A DNA stretch of 64,000 nucleotides from NCBI GenBank assembly GCA_951406725.2, contig OX597817.1, positions 95,852,001-95,916,000 on the forward strand, read 5' to 3'. Below, piece by piece: positions 1 through 64,000 of the stretch (the first letter of the stretch is position 1; the number at the start of each line of letters is the position of its first letter). Source of the stretch: Octopus vulgaris. Taxonomy: Eukaryota. The notes under the pieces were generated by a model. That model made no database searches and was not told the origin of the DNA. It worked only from the letters and a program-made list of their open reading frames with translations. Made by a program: the position numbers and the translations under genes.

Positions 1-32
<32 letters not shown>

Positions 33-34
33 AA

Positions 35-217
35 CCATGTCTGTGTTTGTCCCCCAGCACCACTTGACAACCAGTGATGGTTTGTTTACGTTCCCATAAC
101 TTAGCAGTTCAACAAAAGATATGATAGGATAAATACTGGGATTGATTCATTCGAATAAACAATTTTCTAGGTGGTACCCCAGCGTGGCTGCAGTCTATTG
201 ACTGAAACAAGATAAAA
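35..217 (+). mobile_element. 3' half of tRNA-derived SINE (same family as 22350-22746)
   Basis: Matches the 3' body and tail (ggtaccccagcgtggctgcagtc...tgactgaaacaag) of the complete copy at 22350-22746. Confidence 0.75.
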
Positions 218-329
218 TGGTAAACAGATATACCCTGAGTTTCTGCCTTATTATGGAATGCCTGGTTTGGGGTTGAGAATGCAGTGCTCCTCTCTCTCTC
301 TTTAGATTCCAATGAATAAAGAAATTCCA

Positions 330-2100
330 ACACATTTCCAGTTTAAGTCAACTATTTCTCGTCGAAATTTGTCATTTTTTCCTATGGTTAATTTTATCAA
401 TTTCTGTCTTTATCCATTTCAGGATTCTAGAACTTAAGCTTATCACAAATACGGTTCCAGCGATCTTAACGGAAATCAAATTCCTTCCATAAAATTTGGA
501 CTTTGGGAAAAGTTTTTAACCAGTGTAGTTTTTTTGTGCAATTTCTCGATGATGTATTGCCTTGCAATATATCATCTAACTTCAGGATTCCTCAATGCTT
601 GTAGTCATCATCACTTATGTCATTCAATCGTTCTCTAAATCACAATTCGATGCAAGTTACGTGGAATATTTTCTCTCGTTTCATATTAACTCCCATAAAC
701 TGTCTCGGCGATTCTTGTGGTTCAGACTTTGCAAACAATTTCATATGGTCCATAAGCTACAGATAGTTTGAGGATGAGTTTGGAGTATCTTTGCCTGACC
801 CTACTTTCACCTTTCTCAGAACTAGTGATATTGATATGAGAGTGGTGATAAAAAGTAATAGGGAAAAAAAGTCGACAGATCGACCTGAAAATGCTTCTCT
901 TCGTGTCCCCATTGCCTAGTGATTTGTTACATGAGAACAGATTAGCGTGTCAATTATCCATTCTACATCTTACCAATTTCATTAAATTATTTGCAACACC
1001 AAACAACTTCATAGATTCATGAATCCACGAATGAGGCACCATATGAATTTTTTTAATCGGATTCCATCATATTGAAGACTTTCTGAACTTTACAGACTTT
1101 CAGAAGAAGCTAGTACTGCTTATCAAACGCTTAATATCTACACCCTGTACACAATACTTCTTATGAGCTTGCATTTTGTTATGTCTTCTCAGAAAGTATA
1201 CCAGTGAGGCGCTTCTAAAGCACGCTTAAACAAGGAGAAGGTTTGTAATTTCCCAGCTACAAAATATTTCGTGGAGTCCTACAGAGTAAGAGTGAACTGC
1301 CCTTCAGCCATCCAACTTGGTGTCTTCACTCCAATCAACGAATTAAGATATTCACAAAAATAGTATTGATTGAGTTAAAATTAATAACCCGTAATCCTGG
1401 ATATCGTCTGAATCTGAACCTTTCCAGTTGGTAATTTTTTAACCGGGATACTGGTACTACTTTGAAATATTATCAAACCACTAAGTGCTTACAATGAGAT
1501 TCAGAGTAGTTTCCTACAAGTCGTCCTAGAAGGTCAATGCTTTGTACGGTAGATGGCAAATGTTTAACGTCAAACTCTGGAAAAATATCTTCTTTCGATT
1601 ACTATTAGTCATTTCTGTTAAAAATGTATTCTCTCTGTGTTATTTGAGATTCGTATTCTTTGTAATTAATTTGCCGTTTCAGCTCTTCCATAGTAGTAGG
1701 TCAAATTTCTAAGCCGCTATTTTTTGTCCAGGCTCTCTTTTTCATCTTCTCTTTTTCTTTATTCCTCTATGCCAACTATCGATTCTCTTAAAACTTTGCT
1801 TTCTATCCTTCGCATCAACTATAACTCTATAATGTTATTGTCTTTCCAATACTTTATAATCAGTTCTCTCATCTATGATGACTTCTAATGAACATGATTA
1901 GCAGTTATGGTTTCTTTCCACACTTTGTACCCTTCGACAGTATTGAGATTGTGCAACATAATTATGGTCTGTTTTATGCTTGCAGTTCGATGTTATTAAT
2001 TCCTCCCCATCTAAATTATTTAAACCTGCTTTTCTTCTTACTCTTCAGTATCTCTTTTTCATACCAACCTGCACGAAATTGTATGTCTCTCATAAACGTA
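330..2100 (-). pseudogene. Heavily decayed non-LTR retrotransposon RT, probably R4/Dong-like
   Basis: Minus-strand fragments near 840-900 resemble the GIFQGDSLSPLLF RT motif; many stops and frameshifts; boundaries approximate. Confidence 0.4.
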
Positions 2101-2895
2101 TCCACTTAAACATGAATTCCTTTCATGGATTTGATTGTCTATTTGATAGAACTAATCTGTACATTTCAAGCAGTTTTAGGATAATTACTGTGTTCATCGT
2201 ACGTGGCAATGAGAAATCTGCCGGGTTTCATCATTGGTTCTAACTTTATTCATACCACTGTAGAATAAATTATCTTTTGATGCTTTCACTCTTCAGAAGC
2301 TCATGAGTTTAAAGTTACACAACCACCGGTGTTTTTTTATTGATTCATTATATCTGGAGGATTGCCAGCTAAGGTTTAAGAAGCTCTCTCTTGGTGAGAC
2401 GGTACGTCATAATCTCAGGGTAGTTATTATCTAGAAAGTAGTCTAAGGGCGGCGAGTCCGTTGTTTTGTCTGATTTGGTCACTCTGCCACTCATTTAACT
2501 GGATAACCGTGTCGAGAAATTCGTTTCCAGCGGAAGTTTTAATGGTTCCATAATTTTCCACAGAGTTACAATGTCATGTATTTCGTAGAGTAACGTATAA
2601 GTCAAGGAAGAAGATGGAAATATCAATATAGCAAAAGTTTAATATCGAACCACATTATATAGAAATGATTGTGTGTGATTGATTACACAACCCATATTGA
2701 ATAGGGAGGAGTGACACCTCATCACATACTTACCAGCCTGTTCTATTATACATGACGTTTATGAAATCTAAAACTGTATAGGCATGTTAATGAAAAGCAC
2801 TAAGTTCAAATTATTACATAATTTACCCTCGTATTATATTATTTTTATGCTTAACTTGAAATTATATAACGTATAATTACTGCCTTCTCTTACAG

Positions 2896-3489
2896 TATGT
2901 CGAAATATTATGGCTGATGTCTATTTTCTAATGGATTCTTCTTCGAGCATTCGAAAAACTGATTTCAGAAAGCAACTGCATATTTTAAGAAAAGTTATAT
3001 CCAAATTTCAGATAGGATCTAACAAAACACGTGTTGCCGTATCATTTTTTACTCACCAATTCCTTCCTGTATGGAAACTGAACGACTTACAAGATAAATC
3101 AGCGATTCTAAGACGTATTAAATCCCTAAAGTACCTGGAAGGCGCCACAAAAACTGGTTATGCTCTTTACAAAGTAAGAACACAAGGCTTTATATGGCAA
3201 AATCAGCAAAATGCTGATCAAATTTTAATTGTATTTACCGACGGTCAGTCGAGTGATTACAAACGGACGAGATACGAGGCAAAATTATTGAAGCGAAGAG
3301 GAGTTAAGATATTCGTCGTTGGAATTGGTCCCTACGTTGATAAGGAAGAGCTGAATAGCATCGCAAGTACACCGTCCATAGAATATGTGCATACTTTTGA
3401 TAGTTTTAACTCTTTATCAATGACCAGCGGAATTCTGAATGTAAAAGCATGTTCAGCAGTGAAACAGATGTTTTTTAATGACCAAAATG
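2896..3489 (+). CDS. Internal exon encoding a VWA domain (collagen VI/matrilin-like extracellular protein)
   Basis: Polypyrimidine tract plus tacAG acceptor ending 2895; CRNIMADVYFLMDSSSS (MIDAS DxSxS), TRVAVSFF, GATKTG, LIVFTDGQS, KIFVVGIG; donor G|GTAAGT at 3490; phase 1 at both ends. Confidence 0.9.
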
Positions 3490-4116
3490 GTAAGTTTTTG
3501 CTTAAATGCATTTAATGAAATTTTTGTTTTGCAATATAATGAATATAATGTATGTATCATGTATGATAGGAATGAAATTTGTACTTTTATTGTGACGGGT
3601 CATATTTATATCTTGTAATTTCTTTTGAAACTCTGCAAAACAAATTCATTGAAATTTATCAGTGAATATATATGTACTGAATGAACGAGAACTGTTTTGT
3701 GCATTCAGTATGAATTGTTTAGGAGTTAGAATTTACGGAGTATTCTAGATTGCCGAATTTTAAACCGGCGTAATTAGATTCAAATCATATCCTTGTTTCT
3801 TTTCTTAATTGGTAGAAAAAGACTGATATAACATGTTTGTTGACTGCTAGTCACTAGCTGTTAATGATTATTACCTAACTAAATGCTTAATGATACACCA
3901 CCAGGTCTGAGAATCAAACTCACGGCCATATAATCGTGAGTCCAACACCTTAACCACCTGACCCCGTACCTTCATATATATCCTCTAGGTCGGGTTAGGC
4001 CAGGTATGGGAATATGTGCAATTGCAGAGCTTTGCTGCATTCACTATTTGTCGGTATATTCCTGGGTCCTCTCAGGCGACCCGTTGAGTAGAGTCCCAGG
4101 CAATCCCTATCTCCAC

Positions 4117-5092
4117 AACATTTGATGGAGTCCTTTGGATCTATTCAATGATGACAGTTTGAAATATAGTATAGCTATGGATACCGAAGTTTGGTAAATG
4201 CTCTTCAAAGACTTTCCATATTTAGGTGATCTCTACAAATCTTTACCGTTTCCCTCTGAGAAGTTAAGTTCTAGCGCTACCTGAAATGTTTTCACTACTC
4301 TAACCGAATGTATTTGGAGATTGGAAATCAGTTGGCTTTGTTCGTTTATGCAAATGTATTGTTAGGACAATCCCTATCTCCTTATCTGTCGCGACCATGT
4401 GTCAAGTGGTCGACCAACGCGAGACGCCAACCCAACCTGATCCTCAATAGTTCCTCCAATACCCTCAAACAATAAACCACGAAGTCTTCCATTTCTCACC
4501 TTTTTATATGCAGAAACATATCTCGAATTTTTAAAACACACTACATTATGCTCCATTTCGAAGAAAGGTAATCTGAAGTGTCTAGGTTGCATTTAAGCGA
4601 TGCTTGTCCTGGTGGCCATACCAAAGGTATATAAGCACCACAATATGTAAACACCATTAGGTATAAACTCAATAGGACAGATATCATTGTTCTATTGGAT
4701 GGGTAGTAAAGATCATACACTGTGGTCAAGATAAATTCGTCAAATTTGGAAAACAGAACATTTATGGAGAACTAATAAAAAACAGCTCTTATTCACTATA
4801 TTGATTTTTATTTGTACGTATTATCATAGGTGCATTGAGCTATGTAACAATACATTTGCATAAACGAACAAAGCCAACTGATTTCCAATCTCCAAATACA
4901 TTCGGTTAGAGTAGTGAAAACATTTCAGGTAGCGCTAGAACTTAACTTCTCAGAGGGAAACGGTAAAGATTTGTAGAGATCACCTAAATATGGAAAGTCT
5001 TTGAAGAGCATTTACCAAACTTCGGTATCCATAGCTATACTATTTTTCAAACTGTCATCATTGAATAGATCCAAAGGACTCCATCAAATGTT
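4117..5092. repeat. 248-bp near-perfect inverted repeat (4117-4364 / 4845-5092), 480-bp spacer
   Basis: Arms are reverse complements with about one mismatch by eye; the right arm runs into a decayed LINE 3' end ending near 5355. Confidence 0.9.
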
Positions 5093-5361
5093 AGGACAAA
5101 ACTTTTCAATATATTATCTATGAAACTAATAAATCTACATGGAGTGGATTTAAATGAATTTAAGAAGCACCTGGATACTCTATTACCTACGATTCCAAAC
5201 GAACCAGTGCCAGACAAGAAATGTGCAACTAAGCGGCATCAGACTCCTTTATTTACCAAAAGCTACAGTCCTTCCTGAAAGTTAAGTACTGTAGAAATAG
5301 TACAAGATCCACTCTAGCTTAGCTGTAGTCATCAAGCTGAATTGAAACTAATAAAATAATA

Positions 5362-5435
<74 letters not shown>

Positions 5436-5518
5436 GGTCCCGGGTTGATTCGGGGTTAACCACAGTAAATAAGGTACTCAATACATAGCAGAGTAAAATT
5501 AATTTATTATATAGAAGG

Positions 5519-5569
5519 AGCTTCTACAGGACTAGAACTGTTTCATTCAAGAGAAATCTTCAGGAAGCT
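5519..5569 (-). ncRNA. Type I hammerhead ribozyme candidate in the PLE terminal repeat
   Basis: Minus strand: AGCUUC-CUGAAGA-UUUCUCUUGAAU-GAAACAG-uucuaguc-CU-GUA-GAAGCU; stems I and III pair, stem II is weak. Confidence 0.65.
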
Positions 5570-5741
5570 AGTTAACAAGAATTGTATTGGCATTTATACA
5601 TTTAGGCAGGTTTAAAGGGGTGTTGGTGGGGGACTTTTTGGGGGTAGGCATAGCGCGCAAAATATCATACTTGGGGGAGTGGTCAAGGAGTCAGTGTTAA
5701 ATTAGATAGAAGAATAAATAAAAAATAAAAAATAAAAAATA

Positions 5742-5786
<45 letters not shown>

Positions 5787-6207
5787 AAAGGGGGATAGAG
5801 TTTTAGGTAAATAAGGAGATTCTCACTTATACCTATGCACATATGTATACATATATACACACGCATACAAACATATACATATACATACACACATACATAC
5901 ACACACATATATATATACATATATATACACTTACACATACATATACATATCTACACATACACATATATGTATACATACACACACTCACATGCATACACGT
6001 ATACACACATGTATATATACACACACACGACCACACATACATATACACACAGAAAAATATATATACACATACACACACATACTCACATACACGCATACAC
6101 ACACAAATCCACACACACACATGCACACCCAGCACACTAGTCCCTATATACACATATATACACATACACACATATATATATATACATACACACACATACA
6201 TATACAT

Positions 6208-6254
<47 letters not shown>

Positions 6255-6668
6255 CACATGTGTACCCATGCATATCTACACATACACACATATATATATA
6301 CACATACAAATACAGACCCATTCCCTAATTTTAATTTTATTATCTTCGTTTATTACTTTTGTTATCTTTGGCCGCTTGGTCACAAACATCTTGGCTATGA
6401 CAGCCAGTCCATTTATCTGTCTACTGGAAAACAAGCACTCATTCACTCACGCAGACTCTTTAGCACGTACACTCACTCATTCGTACACTCATACACATAC
6501 ACGCACGCACGCGTTATATTAATACATACATACATCTACATACATTCACGTATATACACATACGTACGCGTACCTACAGATTCATGTCTACACTCTTAGA
6601 AGGCTAGTCTATACATATACACCAATAAATATAAATACACACACATACACGTACACCTACATACAAAT

Positions 6669-6745
<77 letters not shown>

Positions 6746-6956
6746 CACATATATACACATATATACATACACACACATATACATACACATATATACACAT
6801 ATACACATATATACACACATAAACATACATACATATACACTCATACACATACATACGTATACATACATACATACATCCATACATCCATACATACATACAT
6901 TTATACACATACACACACCCACATACATACATATATATACGCGCATATATATATCC

Positions 6957-6997
<41 letters not shown>

Positions 6998-7398
6998 CAT
7001 ATATACATATATATTCATACACACACATACACATACATACATACATATACAAATATACGCACACACATACATACATACTCATATACTCATACACACACAT
7101 ACACATGTACATGCGTCCCCTTACACGCACACACACACGCGCGCGTCCATATATACACATAAGTACACCCATGCGTAAGAGTATACATATATCTATGCTT
7201 ACACATACACACACACACACGCGCCTCCTTATATTCATACTTACATGCATACTCAAAAAATAAGTAAATAGTAAAATATATATACGCGCAGTTATTCATA
7301 CATGCATACTCAAAAAATAAATAATAAATAAAAAATATTAAGTATATGTACGTGCAGTTACCTATTATATAGACGGATACATATAAACTTACACACAT

Positions 7399-7468
<70 letters not shown>

Positions 7469-7808
7469 ACATACATACATACACACATATATACACATAC
7501 ACACATACATACATATATATATATACACACACACACACATACACACACACACATATATATATATATATACACACACACATACTTACACATGTACATATAA
7601 ATACACACATAGATAACTCTACGTACCTACATATACATAAACACACGAGCGTACGCCTATATGTACATATACACATACACATACACACGCATATATATAC
7701 ATACATACATACACATACACACATGTGTATACACATACACACACATACACATATATATACATACACATATATATACACATGCACATACTTATATCTCTAC
7801 ATACTCGC

Positions 7809-7859
<51 letters not shown>

Positions 7860-8190
7860 TATATACATACATATACACACACACATACATATACCTATAT
7901 ACATGCATATATACACATACATATATATACACATCTACAATTTGTATCTACACTCACATACCTGCACATACACATAACTCTACATACCTACAAATACATC
8001 GACATACTCGCGTACACTCATATATATACACATATATACATATACACACACACATACATATACATATACATATACATATATATAAACATATACACACATA
8101 ATACACATATACACACACACATACATATATGTATATATATATATATATATATACATATATACACACACATATATATATATACACACATAC

Positions 8191-8221
<31 letters not shown>

Positions 8222-8622
8222 CATACATATATATATACATATACATACATACATACATACACATATACATACATGTACATATACACATACACACACATAT
8301 ATATATACATACACATACATATATCAACAATTGAGGGTAAGGTTAATTAGTTATTAATCAATTTCACCAAGTATTCAGTTGTAAAAGGACCATTATTTTT
8401 ATGAGTAAACAATGTCTGAGGGAAAATATTCTCTAAGTAGTGGAAGAGGCTAAAAAACTTTATTGGCTGCTATTTCTAGAAAGTTCAGTATGCGGCAGAG
8501 TAATTTATTTTACTAAGCCCTAATTATATAATATTTTATACACACATACACATACATACACACATACATATACACATACATATGCATACACACATATATA
8601 CATATATACATACATACATCTA

Positions 8623-8653
<31 letters not shown>

Positions 8654-8888
8654 GCACATACATATATATATATATATATACACATATATATATTTTTTTT
8701 TACATACATACACGCACACACACACATAATACATGCGTATAATCCTACTATACCCATACATTTCTATACATATATACGATACACATATACAAGCGTGCAC
8801 ATACAATATGTGAAAGGTCTTAGGAGAAAAGGTAATCGGGGGTGCTAGGGGAACGGTGGGATTGGGGGGTTTTGTGGGTGGGGTGTCA

Positions 8889-10478
8889 TCAATCTGGTTG
8901 CCGGGTAGGTCTATAGTTCTTGTAGTTCGCATACTTCTTATGCATACAATTTGGGGAGTGTTCTGAGATTTTGTTAAGGAGAGGGCCTTTGGCGAACAAG
9001 ATCTCTAGGCTCTCCGATATGCAGAGGTCACAGCAGGTATGGCCTCCTGTGTACGAGCGCGCCTTCTGTAGTAGTTTCCACTTGGTCTTGAAGGGGATGG
9101 AGTTCCTTTTAAGGTACCAGATGTGGGCGGCGAGGGTAGTTTGGTTGGATTTATCTTGTCGCCGGAACGAGTGTGTGTGTGCGTACCAACGGGTCTTAAA
9201 GCTGTTTGACGTCATTCCTATGTAGGATTTTCTTTTATCGTCAGGGCCTGATCTTACCTCGCATGTATATACTAGGTCCCTCTGTAGGCAGTTGTTGTTG
9301 AGGGGGCAGGTGGTTTTATCAGGGCAGTTGCAATTGCTATCGGACGTTGGATGGGCCTCGGAAAAAGTAGATATGTTAAGTTTTTTCACATTGTTGTTGG
9401 CTAGGTTCCTGGCTAGATTGGGCGTGGTAGAGTAGGAGAGTCTAATAGTGTTCTTATTTAGGATAGTGTAGTACTTATGTTGGGTGGGGAAGTGTTTCTG
9501 TAGGAGAGTGAAGAAGATTTTAGCTACAGGTGTAGCGACCTCACGGTTGAAGGGGGGTTGTACCAGCTAATGTGTCTTCGTCTATTTTTCCTGGGTTGGC
9601 GTGGGGCTATACTAGTATAGGTAATCTTATCTTTGAAGCCACTGCGGGCCAGGGCCTCGTTGTAATAGGGGGCTGCGGCCTTAAAGATATCTTCCGTGGC
9701 GGACAGGCTAGAAATTCTAATTGAGACACTTTTTACTAGGTTATCTAATATATTTTTGGGGTGGTTGGAATTAATATCTATATATTTAAGGGATTCATTC
9801 GGTTTGTGGTACGGGTAATAAAGTGAGGTTTTTAAGTCGAGGGTGACATCAAGGAAGTTAGCTTTAGTTAAGTTGGATTCTAAGGTAATCCTAAGGCCTA
9901 AGTTTTTAAAGAAGGTGTAAAGATTTTTCCGGAACCCATCCGTGGTCCTGGGGTTTATTTTGTGGAGGGCGAAAAGGCCGTCATCGCGGTAAAGACCACC
10001 GGAGAGGCCTGTGAATAGGGTTTTCAGCCTATGGAGGATGAAAAGGCCCACTAGGTCACTTATTTCAGCAGAGTCGTTAGCACCCATGCTGACGTCGAAG
10101 GGGGTCACAGATTTTTTGTTGATCCAGTGGGATCCGTCATAGAAAAGAAAAGTCTTACGTGCGTGGAGTATCACATCTTGCTCGACCTCGGTGATGGTGG
10201 AAGACCTCCTGGCGAAGTTAATCGAGTCGATCAGCAAGCTCTCCGATATGGAGGCGTAGTAATCCTCGATATCCAGTTGTAGGAATCGGGTGTTGCTTTT
10301 ATCAGGTAAATCCTGGAACCAGGTTATTGCCTCGGAGGTCCTATTCCAGAGTGGGAGGGTGAAGCTTCACGCATTTTTGGTAAAATCCTGTCCAGGATCT
10401 TCTTGCTGACGGATCCGATGTCAGACTTGGTTGGGTTAATCAAACGGACCGACGGTTTATTTTCGAAATGGTCTTTGT
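8889..10478 (-). pseudogene. Penelope-type reverse transcriptase + GIY-YIG endonuclease, two frameshifts
   Basis: [93 protein letters not shown]; frameshifts near 10360 and 9545. Confidence 0.92.
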
Positions 10479-10558
10479 GTATATATATATATGTATGTAT
10501 GTGTGTATGTGTATATATGTGTGTATGTATGTATGTATATATATGTATATGTATATAT

Positions 10559-10624
<66 letters not shown>

Positions 10625-11348
10625 ATGTGTGTAAGTTTATATGTATGTATCCGTCTATATAATAGGTAACTGCACGTACATATACTTAATATTTTTTATT
10701 TATTATTTATTTTTTGAGTATGCATGTATGAATAACTGCGCGTATATATATTTTACTATTTACTTATTTTTTGAGTATGCATGTAAGTATGAATATAAGG
10801 AGGCGCGTGTGTGTGTGTGTATGTGTAAGCATAGATATATGTATAATCTTACGCATGGGTGTACTTATGTGTATATATGGACGCGCGCGTGTGTGTGTGC
10901 GTGTAAGGGGACGCATGTACATGTGTATGTGTGTGTATGAGTATATGAGTATGTATGTATGTGTATATGTGTGTGTATGAATATATATGTATATATGTAT
11001 ATGTATATAATTAATCAATATAGGGTGGCAAAAAAAAAAAAAAAATTTTGTAGAATTCTTTTGCCACCAGCGGCCTAGTGGGAAAAAATTAAATAGTCAT
11101 AGACCATTTTTAAGTTCAACATCAACAATCAAGGAACGGCCATAATAGGCCATTTTAGGCCATTTTTTTTGCCACCCTATATTGATTAATTATGAATTTT
11201 CTGGTTAATTCCGTAATGGAATCGACGGCTTATATTTATTTGCTGCCGATAAATTTGGCGCGAGTGCGACGATTTGAAAATTTTAGGTCAGATATAAACT
11301 TGGCAAGGTCGGAAATGCCTCGTGAAAATATCTGTTCCGACTTGGGCT

Positions 11349-11455
11349 ATTTCTTACTGAAGAATCTGAGGGCCTGTGGAAGATTGGCTTGATTTAATTT
11401 AATCAGGTTAGTTTACCATTAATCAGCAGATGAAACGGTATATCGTATAAGAAAT
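11349..11455 (+). ncRNA. Type I hammerhead ribozyme, variant A
   Basis: AUUUCUUA-CUGAAGA-AUCUG...CAGAU-GAAAC-GG-UAUA-UC-GUA|UAAGAAAU; predicted cleavage after 11447. Confidence 0.88.
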
Positions 11456-11845
11456 TACAGGGTAAATGTTTTTTAAATTTTCTCCTGGTTTACGGAATTA
11501 ATTTTTATTTGCGGTTGAAGCTTTGGCTGTTATTTCTAGTGGGTGAATGGCCTATTATGGCCGTTCCTTGATTGTTGATGTTGAACTTAAAAATGGTTTA
11601 TGACTATTTAATTTTTTCCCACTAGGCCGCTGGTGGCAAAAGAATTCTACAAAATTTTTTTTTTTTTGCCACCCTATATTGATTAATTATGAATTTTCTG
11701 GTTAATTCCGTAATGGAATCGACGGCTTATATTTATTTGCTGCCGATAAATTTGGGGTGAGTGCGACGATTTGAAAATTTTAGGTCAGATATAAACTTGG
11801 CAAGGTCGGAAATGCCTCGTGAAAATATCTGTTCCGACTTGGGCT

Positions 11846-11952
11846 ATTTCTTACTGAAGAATCTGAGGGCCTGTGGAAGATTGGCTTGATTTAATTTAAT
11901 CAGGTTAGTTTACCATTAATCAGCAGATGAAACGGTATATCGTATAAGAAAT
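11846..11952 (+). ncRNA. Type I hammerhead ribozyme, variant A (copy 2)
   Basis: Same sequence as 11349-11455. Confidence 0.88.
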
Positions 11953-12077
11953 TACAGGGTAAATGTTTTTTAAATTTTCTCCTGGTTTACGGAATTAATT
12001 TTTATTTGCGGTTGAAGCTTTGGCTGTTATTTCTAGTGGGTGAATGGCCTATTATGGCCGTTCCTTGATTGTTGATG

Positions 12078-12116
<39 letters not shown>

Positions 12117-12236
12117 ACAATCAAGGAACGGCCATAATAGGCCATTCACCCACTAGAAATAACAGCCAAAAGCTTTAACCGCAAAATAATGTCAATTCCG
12201 TAAACCAGGAGAAAATTGAAAAACATTTACCCTGTA

Positions 12237-12343
12237 ATTTCTTAGACGATGCACCGTTTCATCTTCAGTTTAATGGAAAACTAACCTGATTAAATTAAAT
12301 CAAGCCAATCTACCATAGGCCCTTAGATTCATCAGTAAGAAAT
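12237..12343 (-). ncRNA. Type I hammerhead ribozyme, variant B
   Basis: Minus strand: AUUUCUUA-CUGAUGA-AUCU...AGAU-GAAAC-GG-UGCA-UC-GUC|UAAGAAAU. Confidence 0.9.
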
Positions 12344-12729
12344 AGCCAAAACCGGAACAGATATTTTTCACGAGGCATTCTCATTGCTACCTCGTCAATA
12401 TCTGACCTAAAATTTTCAAATCGTCGCACTCGCGCCAAATTTATCGGCAGCAAATAAATATAAGCCGCCGATTCCATTACGGAATTAACCAGAAAATTCA
12501 TAATTAATCAATATAGGGTGGCAAAAAAAATTTTGTAGAATTCTTTTGCCACCAGCGGCCTAGTGGGAAAAAATTAAATAGTCATAAACCACTTTTAAGT
12601 TCAACATCAACAATCAAGGAACGGCCATAATAGGCCATTCACCCACTAGAAATAACAGCCAAAAGCTTTAACCGCAAAATAATGTCAATTCCGTAAACCA
12701 GGAGAAAATTGAAAAACATTTACCCTGTA

Positions 12730-12836
12730 ATTTCTTAGACGATGCACCGTTTCATCTTCAGTTTAATGGAAAACTAACCTGATTAAATTAAATCAAGCCA
12801 ATCTACCATAGGCCCTTAGATTCATCAGTAAGAAAT
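12730..12836 (-). ncRNA. Type I hammerhead ribozyme, variant B (copy 2)
   Basis: Same motif 493 bp from the previous copy. Confidence 0.9.
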
Positions 12837-13223
12837 AGCCAAAACCGGAACAGAAATTTTTCACGAGGCATTCTCATTGCTACCTCGTCAATATCTGACC
12901 TAAAATTTTCAAATCGTCGCACTCGCGCCAAATTTATCGGCAGCAAATAAATATAAGCCGCCGATTCCATTACGGAATTAACCAGAAAATTCATAATTAA
13001 TCAATATAGGGTGGCAAAAAAAAATTTTGTAGAATTCTTTTGCCACCAGCGGCCTAGTGGGAAAAAATTAAATAGTCATAAACCATTTTTAAGTTCAACA
13101 TCAACAATCAAGGAACGGCCATAATAGGCCATTCACCCACTAGAAATAACAGCCAAAAGCTTTAACCGCAAAATAATGTCAATTCCGTAAACCAGGAGAA
13201 AATTGAAAAACATTTACCCTGTA

Positions 13224-13330
13224 ATTTCTTAGACGATGCACCGTTTCATCTTCAGTTTAATGGAAAACTAACCTGATTAAATTAAATCAAGCCAATCTAC
13301 CATAGGCCCTTAGATTCATCAGTAAGAAAT
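13224..13330 (-). ncRNA. Type I hammerhead ribozyme, variant B (copy 3)
   Basis: Same motif 494 bp from the previous copy. Confidence 0.9.
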
Positions 13331-13588
13331 AGCCAAAACCGGAACAGATATTTTTCACGAGGCATTCTCATTGCTACCTCGTCAATATCTGACCTAAAAT
13401 TTTCAAATTTTCACCCTATATTGATTAATTATGAATTTTCTGGTTAATTCCGTAATGGAATCGGCGGCTTATATTTATTTGCTGCCGATAAATTTGGCGC
13501 GAGTGCGACGATTTGAAAATTTTAGGTCAGATATTGACGAGGTAGCAATGAGAATGCCTCGTGAAAAATATCTGTTCCGGTTTTGGCT

Positions 13589-13695
13589 ATTTCTTACTGA
13601 TGAATCTAAGGGCCTATGGTAGATTGGCTTGATTTAATTTAATCAGGTTAGTTTTCCATTAAACTGAAGATGAAACGGTGCATCGTCTAAGAAAT
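13589..13695 (+). ncRNA. Type I hammerhead ribozyme, variant B (inverted copy)
   Basis: CTGATGA at 13597, GAAAC at 13672, GTC at 13685-13687, stem I atttctta/taagaaat. Confidence 0.9.
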
Positions 13696-14167
13696 TACAG
13701 GGTAAATGTTTTTCAATTTTCTCCTGGTTTACGGAATTGACATTATTTTGTGGTTAAAGCTTTTGGCTGTTATTTCTAGTGGGTGAATGGCCTATTATTG
13801 CCGTTCCTTGATTGTTGATGTTGAACTTAAAAATGGTTTATGACTATTTAATTTTTTCCCACTAGGCCGCTGGTGGCAAAAGAATTCTACAAAATTTTTT
13901 TTGCCACCCTATATTGATTAATTATATATATATATATATATATGGATATATATATGCGCGTATATATATGTATGTATGTGGGTGTGTGTATGTGTATAAA
14001 TGTATGTATGTATGGATGTATGGATGTATGTATGTATGTATACGTATGTATGTGTATGTGTGTATATGTATGTATGTGTATGTGTGTATATATGTGTATA
14101 TGTGTGTATATGTGTATATATGTGTATGTATATGTGTGTGTATGTATATATGTGTATATATGTGTGA

Positions 14168-14227
<60 letters not shown>

Positions 14228-14641
14228 ATTTGTATGTAGGTGTACGTGTATGTGTGTGTATTTATATTTATTGGTGTATATGTATAGACTAGCCTTCTAA
14301 GAGTGTAGACATGAATCTGTAGGTACGCGTACGTATGTGTATATACGTGAATGTATGTAGATGTATGTATGTATGAATATAACGCGTGCGTGCGTGTTTG
14401 TGTATGAGTGTACGAATGAGTGAGTGTACGTGCTAAAGAGTGTGCGTGAGTGAATGAGTGCTTGTTTTCCAGTAGACAGATAAATGGACTGGCTGTCATA
14501 GCCAAGATGTTTGTGACCAAGCGGCCAAAGATAACAAAAGTAATAAACGAAGATAATAAAATTAAAATTAGGGAATGGGTCTGTATTTGTATGTGTATAT
14601 ATATATGTGTGTATGTGTAGATATGCATGGGTACACATGTG

Positions 14642-14698
<57 letters not shown>

Positions 14699-15116
14699 AT
14701 GTATATGTATGTGTGTGTATGTATATATATATATGTGTGTATGTGTATATATGTGTATATAGGGACTAGTGTGCTGGGTGTGCATGTGTGTGTGTGGATT
14801 TGTGTGTGTATGCGTGTATGTGAGTATGTGTGTGTATGTGTATATATATTTTTCTGTGTGTATATGTATGTGTGGTCGTGTGTGTGTATATATACATGTG
14901 TGTATACGTGTATGCATGTGAGTGTGTGTATGTATACATATATGTGTATGTGTAGATATGTATATGTATGTGTAAGTGTATATATATGTATATATATATG
15001 TGTGTGTATGTATGTGTGTATGTATATGTATATGTTTGTATGCGTGTGTATATATGTATACATATGTGCATAGGTATAAGTGAGAATCTCCTTATTTACC
15101 TAAAACTCTATCCCCC

Positions 15117-15154
<38 letters not shown>

Positions 15155-15338
15155 TATTTTTTATTTTTTATTTTTTATTTTTTATTTTTTATTTATTCTT
15201 CTATCTAATTTAACACTGACTCCTTGACCACTCCCCCAAGTATGATATTTTGCGCTATGCCTACCCCCAAAAAGTCCCCCACCAACACCCCTTTAAACCT
15301 GCCTAAATGTATAAATGCCAATACAATTCTTGTTAACT

Positions 15339-15389
15339 AGCTTCCTGAAGATTTCTCTTGAATGAAACAGTTCTAGTCCTGTAGAAGCT
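15339..15389 (+). ncRNA. Type I hammerhead candidate in the inverted pLTR (mirror of 5519-5569)
   Basis: agcttc-CTGAAGA-tttctcttgaat-GAAACag...ct-GTA-gaagct. Confidence 0.65.
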
Positions 15390-15398
15390 CCTTCTATA

Positions 15399-15430
<32 letters not shown>

Positions 15431-15509
15431 AATATAGTTGAAACATTCTACTAAAAATTATTCAAGGCGGTGCCACAGCATGGCCGCAGCTAAATGACTG
15501 AAACAAGTA

Positions 15510-15544
<35 letters not shown>

Positions 15545-16302
15545 GCACACATTTAAAACTGTGTTTCTTTTGGACATGTACAGACATGCAACTTTGCTCT
15601 TTGATCAGAATTTAGATTCGGAATGCATACCAATTTTAAGAAGAAAAGAAATTAAGCTTAGATAATTTCTTTTCTTCTTTATTTTGTATTTTGCCTAGTT
15701 TGGAGAAATAGAATGCCAGTCAAACTGCGAAATGAGTCTGCATAGAGTCAACTACTAATCAAACAACAATTCACGGTGACAAAAATACTCGTGTTGGCGA
15801 TTTGCCGAACTGTAAGGCTGCTTGTCCTAGCACCGCAGTACATCATATCTATCAACTTGTATTATCCAGCATCGAACTATTTCCTGAGGAACAGAACAAG
15901 ATAACCAGTTTTATCCATTCTGGTCTCTCACAGTTCTTTGATAGGTGCTTGGTACCATATGCAGACTTGACTGGTTGGAAGAATATAGCCACACATTAGG
16001 CAGCAGAGGATTATCTTAATAGCATTTTCTTTGACCTCGGTAGTTAGAAGAATTAGGTGGAATCCTCTGTGCCCGAGCAGTCTGATACTGAAGATATTCT
16101 TAAGATATGAATAAAATATTTCTCAGACATTTTTCACAATCTACCAGCAACAGATGAGAATGTTATAGAAGACTTGCCGCAACTCTATGCAATTGAAAAA
16201 ACGTGGATAATAATCTGTATACAGAGGAAGTAAAAAATGAGAATAAACAGAACAACTAAAGAAGACCAATCGGGAGGTGATGTTATACGAATGCACAAAG
16301 AT

Positions 16303-16425
16303 GGAAGCCCTTAACAATTATCAAGCCTATCACATAGCGCATCGATGTTCGTCTCCATTTTGGATTAAAATGGAGACGATCACCGATGTTCCATGAGATA
16401 GGCTTGATAATTGTTAAAGGCTTCC
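16303..16425. repeat. 123-bp imperfect palindrome (59-bp arms, 5-nt loop)
   Basis: ggaagcccttaacaattatcaagcctatc...cgtctccatttt ggatt aaaatggagacg...gataggcttgataattgttaaaggcttcc; about 7 mismatches. Confidence 0.85.
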
Positions 16426-16559
16426 TTATCATGACACTAATGATAGCCTTAATCCACAAATAATCTTTATCCAACAATGTAGTGTTTTAGCTTTTTAGCT
16501 CTTATTTCTAGTAATGTAGGTATTCTAACACCCTAGACACATTTAGTGTCAATTATAGT

Positions 16560-18340
16560 TTTCCTTTTTGGTAAAACATTGCACACGGCTGTCTGTATTA
16601 AGTTTCAAGTCAAGCTTATGAAGAGATAAACCTGGATAATTTACTACTTGTAATTGGTCAACAACAGTGTCAATAGATCTATATGAAGGTACATTAACAG
16701 ATCAAAGTTTATTGCATTCACTGTTATATTTTTCGGGGCTAGAATTGCTCTTTCACTCAACCATTTGCGATCCTTATGTTGTGCACTGAGATTTGGAAAA
16801 ACTTTGTTTATAAGTTTTTTTTCTGATTTTACCATTGGATTTATTGCACCGTCATTGTCTACAAGTACTCTTCCTTCTCTCAGTCTTGAGCAAACTGCTC
16901 AGATAATCTATCACCTTGGAGATATGCTCGCATATTTGTTTCAAGCTTCAGTACTTTCACGCAGTACCAGATGCGTGAAGATTTAAAGCATGCACGAATT
17001 TCCTCAGATTTCGTTCCCTTTGGAATAATTGGAAGGGTTCGTCCAAAATCACCAGGTAGAACAACTGTCACACCTCACATTGGAGCATCACTATTTCGAA
17101 TATCTCGCAATAACCTATCAACAGCTTCAACGGCTCTCCTCCTGGGGTATCTAGAAAGAATATTCCACCTTTCCGTGCCTAATGTTGTCAACAACTGCTT
17201 CGTATGCCTCTCTTTGATTTGGCAGTAGCTTTCATAATTTGCAAAATTATCAATGTTGTGATTTGTTTCTCTGGGCACTTCAGATGTTAGTCTGTTTTCA
17301 TTGCCATGAGTAACTTTAGGAAGCCCGTAATTCTGGAGCACTTCTCCAATAGCCAGGAATTTGCCTTCTATGTTAATCAATACACTATTGTACTCAAAGC
17401 AATGTCAGGTAATCTCTGTGCACTTGATGCATATCATTTTCAGACAGTTCATCTTTATACTTTACCCATAAGCTGTTTGAATAACCAATTTCATAGTTTC
17501 TTTTTAATATAATAGCAAACAAGGAGCTAAGACTACTTGCAATATGAGATACGAAACCCTCAGAAAGTTCCATGTCCCATTGAGAGTCATCTTCCAGTAA
17601 TCCAAGCTGAGGGTCAGCTTCACGATAGGTTTGACAGGTAGTATCATTAACAGTCCTTAAAGCATCGAAGGTTGTTGAACTCTTTCTTGTATGAAACAGC
17701 ATCCTTAAGTAGACACATTCATGTTGATTAGGGTGAACTGTATAAACTCTTCCAAGAGCACCGTCAAATCTGATATCGGGATGATTTTCAACAAGAGCTC
17801 CTCTTTTTCGCCTCTTTCATTGCTTATCATCCAATGTGTAGCAAAATGGTAGCTAGTATCAATAAATTGTCCTTGCAAATAGATCATCACGGCAAAGTTT
17901 GAAATAAGCTGTTTGAGTAGTTTCTTTAGGAACCAATGATTGTCGAGCGGCAACTGTTGACTCGGTGGATAATGTTCATGTATTGGAAATCCAAATATTC
18001 TCCAAAATGCTTCATTGCTGATGATGTATCTGCCTTGTTGATATATACTCACTTCATCTTACAGATCTGTCTTTGTAGATTTTGAGCTGCTCTATTTCTC
18101 TCCATTTGTTGTCTTGATGATTTTCGTACAGCTGATTCCTGTTGACGAATAGTTGCTGTTATTATCCTATCATCAGCATGTCTTTTTGCTCTTAGTTTTT
18201 TCTGATTCATTTTTGTCCTTTTTCTTTCTTTTTAGAGTATTTCTTGTTGCTACTTTTCACTTTCATTCTCACTTTGTAGCTGCATTGTCCTAGCTTCATG
18301 AGACTTTCTTCCAAATGAAGGCCTTTTCTTCGGTGGCATT
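16560..18340 (-). mobile_element. Decayed, internally deleted Helitron (Rep/Pif1 helicase relic)
   Basis: Fragments GRYIISNEAFWRIFGFPIHE, LRTVN..CQTYREA..LGLLEDDSQW, EAVDRLLRDIR, VLPGDFGRTLPIIPKG, WLSERAILAPKN. Confidence 0.85.
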
Positions 18341-18639
18341 TTCTGCTTGAAGCTTCAAATGTCACGATTTACAAATCTAAACTGCTTTTATACAAACCTT
18401 CAACTCATAAAATAAAAATATGATTGCTTCACGGCATAGCAATGTAGCACTTCTGTATCAAACTTCACAAAACAAAAGTAATATTACTTCGATGCACTCA
18501 AAAACCAGTTAACTAATAATGTTCAAACTTACCAGGAAAGGTCCTTAGACTGCCGTACCAACTGCTGTATCAACTGCCCGACACCAACTGACTTCTATGT
18601 GTTCACTCAATACTAACATGTGAAGTAGCGAGTTCCGCC

Positions 18640-19730
18640 CTTCGTTGCCGCCCTCCTTTGTGCTTACTGCTGCGATGTGGATTCATCCGGTATTGCAGAT
18701 AAAAATCTGTGTAGACGTTTTTTAAAGACTTCCATGTCTATACCTTGCAGATCCCTGATGTTCTGTGTTAGGGCATTAAAAAGTTGTGGTCCCTTGAATC
18801 CCGAGCTGTTACAATATTAGGTTCGTATCCTTGCTGGAGAAGATGGGACCTTTGGTACTGAGTAGTGCCGACCACTTCGAGGATTGTTGTAGATTTCTAC
18901 TCTGAAATTTGGAGCTAGATCCTTCATTATTTTCCATATGTATAGCACTGCATATCTCTCATGTCTCCTCCCAAGGGAGTAGAGTCCCAGTTCGTTCAAC
19001 CTCTCCCAGTAGCCCATGTGTTTTACTAAGTCTATCTTCTTTGTGTAGTGGTGTTGAATCGCCTCTAGTTTCGCGATTTACTTTATACTCTCTGGGGACC
19101 ACAGCTAGGAGTCCAGACGACTGAGGAAAAGGTTCTCCAAAGCATTGTGTCTCTGTTCCTGGTCCTGAAGAATCTACGGGTCCAACCAGCCACACGCCTG
19201 CATAGTGTTGCCATCTGAGCAATGTGCACATGGATAGTTGTGTCGTTGCTCATGTGGATTCCCAGATCACGCACGGACTCAAACTCTGGGGTTATATTGC
19301 CTGCTGCCCCCGTGTTCTTCAGCTGTAGTTTGTTTGTGGGCTGATAGCGGAGTGCTTGAAATTTTGCGCCATAGAACTGCATATTATTCTCATCAGCCCA
19401 TTTATATATTGCGTTCAGGTCACTCTGCAGTCTTACGATGTCAGTAGGATATTAGAGCGCCTGCGATACATTTGTATCATCGATGTAGCTAGTGAATGTG
19501 GTTAACACTATAGCTGAGGGAATGTCCGAGAGAGCAATCATAAACACTGGTGGTTTTACCACTATTCCCTGGGGGACTCCACTGAGGATTGGTGTCGCTT
19601 CAGAGAGAGCACCATTTGCTGTGTCAGTCTGACGTCTGCCCTTCAGGAAATCATGTAGCCACTCTCCCAGTCTACCAGCGATACCGAGGTCATGCAATTT
19701 GTGGCATATCATCCCATGGTCGACTCTGTC
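18640..19730 (-). mobile_element. 5'-truncated LINE related to the 34620-39300 element
   Basis: MICHKLHDLGIAGRLGEWLHDFLK, SGVPQG, SYIDDT and YWERLNELGLYSL closely match ORF2 at 37499-39241. Confidence 0.88.
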
Positions 19731-20431
19731 AAATAATATCTAGAAATATATATAATATATATTTAGATATCTGTATCTATAAAAGGCAGGATGTATGTGA
19801 GTGTGTGTGTACGTGAATGTAATTTATGCACATCCACAAATTAGCACGCACGTCGCTCCAATTTTAGGAGGACATTCGTCACCATCATACCTGGGTTTTG
19901 TCAACTTATTATTTTCCCGAGGCACCAGCGGATAGCGGTAAAAATCTATTTTCAACCATAACGTTTAGCAATTTTGAAGTTTACTAACATGAGTTAAGTC
20001 CCTTCTTGCCATAGCCAAAATGTGTGTATGAGGGAGGGAGAGAGAGAGAAGTTGTGTGTTGATGTATGCGTATGTGTGTGTGTGTGAAGAAGAGAGAGTG
20101 TTTCACAGCGTCTAACAAAAAAAGTAAAGAAAAAGTATGTGTAAGGGAGAGGGGGAGAGGGTTTGACAGCGTCTAACAAAAAGGATAAAGAAAAAGTGGG
20201 AGAGAGAGGGAGAGTAAGTGCATAAAAATATAAAAATGTAAAATGTTTTTTTTTAAACACGAGATATAGTCTTCAAATTTTGGATGTTTTTGAAAGACAA
20301 TATTTTATAATCAGATTATATATACTTTCTTACACAATTAAACTATATTTATTTTAAGTCGTTTATTTATTTTAGATCGTTCATTATTTTCCTACCATTC
20401 ACACACACACATTAATTTGTACGCCATAGAG

Positions 20432-21064
20432 CAGGGGTGGGCAAACTACGGCCCGCGGGCCGCATGCGGCCCGCCATGGGTTTTCATGCGGCCCGCCAAG
20501 ATCTTTTATGAATCCCAACTTCTATGCAGATACTTCGTAACTGTTTCAGTTGTACGGTAATTCACAATAGTTTGCATTTTATTTCAGTTCACTGTTTCGT
20601 GCCTTCACAAAATTGTCCGCTGTTTGTTTGTTTCAGCTACTGTGAAGCGAAGAAAAATTTCGAGAAATATTCCCATGATATCATAATAAAATACATTTCC
20701 GGGTGAAGATATGGTTGTCCATAATATTAAGATGTGGTTGTCCACAATTAGTGCAGATTTTACTAGGAAAATTCCGTTCCTGGCAATTTGTAAGCAATAA
20801 CAGGCTGTCCAAAATAACCGAGGTTCCTGTAATAATTTCAACTATAGGAGCAAATAACCGAAAAACATGAACCCGATACTCTAAAAAATAAATTAAATCA
20901 CTTAAACCAGGAATATTTCACAAAATTTCCTTTCAATCAATTGTGTGTTTATAGGTCTATAACCGCCTTTAAAAATATTTTCACTTGATTTTTATAAATG
21001 AGGCCCGCCAAGGTTCCAAAAACGCACTGTGCGGCCCGCGATCAAAAAAGTTCGCCCACCCCTG
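20432..21064. mobile_element. Non-autonomous hAT (Charlie-like) MITE, 633 bp
   Basis: TIRs caggggtgggcaaac / gttcgcccacccctg; perfect 8-bp TSD ccatagag (20424-20431, 21065-21072); subterminal ggcccgc repeats. Confidence 0.92.
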
Positions 21065-21821
21065 CCATAGAGTTTTGTTTTGATTTTACACCGAAGAAAA
21101 AAGTGTTTTGTTGAGAATCCATTTACTTAACAACGAAGAAATAAAGAGACAGGTAACAATTTGTCAGTGAATTACACAATATAAATGGGTACAATTTCCG
21201 AGGCTTCCACCACACTCAGCCTGTTTTTCGGACCACAAAAAGGGTTTTGTAGCATATTAGGAGGCCAGAGTAGTTGATTCCATGCAAAAAAAAAAACGAT
21301 TTTGTTTTCTTAGTGAAAATCGTGCGAGTGTTAATCTATAAACTTACCAACATTTTCCCCATTCATTTCTGTTTATGAACATGTATACGAGCAAAACAAC
21401 ATATATGCAATTGATGTACGTACGTGTATGTGTGTTGCCCATATATATTTATATTATATATATATATTATATTTCTGTAACCTGGGCATGTATATATATA
21501 TACATATATATATATCTATATATATATATATATACGACGGGCTTCTTTCAGTTTCCGTCTACTAAATGCACTCACAAGACTTTGGTCGGCCCGAGGCTAT
21601 AGTAGAAGACACCTGTAAAAGGTGCCACGCAGTGAGACTGAACCCGGAAAAATGTGGTTGGGAAGCAAGCTTCTTACCACACAGCCACTGTAAGCGTCTA
21701 GTGTGAGGCGCTCATTTCAACTAGGTTTCCGAAACTGTCACCCATCTAAGTACTCACTAGGCTCGACGTTGCTTAACTTCGATGATAAGACAAGATCCGG
21801 TGCATTCAATGTGAAATGGCC

Positions 21822-21859
<38 letters not shown>

Positions 21860-21861
<2 letters not shown>

Positions 21862-21902
21862 TAAAGGGTCGAAACAAACCCGAGCAACGCCGGGCAATAC
21901 TG

Positions 21903-21960
<58 letters not shown>

Positions 21961-22288
21961 TAGTTTGTTTCGACCCTTTAGAATTGGAATTTTTGAAAAG
22001 TAAAAATTTTGCATTATGTAGATTTCAGTGAACATTTTTCTGGTTGAAATACACCGAAAAATGGCAACACAGCAGTCAAAAAATCGTAAAAAATAGGGAT
22101 TTTCATAGAAAAAAAGCACATTTTTGATGTAAATAATTTTTGGTGTTAACATGGTCCGATTTGAATTTTTTCTTCTATGGAATGAAGAGCAAGCCTTCTT
22201 CTAGCATACTCTCAATTTTAGTCAACTAGTGCTGCAGGTTCTCGGATAGTGTTAGTTACCAAGCCTGCCACACACAGACAACTTCTGC

Positions 22289-22295
<7 letters not shown>
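21860..22295. mobile_element. Non-autonomous Helitron termini facing each other across (TA)n
   Basis: + strand hairpin cccgagcaacgccggg...ctgcta matches the 3' end of the 28162 Helitron; a minus-strand element ends ...aaacaaaCTAG at 21960; both share ctaaagggtcgaaacaaac. Confidence 0.6.
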
Positions 22296-22339
<44 letters not shown>

Positions 22340-22349
22340 TTTTTTTTAT

Positions 22350-22550
22350 CTTTTACTTGTTTCAGTCATTTGACTGCGGCCATGCTGGAGCACCGCCTTT
22401 AGTCGAGCAAATCGACCCCGGGACTTATTCTTTGTAAGCCCAGTACTTATTCTATCGGTCTCTTTTACCGAACCGCTAAGTGACGGGGACGTAAACACAC
22501 CAGCATCGGTTGTCAAGCAATGCTAGGGGGATAAACACAGACACACAAAC

Positions 22551-22583
<33 letters not shown>

Positions 22584-22746
22584 CGACAGGCTTCTTTCAG
22601 TTTCCGTCTACCAAATCCACTCACAAGGCATTGGTCGGCCCGGGGCTATAGCAGAAGACACTTGCCCAAGATGCCACGCAGTGGGACTAAACCCGGAACC
22701 ATGTGGCTGGTTAGCAAGCTACTTACCACACAGCCACTCCTGCGCC
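22350..22746 (-). mobile_element. Full-length tRNA-derived SINE with CORE-like middle, internal microsatellite and LINE-like tail
   Basis: Box A/B-like head (tggctgtgtggtaag...gggtttagtccc), cttgggcaagtg, tail ggtgctccagcatggccgcagtcaaatgactgaaacaag; other copies near 21533, 39410, 47108, 47720, 53910 and 57830. Confidence 0.85.
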
Positions 22747-23199
22747 TATATATATATATATATATATTTTATTTTTCTAATTCATATATATATATTTCAT
22801 GCAATTTACGCATGCTTGCACGCGTGGTGAACACAGTTCACGTCAAACAGCTGACTGAGTAAAGTTCACTATTCAATGCATGGGACAAGGCCTAAACAAA
22901 CACATTATCGATTTTTGCACTTGCGTGATGAATTTCGGAACAGAAATAGCGCAGTTCAATTTTCATTCATCTAAACTTTAAGTGACCCATTTTTGGAGGT
23001 TCTACGATTTGTTGGCTAGGAGGAGATGTGCCGGGAAGTTAAACACACAGACACACACACACAGATACACACACAGATACACAAGTTGAGTTTCATATAT
23101 ATAGATATATAACAACTTTTCTCTTTTATCTAAAGGTATTGATATAAAAAATGTTTAAAGCAACTAACAAAAAGATGTTGTTTATTTACTTAGCTTATC

Positions 23200-24079
23200 G
23201 GAGGAAGAATTCCGTAATAAATATGAAGAGAAACTTAGAACTACAATAACTACAACCTATATAGCCCCATAAATATAGAGTTAGGCTATAATAATGGATA
23301 TCTATTACTAGTTTTTCAGAGATAACCAAATATGAAGTTACTAAAATAAAGATTATTCGCAGTAACTAACACGTAGATGTCCCTATATACGTATATTATG
23401 GAAGGAAGATCTCAGTAAATAAAATAGGATAAGCAAAAACAAGAGTTGAGTATCTACCCACCATAAGATGTAGTCAATATTATTTTTTTTAGATAAAGGA
23501 CTATAAATAGTATATATACAAACCTAGACTTAACTTTGACATCTCATTAAACCTTAAATCCGGATTATACTATCCCTACAGGAAACTAAATGAAATCACT
23601 AAATATGTTAGCAAATTCTCCAATCACCCCACCTCCTCCGTTAGCAATTCTTTAGCTAAAAGTATTCCATGTAGAATTACGCAACTCTCGATGAATGAAG
23701 ATATTTTCAATTCATACTCTCATTTTTACAATTCAGCTCTTTCTAACGCAAGATATAAACCGTAAGTTGTATATGAAATCTCTGCTGCCACTGGCTCATA
23801 TATTAGCAATGACATGTGTAGTGGGGTGCAGATGGTGATAGTAATGTAGTGGCACGTGGCCGTCTAAGTAAGAGAAATCTAGATGACGTTATCACTCCGA
23901 CTTCTATAAATTCTGGCAGAAATATAGGCCTAAATAAATCACCCATAATTAACAATGAATCACTTAGAAAAAGCATGGTTATTGATGATATTAACCATTC
24001 AAATGGGGATACTGGTATAAAAAAATTCGGTAAAAATAAAGGCAGTAAAAGTAAAAATCTAAATAAAAATGATAAAAAT

Positions 24080-24118
<39 letters not shown>

Positions 24119-27100
24119 AATAATACATTACTTACATTATTTATATTTGACGGATATTCGTCCTCATCTTGTTTGTTGTTAACACATTTTCGGCTGACAT
24201 ACGAGGGGCGTTCAATAAGTAATGCCCCTGACCCACTTCCCATAGAAGTAGAGCAACGAAACTTGGCACAGTTATTAGTCTTTTTCTACATAGAAACCAA
24301 CCAGAGTTACGCATTTCTACCATCGTTTGATGCAGCTCTGGAGACCGTTTTTGTAGAAGACCCCAGCTTGGTCCTCCAACCACGACGTGACGTCAGAAAT
24401 CAAGGCTGCATCATCTGGGAAACGCTTTCCTTTCAAAAACAACTTCATGGCTGGGAAGAGGTGAAAATCCGAGGGTGCAAGGTCAAGAGAGTAGGGGCAT
24501 GGGGGAGGAGTTCATAGCCGCACGCCTGTGCTTCTGATCTGGCGACCATCGAGTTGTGGACCGGAGCGTTGTCCTGCAGGAGGAGGATGCCTTTGCTGAT
24601 CTTGCCCTGCCTCTTGATTTTGATAGCTTCTCTTAATTTCCTCAAAAGTGAAGCATAATAGGCTCCTGTAATTGTGGTACCCTTTGCCAGGAAATCTGTC
24701 ATCACTACTCCGTCCTGGTCCCAGAAGACTATGAGCATGACCTTGCTAGTGGGGGGCTGCACCCTTGCCTTCTTTGGAGGAGGTAAGTCACGGTGCTTCC
24801 ACTGCATTGACTGGACTTTTGTCTCTGGATCATAGTGATGGACCCAGGTTTCATCCTGTGTAATCAGTCTTTTGAAAAATGTTGACTCATCTTCTTGGCA
24901 CATCTCCAAATTCATCCTCGAGCACTCGACGCATTCTTGCTTCCGGAAAGGTGTGAGCAGCCTGGGAATCCATCTGGCAGACACCTTTTGCATATGCAAA
25001 TGGTCATGAATGATTGGTTTCCACAGACCTGGTACTAATCTTGACCTCGTGGGCTATTTGCCGAATAGTTATGTGTCGATCTTCCAAAATGGCAGCCTCA
25101 ACTTGATGGACAGATGCCTCATCAATAGCACTAGGGGGCGACCAGATCTGGGAACTGTTTCCACAGAGTTCCGACCATGTTTGAATTCACAATGCCAGCG
25201 TTTTACAAGGGCATATGATGGGGCATCCTCACCATAAGTTACTTTTATTTCATCAAAAGTCTCCCGTGGTGTGCATCCTTTCAAATATAAAAAGCGGATC
25301 ACTGCCCGACACTCAACAGGCTCCATTTCACACTTGACTCAGTTCAAACACCTGTAAATCAGAAACCACAATTAGTTCAGAGCTGTAATTTACTACTTAA
25401 TCTATAGAGATATATATAATTGCACATGCAACATTTCAGCTAGATCAAACAATTGCAAGTGGGTCAGAGGCATTACTTATTGAACGCCCCTCGTACCCTC
25501 CAGCCTTCATCAGGTGTCTTGAGGAAATTTTGAACCTGGGTTCTTATTCCTAAGGTATTTTTTGATGTTGCTAATATTATTAAAGTCACTGCCTGGAATA
25601 GAACTCGGAATCTTCGGGTTAGTAGCCCGCGCTCTTAACCACTACGCCATATGCTCGTGGGCATATTTAGGGAATTTACTTGAATAGTATGCATTTATAT
25701 CAAATTGAAGGAACGAGAACGTCTATTCTGTAATGATGTAAACCAGGATAGGACTTCCTTAGTGTTAGACCATAAATTAACGTCAATTTTTGGAGTAAAT
25801 TTAGGTATGATCTTATCTAGGATAGACTTACTAAGCCGGCCGATATCCGATCTAGTGGGGCATATGAGTCCAACGGCAACAACACAAATGAAAATCGAAA
25901 TAAAAACAAAAGTTCTTCATACAAACCCCAAACTAATTATAAGAATAAGAAGCGTAGCGTACACAAAGGTAAAAACGGGAATAAACGTGGCGTAACATGG
26001 TATAACCCACCCCCTTCAATTACATAATAATATTAATATATGTAGAAAATTATTTAGTATACTAAAGCGCAATTTCCCTCCTTCACACAAATATTACCGT
26101 TTATTCTCCCGCAGAAATGTTAAGGTATCCTACTCAACTCTCCCAAATCTAGGTACAATTATAGCTGGCCTGAATAAAAAGCACATATCCGTGGCCGGAT
26201 ATTAAGAATAATACTCCTAACAGCACCGCTCTTAATAAAAATTGCAGTAAGAATAACCATGATAATAATGTTAATATTCGTCGTATTACAACAATCTCAA
26301 TCGACACTAATACTGTACACACCAATACGAACAGCGAGCAAGCCCTACCAATTAGTAGATATTATATTGGCATCAGTCAGCCTGCCATACAAGGGATAGT
26401 AGCAGTAATAACTCTGCCACAACAACTCATGGTAGTAGGAGTACTGATTCTACCAGATTAATCTAACACCATACCACTCCCTACAATCCTAAAACTCTCT
26501 CCGCTAGCTGTAAGGACCACCCATCTACTTCCATTCATGTTGTCAATATGCTCAACGCACAGAACATTAACACTTGTGCTGAAAAATTTTCCGTTATATC
26601 GCCCACCCTTGTCTCTCTAGTGTCACTATCTGGAAGCGAAATCTCTTATTACAATGCTCAGTACCAACATTCTGCGACCCTGGGCACGGTAACTAATTAT
26701 AATGGTATTGATATTAGTAATATAAACCCCGGTAACAACCATGCGAACACCAGTAACTCCCGCGAGCTTGAACTATTACACCATAATAACGTAGGATCGC
26801 GTACCCGTAATAACAAGTTTCATGTCTTAGAAAATATTGGGTGCAATCGTTTAGACACAATGTCAAGTGTGGTGTACAAGTGTAATGTTGTGACGGAAAC
26901 CGATACTTATATTTATATCGGTTGCTCCATAAATCTCAAGGAGCGCTTACGTAAACATTATTCTTCATTTAAATTAAGACATGGGGCAGGCAGGAATTCT
27001 CTAGTCACGAAGATTTTGGAGCTTAAGGATGACAATGTTAAATTTGATTTGAGTTGGGACATCATTAGGGTCGCTAAAGTGCACTCGAACAACAGATACG

Positions 27101-27200
27101 GGTGCAGGCTTTGCTGCATGGAGCTGTTTGAAATTCTAATAAATAACCAATGAGACCGTCGTCTTTCCTGTATACATAAGGCTACCCGCACCTTTAAATA
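23200..27200 (+). mobile_element. Old fragmented Penelope-like element (RT relic ~23200-23760, GIY-YIG ~26850-27180) interrupted by other repeats
   Basis: PYRKLNE..KYVSKFSNHP near 23575; HKYYRLFSRRNVKVSYSTLPNL near 26085; VVYKCNV..YIYIGCSINLKERLRKH..CRLCCMELFEIL. Confidence 0.75.
24202..25493 (-). mobile_element. Mariner DNA transposon, 1292 bp, frameshifted transposase
   Basis: TIRs cgaggggcgttcaataagtaatgcc..; TA TSD at 24200-24201 and 25494-25495; HTH region RAVIRFL..VKRW..FK.GR, WIPRLL, ITQDETWVHHYDPE, LLQDNAPVH. Confidence 0.95.
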
Positions 27201-28161
27201 TTTTAAGAACACTAAACAACTTCTATAATAGCTCCTAACCTAGGACCAGTCAAATTTTATTCCCACTATTATTGATTCAAAAGTCGATTGACCTGCTTAA
27301 TTGTTTTAAGTCCTTCTACTTTCGTTCTCTACCTTACTTCCTAACCACTCTTATTATACTTGTATGGTATGCTATATTGAAGGAACTAACCATTCTATCT
27401 GTGGTGAACTCAGTATTATGCAATAGCGATAGCAAACTAGAAGTAGCAGCTGCACATCCTTGCCAGTTCTACTAAGATACCAAGATACAGTTATTTGTAT
27501 TGCGCTTGTTAAATAATTGATGGAACACACTCTCCAAACATCTTAGCCACGACTGTTGTCCGGAGTTGTATGGCCTCATTTGCACAGTGGTGATTATACT
27601 ATCTAATTAAATAATATCAACGTCACCTATATAACATTCGATGTCATTAATCATTAGACTACTTTCTACTGCTGACTTTCTCAGATATCCCATTTAATTT
27701 TTTTCTCTAACGCCGTTGGGTTATTATATAACGCCACATTTCTTTGAATGCCTAAATGATAAGTAGTACTCTACTATTACTCCCAGGGTTTTCCTCTCCA
27801 AGCAAACATGTCCTAATATTATAAGTGGTCCTCACTAACCCACATAACATATTCGTATCTAAAACAACACCCTATAACTTTCCACTTTACCAGATAAATC
27901 ATAAAACCTTATTAGTCGATTGCCTTCGTACCTTCCCCCAACTTTCAACCTTTATCCACAGAATACTTCTAAATTCTGTGTATCTCCACCCGCCTCCCTT
28001 TGTTCTTTAGCCTTAGCTAGCGAACCCTAAACTCCGACCCTATGTCTATGCATTTATTTTTCTTTACTAGGTCTTCTATTAAAAAATGAGTAAGAAACAG
28101 CTGTAATGAACTGACAATTATCCATCGTCTGTCAGTATTAATTTAATTATATATATATATA

Positions 28162-31100
28162 CTAGCAGAATTGCCCGGCGTTGCTCGGGGCTGAATTGCT
28201 TGAAAGTACTGTTAATGATTGCACTGAATTATGATGATTATTCAGGCAAATATTGATATAAGTTTACGGCGAATGAATGTATTTGTAAGTGTATAGAAAG
28301 CCGTGTAAAGGTGTTCCTACCCCCTCGTAGAATGGTGTAAGAATTGAATGCGAGGTTGCCTTGAAAAGAGCCATGTTATTGTTCTCATAATTGTAAGAAT
28401 TTGATAGTCGTGGAAGGTGATGTAAAACGTTCGCAGGTGAATAGGGTCTCTTCGTTTTGCACGAACGGCAGCGGATGTGCTGTTACAAAACTTGATGCTG
28501 TGTTAAAAGAGAGTGGATTTCATATGTAGGCAAGAGAGGAATGAAGCATGGGTAAGTAAATATGTGTAATTTATAAAATATAGAACAATAGCATCTACTC
28601 ACCATATGTCAGACCGGCAAGACTGTAGTGGTGCTGATTAGGTGAATCACAATACAATGGTGGAGATGTTTTCATTGGTGGGCGTTTTGATTAAATTTGT
28701 TGTTGTATAAAATGATCTGTTGATTAGTTTCGAAAGTGTATGTTGCGATCGTGTTGTCGCTCATGTAAACTTTAACAGTGAGAGTGTAGATGTAGGGGGT
28801 AGATGTGTCATGTACGTTGGATATAGAAGATGAGGCTGGTGGTTTGATGATGAATGGATAGAAATAGAGTTGAGCGAAGGACAGGTGTTGGTTAAGTGTG
28901 AGTTAATGTTATGAAACGCCTAGAAATGTAAATGCCGTCATAAAAGAGAGTCGTATGTAAGTGAAATACTAACGTGTTTGAAAATGATGAAACGTAGTAA
29001 TCCTATAAAACCTCCTTGTACACAATGTTTTTTGTTTTTCGTTGTGGAAGGAATGCGAAAGCATCACTGTTGCTGCCGACACGCGAGCAGCTAACATAAA
29101 GCTGACCATGAGAGAAACATGGCTCTCCCAAATGTATTCCTGCCACAGACAGTGTTTGATCCTGCGCTTTGTTAATTGACATTGCGAAACATGACCTTAC
29201 TGGGAACTGGGACCTCTGAAATATGAAAGGTAGGTCTGCTCCTGATGGGAAAAGATGCATCCTAGGTATGAGCACAACGTTGCCTCAACCGCATCCTGTG
29301 ATAATGGTGGCCTCAATCAGATTGGGAGATAAGGACTTAACGATCAAACGTGTGCCATTACATTGTTTTGGGGAACCAAATTTCTAATGAGCATTATAGG
29401 GGCACCAACTTTAAGTTTGAGAATGTGTGGTGGTAGTCCGGGGGGGCTCAAAGGAATTGAGTACCTCTATTGGATAATTGATGACGTCGTCTGGGTCAGG
29501 AGTTGTATCGATAGACTTATATACATAGACATCCCCAGGAATGAGTTTTAGCATTTCATCATTAATATGGTGAACAGTTTTATTCCTCGGGGCCAGAATA
29601 GCCCTTTGGCCAATCCAATCCATATTCTGATAATTAGCTTGTAGATCTGGGAATACTGCATCTCTGAGATCAGAAGGCGTGTTAACAATGGTACAAATGG
29701 AATTGATGGCAATATTACCATTTTCATCCCCTGGTATTTTGCCTTCGCCAAGTGCAAGGAGGGTGTGAGAAAATGCTGCTGATATGATATCACGTCGCAT
29801 ATGAGCACGCATATTGGTGTGAAGTTTGAGAGTCTTCACCAGTGGCCACAATGTGGATGACTTAAGACACGCACTTACAGCATCAGCTCTAGTCCCTTTG
29901 GGAATAACGGGAAGTGTTTGTCGGAAGTCCCCTGAAAGAAGAAGTGTTATGCCTCCCATGAGAGCTGAAGAGTGTTTGATGTCTCTGAGAGATCTATCTA
30001 GTGCCTCAAGAGCACCTCTGTGGGCCATCGTGCATTCATCCCAAACGATAAGCTTGCATCGTCTGAAGACTTCTGCCTGATCGGAGCTGTTACTGATGTT
30101 GCAAGTTGGTGTCTCAGTCTTCGCTAAGTCAAGTGGGAGTTTGAAAGTAGAGTGAGCTGTCCTGCCACCTGGCAACAAAGTAGCCGCAATTCCAGATGAT
30201 GCCACAGCTAGGGCAATGCCTTGTGTTCGCCTAATCTCAGCCAATATTAATTTGTTGACAAAAGTTTTCCCAGTGCCCCCAGGAGCGTCCAGGAAAAAAA
30301 TGTCCCCAGCTTTGGCCCGGACTGAATTAACAACGGAGTTGTAAGCGAACTTCTGTTCTGGAATGAGCTTTGGCTCATTGTCGGCTATGTACTCGGCAAG
30401 CTCGTCAACATTAAAACATGTCTCACGCAGCAAATGTGAAGACAGAGTGTTTGTGCCTTCCCGGTTTGTTGAAGGTAGGCCATAGACCGGCAAGGCACTA
30501 CCGCCCATATCGAGTACAGTATCTTCGATTTCAAGCAGCGCCCTGTTGTAAATGAGGTCAGTGTACCCCACCTCCATTGATGGATGTAGCGATTGAGCGT
30601 GACGTAGGAAATCTTCAGACATATCATCTTTGTAGGTAAACCATAAAGAGGCGGGATTAGCCAAGTCACACCATAGTAATAGAATAGCGAAAAGCGATCT
30701 GATTTTTTTAGGAGATTTTAATGAAACACCTTCTGCCATAGTGGCGCCCCATTGTGAATCATCCTCCAAAAGTCGACGCCGAAAACAGGCTTCACGGAAA
30801 GTATCACATAATACACCATCAACAGTTCTGATGTCTTGAAAACTTTGTGGGCCTAAAACCTCATGGAGGAGAAGGCGCAGGTGAAAACAGTCATGTTGGT
30901 TTGGAGGTACAGTGTAGACTCTTCCTAGACAACTGTTAAACTTGACACCAGGATGTCCTTCAACATCCTGACCCGACTTCCTACGCACCCAATTGTTGTT
31001 TGACCACACGTAGTAGGACGGGACCTGAGGGTATAAAAGTGTTTTAGCAAATGTGCCAAGTTGGCAAAGCCTAAAGAAACCGGTCAAAGTTGTTTGTTTT

Positions 31101-32560
31101 GGATTTGCCGCCAAATCAGCTGCAGTCTGTTCAGTAAAGTAAGTTCGTTGGCCATTTTCCAAATGAACCGCTAGTTGTATGATGGCGGGGTGCCTTTGGT
31201 GAAGTGGAAACCCGAATATCCGCCAAAAAGCTTCACCACTGCTTATGTACCGACCTGCCATGTACTGTGACACCTCGTCCATGCTATTGTCCTTTTGAAG
31301 GCCAAACATGGCAGCGTCAGAACCCTTGTTAACATATTTACATATATACTTTATAGACTTGACTGAATGACAGAACTCCACATTTATGTGAGCGTTAAAA
31401 GTTTTCATCAGAAATGGACAGTACGGCACTACCCACCTATTATCCACTTGATGACCCCGTAACGTTATAGTGAATCCACCATTGTCAGGTTGCCTTCTTC
31501 TGTACAGTGGGTATCCGTCGCGGCCGGTCTGGGTCTCGTCCACGAACCTCTTTGGGTACCGTTTAGTGCACACGTGGTCTTTGTGGCATGAGGAGAACTT
31601 TTGAAAACCAGGAGCGCACGGACCGTGTACCATGTGTGCCTTCACAATGTCGTACAGCTGCCGGTTAACAGTTGGGTCCGGAATTTCTGCTGCAATGAGA
31701 TCATCAAGAACTGTTGGGTCTATTTTGTTGACCAACCAAAGCAAAATGTGCGCGTGTGGCAACCCTCTTTTCTGCCACTCAACAGTATACATGTGGCAGT
31801 TAACAGGCCGAAAAACCTGTTTTTTTTTATTAAAAGAATGAGCTTAGCCAGTTTCTGCCTGAAAACCCTTGCAATAATATCATGGCGATGATAGTACTGC
31901 TGCCCTGGGAAAAGTTCTCGCGTTACCTCAACCCACTTTGGGTTACATGTAAAGGTAATGAATAAATCGGGTCGCCCATAATGCCGAACGTAAGTAATAG
32001 CGTCTTGTGTTCGCTCGTGCATGTACCGTGGGCCCCCTATATAGGTTGAGGGGAGAATGCACATTTTGCCGATATTGCGGGCGTCAGTGTCATTCTTGGT
32101 GAATGAAATGTGGAAAAATGTAAACCGTGGAAGGAAAAGAAATAAATATTAGCAGCTGAAAGAAATTTTTTATGCAAGTATAGCGACAGAGTGTGTAAAA
32201 TGTATAGAAATTTGAATTAAAAGCCAGAAAAGAAAGTTAGATTTGCAAGAAAGGAAGTAGTTTACGTACATGTTCGAAATGTGAAGTGCTGTTTAATCAA
32301 ATATTTGCGTAAAGTGTATAGAAACGTAACTTGAAAAAGATAATGAATTGAAATTTTTAAGAAAGGAATTTGTTTACATACATGTGTGAAATGGCAAATG
32401 TTTGTGCAGTTGTCCGAAATGGAACCAGGGTAAATGTGTGGAACTGATGTATTATAATGAATAGTCCTTCTTGAACTGAAAACCAGTGGTGTAGCATATA
32501 AGAGCATAAGAGATCTTCTTCTAGCCAAAATGGATGACTAGTCTGAATGGCTCACCCCTG

Positions 32561-32652
<92 letters not shown>

Positions 32653-33298
32653 AGACACGCACACACACACACACACACACGTTAGCTTACAATGTCTGTC
32701 AACAATTGACACTGTCGTATATATTAGCGTGTCTATGTGTCTAAAGAGGAAGTGGGAGTAATAGGCAGAGTAAAGGCTTCAAAGTAAAAGAGTTAAATGT
32801 TAAAATATTGAGTTTTCTCGAATTTTGTCTTAAGTGGGGGTGAAATTGAAAGAAATTTTGTATGGCATGACCGAATGGAAGTACTTGTAAAAATCATAGG
32901 TAAACTGTAATTGAAGAAATTGTGTGAGGAGTAAATCGTTATGTATTTATTTGTTTCTGTTTGCTGTTTTTTTTTTGAGTAGTGTTGTAAGGTACACTTG
33001 CAAAGAGAAAGTAGTAGAAATTAGGGTGATAGCATGAGTGAAGCAGTTCGCTCCGTTTGTGTGTGTGTGTGTGTGCTGTAGCACACACTAAGAAAAGCAC
33101 TTCACTTACACACCACAATGCGAGTTTTCTCAAAATTTTGCTTAATTGGTGGTGAAATTTGAAAAACTGTACCTGGCACGACCCGATGTATTCTACTCTT
33201 AATAATGCTAGGTAAATTGTAATTGAAGAAATCCTATATTGTAGATTTCTATAAGAGACAAAGGGAGGCAGATAAAATCTGCCTTTTATAATAAGAGA
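28162..33298 (-). mobile_element. Helitron with both termini, inserted in (TA)n
   Basis: 5' TC at 33298; 3' hairpin cccgagcaacgccggg then CTAG ending 28162; A|T target. Confidence 0.92.
29003..32064 (-). pseudogene. Helitron Rep (HUH) - Pif1 helicase, frameshifted and N-terminally truncated
   Basis: PDLFITFTCNPKW, VEWQKRGLPHAHILLW, KYICKYVNKG, FLDAPGGTGKTF, IVWDECTM, GDFRQTLPV, FAMSINKAQ.QTL, HGQLYV..SRV; frameshifts near 31820 and 29440-29280. Confidence 0.95.
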
Positions 33299-33538
33299 TA
33301 TATATATATAACAATAATGGAGGATAAAACTTTAAAAAAAAATTATCAGTGGCCAGCATATAAAAGGAAACCGATTAAGCTGAAATTATATGTATAATTA
33401 TAAGGGCTCCGAAAGAAATTTTTTAGCCTATATGCTGGAAAATAGACGCTAAATCGTTTCACCACTCAAAGAATTCACAAACACATGTGCTGAATTTGAC
33501 GCAACAAGCCAACGGAAATTATTAATAAAATAGATAGC

Positions 33539-33591
33539 CCTGTATCAGCTAATTTCTGGATCTGCCCAATGGATCTTCCGTCTTCAGCAGG
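33539..33591 (-). ncRNA. Hammerhead-like motif in a TA-flanked repeat (about 33310-33870)
   Basis: Minus strand: CCUG-CUGAAGA-cGGA..UCCa-GAAAU-UAGCUG-AUA-CAGG; stem II closing pair mismatched. Confidence 0.5.
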
Positions 33592-33935
33592 ACATGCTTA
33601 AGAAATAAAAAAAATATTTATTTATACTTACAGGAAAGCAAAACCCCAAATACATATAAAAACTCCAGATACCTTAGAAATGAATTTCGTAGCTTGCCTC
33701 AACAATATGTCTATTCGGTCGCCATAGCAGTTAGGTAGCTATGCTGTCCCGAAGTGAAGAAATTTTTCAATTACAATAATAGGGGATAAAACTTTTTAAA
33801 AAAGTTTGTGACTTCTTTGAGTGGTGAGACATATAGACTAGAAAATTTCTTTTTAAGTCCTTATTATAATTATACATATAATTGTATGTGTGTATATATA
33901 CATATATATATACATACATATATATATATACATAC

Positions 33936-34003
<68 letters not shown>

Positions 34004-34033
34004 ATATATACATATACATATATATATATATAC

Positions 34034-34078
<45 letters not shown>

Positions 34079-34091
34079 TACATATATATAC

Positions 34092-34193
<102 letters not shown>

Positions 34194-34619
34194 CGGTTTT
34201 CGGAGAGGAAAGACGTGTTTGCTTTAGCTCTGTGAAAAAACAAAAAGGTTTGCATAAATCGACGAAATAATCTACTAAAAGTAACAAAACGTAGAACTCA
34301 TAAAGTACATTAAAATACATTAATTAAAAATATATTAATCAAAAACGTAATATATTTCGCTTGAAGCCAAATATAATACAGTAAAGTTAGTTATGCATGC
34401 TAGAAACTTCGCCGAAAAAGCACGTGGTGGCAAGTGTTTAATTATCTTCAGCCAAATGTAAGAAGGAAAAAGAATTGTTTTCTTTTCTGTTGTGAAAGAA
34501 AACTTCTTCGTACAAGCACGAGGGTTTGGACTGTACCTTTCAAGATAAGTATCGCTTGTAATTGTTTGTTTATTAATTTTTTATTTTCCTTTAATATAAG
34601 CTAACATCTCAGTTACGAC

Positions 34620-37600
34620 TTACGACGCCATCTTTGTTTACATTCTGAGAATAACTTTCTTTCAATTTCTGTTTCGCTTTCATATGTTTATTTTCCTGTA
34701 ATTAGTTTAGAATTAAATAATTCCTTCATTTCCTCACTTTCCTCTACCTCCTCTCTCTTCCCTTACATATATTCCCCCACTTCCAGCTCCTTTCTCCATT
34801 CCTTTATCTCTCTTTACGCTTACCCTTTCCCTCTCTCTTGCATATCTTACTCCTTTTCCCATCTCTCCTCCTCCCTTTCATCTCTCCTCCTCCACTTCTC
34901 TCATTTCTCTTTCCTTTCCATCTCACCTCACACTCTCTCATATACTTCTCATTCGCCCATTCTTCTCACTCCGTCTCTCCCTCTCTCTCACATCCTTCAT
35001 CCTGTCTCTCCTTCACTCTGTCTCTCTTTCTCTTGTTATCCTCTCCTCCCCTCTGTTTCTCTTTCTCTTCCCCTCCTCTCCTTCACTCTGCCTCTCTTTC
35101 TTTTCCCCTCTTCTCCTTCACTCTGTCTCTCCTTCTATTCCCCTCCTCTCCCCCTACCTTCCTCTATCTTTTTAGCACACCACACCCCCCTTGCTTTCCT
35201 CCTATCACCCTCTTCATTTCTTTCATAGCACCTCTCTCTTTCCTTCCTATCTCCCTCTCTCTTTCCCTATTTCCCCCCTCTGTGTTTCTCCGTCTCTACC
35301 TTTCTCTATCCCTCATTACCTCTCTAGCCTCTACTCCCCCTCTGGACCTCAAAACGAAGATAGCACCAAAGTGGGAAAAGAAAGAGTTAAATCTTCTGCT
35401 GAGAGCATGGACGATTGCTAGTGGTGATCCGCTGAACAACATCATCACTGCCGCGCTAAAAAACAATGGATTTCATAGAACCATTGACCAGATAGAGCGG
35501 AAGAAAAGTGAGTTTATCCGGTCTTATATGCTTATAACACCACACATCAAAATACTGGACAACATAATTGAAAATTATTGTGGCAAAGCGGATGAGGATG
35601 AAGAGGACGAAAAATAGAAGGAACTCAGAAGTCTCTGTGATCCAGGGGTTCCTCAGGAAAATGGATCACCTACCCCGGTGAACGACCAGGTAGTGAAGGA
35701 TAGGAGAACCAAGGGAGCAGAAACCGGAAGCCCCCCTGTACCAGTGGTCCTACGAAGAAATGAAAAATTAGAAAAACAGAAGAAAAAAGGAAGGACCGAA
35801 AACAAAATAAGGAGGGAAAAGGAGGAAAAGGCAAAACAACCAAAGCTGAAACCCCAACCCACCACACAAACAGCAGAGAACCCCATGGAGGATCCAATGC
35901 CACCCAGTACACTTCAGAAACGAAGAAATCTGGAAGGCACCGAAGAACCTGTAAGTTCTACCTGTGGGGCAAATGTTGGCATGGTGAGGATGGCAAAAAC
36001 TGCCGGTTCGCCCACCCGACACCCCGCCAGAACTTCAGGGGACTCAAGGAGAAAAACTTTACCGAGGGAACACAAGAAATGTCTCCCAGGAAAACTTTCA
36101 AAATCGAAGTGCGCTCCTCAGATGTTCTGCGCAACGCAGCAGCTGAGCAAGAGTCTTTTTTATGCATGGCGGAAAGAATTGTCCGGCAGCTAACCTGGCT
36201 ACACCAAGCACAGAGAAGGAACCCTGCCCACCACTATGCAAGACCACCACAGTCAACAGACACGGGATGGCCTCCCCTAACGCCTGCACAGCCGTCACCC
36301 CAATACTTTTACTAAATATTGGGGGCCTGTTGCATCAAAATAAAAACAAAATTTCTTTCCTGAGAGATCTTACTGCATCCAATCAAGCCCTATGCATAGC
36401 ACTTGTGGAAACTCACCTCAACCCTGATATAGAGGACGCAGAAGTACACATACCAAACTATGCCATACTGCAAACAGACAGAAGGGAAAGGAGCCATGGT
36501 GGAGTTGCTGTATACATCCGAGATGACCTCACACCCCAGGTCTTAATGACATACTCAAATTCGGTATGTGACACTTTAATATAGTCATATGCAATACATA
36601 TTGCCCACCGGATGCCCCAAATCACATAGGAAAGTTTGAAGATTGCCTCACAAGAATTAAAGAAATCCTCATGAATCTGGAACACCACGTGACCGTATTT
36701 CTTATGGGTGATTTCAACTTCCCCAATGTCAAATGGTCCGAAGGTCACATACTCTCAGGAATGAATCATTTCAAGCAAGTACAGGTGGAGACCCTGCTCA
36801 ACCTCACTAGTGCCTTATTCATGGAGCAAGTTGTACTCAAGCCAACTAGGGCGAATAACATTCTGGATCTCTGCTTCACCAACAATATGGACATCATTCA
36901 TGATGTGAAAGTGACACCGACATCAGTTTCGGATCACAACATAATAGAGCTGTCTATGTTTGGGCCAAAAGTAACCAGAGACATACAGCCTAAAGGAAGC
37001 ACCCGAAATCTCTCCAATCTGAACTTCCACAAAGCAGATTGGAAATCGATCCAAAAAGAGATCCTCAGAGAGGACTGGCCGGAATGTCTCTCCACACCAG
37101 ACATTGACATGAAACTAGAATGTTTCATGTCTTCTGTGCCAAGCCGTATGCCAGAAATATGTCCCAGAGCACAAGGCCAAAACAAATAGGAGCAAGATTC
37201 CAAGAGACAGGAAGATCCTCATGAGACGACGGACGAAGGTTGCATATCGTCTCAACCAACATCCCAAAAGTATCGAAACGCCCCGCCTAAAAATAACACT
37301 GATGGAGATCGAAAAAAGGCTGCAACAATCCTATGTGAAGGAGAAAGCAGACAAAGAAGCCTGGGTTATAAAAAACATTAAATCAAACCCAAAGGCCTTC
37401 TTTCATTACGCGAAAGAAACAGTCTCAGTGCACTACAAGATAGGACCCTCATCCAAAAGGATGGCTCCCTCACAGACAGTCCAACTAAGATCAGTGAGAT
37501 GCTGAATGACCAGTTCAAAAGTGTCTTTACCACCCCGTTGGAACACAGACAAGTGAACGAACCAGTGGAATTCTTTGCCGCCTCACCTATAACCAGCGAG

Positions 37601-39297
37601 GCGGTTACAATAGAATGTATTGACATTAGCGAAAAATATGTCCTACTAGCCATAGATGAAGTGGACACAAACTCAGCTGCTGGTCCAGACGGTTTCCCAG
37701 CCATCCTCCTCAAAGCGTGTAAGCATGCCCTGGCAAAACCCCTCAAGATTCTCTTCCAGAGCTTTCTTGCGAATGGCAAACTGCCAAGCAAGCTGAAGGA
37801 GGGAATAATATGCCCAATACATAAAGGGGGAAGTAGAGCAGATGCCAAAAACTATAGGCCTATCTCTCTGACTTCACACATCAGCAAAGTCATGGAACGG
37901 ATAGTCAGAAAGAAACTAATCGCATTCCTTGAGGAAAATAACTTGCTGAGTGATACCCAGCATGGTTTTCGACTAGGTAGGAGCTGCCTGACCCAGCTCT
38001 TACAGCATTATGACTGGGTGTTGAGGCAGTTACTCAACAAATCAAATGTGGACGTAATCTACCTTGATTTTGCAAAAGCTTTTGACAAGGTGAATCATGG
38101 TATGATATGCCACAAACTGCATGACCTTGGCATAGCTGGAAAACTTGGAGTGTGGTTGCATGACTTCCTGAAAGATAGGAGTCAGGCAGTAGTGGTTAAT
38201 GGAGCCACCTCTATGAACACACAAATAGTGAGCGGTGTTCCACAGGGCACTGTCTTGGGACCACTACTTTTTATAGTGGCCCTCTCAGATATGCCCTCAA
38301 ATGCCCGGATAGCCACTCTGGCCAGCTATGCAGACGATACGAAAGTCTCGCAGAAAATACAGAACCCCAGCGATGTTGCACACCTGCAGCAGGAGTTGGA
38401 CTCAATTTACAGATGGGCTGAGGATAATAATATGCAATTTAATGCTGAAAAATTCCAGGTCCTGCGCTACTAGCATCCAAAACTGAATATTAAACTTACA
38501 GGATACACCGGTCCACAGGGAATTTCAATCCCAGAGCCTAAGTCTGTGAGGGACCTGGGTATCGACATGAGTGATGATACCTCTTTCCAAGTGCACGTTA
38601 CCAGGATGGCGACAAAGTGCAGACAACTGGCTGGGTGGATCCTAAGAACATTCAGAACCAGAGATAAGGAAACCATGATGGTCCTCTGGCGGACATTCGT
38701 CCTCAGCCGCCTGGATTACTGCTCACAGCTATGGTCACTCACCAGTGTAAAATTAACAGCGGACCTTGAAGCAATCCAGAGAAGATTCACAAAGAAGATC
38801 GTCTCTTTGCAACAGCTCAGCTACTGGGAAAGGTTGAAACAGCTAAGACTCTACTCCCTGGAGAGAAGACGGGAGAGGTATGCAGTAATATATGTCTTGA
38901 AGATCCTGGAAGGAATTGTGCCAAATTTTGGCATTGTAAGCTACACCAATGCTAGAACGGGACGACACTGCATAATGCCAAAGATCCCAGCAATGCCATC
39001 ACGCTTCAGGACCAGCTACTGCACAAGCCTGGGTTTCAAGGGCCCACAGCTTTTTAATATTCTCCCAAAGAGTCTGAGGAACATGCACAAAGTAGATGTA
39101 GCGGTTTTTAAATCAAAGCTGGACATCTTCCTGTCAAGAGTCCCAGATGAACCTACCTCACGGCAAGAGGTGCAAATGAGAGTAGCTATATCAAACTCCA
39201 TTCTTCACCAAGTGCCACATATTAGACGAGGTTCGTCGTAATAACAGTGTAGCACAAAACGGCGGTGCATCAGTATGGCCGCAGCTCTGAGCTGAAA

Positions 39298-39300
<3 letters not shown>
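34620..39300 (+). mobile_element. Near full-length LINE (CR1/L2 group): pyrimidine-rich 5' region, ORF1-like part, APE + RT, several disruptions
   Basis: APE motifs IALVETHL, GGVAVY, MGDFNFP, PTR.NNILDL, SDH; RT motifs NYRPISLTS, YLDFAKAFD, SGVPQGTVLGPLLF, YADD; tail at 39261-39300 then (TA)n; 5' boundary approximate. Confidence 0.9.
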
Positions 39301-39345
<45 letters not shown>

Positions 39346-39719
39346 ATGTATACATATACAATCTGTCAGTAGTTCACAAATCCGAAAAGAAGCACACTCT
39401 AAAGCTTGGCGGGTTTCTTTCAGTTTTACTCTACTAAATCCACTCAGAAGACTTTGGTCGGCCTGAGGCTGTAGTAGAAGACACTAGCCAAATGTGCCTT
39501 GCAATGGGACTGAACTCAAAATCATGTGGTTGGGAAGTCATGAGGCTGGGAAGCTATACCTGTTCCTGTATATACGCACATAAAGTAGATGCTTGAAAAT
39601 ACCTGTGGATAGAGACTTGTCCGTGGGTGATTTTATGTTAATTAATCGGATATTTCATTTTCGTTGTCGTCTACGATTTCAGCAGCATAAAGATACTCCT
39701 TGTTGTACCATTATTTCCC

Positions 39720-39750
<31 letters not shown>

Positions 39751-40274
39751 TGTATGTATGTATGTATGTATGTATGTATGTATGTATGTATGTATGTATG
39801 TGTGTATGCATGCATATATGTGTCTGTGTGTGTATGTATGTATGTATTTATGTATGTATGCATATATGTACAGACATATACACATCATATATAATTTATA
39901 AGTAGATATGTTTGTTACCCAAATAAATGCCCAATATTCGTAGGTATAAATCTGATATTACAATCCTAGGCAGTAAGTTGTAAATCTAATATTTACCACT
40001 AGTATTCGGACGTCTGCCTGTATTACTCACAAACTTTTACCAACTACTAATATTTTATGCAAAACACTATTAACCTTATAAATTTTCATTTCAACATTTA
40101 ATGATTGAGAGAGAAAAAAAATCTATACGTATATACGTAAGTGCAGTAGTCGGCAAGATTAACCTGGCGTTATGCTATTTGAAACTTATCTTCGCTAAGC
40201 ATTTTAGAAAGTGTCTGAACATTACAGCTTTTTATTTTTATTTTGAATTAATGTTTACTCTATTCTCATTTCAG

Positions 40275-40870
40275 TTTGCAACAAAACTCAAGAAACAGAT
40301 TTGATGTTCGTAGTCAATAACCATTTGATAGGATATAATAAGACAGAGAAAATTGTGAATGTAGTTGCTGAGATTATCGACCTTCTCGGTAACGAATCGC
40401 CCATCCGCACTGGAATGATGTACGATGACTGTGAAACAAAAGAAGATATTCCCCTCGGTTCTTTACAAGAAAAAACAGCTTTCATTCAGAGAATAGATAA
40501 AATAAAGTTTAATAGTTTTGCGGGGATGATTAGAAAACTCCGATTAAATGTTTTTCCGGTGGAAGACATAAAGACAAAGAATTCATCTCGGCGAATCGGC
40601 TTTCTTTTCCTGGATGAAGTGTCAAATATAAACGACTTCAACGTCATTAGAGAAGTGAAACGAAGTTTAGGCAATGGTATTCAGTTATACGTTGTTGTGA
40701 TCGGTGACAGAGTCGATATTTCTACCATTGAACGTAACATAGCTCCACGGGAACGAATTATTATAATACCATCATACAACGATCTAAAGTCACTGTTGCC
40801 TTCAAAATTTACTGAAAAACTTTGCCGCTTAAAAGAATCTTCGCAACACTCGCAACTTGCAAGCACTTGA
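40275..40870 (+). CDS. Probable terminal exon with a divergent, MIDAS-less VWA-like domain
   Basis: tttcAG acceptor ending 40274, phase 1 (matches donor at 3490); CNKTQETDLMFVV, RRIGFLFLD, GIQLYVVVIG, IIPSYNDL; stop at 40870; AATAAA near 41648. Confidence 0.75.
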
Positions 40871-42689
40871 AATTTGATAAGAGTTATATTTTTATTCAGT
40901 GACCAATTTATTTACCAAAATATCGTCTGGTTTCCTTTTGCCACAAAATAATATGAAAACTTTAATGTGTGTATTCCATTGAAACAAAAAATATTTATTT
41001 CTAGTTATTTAAAACGCAATCAATAATTAAAGATAACAGTTGCAATATATTATTTATTGCAAAAAGAACTTGTTTATTGGCATCGTGAAGTATGTTGTCC
41101 GTTCCATTGTGTTCCATATGTCATTTTCCTCCTATGTCAGAACAATTCAGGTTATAATACTACTTTATTCGCTTAAGGAAAAATTTCCACTTGCAAATAA
41201 TATTTATTTTTCTTTTAAGATAATTTTTTTTTCTCGTTAAAGCCGATTTCTGTTTAAATTGAACGATAGAGGGGCAGTTTGATGGCTAAAGTGGTTATCC
41301 AAAATTAGGTAAAAACTATTTTAAGGCTCAGAGCAATAATAACAATATGTTGGAAATTTCTTATCATCATAAAACAACTATAACTGCAAACTATGACACA
41401 TAAAATTCATACCGTCAGATTCTACTTTATCATATCGCTTGAAAACACGTTCATATTCTAGTTTTGCAGAATATGATATTATAGACCTCACAATAGTTTA
41501 GAACAATAAGTTTTAGTAACATGTAATCATTATATAACTAGAAAATATTTTAAAATGAACTACTCAATGAAACACGCGATATATGAAAACGTAGCTGCTG
41601 CTATTGTGGAGATATTTTATTAGATATTAAATAATGATACAGCATTATAAATAAAACACTGCACTGAAAATGTTCATATATCAATAACAATCATCCTTTC
41701 ACAAATTACTGGGCCTTCATAAATTTTTGTAATAAACATGACTACGTACATATATACACACACACACACACACAATTTTATTAACGCCGGAAAATCTTCC
41801 CAGAGTTTCACGTGACTGTTCGTCAGTCGTGATACAACAGAATAATTATTCTGCTTTATCGCAACTGTTTGACGAATAATTAAAAAATAGCATTTTGCTC
41901 TACCTTTTTGGTATTTCAGTGCTATTTCCCCCACCTTGTTTTGTGCTTATGAGCTTGCTTGTGGGTATGACAGATGTCTGGATGTCAATATGTTAATATT
42001 TTCCTTTCTTGTTACACTTTTTAGATATAGTATAATTATTTGGCAAATGCCAAATACGTTTGAGTGTATAGCTACAGATATATATGTACTTATACAAAAT
42101 ATAAAATTTGGCTTTGCTATCATCAGGTGTTTCAGAGTTTCATCCCACTGCGCGGTAATTTGGGCAAATATCTTCTAGACCTGTACGGAAACCCATTATG
42201 CATGAAACATGAAAAAAGAAAATGGTTAGGTTACCTTCTCAAGTTATGCCGACTCATAAGGGCCGGTTTGCCTGTTTCCATGGCGTGTACATTTTCCACC
42301 TAGACGGGAAAACGGTCCGGCGTTGGATTATACAGTTTTGTTTGCTGGGTGGACTGGAGCAACGTGACAATAAGTGCTTTGCCCAAGAACACAACGTATC
42401 ACCCGGTCCAAGAATCGAAACCACAATCTTATGATCACGAGTCCAACACCTCTAACCACTAAGCTACGCGCCTCCACAAACAAGTTGTCAATTGTGGAAC
42501 ACGACTGTCACTACATAAACCTGATGATTAGTAACGCATGAAAGTACTAGTTTATTTCAGTATTGTAATATTGTAGAACTGTAAAATTGCAAAACTTGCA
42601 AATAATAAAACGTGAAAATCAAACTAACTTGGAATTTCATTGATTAATATATATATATATATATATATATGTAAAAAAGAAGTTTGAAA

Positions 42690-43557
42690 ACGCCACTATA
42701 TTAGATAAATTTTAATTTTCTTAGGAATTTTACGTTTTTCGGTTCTTGAAAAAACGAACCTTATCAAAAATATTTTAAAAAGTTAAGTGTAATAGAAAAG
42801 TTTATAATTGTTTCTTACTGGTCTCAATAGAATCCATGTGGTTGTGTTTTGTCGGTAGTAGGTATAATAGCTATAAATTTCAAGTTGAGTGTAATAAAGA
42901 AGTTCATAATTGTTTCTTACTGGTTTCAACAGGATCCACGTGGTTGTTTTTTAGCTTTCTTGTGTTCGAATGACCCGCGACTGAAATGGTAGTAGCAGTA
43001 GTGATTGTTGGTCGTAGTAGTAGTAACCATGGTGGTGGTTGGGGTTGCAGCAGCTCATTGGTTGTAGCGGCTTAGCTGTGGCAGTAGTAGCAGCAGCAGA
43101 ATGACCAGTGGCTGAAATGGCAGTAGTAACAGTTACTGTTGGTCGTAGTAGTGGTAACCGTGGTGGTGGTTGGGGTTGCAGCAGTTAAGCTGTGGCCGTA
43201 GCAGCAGCAGCAGTAGTGGAGGACTGTTGATCTTAGAAGTAATAGTAGTGACCATGGTGGTTGTAGTAGTAGTAATAGTGGAAGCAGTCGTAGTGATCGT
43301 GGTGGTTGTGGTAGAATTCCATTTTTCTTTTCGGAAGATCAATGTTTTGTTTTAATATTCCTGGTCCAGGGTGTTCAAACTTGGTCTAAATTTTTTAATG
43401 AAATAAAGTTCTTTATTTTGGCGTTGAGTGAAGGTTACGCTGTCACTGAATTTGTAAAGTGGGCAAGTTGTAAATTTCGGATTTTTATTTGAAGCATATA
43501 TATCTATGTGTCCGCTGACTGGTATTTTCCGGTATTCAGGATTTCTAATTTGGGATT

Positions 43558-43560
<3 letters not shown>
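42690..43560 (-). mobile_element. Penelope-like 3' relic with GIY-YIG C-terminus and degenerate hammerhead-like end
   Basis: Minus-strand RQNKELYFIKKFRPSLN near 43375-43425; near 42727-42773 uuuUGAUAA-GGUUC..GAACC-GAAA..GUA. Confidence 0.5.
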
Positions 43561-43625
<65 letters not shown>

Positions 43626-43692
43626 TACAGCCTTAGCTGTGATAATAGCTATGTAAGATATAAACACCTGTTTATAATATACAACATTCTCT

Positions 43693-43734
<42 letters not shown>

Positions 43735-43737
<3 letters not shown>

Positions 43738-44300
43738 GGTCAGCTGGAATGCTTTTCCAATCACAGGTCTTCTTTCAGGATTCCGGAAAGACGATTCGTC
43801 ACATCCATGGCTAGCCACTTGTGGCGCCTCAGTAATGAAGGAACCCCATACGATATCAAGTGGAGGATCTTAGAGCGACCGGGATCCTACATCAACAGGA
43901 GCGAACGCTGCAAGCTTTGCATAGCCGAGCTAGCAAGGATACTAAGACACCCTGAAACCTGGATCACTGAACACTCGCCAGACAATTTACAGTTCCTGCA
44001 TCTACTTCAAGCGCTACTTGCTGCAAGCATGGAATTCTCCGTTCTCCAGTTAAGCCCAGAAGGGTCCTTACGACCAAAAAGCCGGCAAAAAACTGATCTA
44101 AAGGAGATAACCCGTCCTCACTGACCCCGGGCTATTTATTCTCTGATGACCAACTGACCAAATGACCGTAACGGATTCCTGCCTCCTAGAGGTGAAGAGT
44201 TACATTTGTCTTCGGCTTTAGAGTCTGACGAGGCGTCCACGAGGTTAAAGCCTTTGTGAATGCGAAACCATTGGTCACCCTACGACTGGACATATATAAC
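43735..44300 (+). mobile_element. Penelope-like GIY-YIG 3' fragment followed by a hammerhead
   Basis: MASHLWRL..YDIKWRILER..SY..CKLCIAE resembles the endonuclease at 8889-9389. Confidence 0.8.
44219..44282 (+). ncRNA. Type I hammerhead ribozyme candidate
   Basis: UAGAGU-CUGACGA-g-GCGU-c-CACGAGG-uuaaag-CCUUUGUG-a-AUGC-GAAAC-CAUUG-GUC|ACCCUA. Confidence 0.7.
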
Positions 44301-44401
44301 ATACATACAAGACGTGTATATATACAATTATATTCTCTTCAATTATTCTGTCTCCTTCTCTTGTCCTTTTTGTACTTTGCTTACTCTTCAGCCTTTCTCG
44401 T

Positions 44402-44455
<54 letters not shown>

Positions 44456-45664
44456 TACTCTTGCTCTTACTACCACTTAAATTGTATCACCATTTCCTAT
44501 TATCGAAGATTTTTTTTTCTACTATGTCTGCAATGTAAACAGTCATGAGCAATTTGATAATGTTATTTTGTTTTCTACTTTCTTACTTTCAATTCTTTTA
44601 CTTGTCATTTATAAAGAATACACTCCGAAATGTTTATTGTCGGCATTTTCTTTGAATACATTTTTTATTGTTGTTTTGTTTTACTTTTTTGTGCTTTCCT
44701 ACTTCTCAAGTTCCTTGCCTTGTTTCTTTTCTATCAAGATCTCTCTCCCTCTCTTTCTTTCTCTCTAGATATACGTGCGTGTGCGGGAACTTTTAATCAC
44801 CGTGGTGTACAAAACGCATGCATTCTGCCTCCCAATTTTCATCCGATTCTATTGGTCTCTTGACTAAAACTCTGAACCAATTTTATAGAATCCTTCTCCC
44901 CACCGAATTGTTAACCATGATTGTTCTGTAAGCAGTATTCCCATGGATGGAGCCTCTAAATGTATGTTGTACATTCATTTCCATACATCACACACTGGGT
45001 AATTCTCCTCAAAAACTAAATTACAGGCTCACCACCATGTAGTCATTACATACCAATGTAAAAACACTCCTGGTAACTTCAAACCATCAAGATAGCCGAC
45101 CCTACCTATAGCCAGCCCCCATCAATCTTTGTCTTTCATTATTCATTCTTCCCATCTATCTGTCTCTCTCACTATCCACCTACGAGGGGTAAATCTCGAT
45201 CATTGGAAACTTGCCAAGTATATGACTTGCAAGCTTGTACCAAATGCTGTAGAACGACAAACAACACAATATATAAAGTAATCTATTGATACTCCACCAG
45301 GAAACACAATTTTCAGAACAAAATAATCATGAAGATAAGGCGAATATTTAAGTCCGACATCGAAGCCCAGGATACGATGGGAAAATTTAACATTCTGCAG
45401 TAATACTGGTGGAATAAAAATGAGAGTTACCGTGCAAACTGAAGAGCCAATATTGTTGACGCATTGGCGAAATGACAAGTCTATTGAAGTAATTGGTGAA
45501 TCAACTTTCAATATGATGATTGTTATAACAAGATGCAACAAACCTTTTAAATCACAGAATATGCACAGTTCGTTTCACTAAAAATGAATAGTGACATGTC
45601 TTTGAAATACCTGGATACATTTACGGAATGCGTTTTACGACTTATAAGTTTTTTTATATCCTAG

Positions 45665-46860
45665 TGTTGGATATATAATTTAACGAAGCAGGGAAAATAA
45701 AGTATTTACACGATGCAATACAATTACTATTACACCAGACTCAACCCTCTCAATCAATGGATCACAATGAACCGCTTACTAAACAATTTCTCACCGTTCT
45801 TTATTTTATAACAATATGTCAGTCCACTTTTAGTTAGGGTGGTCGAAATCCTTTCACATCTCCCCTTAACTTCTTATGCTTAGGGTTGATTTCCAGTGTT
45901 TCCGTTCTTTTCCAGTTTCTGGTGCTAGAGCGTGTAGTTTCAAATTGTCTGGGTGTTGGTATCTCAAATTTCCATGGGGATTTCATTTCTCGTGATTATT
46001 TTTCCGTGAATCTTCTTTAAAGTTCGTTAGTATATCTTTTATATTCGACATTTTCCATTTTTACCAGGAATAACATTCTTCCAATTTGTTTCATAATTAC
46101 ACCGTCCTCCCAGTTTTCATTGTAGGCTTAAAAAACTTTGTCACCTAACTTGAGGTATTTTGAAGTATATTTGTTTGCCTTTTTTCTAGTTTCACTCGGT
46201 ACCAACTTATCAAAAACAGATCTGATCTTTCTAACAAACATCAATTCTGTGGGTGACATTCCAGATGGGGTATTTGGATTAGGTGTTACTTGTTACACTC
46301 TTAGAAGTTGTTGAAGTGCTAGATCGTCTATTACTTCATTATTCGCCTTTTTTAATGCCTTTTTAATTCGCTTTTTTTAATGTCAACAAAACGCACCGCT
46401 TGTCCATAGGATGATACGGCGGAGTGGTGACATGTTCAATCACGTACATTTTACAAAATTTTCTGAACTCGTCTGTTGTAAATTGAGTTCCATTATCAGA
46501 CACAATAGTATCGGGAATACCATATCTGGCGAACAATTCGTGTGAAAAACTTACTGTAACGCAGATTTCGGCTTTTTACATTTATGCACTTCCAGCCACT
46601 TTGAAAAACTGTCCACGATAACAAGGTAATATGAACCCTTAAGTGGACCTGCGTAATCAACATACAATCTGGACGGTGGAATATCTGTTTTGGGACCATG
46701 ATTGTTATTTAGTGGTAAGTGCTTTTGCAGCTAGGGCACACCCTCTGCGTACTTTCAATAGTTCTTCAATGTCACGGTCTATTGTTGGGCAATATACATA
46801 ACTTCTCATTAACGATTTCATTCTCAAAGTCTCTGGGTGACCAATGAGAAATTCCTTTAG
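45665..46860 (-). mobile_element. Ty3/gypsy relic: integrase fragment, polypurine tract and 3' LTR (45665-45858)
   Basis: Minus-strand GHP.T.RMKSLMRSYVY.P, YGIPDTIVSDNGTQFT and TPNPNTP..SPTELMF; PPT gttaaggggaga followed by a TG...CA LTR. Confidence 0.75.
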
Positions 46861-47267
46861 TAATCGCTTCTATAGTGTGGCTGACACTTTCTATTTTTAA
46901 ACTTGAAACACACCCACAAGAAAATTAAGCAAAAAGATAAAGTACATTTTTGATTATCCTTGGATTTCACCGCGGGTATACTTTCATATTTTAAAGCAAA
47001 ATATTTTAAAGCAAAATACACAAATATGGAAAGTGAAAGACTATCAATATTTATGCCTGTGTCATTAGAATGCAGACACACACACACACACACACTTTGT
47101 AAAGGTATATAATTTATCTTTTACATGTTTCAGTCATTGGACTGCTGCCATGCTACGGCACCACATTGAAAGGTTTTAGCGAAGGAATCGACCTCAGTAC
47201 TTATTTTTAAAGCCTGGTACTTTTTCTATCAGTCTCTGTTGCCGAAGGGCCAACTTTCGGGGATGTA

Positions 47268-47299
<32 letters not shown>

Positions 47300-47305
<6 letters not shown>

Positions 47306-47603
47306 ATCACGTGACCGACCAGACCATTAGATGTTGTTACACATCGCCGGTCACAATGCGTTCGCATTGTTTTAGCCTTCGAATGACGCCACCCCGCTGG
47401 CTAAGCGAGCAGGCCATGAGAAGAAAGAGTGGGAGAAAGAGTGGTGAAAGAGTACAGCAGGGATCACCACCTCCTGCCGGAGCCTCGTGGACCTTTTAGG
47501 TGTTTTCGCTCAATAAACACTCATAACGCCCGGTCTGGGAATCGAAACCGCGATCCTGCGACCGCGAGTCCGCTGCCCTAACCACTAGGCCATTGCGCCT
47601 CCA
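47300..47603 (-). mobile_element. Second tRNA-derived SINE family
   Basis: Head ggaggcgcaatggcctagtggttagggcagcggactc...ggtttcgattcc with A and B boxes; related tRNA-like heads near 42400-42476, 3900-3970 and 25590-25650. Confidence 0.7.
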
Positions 47604-48119
47604 CACACACACACACACATATATATATATACGCACACACACATAAACATGAGTGTGCGCGTGAGCATGTGTGTGCGCGCGCGTATGTACGTGTATGCGT
47701 GTGTTTGTGAGTGCGCGCCGGGCTTCATCCTTTCAGTAGCCGTCTATCAAATCTATTCATAAGTCTTTGGCCGACTTGGGGCAATAGTAGAGGACACCTG
47801 ACCAAGATTCCACGCAGTAGGGGAGGACCTGAAAGCATGTGGTTGAGAAGAAAACTTCTTACCGCACAGCCATGCCTGTGCCTATACATACATACATACA
47901 TACATACATACATACATACATACATACATACATACATACATACATACATACATACATACATACATACATACATACATACATACATACATACATACATACA
48001 TACATACATACATACATACATACATACAGACATGCATACATACATACATACATACATACATACATACATACATACATACATACATACATACATACATACA
48101 TTGCATTACATACATGTAG

Positions 48120-48610
48120 CTAGGACACTGCAAAATGAAATCCGTCGGAAAGATAACTCCGAGGAGAAAGAAATAAGAGCCCACAGTATCGTAGAATGCA
48201 TAGCCTCTCATAATAAAAAAGGTGTACTGCTGGAATGTCCCAGTGAAGACCTCAATAAAATGTAATCACAATAGACCTCATATAATGATTTCAGATAAAG
48301 AAGATAAACTGTGTAGAGCTGTGAAAATTAGCTACCCAGCGGATGTTAACAAAGTTGAAGATCAGTGAAAAAGGGAACAGCTAAGCTGAACTATTTAGAA
48401 ATTTGCAGTTACTCTATCCAGATTACAAGTTCAGGTTTATACCTGTAATTATTGGGGCCCTGGGATATGTAACACACTGCCTAAACACCAATCTTGAGAA
48501 ATTAGACTTCTCAAAACCAGAAAAGAGAAAGCTGATTCGAAGACTACAGATTCAATCCATCACTAGAACTGTAAAAATTTGTAAAACTTACCAGAAGCTT
48601 ATCATTTAAG
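48120..48610 (+). pseudogene. C-terminal restriction-like endonuclease fragment of an R4/Dong-like LINE
   Basis: Decayed RPxI..D..EDKL motif and YKFRFIPVIIGALG. Confidence 0.6.
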
Positions 48611-48620
48611 TATATATGAG

Positions 48621-48823
48621 CATTTATTTGCATATCTAGATATGCATATCTAGATATACATTTACTTGCATATCTAGATATGCATATCTAGATATACATT
48701 TACTTGCATATCTAGATATGCATATCTAGATATACATTTACTTGCATATCTAGATATGCATATCTAGATATACATTTACTTGCATATCTAGATATGCATA
48801 TCTAGATATGCAAGTAAATGTAT
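48621..48823. repeat. 5 x 38-bp palindromic minisatellite ending in a perfect 54-bp palindrome
   Basis: Unit catttacttgcatatctagatatgcatatctagatata starts at 48621, 48659, 48697, 48735 and 48773; 48770-48823 is self-complementary. Confidence 0.92.
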
Positions 48824-49349
48824 GAGAAGACATGCCTAAAACAAAACATACAAACCTGCATGCAGACATACATACATACAAAAATACCCAGTTGTTGATG
48901 TTGAACTTTCAATGAAGGAGACTTGGATCTGGGTTAGAAACCGGCTCTTTATTGGCAAGAAATTCTGAAATAAAACTGAATGATGACATACATGCATACA
49001 TACATATATGCAACAACATTTTGTAAACAAATCTTTGGAAGCATCGAATGTGTTTTGTATTTTATAGACAAGAAAGCAAATTACGAATGCCGTGAAAACA
49101 ACAGAAAGAGTAGGTATTTTACCCTTATAAGACAGAAAAAGTTGTCAGCAGACAGCTATGGGAATTAAAATCGTACCTCTCCGATATAGGTTGAGTACTC
49201 TACTATTAAGCTAAACTGCACACTGACAGCAAAATGTTGTTGGATTCCAAAAGCTATTATTTAGCGTTTAATTTGACGCAAATTGCCAAGATACATATAT
49301 GTTTTATGTGTGTGTATGCATATGTGCGTGCGTGTAACCCAAAGACTAT

Positions 49350-50902
49350 AACCCAAACCTTGCATTTAACGTCAAGTGTGAACTGATTAAATCCGCGAAA
49401 TCTGAGATCGGGCAGGAGAGAGAGAGAAAATCGGGAAACTGAAATCCAAGAAATTCCTGTCTAAGATCAAGGAACTGGAAGTCTTTGAAAATGATGTTTT
49501 GGTCATTATGCTCCGCTTGAAAGTCCGTAAGACCTCTAACGCTATCCAACCTAATCTCGCAGCAAATATCAGCAGAGTAAAATCTTCTCGTAGGATCCTT
49601 CCTTTTTTCTGGTATGACTAAAAACCTAGAGTAAGTAGTGATACATATGTACAGCTACTTAGCAGCAGCATCACACAGACTTACAAGAGGGCTGACCCTC
49701 AAGCTTATGACAGCTTTAACTATGGAGCCAAAGATATGTTTAAACTAGGTGTAACGGTAGTGTAGAAATACTAACGAAGAAAAAGGCCTCTATTACGATC
49801 AAACACCAAAAGCCAAATTTTATTCAACCCTCAGTATAGGCTGATTAACTCCGCGAAATCTGAGACCAACAAAAAGAGTGAGATTAGGTAGGTCTACACT
49901 TGAGATTGAAGAAAAATGTTCGTGTAGAGGTAACGCAAGATGTCATTTTAATGACCACTGTTATTCGGAGGCCCCTGTTATATGAGGCAGAGTTAACACC
50001 AATGGGCCCAAATGGACAACCGAACGTGCAGAAGTATGTGGGAGCGACAGAAAGTCCATTCAGTACTAGATACAAGTACCACAAATCCTCCTTCAATATT
50101 TCAGAGAGACGAAATGCCAGTGCCATAGACCTGGCCACATACGTATGGTTGTTAAAAGAAAGCACCGTGGAATACTACATAAAGTGTAAAATCTTAGATA
50201 AGTGGAATAGCAGCAGGAATTGGTGATTATGTTTAGCCGTGAAAAAAGCCATATTAAAGAACTCTCAGCACCCAGACATCTATCTAAACTGCAGAAGTGG
50301 AATTTTTAGTGTTGTTCACACGAAAGGGAGTATATGTTATCATGCATGCATGCCTCATCGTGACTATAACCACCGGTTCTCCACCTTCAAAACATACACA
50401 AACAAATTCACCGGCACCTACGCGCCCTGACATGGGTGGATATCCACTCGCTACTCTTTTTCCGCCTCCACCAATATAAACTCACATACATATAGTACCC
50501 TTATACATATGCTATAACTATAAAAATACTCTAAAGAATTTAATCAGACATAAACAAAACACATACAAACAACCACTTATGCGCTTATGATTCTTTTGGG
50601 CATTCCATCAGCAACCCTATACACACCTAAAACGCTACATATATAGTACTACTGCACACATTTAAAAACCGACACTTCACCAACCCCTAAACATGTTTCA
50701 AGAAAGCTCATGTACCTCGGCAACACCCATTTGGTCGTTTGGTGCCAAGGGATATAACTCTTAACTTCATACTTCAGTTCCTTTCGTCTTTTATCTACAG
50801 CAACCACAAGGTGGGTGCATTTTTAGAATTCCAACAACAGAGAGCTATCGCGAAACCGATTGGTAAGATCAGCCGCAATAGATATAACACTGCACGCTTT
50901 GG

Positions 50903-50938
<36 letters not shown>

Positions 50939-50978
50939 TACATGCATACATACATACATGCATGCATGCATGCATACA

Positions 50979-51038
<60 letters not shown>

Positions 51039-53790
51039 TACATACACACACACTCACACACACACACCGCACGTACATACTTCACACACACACACATGCA
51101 CACATACATGTAGGCACATACATACATACATACCCACACATGCACACCCGTACACTGAATGCACACACACATACACCTTTTTGCATCCAGGCAGCCCCCC
51201 CCCTCTTTTCTGCTTTCCGGTTTTGGCTGATGGATCCTCGGTTCCCGCGTAGCGGGGCGTTCGAGGGCCTTTGCGCTCGCGCGCCTTGGCGCGCGCTGGG
51301 GGCTCGGTGGGCCCCTTTGGGTTTGCGTTGCACTGCTTGTGCGCTGTGTGCGTGAGCGCGCTTCGTGTGTGTGGGCTTGCTTCGGATGTGCGCTTGTGTA
51401 TGTTTGCATACATACCCACACACTCGCATGCATCCCTACCCACATACATACACGCACACCTACTCACACACACACATACACACACACACATACCCGCACA
51501 CACACACACATACATACATACACACACATACCCACTTCAGACATACACACACACAGACATACACCCATACACCCACACTCACACGCATACACACACACAC
51601 ATACACACGCACACGTACACATACACACACACACACACCTACATACATACATTACACTTGTATACACACACACTTACATTCATACACACACACACCTACA
51701 CAGCCATACCCTCACTCAGACACACACATCTACCTACACACACACACAAACACACACTGACACACACCCATACATACATACATCTACACACTCACGCCTA
51801 CACACATACATACACACATACATAAACACACACACATACACATACACACACATACGCACACACGCATATACTTATACACATGCACACACACACACATACA
51901 TACATACACCCATATACATACACACACACATACCTACATACTCCTATACGCACATACATACACACAGACATACACACATACACACTCACACAAACATACA
52001 TACACACATACTTACACACACACTCACCTGCACGCGCACACACATGCATGACAAACACTCATACACTCACACTCACATACGCACACACCAACATAAACAC
52101 GCACACGCACACACACACCTACACTCCCACACACATACACACGCACCTACATACACACACGCACGCATACACACGCATACACACATACATTACACACGTA
52201 CACACACACCTACATACACATGCATACACACACACACACAAACATGCACGGACACACCCAGACATACATACATACACCTATATACACACGCCCACACACC
52301 TACATACACACACATATACACACGCCCACACAGCTACATACACACACATACATACACACATACACGGACACACCCATACATACTTACATACATACACCTA
52401 TACACACACGCCTACACACCTACACACACACACATGCATACACACACACATGTACGCACATACACACACATATACGCACACACATATATACCCACACACA
52501 TGCACACACACACACATACGCACATACATGCACGCATGCACACGCGCACACCTACACGCATACACACACACACACGCACGTACACATACATACATACACA
52601 CACGCATACATACACCCATACACATACATGCATCCTACACACACATACATACACACTCACACATACATACACACACACGCACTCACTCACACACCTGTAT
52701 GTTCGCGCACACACATGCACATACACACACTTCCCCACACCCACACGTACATACATACACACTCATACACATACACACACACACACACACACGGACATAC
52801 ATCTATGCACACACATATATACACACATACTCACATACATTCATCGGACACACTGCCACCCAGACATACACACAGACACACTCACACATCCACACACACA
52901 CATACGTACGCGCACACTCGCAGGCGCGCGCACACACGCGCTTGCGCTGGTTCGCGCACGCATGCGCGCCGCATGCACCTCGCCCTTGGACCCGACGAGA
53001 CCTCCCGCCCGTTCCTGGGATGTCGCTTGTCGTTGGGTTTTCCCACGCCCGTCTCCGCGGGACCACTCTTCCATCTTCCCCTCCGCTGGAGTCCTTTTCC
53101 TAACCCCCCCCCCTTTTTTTTCGTTACACACACGCGCACACATATACACACATTGCTTAAACATATACATTACTCTTACACACATTCAATCTACTCGCCA
53201 CTAATACTACCACGACACAGGACACACACACACACTACTACTCAACACACGCTGGCACGCTACATACGCCCCCACCCCTTCCCCTACCTCCCTTCCTCCT
53301 TCCTCCCTTTTCTTACTACTGACCTTTGTCTGCTATGCTGCTGCTATGCTGACCACCGTCTCGCCCTACCCCACACGCCTACACACAGACGCACACACTA
53401 ACACATACATATATTTTTTGTTTTTTTTTACCTCGCCTCACACACACACATACACACACGCACACGCACACACTCACACATACACACACATCTGTTGCGT
53501 TACCAACCTTTTCTCCACTCTTTTGCCTTTAAAAACCCACTTTGCTCTTGTTATCGTAAACATCCGCCTTTCACCATGTGCTACTCCTAACACCAGTCGT
53601 TTTTTTCTCTATCTCCGTTGCCCGCTCCGGGATCTTTCTTTCCTCTCTCTTCCTTCTTTATGTTTCCGACGAAGAGCTCCGCTCGAAACGTCATACCTCC
53701 CTGCTTCCATTTCCTGAGCGCCTATTAATAATAATACTGTAATTGTTCCATTGTTGTTGTTTTTTTGTTTCCCGTTTGGATTAAAATTAT
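49350..53790 (+). mobile_element. Penelope-like relic: RT fragments, GIY-YIG, long (CA)-rich 3' region, terminal minimal hammerhead-like motif
   Basis: RLINSAKSE near 49840; LLYEAEL..KYVGATESPFSTRYKYHKSSF..LATYVWLLKE; at 53666-53692 ccGACGA-a-GAGC-ucc-GCUC-GAAACGUC. Confidence 0.65.
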
Positions 53791-55378
53791 ATATATATAT
53801 AGTTACTTCAAACATGAACAAAGAGAAAACACAACAACGCGAGGACGTGGAACAAGTATAGTGTTATTGGACGCTCAGAAATATATATACATATATATAT
53901 ATGTATTCTTTTACTTCTTTCAGTCATTTGAGTGCGGCCATGCTGGAGTACCGTCTTGAAGGATTTTAGTGGAAGAAATCGACACCCAGAACTTATTTTT
54001 AAGCTTAGAATTAGTCTCTTTTGCCAAACCGCTAGTTTACGGGGACTTAATAATACTAACACCGGTTGTCAAGCGGTGATGGGAGGATAAACACAGACAC
54101 ATACACATGTATTTATACGACAGGCTTCTTTCAATTTCCGCCTCAAAAGGCTTTGGTCGCCCCGGAGAAATAGTAGGAAACACTTGCATAAGATGCCACG
54201 CAGTGAGACTGAAGCCGGAACCATGTTATTGTGAAGCAAGCTCCTTACCACACGCCTACGCCTATATATGTATGTATGTATATATATGAGAATATTTATA
54301 TAAACAAACTTCGAAGCACCTAGTGAGTTGGTATTTTATAGAAAATAAAGGAAGTCTCGAACACAAAATAGCTGAGTACAAAGCACTCAACCGGAATTTG
54401 AGAGATACAGGGTTGGACACTGTAAGACCTTGCTAGCCAATTTTTGCCTCATCTAAGGGTATGTACCCAAACTTGTAAGCTGATTTCACAACTATTCTGT
54501 GTTTGAGACTTCCTTTTATTTTCTGTAAAATACACACAAACACACACGCACACACATACACGATGGGATTAATATGGTTTCAGTCTACCAAATTCACAAT
54601 TTCGCCTACAAGGTATTGTTCCCATGCCGCGAGACTGAAGCAGAAATCACGTCGTTGGGAAGCAAACTTCTTAACAGCACAATTATGCATGCATGTATGT
54701 ATGCATGTATATGTGTGTGTGTGTGTGTGTGTGTTGCGGCAAGAGTCATTGACACCTCTGTGGGATTGGATGAATGGACTAGCTGAACTCTTATAAAGAG
54801 TAGCGTATTCGTTGACGAAGTCGTATGAGTCGCTGAGAGTTCATGGAAGTCGTTGAGAGTTTGTATTTATTGGAATATCGTGTTTAGTGGAGTATTTTGC
54901 AGTACATTGTGTGAAGACAGTTATGCCTATCCTCGCTTCGTGAAATCTGTATATCCACTATATACAAGTATATAAAAGTGGCCACGAGTTTATTCGAAGC
55001 TTACGCCAGGCGTTAACTTTTTTTTTTTACAATAATCAAAGAAAAATTAATTAACATGGAATATTTATTAGCCTCCGTGGTGCATCTGCAAGAGCAACAG
55101 CAGCAACAGTTATAGCAACAATGAAAACAACAACACCAATACCAACAGTTGCTGGAATTAATGTTGAAGTTCAAAAATACTTCAGGTTTGTTCTCGCCAG
55201 ACGGCATTTGCAGAATTTAGTTATAACCCAGAAGGTATTACTTTTTCTGCATATTTCCGAAGATATGAAGAAATCTTCAAAGAGGAATGCAAAAATTGGA
55301 CGGACAATGAAAAGGTACGACTACTTTTAAGAAAATTATCCCCTGCCGAACACGAAAAATATTGTAACTACATTCTGC

Positions 55379-56010
55379 GGAGCTTTTCCTTTTGAACGGG
55401 TCATGTCAACACAATTTCTAGTCAACTAAACACTTTAAAACTTCGTATACTGGTAGAATGTGTCAAAATAAAACATTTTTTTCTCTTGGCTTTCTTGATA
55501 AAATTGTAATTCGTTTGTTTAACGTAGTTTAATTTTTCGAATTTTAACCAATGAATCACCTCTAATTGAGCTAAAATCATTTGCTGCGTCTAAAACTGGG
55601 ACAACATTCAGTCACTAACCCTAACCCTCACCCTAAATTTTAGCCTTTCGTTTTTTTTCTTCTTAATTGTTAAATTAACTTAAGGATAACAATTAAGAAA
55701 AAAACGAAAGGCTAAAACGAAAGCAATGGAAAATAAAATTTAGGGTTAGGGTTAGGGTGAGGGTTAGGGTTAGTGACAGGATGTTGTCTCAGTTTTAGAT
55801 GCAGCAAATGATTTTAGCTCACTAGAGGCGATTCATTGGTTAAAATTCGAAAAATTAAACTACGTTAAACAAACAAATTACAATTTTCTCAAGAAAGCCA
55901 AGAGAAAAAAAAATGTTTTATTTTGACACATTCTACCAGTATATGAAGTTTTAAAGTGTTTAGTTAACTAGAAATTGTGTTGAAAACTGCCGTTCAAAAG
56001 GAAAGGATCC
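55379..56010. mobile_element. Foldback DNA element, 632 bp, almost fully palindromic, 8-bp TSD, internal telomeric repeats
   Basis: TSD cattctgc (55371-55378, 56011-56018); GG/CC termini; ~260-bp inverted arms; ctaaccctaaccctcaccctaa versus ttagggttagggttagggtgagggttaggg. Confidence 0.9.
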
Positions 56011-58473
56011 CATTCTGCCAAAAATCCACGTGAAATTTGTTACGACGAAACAATTAAATTGTTATCGAATTTTTTCAGTGAGAGAAGTTCCCTGTTCAGT
56101 ACTCGCTGGGAGTGTTTGAATTTAGTTAAAAAAAGATGAAGATTTCGTCACCTATACCAGAGTCGTCAATCGAGAATGCGAAAGATTCAAACTAAAAGAA
56201 TTAACCCCAAACATGTTCAAATGTCTAATTTTTGTTCTAAGGTTAACTGCAAGCAAAAATGCAGAGATACTTCTCCGGATATTGACAAAATTGGAACAGG
56301 ACCTAATTGAAGAAAACTCTCACATACATTGCGTGTTGACCTGTAACGGATATGGAAACAGAAAAACGTAGATCAAGACCCAATTCATGCTATGAGTTTG
56401 GAGGTCTACATTTAAAAAATAACTGTCCGTTTAAAAATTTAAAATGTTTTAACTGCAAAAAAAAATCGGACATAAAAGCTCACATTGCAGAGCAGAGAAA
56501 AAAAGGTCGGACGGAAAAAAATCTGGAAATGTTTTCTCAACAGAAAGTTTAGGTGAAGCTCATAAAAGTAAGTTTGTGTACGTAAAAATTAATAATGTGA
56601 ACGTGAAGTTACAGCTAGATACAGGCAGTAATATTACAATTATTAACACTGACACATAGAGAAAAATAGGAAAGTCTACATTAAAAATTGCGAAAGGTGT
56701 CTCAGGAAAAAATTACATCTTTTGGGCGAAATGATAACTGAAGTTACATTTAGGTGTTAAACCTTGAAAACGAAAGTTTTTGAGTTAATTAATGCAACAA
56801 ACTTGTTCGGTACTGACTGGATGGAATTGTTTAATTTATGGGACCTCCCCATAAATCTTTTCAGTATAAATATAAATAGTTTTTCCTTCAGTAAAAACAA
56901 GTCGTCAGACGAATTGAAAGAAAAAGTAAAAATATTTTTCCTGAATTTCTGTCCGATAAATTAGTTCTGTGTACCAAAACAAGGGCGTGTTTTCAAATAA
57001 AGAAAAACGTCAGACTAGTATTTAAACCTAAACGAATGGTACCCTTCGCAGCGATGAAGCAAGTCAATGAAGAACTAGAGAAACTAAAAAAATTGGAGTT
57101 ATCCAAAAAGTGGAATATTCTAAATGGGCAGCACCAACTGTATATATTAAGAAAATGAATAATATATTCAGTGTGCGCTGATTTTTCCACTAGTTTAAAC
57201 GAATATCTTAAAACGTTACACTATCCGCTTCCTACTCCGAAGAATATTTGTGCGAAATTAATTTTCTAAATTGGATCTCTCTGACACGTACCTACAAATT
57301 AGAATAGACGATTAATGCTCTAAATACCTAACAATTAACACACCTAAAGGACTGTATAGGTTACCATTTGGTTTAAAAGTGGCACCAGCGATTTTTCAAC
57401 GGATTATGAATGCAGTGTTAGCAGACTGTGAATTCGCAATTCCATATCTGGATCATACACTCAACAAAAGCGAATCCAGGGATCAAAACATTGAGCACGT
57501 AAAATATGTATTTGAAAAAATTAAGGATTACGGCTTTACCTTGAATGAAGAAAAGTGTGAATTGTTCTTACCGGAAATAAGATATTTGACAAATATAGAC
57601 GACGACCTGACCCGTCGAAGGCAGACGCAATCAAAAGTATGCCTCCTCCGACAAATATAGCCACCTTACAAACATTTTTAGGACTCGCAAATTATTACCA
57701 AAATTATATCCCAAATATGCATAAGGTTAGAGTTCCACTGAATAATTTGTTGAAAAAAGATATGAAATAGGATTGGACAGAAAATTGCCAAAAGGCGTTT
57801 CACGAAGTTAAAAATATATTAACATCATAGGCGTAGAAGTGGCTGTGTGGTAAGTAGCTTGCTTACGAACCACATTTGTTCGACTAAAGGTGGTGCTCCA
57901 GCATGGCCGCAGTAAATTATTGAAACAAATAAAAGGATGAAAGAATAAAATAATCGGATTTGTCGTTAGATCATTTTGATCCTGCAGCGGAGATTGTTGT
58001 AGCTTCAGACCCTTCTGAGCACGGCATAGCAGCAGTAATGCTACATAAATATAAAGATGGTAACATGAAGGTGGTGATTCATGCCTCACATTCTCTGATA
58101 TCAACAGAGAAAAATTATGGCCGACCATTATTATCGCTATTTGGGTCGAAAAAAGGAATTCCTACCCATACTGTTAATAGGTTACAACGCTGGGCAACGA
58201 TATTATTAAACTACGATTTCAAGATGGAGTATATATATTTTAAGAGTTTAGGCCATGCGGATTGTTTTCAAAACTGATTTCAATAAACGTGGAACCATTT
58301 GAAGATACTGTGATTGCCGCTTTGCGAGCGGAAAATGAAATTTAAAATGTTTTGTGTAACATCATTCGTGAACTGCCAGTTATGTTACCAAACATAAAAG
58401 CAAAAGCGGAAAATGATAAATTCATTATAAAAATGAAGGAAACACTGAAGACTAAAGAAAATAAAAAATATGC

Positions 58474-61400
58474 TTCTTTGTTGGAAGAAAAGAGGATTTA
58501 CAGTAAAAACAAACCCTCAGCCCTCCCTCCAGCGTATAAATTACTTTAAAAAGAAATACTTTAAAAGGGAAAAACGTGAGAAAAAATATTTAATTAAATT
58601 AACTATAGACAAAAACATGTGCATTCTCGCACATAAACACATTATTCACACATATACAAACATACGCAGACGCAAATATTGAAGTACTAAATGGCACGTC
58701 AAATGATATTTAACCGTGTGGAACATTTTACATGCATATCAATATTCTAAAGTTGGACCTACTATTCCTTATCCTAAAGCTGCTTCAGGCAACTAGGAAG
58801 GGTTCCTGACTCGTTTCACCGTCTGCTTTCAATCTTGGATTGTGATTCGGTTCAGCCCAAACTCTCTCAGATTTTGTCTGCTGTTGCCTACTCCTACAAG
58901 GATTGCAGCTGTTTTTGTTCCTGCTTTAACTCAGATTTGTCCTAGAGCCCATAGAAGATTGTTTTTGGTCAACCATCTATCATGTCAGCTACCTACAGAT
59001 CGAAACTGAGATCTGCGAGAAGGGCTTCTTATCAGTCCTACCTCTGGTCGCATGCTGTAGTGCTGACAGAGAAAGTGAATTGAGGGCGAATCGAAGTAAA
59101 GTAGATACCTCCGTCAACGATGCTATCTCTGATACCCCTTATTCTGCTTGTTCCCCAACTCCCGCCCCTCAAACTTCACAGCTCAGCATCGTCTATACCA
59201 ATTCGTGCTCCTTATTTCCAAAGTTCAGCGAACTATTTACACTGACCATGCGTGATTCTTCTGATGTGATAGCTATCACCGAGACTTGGCTGACTCCAGC
59301 AGTAAAGGACTCAGAAATCCACCTACAGGACTACGCCCTCTTCAGATGTGACAGAGAAAAAAGGCGAGGTGGAGGTGTTGCTGTGTATGTTAAATCTGAT
59401 CTCAAACCGTCCAGCGGTATTCTACCCACTAATGCTCAACCTACAACAAAATTCGATGCCGTCTATTGCAAGCTGAGCCTATCCGGGTTTTGCCTGCCCG
59501 TGTTAGCTGTCTACAGGCCGCCTCTTGCCGACCCCCAGGACGATGCTCATTTACTCGAAGCGATAAGGTTCGTTTCAGCTTCTCATGACTGTTTGATATT
59601 AGGAGACTTCAACTCTCCCACGATCGATTGGCCCGCATCAATTTGTACATCATCTTCCCGGTTCGGCCAGGCCCTTCTTGACGTGGCTGAAGATTGTTTT
59701 CTATCGCAACATGTTGAATATCCGACAAGGCATCGGTCTGGGCAGCAGCCATCTATGCTGGATCTGGTATTCTCCCGCTATCCAAGATCAGTGTCAGACG
59801 TATCTGTGTGCGCCCTTCTTGCCAAGAGTGATCATGCGGTCCTGAAGTTCGTCATACACACAACTTTTTCTACGCCCACGACTACTTCGCTGCCACGTAG
59901 AGTCTTCTCTGCAATTAATCTTGAAATTCTAACCGAGGCTTCCGCGCTTCTGGACTGGTGATCCCTGATGACGTTGTCCTCAGTTGACGAACTATGGTCA
60001 TCCCTTAAAGCATATGTAATCTGTTTGACTGACCAGGCAGTTCCCGTTGGGCTTCCCAAGAAGAAGAAACACAAGCCCTGGGTGACGAAGAAGGTTAAAC
60101 GAGAACTTCAACTCAGAGATATTGCTTGGGCTGAATTCAAAAATCTGGATTCAACTGCAGCTTTTGAGGTGTACAAAACTCAACGAGACCGAGCCGTGAA
60201 AATTGAAATGGAAGAACGCTTCAGATATGAATACAAAATCGCGGCAAACGCCAGTACCAATCCAAAAACCTTCTTTGCCCATGTTCAACGGAATTCCCGC
60301 TTGAACAACCAAATTGCAACGTTGGTAGACTCAACAGGCGTATCGATTGAGGACCCTTATCAACAGAGTCAATTATTTGCCGAAGCTTTTTCAACTATTT
60401 TCAAACAAGATGATGGTCGTGAACCCCCTCCATTTGATAGATCGGTACCTCCAATGCTTCGATTGGTCATCACTCGGGACGAAGTCGAACGCGTTATTCA
60501 AGGCCTCGATGTCAACAAGGGTCACGGCCCTGACTGCATACACCCACGGGTTATCAAAGCGTTGGCTCCGGTCATCTGCAAGCCCTTAACACATCTATTC
60601 AATATGTCATTGGCGACGGGTGCTATACCTGCGGACTGGACAACAACGATAATCTGCCCAATTTTCAAGAAAGGGAGCCGCGAAGACCCACTTAACTACC
60701 GACCGGTTTCCCTTACATCAATAATCAGCAAGATGTTCGAAACCATCCTTAAGAAAAGTATGATGCTCCAGCTCCAAAACACAGCCTCTATCTCTGATTC
60801 CCAACACGGCTTCGTGCCGAAGAGATCATGCTTGACCAACTTACTGGTAATGGAAGAATTGGTGACGCGCATCCTCGATGATAGTGATGCTGTTGACATC
60901 GTTTTATTGGACTTTGCCAAAGCTTTTGACTCGGTAAACCACCGCCTATTACTTGTCGAGCTTCAAGCATATAGTTTCCATCCGGATATTGTACGATGGG
61001 TTGGTGCCTTCCTCTCAGATCGCTCCTTCCAAGTCCAAGTTAATGGTTCGCGGTCCGACATCTCCAGTGCGAGCAGTGGCGTGCCTCAAGGTTCAGTGCT
61101 TGGGCCCTTATTGTTCTTAGTCTTCATAAATGACTTGCCCGACGACCTCACGCAACACACCCTTCTATTTGCCGACGACTTCAAACTGGTCGCTCCTCGC
61201 AGTGATATAGAGGATCTTCGTCGATGCCTCCACCAAATGGGACCTGTGTCTGAACGTGTCAAAGTACTGTCATCTGCCTGTTGGCTCTCCTCCTGCAACT
61301 CAATTTGATTTCGAGCCGGGTCGTCTGCTGCTGGAGAGGACCGATCAGGTAAAGGACCTGGGTATATTGGTGGATTCCTCCTTTTCGCCTTCGGCCCAGT

Positions 61401-62032
61401 GCGTCCATGCTGCCAACAAAGCACGCGGAATTCTGTTCTTGATTCGACGGTCATTCGGAATGCTCACAGCAGCCATATTCCTACCGCTCTATGTCACGCT
61501 GGTGAGACCCATATTGGAGTACGGGATTCAAGCCTCTTCTCCTTATCTCCTCAAAGACATACAGCATCTCGAAAGAGTCCAGAAGCTGGCTACCCGCATG
61601 GTTCTTGGTCTCAAGAATTTGTCTTATGAAGAAAGGCTGAAGACGCTCGACCTTTATTCTCTAGAAAAACGACGACGCCGTGGAGATCTCATTCTTGCTC
61701 ACAACATCATAAGCGGAAAGTGTAACCTCTCGAAAGAGCTGTTCTTCACTCCTGCTCCAGAGCGTCGGCTGCGGGATCATTCCGAAAAGCTCTATCTGCG
61801 ACGATTTCATCTCAATCGAAGGAGAGGGGCTTTCTCCGTCCGGGTTGCGGATCCGTGGAATAAGCTGCCTGACGAGATGGTGAAGATGCCGACGACCGCT
61901 CGGTTCAAGGTCTCCCTTGACCTCAAGTGGCCTGAACTCTTTACATGTACCGCCCGGTACATAACTCCATGTCCCCCTACAAGGCCTTGCTTTTTGCTTT
62001 TTGAGCCAAAAAACTAACTAACTAACTAACTA
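58474..62032 (+). mobile_element. Young CR1-group LINE (APE + RT) with (TAAC)n tail, inserted in gypsy pol
   Basis: IAITETWL, GDFN, SDH, NYRPVSLTS, LDFAKAFD, SGVPQGSVLGPLLF, FADD; one in-frame stop at 59959 and one lesion near 61240; ATGC duplicated at 58470 and 62033. Confidence 0.88.
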
Positions 62033-62464
62033 ATGCAAACAGTTTCTCACTGTGCGACAATGTGTATGCACAAAGAGTCGTAGTGCCAGCCGAACTACAA
62101 AACGTTTATTAAAGAAATTTTATATTGGTCACCCTGGGATTTCGAGAATGAAATCACTCGGTGAAAATCCTGCAGAGGCTGCGCCCTTGCAGCCAAGTCA
62201 CTACAGGTAAAATTCCAACCTAAAACCGAATGTCCGTGGACCAGGCTTCATATAGAGTGTGCTGCATCAGTAAATGGCACTTAGTACCTGATTGTAGCAG
62301 AAAGTTATAAGTGGCCGGAAATATGTAGATGTGGGAAATCAATCTCTACGGTAACAATAGAATTTCTTCACAAACTCTTTACAAGATATGGTGTCCCGGA
62401 CACTATAGTATCTGATAACGCTACGCAGTTTATGGCGTATGAGTTTTTAAATTTTTGCAAAATA

Positions 62465-63480
62465 TGCATCTCTATCCCTTTTGTGCATTAGGTATTTGAT
62501 TGATATTTCCTGTTCCTGGATAGCAAACGCATACCCTTCAAAGTGGGAGTAAGTAATCCGGTTATTGGTCAATGATAGTCTTCTTTGAGGATGAATGTTA
62601 GTACTAACTTGGAGCGTTATACTAACACATCCATACATAGTCTTCTGCTCATATATGCTCATCCTTTCATCTGGTGATACGTTGCGGTGGAATTGTGAGA
62701 CTTCTTTGGGCATGTATTTAAAGTTATCAGACAAGGAATGCTGCTTAAGGAGCGGCCTTCCAAGTCTTATGATGTTATCAGCCTCGTGTAAGCAAACGTT
62801 GTCAAGGGATGCACTTCAACACATGGTGATTAAAAGATGTTGCCGATGGGATATGATATGACATTTAAAGTCCTTTTGAACTGATGTTAAGCCTCTGTAG
62901 GCTCGTTTACGTTTTAGGTAGAGGCGATCTACGTCACTGTTGATGTGGAAATTATGTGTGCTGGTTAGTAACTTCCACGTTTTCCCATCAATGGATTGGA
63001 TTTCATCAAGCATCCAATCAAGCAGTCCAAGCGTTGGTACGAGTACTGGCACTGCAAACACATTGTGGGCCACTGTTCTATTGAATACCGAATCCTGAGG
63101 TCCAAATTTTCTTTATTCAGTTGTAATACTCTTTAGTGCCACGTGTTTTGTCACAGAGGCCATTGTAAGATGTTTTCATCCACCTCTAGATACCTGTAAC
63201 TTTCCTCATCAGATATAGGGGAAAGAGTCAAATCATTGATGGAGATGTTGCAAGTTTGGTATACAGTCTTCCCTCTTTTCACAACTATGTAACAACATTT
63301 ATCCTGACCAAACTCTAATACTACATCCTTTGAGAATGTTGTAACTAGGTGAAGGCTCTTTTTCATCGTGTGTATATTCTTTACATAAAGTTTCAAGTCA
63401 TCCACAAAAACAGTTTGTAATTTTGGTATTTGTTTCCTTGCGAAACAGTGAGATATCCGTCAGACTTCCTGAACATCAAT
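62465..63480 (-). pseudogene. R4/Dong-like LINE RT fragment
   Basis: VDDLKLY, FG.DKC, YRYL, AVPVL, HINSDVDRLYLKR..RGL. Confidence 0.8.
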
Positions 63481-63543
63481 GACAAAGGGGGTATGTATGT
63501 ATGCATGTCTATCTATTTATCTGTCAATCTCTCTCTCTGTCTC

Positions 63544-63639
<96 letters not shown>

Positions 63640-63699
63640 TAAATGTACATATGTATATATATATATGTGTGAGTAATACAGTTCTATATTTAAGAGATG

Positions 63700-63850
63700 A
63701 GGAATTATGTACATTATTTACTTTTGCCGGATATTTCTCATCTTCTTTGTTGTTAGCACAACGTTTCGGCTGATATACCCTCCAGCCTTTATCAGGTGTT
63801 TTGGGAAAATTTCGAACCTGGGTTCTCATTCCTAAGGTATTTTTCGATAT
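63700..63850 (-). mobile_element. Dispersed repeat with minimal hammerhead-like motif (63756-63799); second copy at about 24120-25560 split by the mariner
   Basis: Minus strand ACAC-CUGAU(A/G)A-A-GGCUG-loop-CAGCC-GAAAC-GUU-GUG; the copy near 25500 retains CUGAUGA. Confidence 0.6.
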
Positions 63851-64000
63851 TATTATTATTATTGAGTGAGAGAGTAGTGCATGCCATCAAAGTGACACTG
63901 GGGAAAAATATACGAAGCCCAGTATACCCATCATGACTACCCGCCTGATAAGGGTACACTAGGCACATGCATCACAACCATATGTGCGCGACATAGTGAT

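Follow-up and report, generated by a model that had tools for sequence, protein, structure and literature searches.

A stretch of 64,000 nucleotides of Octopus vulgaris DNA (the window) holds tandem units with hammerhead ribozymes and raises the question of what kind of element they are and how its copies arise. An annotation made from the letters alone (the sequence-only reading) took the units for a metazoan non-LTR retrozyme copied by Penelope-like elements (PLEs). This is still the best reading, and the anatomy of the insertions provides more direct support for mobilization by PLEs. The units probably belong to a young non-autonomous retrozyme family that is mobilized in trans by a PLE targeting (TA)n, most likely one of the Hydra clade. 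The wider questions are how PLEs build tandem and inverted insertions and whether they copy animal retrozymes from circular RNA. The published support for the copying of retrozymes by PLEs consists of co-occurrence and pseudo-LTR similarity.

Six hammerheads with a long stem II

When the whole window was searched with a descriptor on both strands, exactly six type I hammerheads emerged, all within 11008..13925. They are the same six that the sequence-only reading had recognized by their stem I, cores, GUH site, and ~68-nt stem II. The cores are located at 11357, 11854, and 13597 on the plus strand and at 13322, 12828, and 12335 on the minus strand. Hammerhead 1 (11349..11455, +; CUGAAGA, 68-nt stem II, palindromic stem III) is predicted to cut after 11447, hammerhead 2 (11846..11952, +) after 11944, and hammerhead 3 (12237..12343, -; CUGAUGA, GUC) after 12245. 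The predicted cuts of hammerhead 4 (12730..12836, -), hammerhead 5 (13224..13330, -), and hammerhead 6 (13589..13695, +) are after 12738, 13232, and 13687. One monomer of 497 nt corresponds to 11448-11944 and one of 493 nt to 12739-13231. The measured spacings of 497, 493, and 494 agree with the 493-497 bp given earlier. All six have an 8-bp stem I (ATTTCTTA/TAAGAAAT), a GAAA box, and a 68-nt stem II with the hairpin quoted in that reading. The core is CTGAAGA in two and CTGATGA in four, and the cleavage triplet is GTA in two and GTC in four. The Rfam search proposed as a check gave a split result. A 161-nt stretch containing hammerhead 6 matched Hammerhead_1 (RF00163) at 13591-13693 with 20.4 bits (E 0.0088), under the gathering score of 34, and the alignment treats the long stem II as an insertion. 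A scan over 7 kb returned microsatellite and palindrome noise and no hammerhead match.

The unit is a short non-coding tandem repeat of 493-497 nt with no LTR pair and a GC content of 36%, below 50%. Its longest ATG frame in a doubled unit is 63 aa, in line with the proposed lack of a conserved ORF. The monomer had also been called rather large, a description that does not stand against the consensus lengths of 51-972 bp reported for animal retrozymes in the accessible part of 10.64898/2026.07.22.740005. The circular monomer is more stably folded than 40 dinucleotide shuffles, with z-scores of -3.2 for subtype A and -6.0 for subtype B. These two subtypes are 91% identical, and with subfamily C (76% identical) they make three subfamilies. 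Stem II spans 66-78 nt across the family. Stem III was described as short and is present, but it is a fully self-complementary 12-mer that scarcely forms a hairpin. The 12-nt palindrome is found across the three subfamilies; its hairpin is worth -0.2 kcal/mol, and pairing with a second copy -13.6 to -17.5 kcal/mol. Compared with the minimum-energy fold, the hammerhead fold is less stable by 1.7-3.2 kcal/mol. Lunse and colleagues reportedly described, in 2017, dimeric hammerheads with a weak stem III and palindromic loop pairing between copies. The stem III palindrome is a sequence feature suggesting that this hammerhead also cleaves as a dimer. Among nine predicted frog retrozyme dimers, however, only one cleaved in vitro according to the available text.

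The ribozyme is conserved. The core is invariant among 23 hammerhead variants except for the free N7 position, and every unit in the window carries an intact-core hammerhead (6/6). The fetched loci yielded 258 hammerhead copies with intact flanks, and the length of the cut-site junction is identical in all 258. Two-sided changes occur at four pairs of stem I, at the closing pair of stem II (A-U to G-C), and at two pairs of the stem III palindrome, which remains 100% paired. The covariation score is 0.154 compared to 0.094 for shuffled and at most 0.059 for slid alignments, from few independent changes among related sequences. By this comparison, the predicted RNA stems covary under an invariant core across the three subfamilies.

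Two insertions inside a PLE

The tandem blocks of the sequence-only reading are tandem at the level of the unit, but they are not one array. They are two adjacent two-armed insertions of two subtypes. Insertion 1 (subtype A) consists of an inverted arm of 0.29 unit (11007..11154, -), whose 3' end is site B at (TA)n, and a direct arm of 1.84 units (11163..12078, +), whose 3' end is site A at (TA)n. Eight extra bases (11155-11162) lie at the arm junction. A (TA)n tract (12079..12112) separates it from insertion 2 (subtype B), which has an inverted arm of 2.62 units (12113..13408, -) with its 3' end, 12113, at site A and a direct arm of ~1.05 units (13409..13925, +) with its 3' end at site B at (TA)n. 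Sites A and B are located +132 and +239 from the hammerhead cut, ~107 nt apart. In one unit, the site A module (13773..13819, +) is a conserved hairpin with a short U-rich spacer after it, ending near unit position 132. The site B module (13871..13925, +) is the conserved hairpin noted in the earlier reading followed by a U/A-rich spacer, and it ends at unit position 234-243.

Both insertions sit within one (TA)n of a 5'-truncated Hydra-type PLE of family H1. The direct H1 arm (5429..10478, -) has a broken RT-GIY-YIG frame at 8889-10478, a pseudo-LTR rich in microsatellites, and its own hammerhead with a core at 5563. The inverted arm of the same H1 insertion (10560..15408, +) is interrupted by both retrozyme insertions and has its own hammerhead with a core at 15345. 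The H1 hammerhead has a short stem II with U-U closure. In the direct H1 arm, the corresponding (TA)n (6945..7025, -) is free of arrays and represents the empty site.

Two fixed 3' ends define the insertions

The proposed copy-number check was run: the 3' half of the hammerhead occurs 2,484 times in the genome as an exact match, compared to 0 for the reversed-pattern control. Extrapolation puts the number of loci at ~870. The top BLAST copies are 97-100% identical and are found on at least 20 contigs. The copies are dispersed insertions in (TA)n, where target-site duplications, for which the retrozyme criterion is >4 bp when present, are unreadable. We examined 61 loci including the window, 40 of subtype B and 21 of subtype A; as best BLAST matches they are biased to young, long copies, and assembly polishing may raise the apparent likeness of adjacent units. 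Fifty-six of the 61 loci are two-armed, and 5 were scored as single-armed. The 3' ends face outwards in 56/56 two-armed loci, and 53 of them pair an arm ending at site A with one ending at site B; L064, L100, and L105 break the score. A PLE-type tail at one end together with an inverted 5'-truncated arm is likewise found in 53/56. Both ends are visible in 11 of 16 subfamily C loci, and all 11 are A+B on opposite strands and have the tail and inverted arm (11/11). The unit also has TATAT runs at positions 224 and 277 that do not serve as ends, so the choice of ends does not follow the best match to (TA)n. According to the accessible part of Arkhipova et al. 2013 (PMC3846280), endonuclease-bearing PLEs carry an inverted 5'-truncated copy and have a 'tail' at one end; the tail is defined by two internal RT start sites in the available text of PMC11167929. 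Judged by its sequence, the A/B end anatomy is this PLE 'tail' rule.

The 5' ends are distributed uniformly around the unit (KS p 0.29 for 117 ends) and do not accumulate at the cut site. We did not detect a significant 5'-end excess either within 12 nt of the cut (10/117 versus 5.9 expected, p 0.07) or at unit positions 1-20 (6 versus 4.7 expected, p 0.34). Linear cleaved templates, considered on the basis of 5'-end enrichment at the cut site, are not supported by these 117 ends. Target-primed reverse transcription is recognizable here by fixed 3' and random 5' ends, arms in inverted orientation, insertion at (TA)n, and an empty site. These signs count, along with the spread over at least 20 contigs and the covarying RNA stems, against a DNA-level satellite or minisatellite that expands by unequal crossing-over or DNA circles and carries a hammerhead-like relic. 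Local amplification of retrozyme units has been proposed in the part of the literature available, and period-2 or period-4 change patterns in L031, L049, and L044 could be local duplications. The satellite explanation is already largely refuted by the end statistics, and we regard it as very improbable.

Shared haplotypes in the two arms

The two arms of an insertion were compared at 13 diagnostic sites in 37 loci. There were 0/379 mismatches between arms compared to 21.6% in permuted pairs, and none of 2000 permutations was as low as observed. Arm-wide variants are common to both arms in 56/58 cases, and locus-private ones in 11/13. The arm lengths are independent (Spearman -0.16, p 0.25). 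The longer arm is A-ended in 22/53 and B-ended in 31/53, the longest arm has 10.4 units, and typical arms are shorter than 2 units. All 53 junction pairs are distinct, none being common to two loci, and no arm continues into a parent's junction or flank. The combination of shared haplotypes, independent arm lengths, and distinct junctions fits one RNA that would be primed twice, from both target strands.

Shared haplotypes would also follow trivially if the inverted arm arose by fold-back, with the cDNA priming itself, copying itself, and the endonuclease trimming the copy at the other site. For PLE inverted repeats whose junctions are palindromic, the accessible part of PMC3846280 proposes self-priming, and 4/53 junctions here are symmetric, at palindromes or hairpins. 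However, either arm can be the longer (22 versus 31), the lengths are uncorrelated, and most junctions are far from symmetric. In a mirror test, 1/41 unit-private changes of the long arm recurred at the mirrored place in the short arm, a result of low power because most unit-private changes are post-insertion or sequencing errors. Fold-back also gives no reason for the second end to fall at the other site every time, and both sites are RT starts in vitro for the anole element in the available text of PMC11167929. Fold-back is an improbable source of the inverted arm.

Candidate helper elements

Autonomous PLEs that end in (TA)n, with DKT and/or CxCX5C and long open frames, are abundant in the genome. 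Searches that started from three old GIY-YIG fragments in the window recovered families H2 and H3. The translations contain DKT instead of DKG in H1 and H2 (the H3 copies are 5'-truncated) and CxCX5C in all three. H1, H2, and H3 match the Hydra-clade features of a C-terminal GIY-YIG, a hammerhead, and a (TA)n target; all Hydra families insert in (TA)n and have hammerheads according to the accessible part of Craig et al. 2021 (PMC8557442). Of 20 candidate long-frame loci, 9 were examined, and a long frame was found in 7 of these. Pfam recognized neither RT nor GIY-YIG on two full PLE frames, and on the window fragments it gave no RT match and one weak GIY-YIG on an old fragment. H1 obeys the same two-end rule as the retrozyme, with ends at +23 and +96 from its cut, in 7/10 stretches showing both end kinds; L071 and L089 are off the rule.

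Two autonomous PLE families have long-stem-II hammerheads (57-60 nt) with a palindromic stem III near the element ends. The same build of hammerhead would be expected if each array were the remaining end of a 5'-truncated autonomous PLE whose pseudo-LTR was short. However, a 493-nt unit would not recur in such end stubs, and this one closes on itself head to tail in as many as 10 rounds. The arms are bounded outside by (TA)n and inside by the other arm, and the unit is not continuous with an RT-EN frame. End stubs are thus a highly unlikely explanation. No extended DNA similarity of the unit to the H1, H2, or H3 pseudo-LTRs was detected; the best match is 17-19 nt, too little to support H1 as the parent of the retrozyme. 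Unit homology was not found in 70 loci of older PLE fragments. A read end from two sequencing runs guessed to be RNA was followed as a lead to the parent and led to subfamily C instead.

The RNA template

We lean slightly towards a closed circle as the template, with the multi-unit arms as rolling-circle products. The hammerhead would cleave tandem transcripts after dimerizing by way of its palindromic stem III, and ligation would then close the circle. We place more confidence in the priming steps. A PLE protein, probably a dimer, would bind a structured domain holding both hairpin-plus-spacer modules of one RNA and nick both strands of (TA)n. One cDNA would be primed at site A from one target strand and another at site B from the other strand. 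Each cDNA would extend over 0.1-10 units before its end was joined to that of the other at short homologies. In the accessible text of PMC11167929, both strands are cut and extended and a PLE dimer is predicted. The most specific form of the model, a PLE RT-endonuclease dimer on one 493-nt circular RNA with one module per nicked strand and both rolling independently, is tentative and falls short of probable. If true, it makes the retrozyme a natural minimal template and brings the PLE tail, the inverted arm, and the tandem copies under a single mechanism. The long-stem-II dimeric hammerhead would then be a Hydra-type ribozyme variant missed by standard Rfam scans.

Twin priming by a PLE could instead use a linear multimer that a few long master arrays express and that stays uncleaved, or monomers between which the enzyme jumps. 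In that case the hammerhead would be inherited from a pseudo-LTR and have no role in the tandem arms. As far as the available part of PMC11167929 goes, the hammerhead is dispensable in vitro, uncleaved RNA is the main template, and the anole data contain no reads terminating at the cut site. Non-autonomous Chlamys elements that are free of hammerheads likewise insert as multi-copy head-to-tail arrays. Distinct mutation sets occur within one arm in L049 and L056, which favors a multimer; with L031, such arms are unexplained by a single monomer circle. Periodic variants were examined as a sign of dimer circles and gave a mixed pattern. Sequencing contigs of three runs guessed to be RNA cover the unit but give no ends, strand, or level. 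Two of these runs have low depth, which also agrees with a multimer, and TA-flanked or adapter ends; the third is possibly DNA. On the other side, none of the 53 junctions is common between loci, and there is no run-on into a parent junction or flank although typical arms are shorter than 2 units. Many haplotypes have spread, so the multimer requires many long masters. Across 25% divergence, the core and stems have also stayed intact, compensating changes included, and the unit would have no other reason to retain them. A linear template is rather unlikely, although it is the foremost competitor of the circle.

Relation to known elements

The family belongs to a described class of element, the retrozymes, rather than to a novel one, and PLEs are on record with a similar anatomy. 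Like animal non-LTR retrozymes in the accessible parts of PMC7229834 and 10.64898/2026.07.22.740005, it consists of tandem non-coding low-GC units of a few hundred bases, each with a single type I hammerhead, is present in thousands of copies, and shares its genome with PLEs. The nearest molluscan case in the described material is a set of mussel repeats of 350-390 bp with ~5,000 hammerheads. Cleavage and circular RNA have been demonstrated for animal retrozymes in those texts, whereas the octopus family is known from its genome sequence. The 66-78-nt stem II and 12-nt palindromic stem III differ from the animal retrozymes described there. In the main texts of the two reports, supplements aside, neither the strict two-armed A+B anatomy nor the (TA)n targeting found here is described. 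The searchable literature, mostly without subscription papers, yielded no description of a cephalopod retrozyme or of two-armed retrozyme anatomy. The two-armed A+B end rule, shared haplotypes, independent arm lengths, and distinct, randomly placed junctions in retrozyme insertions are new here.

The PLE tail rule in a retrozyme, one start site per strand, and one haplotype per insertion are direct genomic footprints. They add mechanistic detail and a test system that pairs a short young RNA with long open Hydra-type frames in the same genome, making the twin-priming and circle steps amenable to in vitro testing. Like endonuclease-bearing PLEs in the available parts of PMC3846280, PMC8557442, and PMC11167929, the retrozyme has head-to-head arms, an AT-rich target, two fixed 3' ends that lie apart from the ribozyme cut, and microhomology joints. 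Unlike them, it has no protein frame and its arms reach 10 whole units. Its tail is ~107 nt compared to the usual 30-40 in the PLE texts. With very few exceptions, its two arms end at different sites, whereas start-site use in vitro is alike on both strands in the accessible part of PMC11167929. It shares the (TA)n target and a hammerhead with the Hydra clade (Craig et al. 2021, as far as available), but it is non-coding and not alignable to H1, H2, or H3. The hammerhead resembles the dimeric hammerheads of newt satellite 2 and PLEs in the available text of PMC4209133 in its weak stem III and palindrome pairing between copies, and differs in its longer palindrome (12 nt), much longer stem II, and 8-bp stem I.

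Two retrozyme insertions share one (TA)n tract

A descriptor search of both strands identified six type I hammerheads in the 64-kb window, with no more at that stringency, and reproduced all of the stems, cores, and cut sites proposed in the sequence-only reading. Subtype A hammerheads lie on the plus strand at 11357 and 11854 (CUGAAGA core, GUA). Subtype B hammerheads lie at 13597 on the plus strand and at 13322, 12828, and 12335 on the minus strand (CUGAUGA core, GUC), and the monomers of the two subtypes are 91% identical. The unit is 36% GC, folds better than shuffled sequences, and has no frame above 63 amino acids. One copy matches the Rfam model Hammerhead_1, but the score falls under the gathering threshold and the 68-nt stem II is treated as an insertion; an Rfam scan over 7 kb missed the hammerheads. 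A looser descriptor gave an extra hammerhead-like motif at 33530–33595 (minus strand, core at 33587) with a 24-nt stem II and a 10-nt palindrome as stem III.

The hammerheads do occupy tandem units as first read, but the arrays are two adjacent insertions separated by a (TA)n spacer (12079–12112). Insertion 1 has a minus arm at 11007–11154 and a plus arm at 11163–12078; insertion 2 has a minus arm at 12113–13408 and a plus arm at 13409–13925. Both lie within one (TA)n in the inverted arm of a 5′-truncated element of H1, an autonomous Hydra-type Penelope-like element (PLE) family (direct arm, 5429–10478; inverted arm to 15408). The corresponding (TA)n of the direct arm is empty, and its flanks are 95–97% identical to those of the occupied site. 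The arrays are therefore later insertions and no part of H1. Exon-sized plus-strand frames at 2877–3515 and 40247–40870 resemble von Willebrand factor A domains and suggest that the region is intronic in a host gene or sits between two such genes.

One arm ends at each of two sites

The genome (2.8 Gb, 227 contigs) contains 2484 exact matches to a 27-nt motif of the hammerhead 3′ half and none to the reversed motif. The first 100 matches listed form 35 clusters by hand count, extrapolating to ~870 loci, and the minus arm precedes the plus arm in all 15 both-strand clusters among them. We compared 61 loci: the two in the window plus 39 subtype B and 20 subtype A loci that were best hits, a sample skewed to young, long copies. 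Fifty-six are two-armed and five were scored single-armed. The 3′ ends face outwards against (TA)n in 56/56, and one arm ends at site A (~132 from the cut in unit positions) and the other at site B (234–243) in 53/56. The exceptions are L064, with ends at B and position 102; L100, scored A+A, whose second arm by sequence reaches the B motif across a deletion; and L105, with a broken second arm. Better (TA)n matches elsewhere in the unit were not used as ends in the 61 loci. In a third subfamily (C, 76% identical), A and B fall on the two arms in 11 of 16 loci, those with both ends detected; one locus has B plus an atypical end, and four showed one end. A, B, and C all retain a hairpin ~13–20 nt 5′ of each end site, and predicted folds of subtypes A and B enclose both site modules in one long-range helix.

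These data strongly support a real retrozyme family of a known class. Published non-LTR retrozymes come from mussels, corals, and amphibians (PMC7229834), and vertebrate retrozymes are widespread, with units of 51–972 bp and a PLE link drawn from co-occurrence and pseudo-LTR similarity (10.64898/2026.07.22.740005). The family stands out by its variant ribozyme and by a tail longer than is usual in PLEs. Literature searches, which covered main texts, listed no account of the family or of this two-armed anatomy in retrozymes. The value of the family lies in its insertion statistics and testability.

Both arms probably derive from one template

At 13 diagnostic sites in 37 two-armed subtype B loci, the arms differed in 0 of 379 comparisons, compared to 21.6% for permuted pairs. 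Arm-wide variants occur in both arms in 56/58 cases and locus-private variants in 11/13. Assembly polishing artefacts could raise the similarity of adjacent units. Arm lengths are independent (A longer in 22, B longer in 31; rho −0.16), and the longest arms reach 8.4 and 10.4 units. All 53 junction pairs are distinct; by BLAST overlap, shared bases occur at 35 (mostly 1–10) and extra bases at 14, and the other 4 are blunt. The fold-back of a first arm, proposed for PLE inverted repeats (PMC3846280), is an improbable source of the inverted arm and fits less well because either arm may be longer and the junctions are mostly asymmetric.

The 117 5′ ends are evenly spread round the unit with no pile-up at the cut site, and all 258 cut-site junctions flanked by intact sequence are equal in length. 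We tentatively propose that a single circular RNA, primed twice, is reverse transcribed by a rolling-circle mechanism. A circular template would give multi-unit arms, no inherited junctions, and indifference to the cut site. An anole PLE cuts and extends both target strands, and two internal reverse transcription start sites set its genomic tail, with a dimer predicted (Frangieh et al., PMC11167929). The retrozyme footprints fit this chemistry, with the added constraint that each strand uses its own site on a shared template; start sites are alike on both strands in the anole system in vitro. The hammerhead is dispensable there (PMC11167929). The arms of L049, L056, and L031 contain units with differing change sets, which a single monomer circle fails to explain and which, in L049 and L056, a linear multimer accommodates. 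We consider a linear multimer as template rather unlikely. Changes repeat at each second or fourth unit of an arm in L031, L049, and L044, which may reflect dimer or tetramer templates or local duplications.

The ribozyme core is conserved

Subtypes A and B and subfamily C yielded 23 distinct variants, whose core varies only at the free N7 position. Two-sided changes, which represent few independent events, affect four pairs in stem I, the closing pair of stem II, and two pairs in the stem III palindrome. The palindrome is 100% paired across variants; subfamily C pairs poorly at three positions of the proposed structure. A central AC breaks the palindrome in 1 of 35 clusters (first 100 matches listed) and in one L107 copy. 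The predicted folding energy of stem III is ~0 kcal/mol alone and −13.6 to −17.5 kcal/mol with a second copy, so these models make dimeric cleavage likely, as established for motifs with such a stem III (PMC4209133). Unrelated hammerhead families in the retrieved loci also have a self-complementary stem III and often a long stem II (51–75 nt). Hammerheads with a 54–75-nt stem II and palindromic stem III lie near old GIY-YIG fragments in L111, L112, L115, L118, L134, L148, and L160. A long stem II seems common among the TA-targeting PLEs of this genome.

The retrozyme stretch was matched in sequencing runs under three organism labels. Contigs from four runs gave no start or end signal: summed depth was very high in one DNA run under a second organism label; depth over the unit was low in two guessed-RNA runs, which had TA-flanked or adapter ends; and one guessed-RNA run of higher depth may be DNA.

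Candidate helper elements

H1 copies are young and numerous, and their frames reach ~720 amino acids. Two further families, H2 and H3, have long open frames and hammerheads with a 57–60-nt stem II and palindromic stem III, a short distance before the (TA)n end. DKT occurs in H1 and H2, and all three families have CxCX5C, a GIY-YIG motif at the C terminus, and TA targets. By these motifs they match the Hydra clade described by Craig et al. (PMC8557442). A Pfam search of two full frames left the domains unrecognized. None of H1–H3 aligns with the retrozyme unit beyond 17–21 nt. The ends of H1 lie at +23 or +96 relative to its own cut. Of 10 stretches showing both end kinds, 7 have them on opposite arms; L086 is a near fit, and L071 and L089 do not fit.

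In the H1 hammerhead (5525–5570, 15340–15388), a U-U pair closes the 12-nt stem II, and stem III is an imperfect palindrome of 16 nt. The ~3.4-kb pseudo-LTR of H1 is largely microsatellite, with a fixed 200-nt nonrepetitive island (8325–8540) that matches the retrozyme over 17 nt in one orientation and, in the opposite one, has motifs like those of sites A and B. This island may represent a relative's insertion that was captured long ago. A second, unrelated retrozyme-like family (L076:6750–8420, ~535-nt unit) lies within an H1 element as two inverted arms in (TA)n; its hammerhead has a stem II of 51 nt and a stem III that is palindromic. In families H2 (~1070 amino acids) and H3, the RT-EN frame contains long insertions rich in asparagine (L180:2972–6241, L184–L186), a feature also described for Penelope elements of rotifers (PMC3846280).

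Other PLE families are represented by old, broken fragments at 23535–23774, 25678–27153, 43678–44124, and 49475–50226. Minus-strand Rep/helicase frames at 29411–32148 and 17075–18058 are presumably Helitron-like by their motifs. We take endonuclease and RT frames with stops (35229–39241, 58930–62017) to be two LINE-like elements and 24445–25053 to be a mariner-like transposase fragment.

Follow-up and report, generated by a model that had tools for sequence, protein, structure and literature searches.

How did an array of repeated units, some on one strand and some on the other, come to lie inside a Penelope-like element (PLE) of an octopus? In the window, the 64-kb stretch of Octopus vulgaris DNA analysed here, positions 11008-13925 form an array of a 494-nt unit that interrupts the inverted arm (10476-15408) of such an element.

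Two insertions in one (TA)n tract

The array consists of two insertions, A and B, lying tail to tail within one (TA)n tract and each made of two divergent arms. The arms end at two sites of the unit, termed X and Y:

5433-10476, minus strand: host PLE, direct arm, with a 5'-truncated RT/GIY-YIG frame, a long microsatellite-rich 3' region, a hammerhead and the long end at 5433
10476-15408, plus strand: host PLE, inverted arm, a copy of 7529-5500 with the short end, split by A and B
10995-11007, plus strand: candidate target-site duplication of A, left copy (right copy at 12075-12087)
11008-11154, minus strand: insertion A, short arm, unit positions 99-239, outer end at site Y
11155-11162, no strand: inner junction of A, a short local repeat of taggccattt separating the arms
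11163-12078, plus strand: insertion A, long arm, 1.85 units, ending at site X (ttgttg/atgt, the final 4 bases common to the target)
12079-12112, no strand: (TA)n tract separating A and B, target DNA sequence
12113-13408, minus strand: insertion B, long arm, 2.62 units, outer end at site X (12113)
about 13412-13925, plus strand: insertion B, second arm, ~1.05 units, ending at site Y (ttgattaat/tat)

A preliminary description of the locus had arrived at the same two tail-to-tail insertions meeting at (TA)n, and its coordinates hold within a few bases. What it called an inverted piece of ~145 bp plus ~1.85 units is A as listed (11008-11154 on the minus strand, 11163-12078 on the plus strand), and its one inverted unit plus ~2.6 units is B, with ~1.05 units on the plus strand and 2.62 on the minus strand. 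It also saw matching termini beside (TA)n. Indeed, the inner-facing ends of A and B are both ccttgattgttgat and the outer ends both tattgattaatta, each passing into (TA)n. A is bordered by the identical 13-mer ATGTATATGTATA at 10995-11007 and 12075-12087, a candidate target duplication whose length is blurred by microsatellite slippage. The host PLE shows the empty (TA)n site in its partner arm, around 6960-7025.

The units of A and B are identical in 459 of 504 aligned columns (91%), and a genome search placed them in separate subfamilies, each with near-identical relatives elsewhere; A and B are thus two independent events. Contigs of sequencing runs were uninformative either way at the inner junction of B, no listed piece spanning it. 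Two further places in the window, 42639 (a Y-like word) and 48892 (an X-like word), were rejected as copies of the unit.

The unit carries a predicted hammerhead

The unit of A and B has a period of ~494 nt (493 in one estimate), a G+C content of 36% and a longest ATG frame of 66 aa. Hammerhead motifs were located by pattern and constrained folding:

11350-11454, plus strand: type I hammerhead motif with a long stem II, A unit 1, predicted cut after 11447
11847-11951, plus strand: hammerhead motif, A unit 2, predicted cut after 11944
12238-12342, minus strand: hammerhead motif, B, predicted cut after 12245
12731-12835, minus strand: hammerhead motif, B, predicted cut after 12738
13225-13329, minus strand: hammerhead motif, B, predicted cut after 13232
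13590-13694, plus strand: hammerhead motif, B second arm, predicted cut after 13687

All these predicted cuts lie away from the ends of the insertions, in agreement with the earlier claim that the ends differ from the hammerhead cleavage site. The core is almost invariant across ~330 aligned units, and the hammerhead fold was obtained when the core was held unpaired; in the unconstrained fold, part of the core is blocked. Rfam gave no hammerhead match in the 64-kb window at the gathering score. The stem III palindrome is retained by a double change (204 GC, 114 AU, 19 mismatched, 8 other; n = 345), a compensatory pattern that fits ribozymes that may act as dimers. Ribozymes of axolotl repeats are described as acting in this way (PMC7229834, accessible text).

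The element occurs at 78 other loci on many contigs, two genome searches giving 1,201 and 1,114 candidate places. The unit is also present in contigs of runs guessed to be RNA, although contigs cannot show ends or circles. We classify the A/B element as a non-LTR retrozyme: tandem non-coding units, each with one predicted type I hammerhead, dispersed in the genome. The accessible parts of two accounts of non-LTR animal retrozymes (PMC7229834; 10.64898/2026.07.22.740005) likewise describe dispersed, G+C-poor tandem units that code for no protein and each contain one hammerhead of type I, and propose a circRNA template and mobilisation by PLEs. At 494 nt, the unit is longer than the 150-450 bp stated in 2020 (PMC7229834) and within the 51-972 bp stated in 2026 (10.64898/2026.07.22.740005). 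Unlike these accounts, as far as their accessible text extends, we map insertion ends, the two-armed structure and the (TA)n targets.

Two-armed insertions nearly always pair one X end with one Y end

We searched the assembly (2.8 Gb, 227 contigs, rich in (TA)n) and analysed 10 kb around each of 78 other loci, 39 of the B type and 39 of the A type. These were drawn from the best 40 of 1,201 and the best 40 of 1,114 candidates with a near-full unit required, a sample in which young and multi-unit copies are over-represented. Numbering starts at the predicted cut; X covers 124-136 (~132) and Y 230-246 (~237), intervals that make up 6% of the unit and were drawn after earlier end data.

At the 78 loci, 140 of 144 outer ends fell at X or Y where 6% would do so by chance (67 at X, 73 at Y, 4 elsewhere), and TA repeats adjoin 139 of the 144. 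Termini and flanks of the other copies are not random, and both the defined priming sites and the (TA)n targeting that the preliminary description had read from a single locus are borne out, the former as two fixed termini. Two divergent arms are present at 66 of the 78 loci and a single strand at the remaining 12. The two-armed loci comprise 63 with X+Y, one with Y+Y, none with X+X and two with X and another end, so that one of each is found at 63 of 64 classifiable loci (binomial p = 3.5e-18). Candidate target duplications of 13-16 nt were found in A, L032, L116 and L141, and none was discernible at the other loci.

The inverted arm is the normal route of insertion, not an accident, and both outer ends behave as 3' ends. 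The X arm is longer at 23 of 63 loci, neither arm being reliably the longer one (p = 0.08), and arm lengths are uncorrelated (rho = -0.10). The predicted cut site is crossed by 57 of 63 X arms and by 60 of 63 Y arms; both arms exceed one unit at 34 of 63 loci, and arms reach 10 units. While the outer ends are fixed, the inner junctions are scattered along the unit and differ from locus to locus. Inner ends are enriched neither at the predicted ribozyme cut (8/126 against 5.4 expected) nor at the start of the other arm (11/63 and 9/63 against 7.8 expected). An overlap of at least 2 nt is seen at 34 of 61 inner junctions, a count without chance control, and extra bases at 18 of 61. Fold-back copying is ruled out at 10 of 59 simple loci, where no nesting of the short arm within the long one is possible. 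Contigs of separate runs contain other minus-to-plus joints (8 of the 10 listed), and in run X9 TA loose ends occur at X and at Y, in one contig each.

In LINE-1 twin priming, both target strands prime and a head-to-head inversion joined by short homology results. The A/B insertions differ in that they start without poly(A), their second site is fixed, their arms overlap instead of abutting, and the two-armed form is the majority outcome (66/78). The preliminary description had invoked a PLE-style 5' inversion. Its PLE-type geometry stands, but a secondary 5' inversion as in LINE-1 does not, because either arm may be longer, both outer ends are RNA-sense 3' ends and each site is used once.

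Some single arms have an inner end joined to unrelated sequence (L042:7043-7090, L053, L125, L136:5499, L139:3611). At L042, ~40 foreign bases lie between an arm and the (TA)n tract.

The two arms of a locus share one haplotype

Comparison of the two arms of a locus at polymorphic sites gave no discordant pair among 127 for B and 4 among 219 for A, 4 of 346 in total. Shuffled arm pairs were discordant at 29.5% (B) and 27.9% (A), and none of 2000 shuffles was as low. L148 is the sole locus with arms of different haplotype. Both arms of a locus are thus likely to come from one template, haplotypes being equally compatible with one molecule and with two transcripts of one donor.

Counted by locus and site, alleles are uniform over the units of a locus in 147 of 149 and 219 of 235 cases (366 of 384 combined), and loci differ from one another (5 and 11 haplotypes). 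In L049, for instance, each of the 7 units in the two arms has three variants that are absent from the other 32 B loci compared. Other within-array variants mostly affect a single unit (113 B, 69 A) and are less often common to several (18, 12). Because alleles are uniform across units, other variants are mostly confined to single units and arms cross the ribozyme site, the pattern favours multi-unit arms born from one unit, as rolling copying of a circle would produce them; a single event may nonetheless have copied an uncleaved homogeneous multimer. From the rolling reverse transcription of a circle put forward earlier, the repeated copying of one unit is retained as the best explanation; the circle is something that we only infer.

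Mixed units occur in L117, L051, L055 and L061. In L148 and L117, one arm or one unit bears an allele block of another subfamily, possibly a template switch or conversion. Successive units alternate with period 2 in L031 (101010), L146 (101/01) and L051, which fits a two-unit circle or a duplicated block. Three variants first taken as private to L031 were dropped as evidence, since at least two of them match the B unit of the window.

Two further retrozyme families have paired ends

Family C, 72% to B, with a unit of ~485 nt, is older and uses the same sites X and Y (L204-L233; L136:2304-2794; L178:5034-5395). Here a selected Y arm is paired with an X arm at 15 of 17 two-strand loci, with no Y+Y, and 13 of 30 loci have one arm only. 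Its sampled unit has the core CCGAUGA where A and B have CUGANGA. Family D is a hammerhead tandem with a 560-nt unit, little similarity to B and arms of up to 12 units (L056:1-1000; L264-L283). It has two fixed ends of its own, ~100 nt apart, and one of each at 12 of 13 two-strand loci, with no same-same pair; 7 of 20 loci have one arm only, and 3 further listed loci were left out.

A relic of family D lies in the host PLE itself:

8323-8532, no strand: fossil two-armed insertion of family D in the PLE 3' region, two divergent arms aligned to D

One arm (8402-8532) is 80% to D and ends at D site 1, and the other (8394-8321) is 89% to D and ends at D site 2. We take 8323-8532 for a fossil retrozyme insertion because it aligns to D as two divergent arms at the two sites of D. 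The preliminary description had noted a similar junction at 8323 and linked it to priming of the adjacent PLE. The caattgttgat/TA sequence is present; the priming site of the PLE is elsewhere, its ends being at 5433 and 5502. We rejected 8323 as a PLE end, as PLE copies of 90-100% run on into identical simple-repeat sequence. The likeness of 8323 to the A/B ends is real, but it does not show a priming site common to the host PLE and A/B.

The host PLE obeys the same rule

The host element is, as read from its sequence, a canonical EN+ PLE. Its parts within the direct arm are:

8889-10476, minus strand: PLE reading frame, RT then GIY-YIG, two frames here, split near 9550, unbroken over this stretch in L176
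5520-5570, minus strand: PLE hammerhead motif, predicted cut after 5530

In the L176 frame we recognised by eye motifs that we take to be those of RT and GIY-YIG. Pfam and PDB searches of the PLE frame returned no relevant match, and among its atlas neighbours RVT_1 and GIY-YIG are found in under half of members. A four-cysteine linker separates RT and endonuclease; a Cys-rich linker is a Neptune/Nematis trait, an assignment that also requires tree placement. Copies with a pLTR-ORF-pLTR structure were found, with the hammerhead in the pseudo-LTR and both tandem and inverted copies.

The element ends at 5502 (short, 28 nt) and at 5433 (long, 97 nt) downstream of its own predicted hammerhead cut. 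Among 39 loci chosen by the long end, 28 are long+short pairs and none is same-same; 20 loci chosen by ORF gave 7 long+short, one other+short and no same-same pair. In total, the 59 loci comprise 35 long+short pairs, one other+short, no same-same and 23 without visible pair.

A non-autonomous origin of A/B from the neighbouring PLE was rejected, the unit having no significant match to its terminal repeat. Compared with full-length copies of the host PLE, the A/B unit had no match at E 1e-5, the best (E 0.07) lying inside the fossil D module. Five other PLE-like frames were found among 134 sequences examined. Fragments of PLE-like frames other than the host (GIY-YIG or RT) lie in the window at 26467-27153 (plus strand), 43678-44124 (plus strand) and 23535-23774, and represent candidate mobilising families.

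EN+ PLE insertions are known to have an inverted arm, a tail often at one end only and a microsatellite bias (Craig et al. 2021, PMC8557442, accessible parts). Like them, the A/B insertions have an adjacent inverted 5'-truncated arm (66/78), two 3' ends downstream of the ribozyme and a microsatellite target. The tail is 69-107 nt here and 30-40 nt in the canonical cases, as given in the accessible parts of PMC8557442 and PMC11167929. Further differences from canonical EN+ PLE insertions are the non-coding cargo, the multi-unit state of both arms, the use of each site once per insertion and the single haplotype.

A proposed model of paired priming

We propose that A, B and most sampled copies were made by a Penelope-type enzyme priming both cut (TA)n strands on one RNA, a reading to which we assign a probability of about 0.72. 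Of its parts, paired two-site priming is highly likely, and a circle would probably have been the template in at least some events. According to the accessible parts of an in vitro study (Frangieh et al. 2024, PMC11167929), the purified PLE protein cuts and extends both strands, is a predicted dimer, and initiates at two sites inside the RNA, which set the tail, ribozyme cleavage being dispensable. In that assay the anole PLE used uncleaved linear RNA, its starts were not homologous to the target, and the two strands did not differ in start site (PMC11167929).

The insertion could proceed as follows. Tandem transcripts would be cut by hammerheads, probably as dimers, and then circularise. A PLE RT/endonuclease complex would bind the X-Y region and place staggered nicks in both (TA)n strands. 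One 3' end would prime at X and the other at Y, assisted by pairing of 2-4 bases (AUGU at X, UAU at Y). Both enzymes would then copy toward the RNA 5' side, repeatedly passing the ribozyme site to give multi-unit arms. Finally, the two cDNA ends would join at a variable point, often via short homology, and fill-in would complete the insertion. With cDNA joining and fill-in, a separate second-strand priming would be unneeded.

Retrozymes, the PLE inverted arm and the one-sided tail have already been published; the pairing rule is our addition. Retrozymes and a PLE alike follow this strict counted rule (two fixed sites, one of each, one haplotype, multi-unit arms), which suggests that paired priming is the standard route. 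As a signature the rule can be counted, within one genome, in four sets of ribozyme repeats and a PLE. The link that it draws between retrozymes and PLE enzymes is one of mechanism, not co-occurrence, and rolling reverse transcription gains genomic support from it. For retrozymes, circles have been described, and tandem cDNA and mobilisation by PLEs hypothesised (Cervera and de la Pena 2020, PMC7229834, accessible text), and a preprint relied on co-occurrence and pLTR phylogeny, its accessible parts leaving the mechanism of mobilisation open (Li et al. 2026, 10.64898/2026.07.22.740005). The rule bears on questions that the cited papers leave open, namely how PLE insertion is completed, how the inverted arm and one-sided tail arise and whether PLEs mobilise animal retrozymes. 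The accessible text of the 2024 study (PMC11167929) reports no pairing within single products, and the rule offers a sharp prediction for that existing in vitro PLE system. Neither the pairing rule nor a map of retrozyme ends turned up in our literature search, whose scope left out most subscription papers (older Penelope papers included) and supplements.

A broader version, to which we would give even odds, is that PLEs and ribozyme-circle parasites share an obligate asymmetric double priming: a dimeric enzyme would place the two cut target strands on one circular RNA, each at a different fixed site, its protomers would both roll round the circle, and the cDNAs would be joined. If true, a single step would account for the inverted arm and the one-sided tail, for how the second strand is made and for how retrozyme tandem arrays are born.

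Alternative explanations

Paired priming might have used, instead of a circle, the uncleaved linear read-through transcript of a donor array, which would make ribozyme and circles irrelevant to most insertions. We find this unlikely, even though the accessible parts of the in vitro study report unprocessed RNA as the main substrate and normal insertion of ribozyme mutants (PMC11167929), and those of the preprint report 8 of 9 Xenopus retrozyme dimers uncleaved in vitro (10.64898/2026.07.22.740005). The mixed units of L051 and L117 could likewise derive from a mixed donor. However, new alleles fixed across all units in 366 of 384 cases, with loci differing, require amplification of one unit at some point. 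Arms run to 10-12 units, and purely linear copying would shorten arrays but never lengthen them. The alternating L031 and L146 fit two-unit circles, two anecdotal cases.

A second possibility is that X and Y are not RT starts, but DNA cut sites at which an endonuclease resolves a cDNA intermediate. Sequence alone cannot separate a cut from a start, and Craig et al. 2021 attribute the one-sided tail to endonuclease-mediated resolution (PMC8557442, accessible parts). The later in vitro study, as far as accessible, mapped the tail to two RT start sites (PMC11167929), and the bases immediately beyond X and Y match the TA target, as priming predicts. Resolution by cutting is improbable.

Post-insertion growth by unequal crossover, with arms homogenised by gene conversion, leaves the fixed ends and their pairing unexplained. 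It also fits poorly with within-array variants that mostly affect single units (113 B, 69 A, against 18 and 12 common to several). Crossover has been put forward for retrozyme tandems (10.64898/2026.07.22.740005, accessible parts) and L051 contains a repeated two-unit block, yet we regard this account as very improbable. Least credible of all are twin priming as in LINE-1 with a second site taken at random, fold-back of the cDNA and an assembly artefact: the first two also yield head-to-head arms with short junction overlaps and palindromes are a known assembly hazard, but the second site does not vary, abutment of inner ends on the start of the other arm is not enriched (11/63 and 9/63 against 7.8), the short arm cannot be a copy of the long one at 10 of 59 loci, and contigs from separate runs include other minus-to-plus joints (8 of the 10 listed) as well as TA loose ends at X and at Y (X9, one contig each).

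Other features of the window

The remainder of the window contains further mobile sequences. Frames at 29411-32148 and 17394-17816 (both minus strand) are presumably Helitron-like helicases, and we take 24445-25053 (minus strand) to be a mariner-like transposase fragment. Two elements, 36147-39241 and 58930-62017 (both plus strand), are in our view LINE-like, with endonuclease and RT. What we assume to be von Willebrand A-like frames lie at 2877-3515 and 40247-40870 (both plus strand); they are probably exons of a plus-strand host gene around the insertions. A degenerate 5S rRNA match is found at 21713-21827 (minus strand).

The 3.4-kb 3' region of the host PLE (5433-8889) consists largely of TA/TG-rich simple repeats, which are carried to every new site. 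This region is a likely source of the genome's microsatellites and of new targets.

Follow-up and report, generated by a model that had tools for sequence, protein, structure and literature searches.

Neighbouring two-armed insertions in the Octopus vulgaris genome belong to a hammerhead-bearing repeat family with features of a Penelope-carried retrozyme

The window analysed here, a 64,000-nucleotide stretch of the Octopus vulgaris genome (contig OX597817.1), contains two separate, neighbouring young insertions, A and B, of one dispersed non-coding repeat family. Judged by its sequence, this family displays the testable features of a non-LTR retrozyme carried by Penelope-like elements (PLEs), and differs from the known type in its long stem II, its long tail and its strictly two-ended inverted insertions. 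We consider it quite probable that the element is a retrozyme mobilised in trans by a PLE, with priming from both target strands on RNA that is partly self-cleaved.

Results

A structured scan of both strands of the 64-kb window isolated six type I hammerhead folds in units of ~495 bp, two of variant A (scan positions 11357 and 11854, plus strand) and four of variant B (13597 on the plus strand; 13322, 12828 and 12335 on the minus strand), with zero further type I hammerheads beyond the 11357–13597 region. The span given in the preliminary description, 11349..13695, runs from the first to the last plus-strand ribozyme, and pairing between adjacent units of a tandem transcript had been proposed for it. 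The A and B units belong to separate and oppositely oriented insertions, and therefore their sense RNAs do not lie side by side in a single transcript. Each insertion consists of a head-to-head pair of arms, and the two lie tail to tail with a (TA)n tract between them (Table 1). In A and B alike the outer ends abut (TA)n, one arm ending at site 1 (about 132–134 nt 3' of the predicted ribozyme cut) and the other at site 2 (about 238–240 nt). The long arms of A and B (11162–13408) form a ~900-bp inverted repeat (90%) around the TA tract, read-through of which would yield long double-stranded RNA. Matches to microRNAs, all below the Rfam gathering score, turned out to be this same inverted repeat and were set aside. 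Adjacent double insertions are also present at loci L048 and L166.

Table 1. Components of insertions A and B, with their predicted hammerheads, in window coordinates.
Feature	Positions	Strand	Basis
Insertion A, two head-to-head arms of ~497-bp unit, in (TA)n tract	11007..12078	.	
Insertion A short arm, outer end at site 2, bears tail; in99, out239	11007..11154	-	
Insertion A long arm, 1.8 units, outer end at site 1; in207, out134	11162..12078	+	
Hammerhead A1: stem I 8 bp, CUGAAGA, 68-nt stem II, GAAA, loop UAUA; predicted cut after 11447	11349..11455	+	scan, folding
Hammerhead A2; predicted cut after 11944	11846..11952	+	scan
(TA)n target tract separating insertions A and B	12079..12112	.	
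Insertion B, two head-to-head arms of ~493-bp unit, orientation opposite to A	12113..13925	.	
Insertion B long arm, 2.6 units, outer end at site 1; in318, out132	12113..13408	-	
Hammerhead B; predicted cut after 12245	12237..12343	-	scan
Hammerhead B; predicted cut after 12738	12730..12836	-	scan
Hammerhead B; predicted cut after 13232	13224..13330	-	scan
Insertion B arm with outer end at site 2 (tail); in204, out238	13412..13925	+	
Hammerhead B: CUGAUGA, loop UGCA, GUC; predicted cut after 13687	13589..13695	+	scan, folding

Every fold comprises an 8-bp stem I, the core, a 68-nt stem II, GAAA, a 4-bp stem III with its tetraloop, and UH, and all six window copies carry CUGANGA, GAAA and NUH in order together with an open stem I. 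Folding gives stem II as a long hairpin, places internal loops in stems I and II, and returns z-scores of -3.7 and -2.65 for the window hammerheads. With a stem II of this length and a stem III of four pairs, the term 'minimal' used in the preliminary description is wrong. Searches with the Rfam hammerhead models gave no match at the gathering score, nor any among 40 hits at E up to 10, and the 68-nt stem II may be the reason; since so long a stem II escapes these models, such ribozymes may be undercounted. Pair 10.1–11.1, which is usually but not obligatorily G-C, is A-U in 30/32, G-U in one and unpaired in one. Locus L199:5870-6660 holds a second hammerhead family, unrelated to this one, in which the stem II insert is 60 nt long and two head-to-head arms again lie between (TA)n tracts.

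The A and B units are ~92% identical, differing in a global alignment by 27 substitutions and 20 gap columns, with 11 of the substitutions inside the ribozyme. The four differences described earlier are all present: CUGAAGA against CUGAUGA, GUA against GUC, UAUA against UGCA in loop 3, and a stem II base of five against four pairs. The last of these had been regarded as a tolerated swap. The change in pair number is real, but the fifth pair (G-C in A, A-U in other subfamilies) is lost in B as an A-A mismatch and is uncompensated.

Across the 2.8-Gb genome the core pattern has 2,441 matches and the reversed control has 0. A pattern for the inner hairpin finds 2,639 matches, the first 100 places of which correspond to the same 38 loci; because this pattern ignores the core, the loci chosen with it are unbiased towards intact cores. 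All 40 scored matches to variant A are 100% identical and lie on five contigs, and 37 matches represent an older family that is ~80% identical. Exact site-1 ends next to (TA)n were counted at 232 + 410, that is at least 642, dispersed sites. We parsed 158 records, comprising the window itself, 38 loci selected by the hairpin, 80 selected by their termini (taken in list order, skipping those already sampled, a ribozyme not being required), 17 older-family loci (7 overlapping duplicates having been dropped) and 22 loci chosen by loop type or identity; 20 short loci from the variant A search were left out. The unit is 488–497 nt long, tandem and non-coding, with no ORF, a type I hammerhead in each copy and a GC content under 45–50%.

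Some of the longer arrays have features of their own. L166:1-4565 is an array of nine or more units in which a G-C pair private to this array flanks the core and stem III forms a perfect palindrome of 10 nt; a second insertion adjoins it. Among 17 insertions with four or more units, variants recur every two or three units in L059, L046 and partly L032. This periodicity is suggestive only, and could reflect circular multimer templates, unequal exchange or assembly error. When the rolling-circle variant test was applied to L030, its two arms differed from each other. The four-gamete test scored 175/946 pairs, a figure confounded by recurrent N7 changes and by a poorly aligned indel block, and it was set aside. 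An apparent excess of A>G/T>C changes in run X1 (37 and 26 places at 80% likeness) was rejected as a sign of editing, as it is gone at 88% (5 and 9, as in other runs).

The two-armed layout is general to the family. We identified 125 two-armed insertions, 108 of them with both ends at defined sites, and in 107 of the 108 one end lies at each site; site 1 is used twice in 1 and site 2 twice in 0. The remaining 17 have one end elsewhere, and 7 of these belong to the older family, in which site 1 lies a little further out. In the 38 loci that were not selected by their ends there is one end per site in 23/23, with 5 more having one end elsewhere, and 11 of these loci are single-armed, some with a residual tiny second arm. 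(TA)n adjoins 261 of the 266 outer ends that lie at defined sites; among loci not end-selected the figure is 59 of 62. The tail is ~105–110 nt. The smallest two-armed insertion (L191:6980-7030) is ~50 bp and is joined at a GGCC palindrome. We rejected a MITE or DNA transposon as the source, because the two ends correspond to different positions within one unit and the arm lengths vary.

The 80 terminus-selected loci have 139 arm ends, and 39 of them are located 1–40 nt 3' of the predicted cut, a rate 3.5 times as high as elsewhere. This cluster had first been noticed in earlier loci and was then tested on the new 80-locus set. When one site-1 arm is taken per insertion, 17 of 71 stop 1–40 nt 3' of the cut (7% expected), and the neighbouring windows for site-1 arms hold 7/78 in the 60 nt before, 3/54 in the 40 nt after and 1/51 in the window beyond that. 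Of all windows along the unit, the one with the greatest excess spans the cut, with 26 of 78 ends compared with 7.9 expected and 0/300 permutations matching it, and the stronger stem II hairpin shows no excess of arm ends. Both arms stop near the cut in 13 of 45 pairs and one alone in 3 (13/1/2/29, p=2e-8), a coupling that is not specific to the cut because equal inner offsets are general among paired arms (within 15 nt in 21/61). Stops at the first cut number 12/32 for A-type and 5/39 for the others (p=0.024, post hoc).

These stops beside the predicted cut likely record RNA self-cleavage in the living animal, and we hold cleaved RNA templates to be the rather probable origin of the pile-up. 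The ends mostly fall 5–37 nt short of the cut, by stem I and a small inverted repeat, so that stalling of the reverse transcriptase (RT) at a folded stem I, or a microhomology hot spot at offsets 10–40, could also account for them without cleaved RNA. That account, which we think unlikely but worth weighing, is favoured by the offsets themselves (mostly 8–13 for site-1 arms and 15–37 for site-2 arms, not 1) and by the inverted repeat at offsets 11–40, which several junctions use (L121, L150). Site-1 arms stop there on later passes too (6/28), although later-pass stops would equally fit partly cut multimers. It sits less easily with the longer stem II hairpin and other hairpins, where there are 0.11–0.13 ends per 100 nt versus 0.61, or with single-arm insertions, which need no arm-to-arm homology and also stop at offsets 7, 8, 9 and 16. 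The layout of the arms raises a separate alternative, in which one primed cDNA folds back to give the inverted arm, and the element, once inserted, gains its tandem units through local amplification of a satellite-like kind. Self-priming has been proposed for PLE palindromic junctions (PMC3846280) and local amplification for retrozymes (10.64898/2026.07.22.740005), the coincidence of inner offsets at 21/61 junctions is of the kind that fold-back would leave, and the periodic variants in L046, L059 and L032 could stem from unequal exchange. However, neither arm lies within the other, and neither could be its copy, in 33 of 104 main-family two-armed insertions, which favours two primed cDNAs over fold-back. 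Both arms can moreover be multi-unit, and precise common outer ends recur at hundreds of dispersed sites, as counted above for site 1; we consider fold-back improbable.

Selection on RNA catalysis had been proposed from the comparison of A with B, which on its own is weak evidence: the chance of the 11 core bases escaping change is 0.30–0.54, and the probability that both core changes fall on N7 and H17 is 0.013. The argument gains from the family as a whole. Parsimony on 273 copies from 99 insertions places 0 propagated changes at the 11 invariant core bases, 5 at N7/H17 and 117 elsewhere in 320 sites, and in the same sample 3 terminal changes hit the core; a McDonald–Kreitman-like test of core against other sites was not significant (p=0.26). 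Covariation was examined on 32 real haplotypes picked as representatives. In these, 8 of 36 pairs changed on both sides and 98.1% of 1,143 cells are paired, compared with only 0–2 doubly changed pairs in slid controls; 20 of 500 shuffles reached 8 pairs, a control that is inflated by related sequences. By helix, double changes affect four pairs in stem I, one in the stem II base and one in stem III. Most compensatory cells come from one deep split, to the older ~80%-identical family, which contributes the stem I and stem III swaps, and the independent cases are an A-U/G-C swap in stem II and a change from A-U to G-C beside the core in L166. RNAalifold, as an independent prediction, returns stem I and the inner hairpin of stem II but neither the stem II base nor stem III. 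At family level, the covariation and the core changes support selection on the predicted hammerhead fold.

Loop 3 is palindromic, as had been noted for A and B, in nearly the whole family. A genome census with fixed flanks counted UGCA 1,827, UAUA 807, UACA 26, UGUA 2 and UUCA 2 times, so that 2,634 of 2,664 counted copies carry UGCA or UAUA. On the tree the loop passes from UGCA to UACA to UAUA inside lineage A, and since the A backbone is also found with UGCA (6 insertions) and with UACA (4 arrays of 3–8 copies), loop 3 changed after lineage A had split. Computed duplexes give -17.5 kcal/mol for B/B, -13.6 for A/A, -9.0 for A/B and -7.1 for UACA/UACA, and the stem III monomer hairpin is computed at -0.1 kcal/mol. 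The non-palindromic UACA has transposed at least four times, and at least six other haplotype groups are mutually distinct yet all carry UGCA.

The preliminary description had further suggested that imperfect pairing between their loops 3 could keep the A and B lineages apart; on this reading mixed dimers would not cleave. The weaker computed A/B duplex and the near-complete division of the census between two loops are what such isolation would predict, but the history of the loop does not support it: UAUA arose within A via UACA, and many subfamilies diverged while sharing UGCA. UACA spread even though its own duplex is weaker than A/B, and within an array each unit already has its own variant as neighbour, which makes sorting by loop unnecessary. 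Palindromy was lost and then regained within lineage A and is therefore not what separated A from B. We regard isolation by loop 3 as very improbable; the best explanation is that A and B are ordinary subfamilies from different source copies, which loop 3 does not isolate. The single loss and regain of palindromy fits mild selection for dimers, but it is one event. Dimer cleavage is established for hammerheads with a weak stem III (PMC4209133, PMC7229834, PMC6765202) and by analogy is plausible for those of A and B. We are doubtful that the ribozyme instead acts as a monomer, or with protein help, and that its palindromic loop is incidental. The four possible pairs in stem III, versus 1–2 in dimer-obligate motifs (PMC4209133), would suit a monomer, as would a palindrome-preserving swap that was a single event through a viable non-palindromic step. 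The marginal stability of the stem III hairpin speaks for dimers, as do the whole 10-nt stem-loops of the older family and L166, which are perfectly palindromic, and the copy number of UACA, which is low next to that of UAUA.

Frames resembling PLEs lie near 14 of the 158 records, and in none of the 158 is a PLE frame contiguous with the element. The genome does contain a young PLE family with intact 811-aa frames (RVT_1 above the cut-off, GIY-YIG below), which we take to be Neptune-like by its cysteine linker; its 16 loci share no sequence with the ~495-nt unit. The protein search behind this comparison scored 150 of 10,959 candidates, and one family was compared for pLTR homology. In a self-comparison, the PLE family beside L043 proves to be two-ended in the same way, with different termini and a different hammerhead-like motif; it was rejected as a sequence parent but may still be the mobiliser. 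We infer the mobiliser for this reason, the examined PLE sharing the layout of the unit but no sequence with it. By eye, the terminal repeat of the 811-aa PLE at L190:1641-1680 (plus strand) contains a minimal hammerhead-like motif, a U3-A8 variant with a CCGG palindrome, and the stem I strands of this motif mirror those of the ~495-nt family. A 495-codon frame overlaps upstream of the RT frame in the same PLE family.

Within the window, positions 8890-10450 (minus strand), 550 bp from insertion A, contain a frameshifted element, truncated at its 5' end, that shows a CxC...C linker together with motifs resembling those of RT and GIY-YIG. By these motifs it is presumably Penelope-like (Nematis-type); Pfam returned no RT or GIY-YIG match for it. 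A degenerate 5S rRNA match is found at 21713-21827 (minus strand; 42.5 bits, gathering score 38). Long frames of the window at 31843 (minus), 36572-39240 (plus), 58930-62000 (plus), 25053 (minus) and 2877 (plus), we take by resemblance to be, in that order, a Helitron helicase, two LINE endonuclease/RT remnants, a mariner transposase and a vWA-domain exon.

Discussion

As far as their available texts go, the animal non-LTR retrozymes (PMC7229834; 10.64898/2026.07.22.740005) are like the octopus family in having non-coding, low-GC tandem units with a type I hammerhead in each, in coexisting with autonomous PLEs, and in forming ribozyme-variant subfamilies (axolotl). The unit of 488–497 nt compares with 170–400 nt for retrozymes in PMC7229834 and falls within the range of 51–972 in 10.64898/2026.07.22.740005. 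Unlike those retrozymes, the present family has a 68-nt stem II, dispersed two-armed inverted (TA)n insertions and two fixed ends; retrozymes are expressed as circular RNA, and in this family circles are predicted. The word 'inverted' is absent from the available text of PMC7229834 and appears once, in a reference title, in that of 10.64898/2026.07.22.740005, where 'tail' is absent.

The PLEs with an endonuclease (EN+) and their non-autonomous derivatives (PMC8557442, PMC3846280, PMC11167929) share with the family tandem and inverted 5'-truncated copies, a one-ended tail, microsatellite targets and a hammerhead upstream of two RT start sites, but the octopus element is without an ORF and its tail is ~105–110 nt instead of 30–40. 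Frangieh 2024 (PMC11167929) observed neither a strand difference in start site nor RNA ends at the hammerhead cut, whereas here each site is used once in nearly every insertion and arm ends pile up at the cut. The minimal dimer-forming PLE hammerheads (PMC4209133; Lunse et al. 2016 via PMC6765202) are also type I with a weak stem III and a palindromic loop 3, and close motifs on opposite strands are likewise found among them (PMC4209133, PMC6765202). In these, helix III is absent or 1–2 bp, helix I is 4–5 bp and helix II 7–8 bp (PMC4209133), compared with a stem I of 8 bp, a stem III of 4 bp, a stem II of 68 nt and A-U at 10.1–11.1 in the octopus family. Among the literature listings searched there is no report of arm ends at a hammerhead cut or of this family, and the word 'ribozyme' is absent from the available text of an octopus repeat annotation (PMC13282606). 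The family may already be catalogued.

In the PLE-driven reaction that we favour, multi-unit transcripts would be cut by the hammerhead, likely as dimers of adjacent identical units that pair via stem III and loop 3, and ligation would likely close some of the products into circles again. Both strands of a (TA)n tract would be nicked by a Penelope-type RT/GIY-YIG enzyme, which would use the RNA as template for two cDNAs, one primed at site 1 and the other at site 2, some 105–110 nt away; short homologies would then join both cDNAs head to head. Where the RNA has the ribozyme cut as its 5' end, both cDNAs would stop there and leave a stub of ~120+220 nt; on circles or uncut multimers the cDNAs would run on, up to about nine units. 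In vitro, a PLE cleaves both strands of AT-rich DNA and has two internal RT starts, and its hammerhead is dispensable for insertion (PMC11167929). Among Xenopus retrozymes, 8 of 9 dimers did not cleave (10.64898/2026.07.22.740005).

The origin of the inverted ends and tail of PLEs, and hammerhead cutting in vivo, are both stated to be open (PMC8557442, PMC11167929), and the idea that retrozymes ride on PLEs has been argued from co-occurrence and phylogeny (10.64898/2026.07.22.740005). The type of element described here is known; what the octopus adds is hundreds of young, short and readable insertions, which make both of the open Penelope questions countable, and a natural loop-3 allele series (UGCA, UACA and UAUA) for dimer cleavage. 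We put at about even the chance that these insertions preserve, like fossils, the Penelope reaction as it runs in vivo, in which one enzyme dimer would engage one RNA at two fixed sites and make one cDNA per strand of the cut (TA)n target, both stopping at the hammerhead cut where the RNA has cleaved itself. If true, this would explain the inverted pLTRs and the one-sided tail; it would also mean that the retrozyme hammerhead cleaves in the germ line, and that the cleavage efficiency of each subfamily could be read from the genome.
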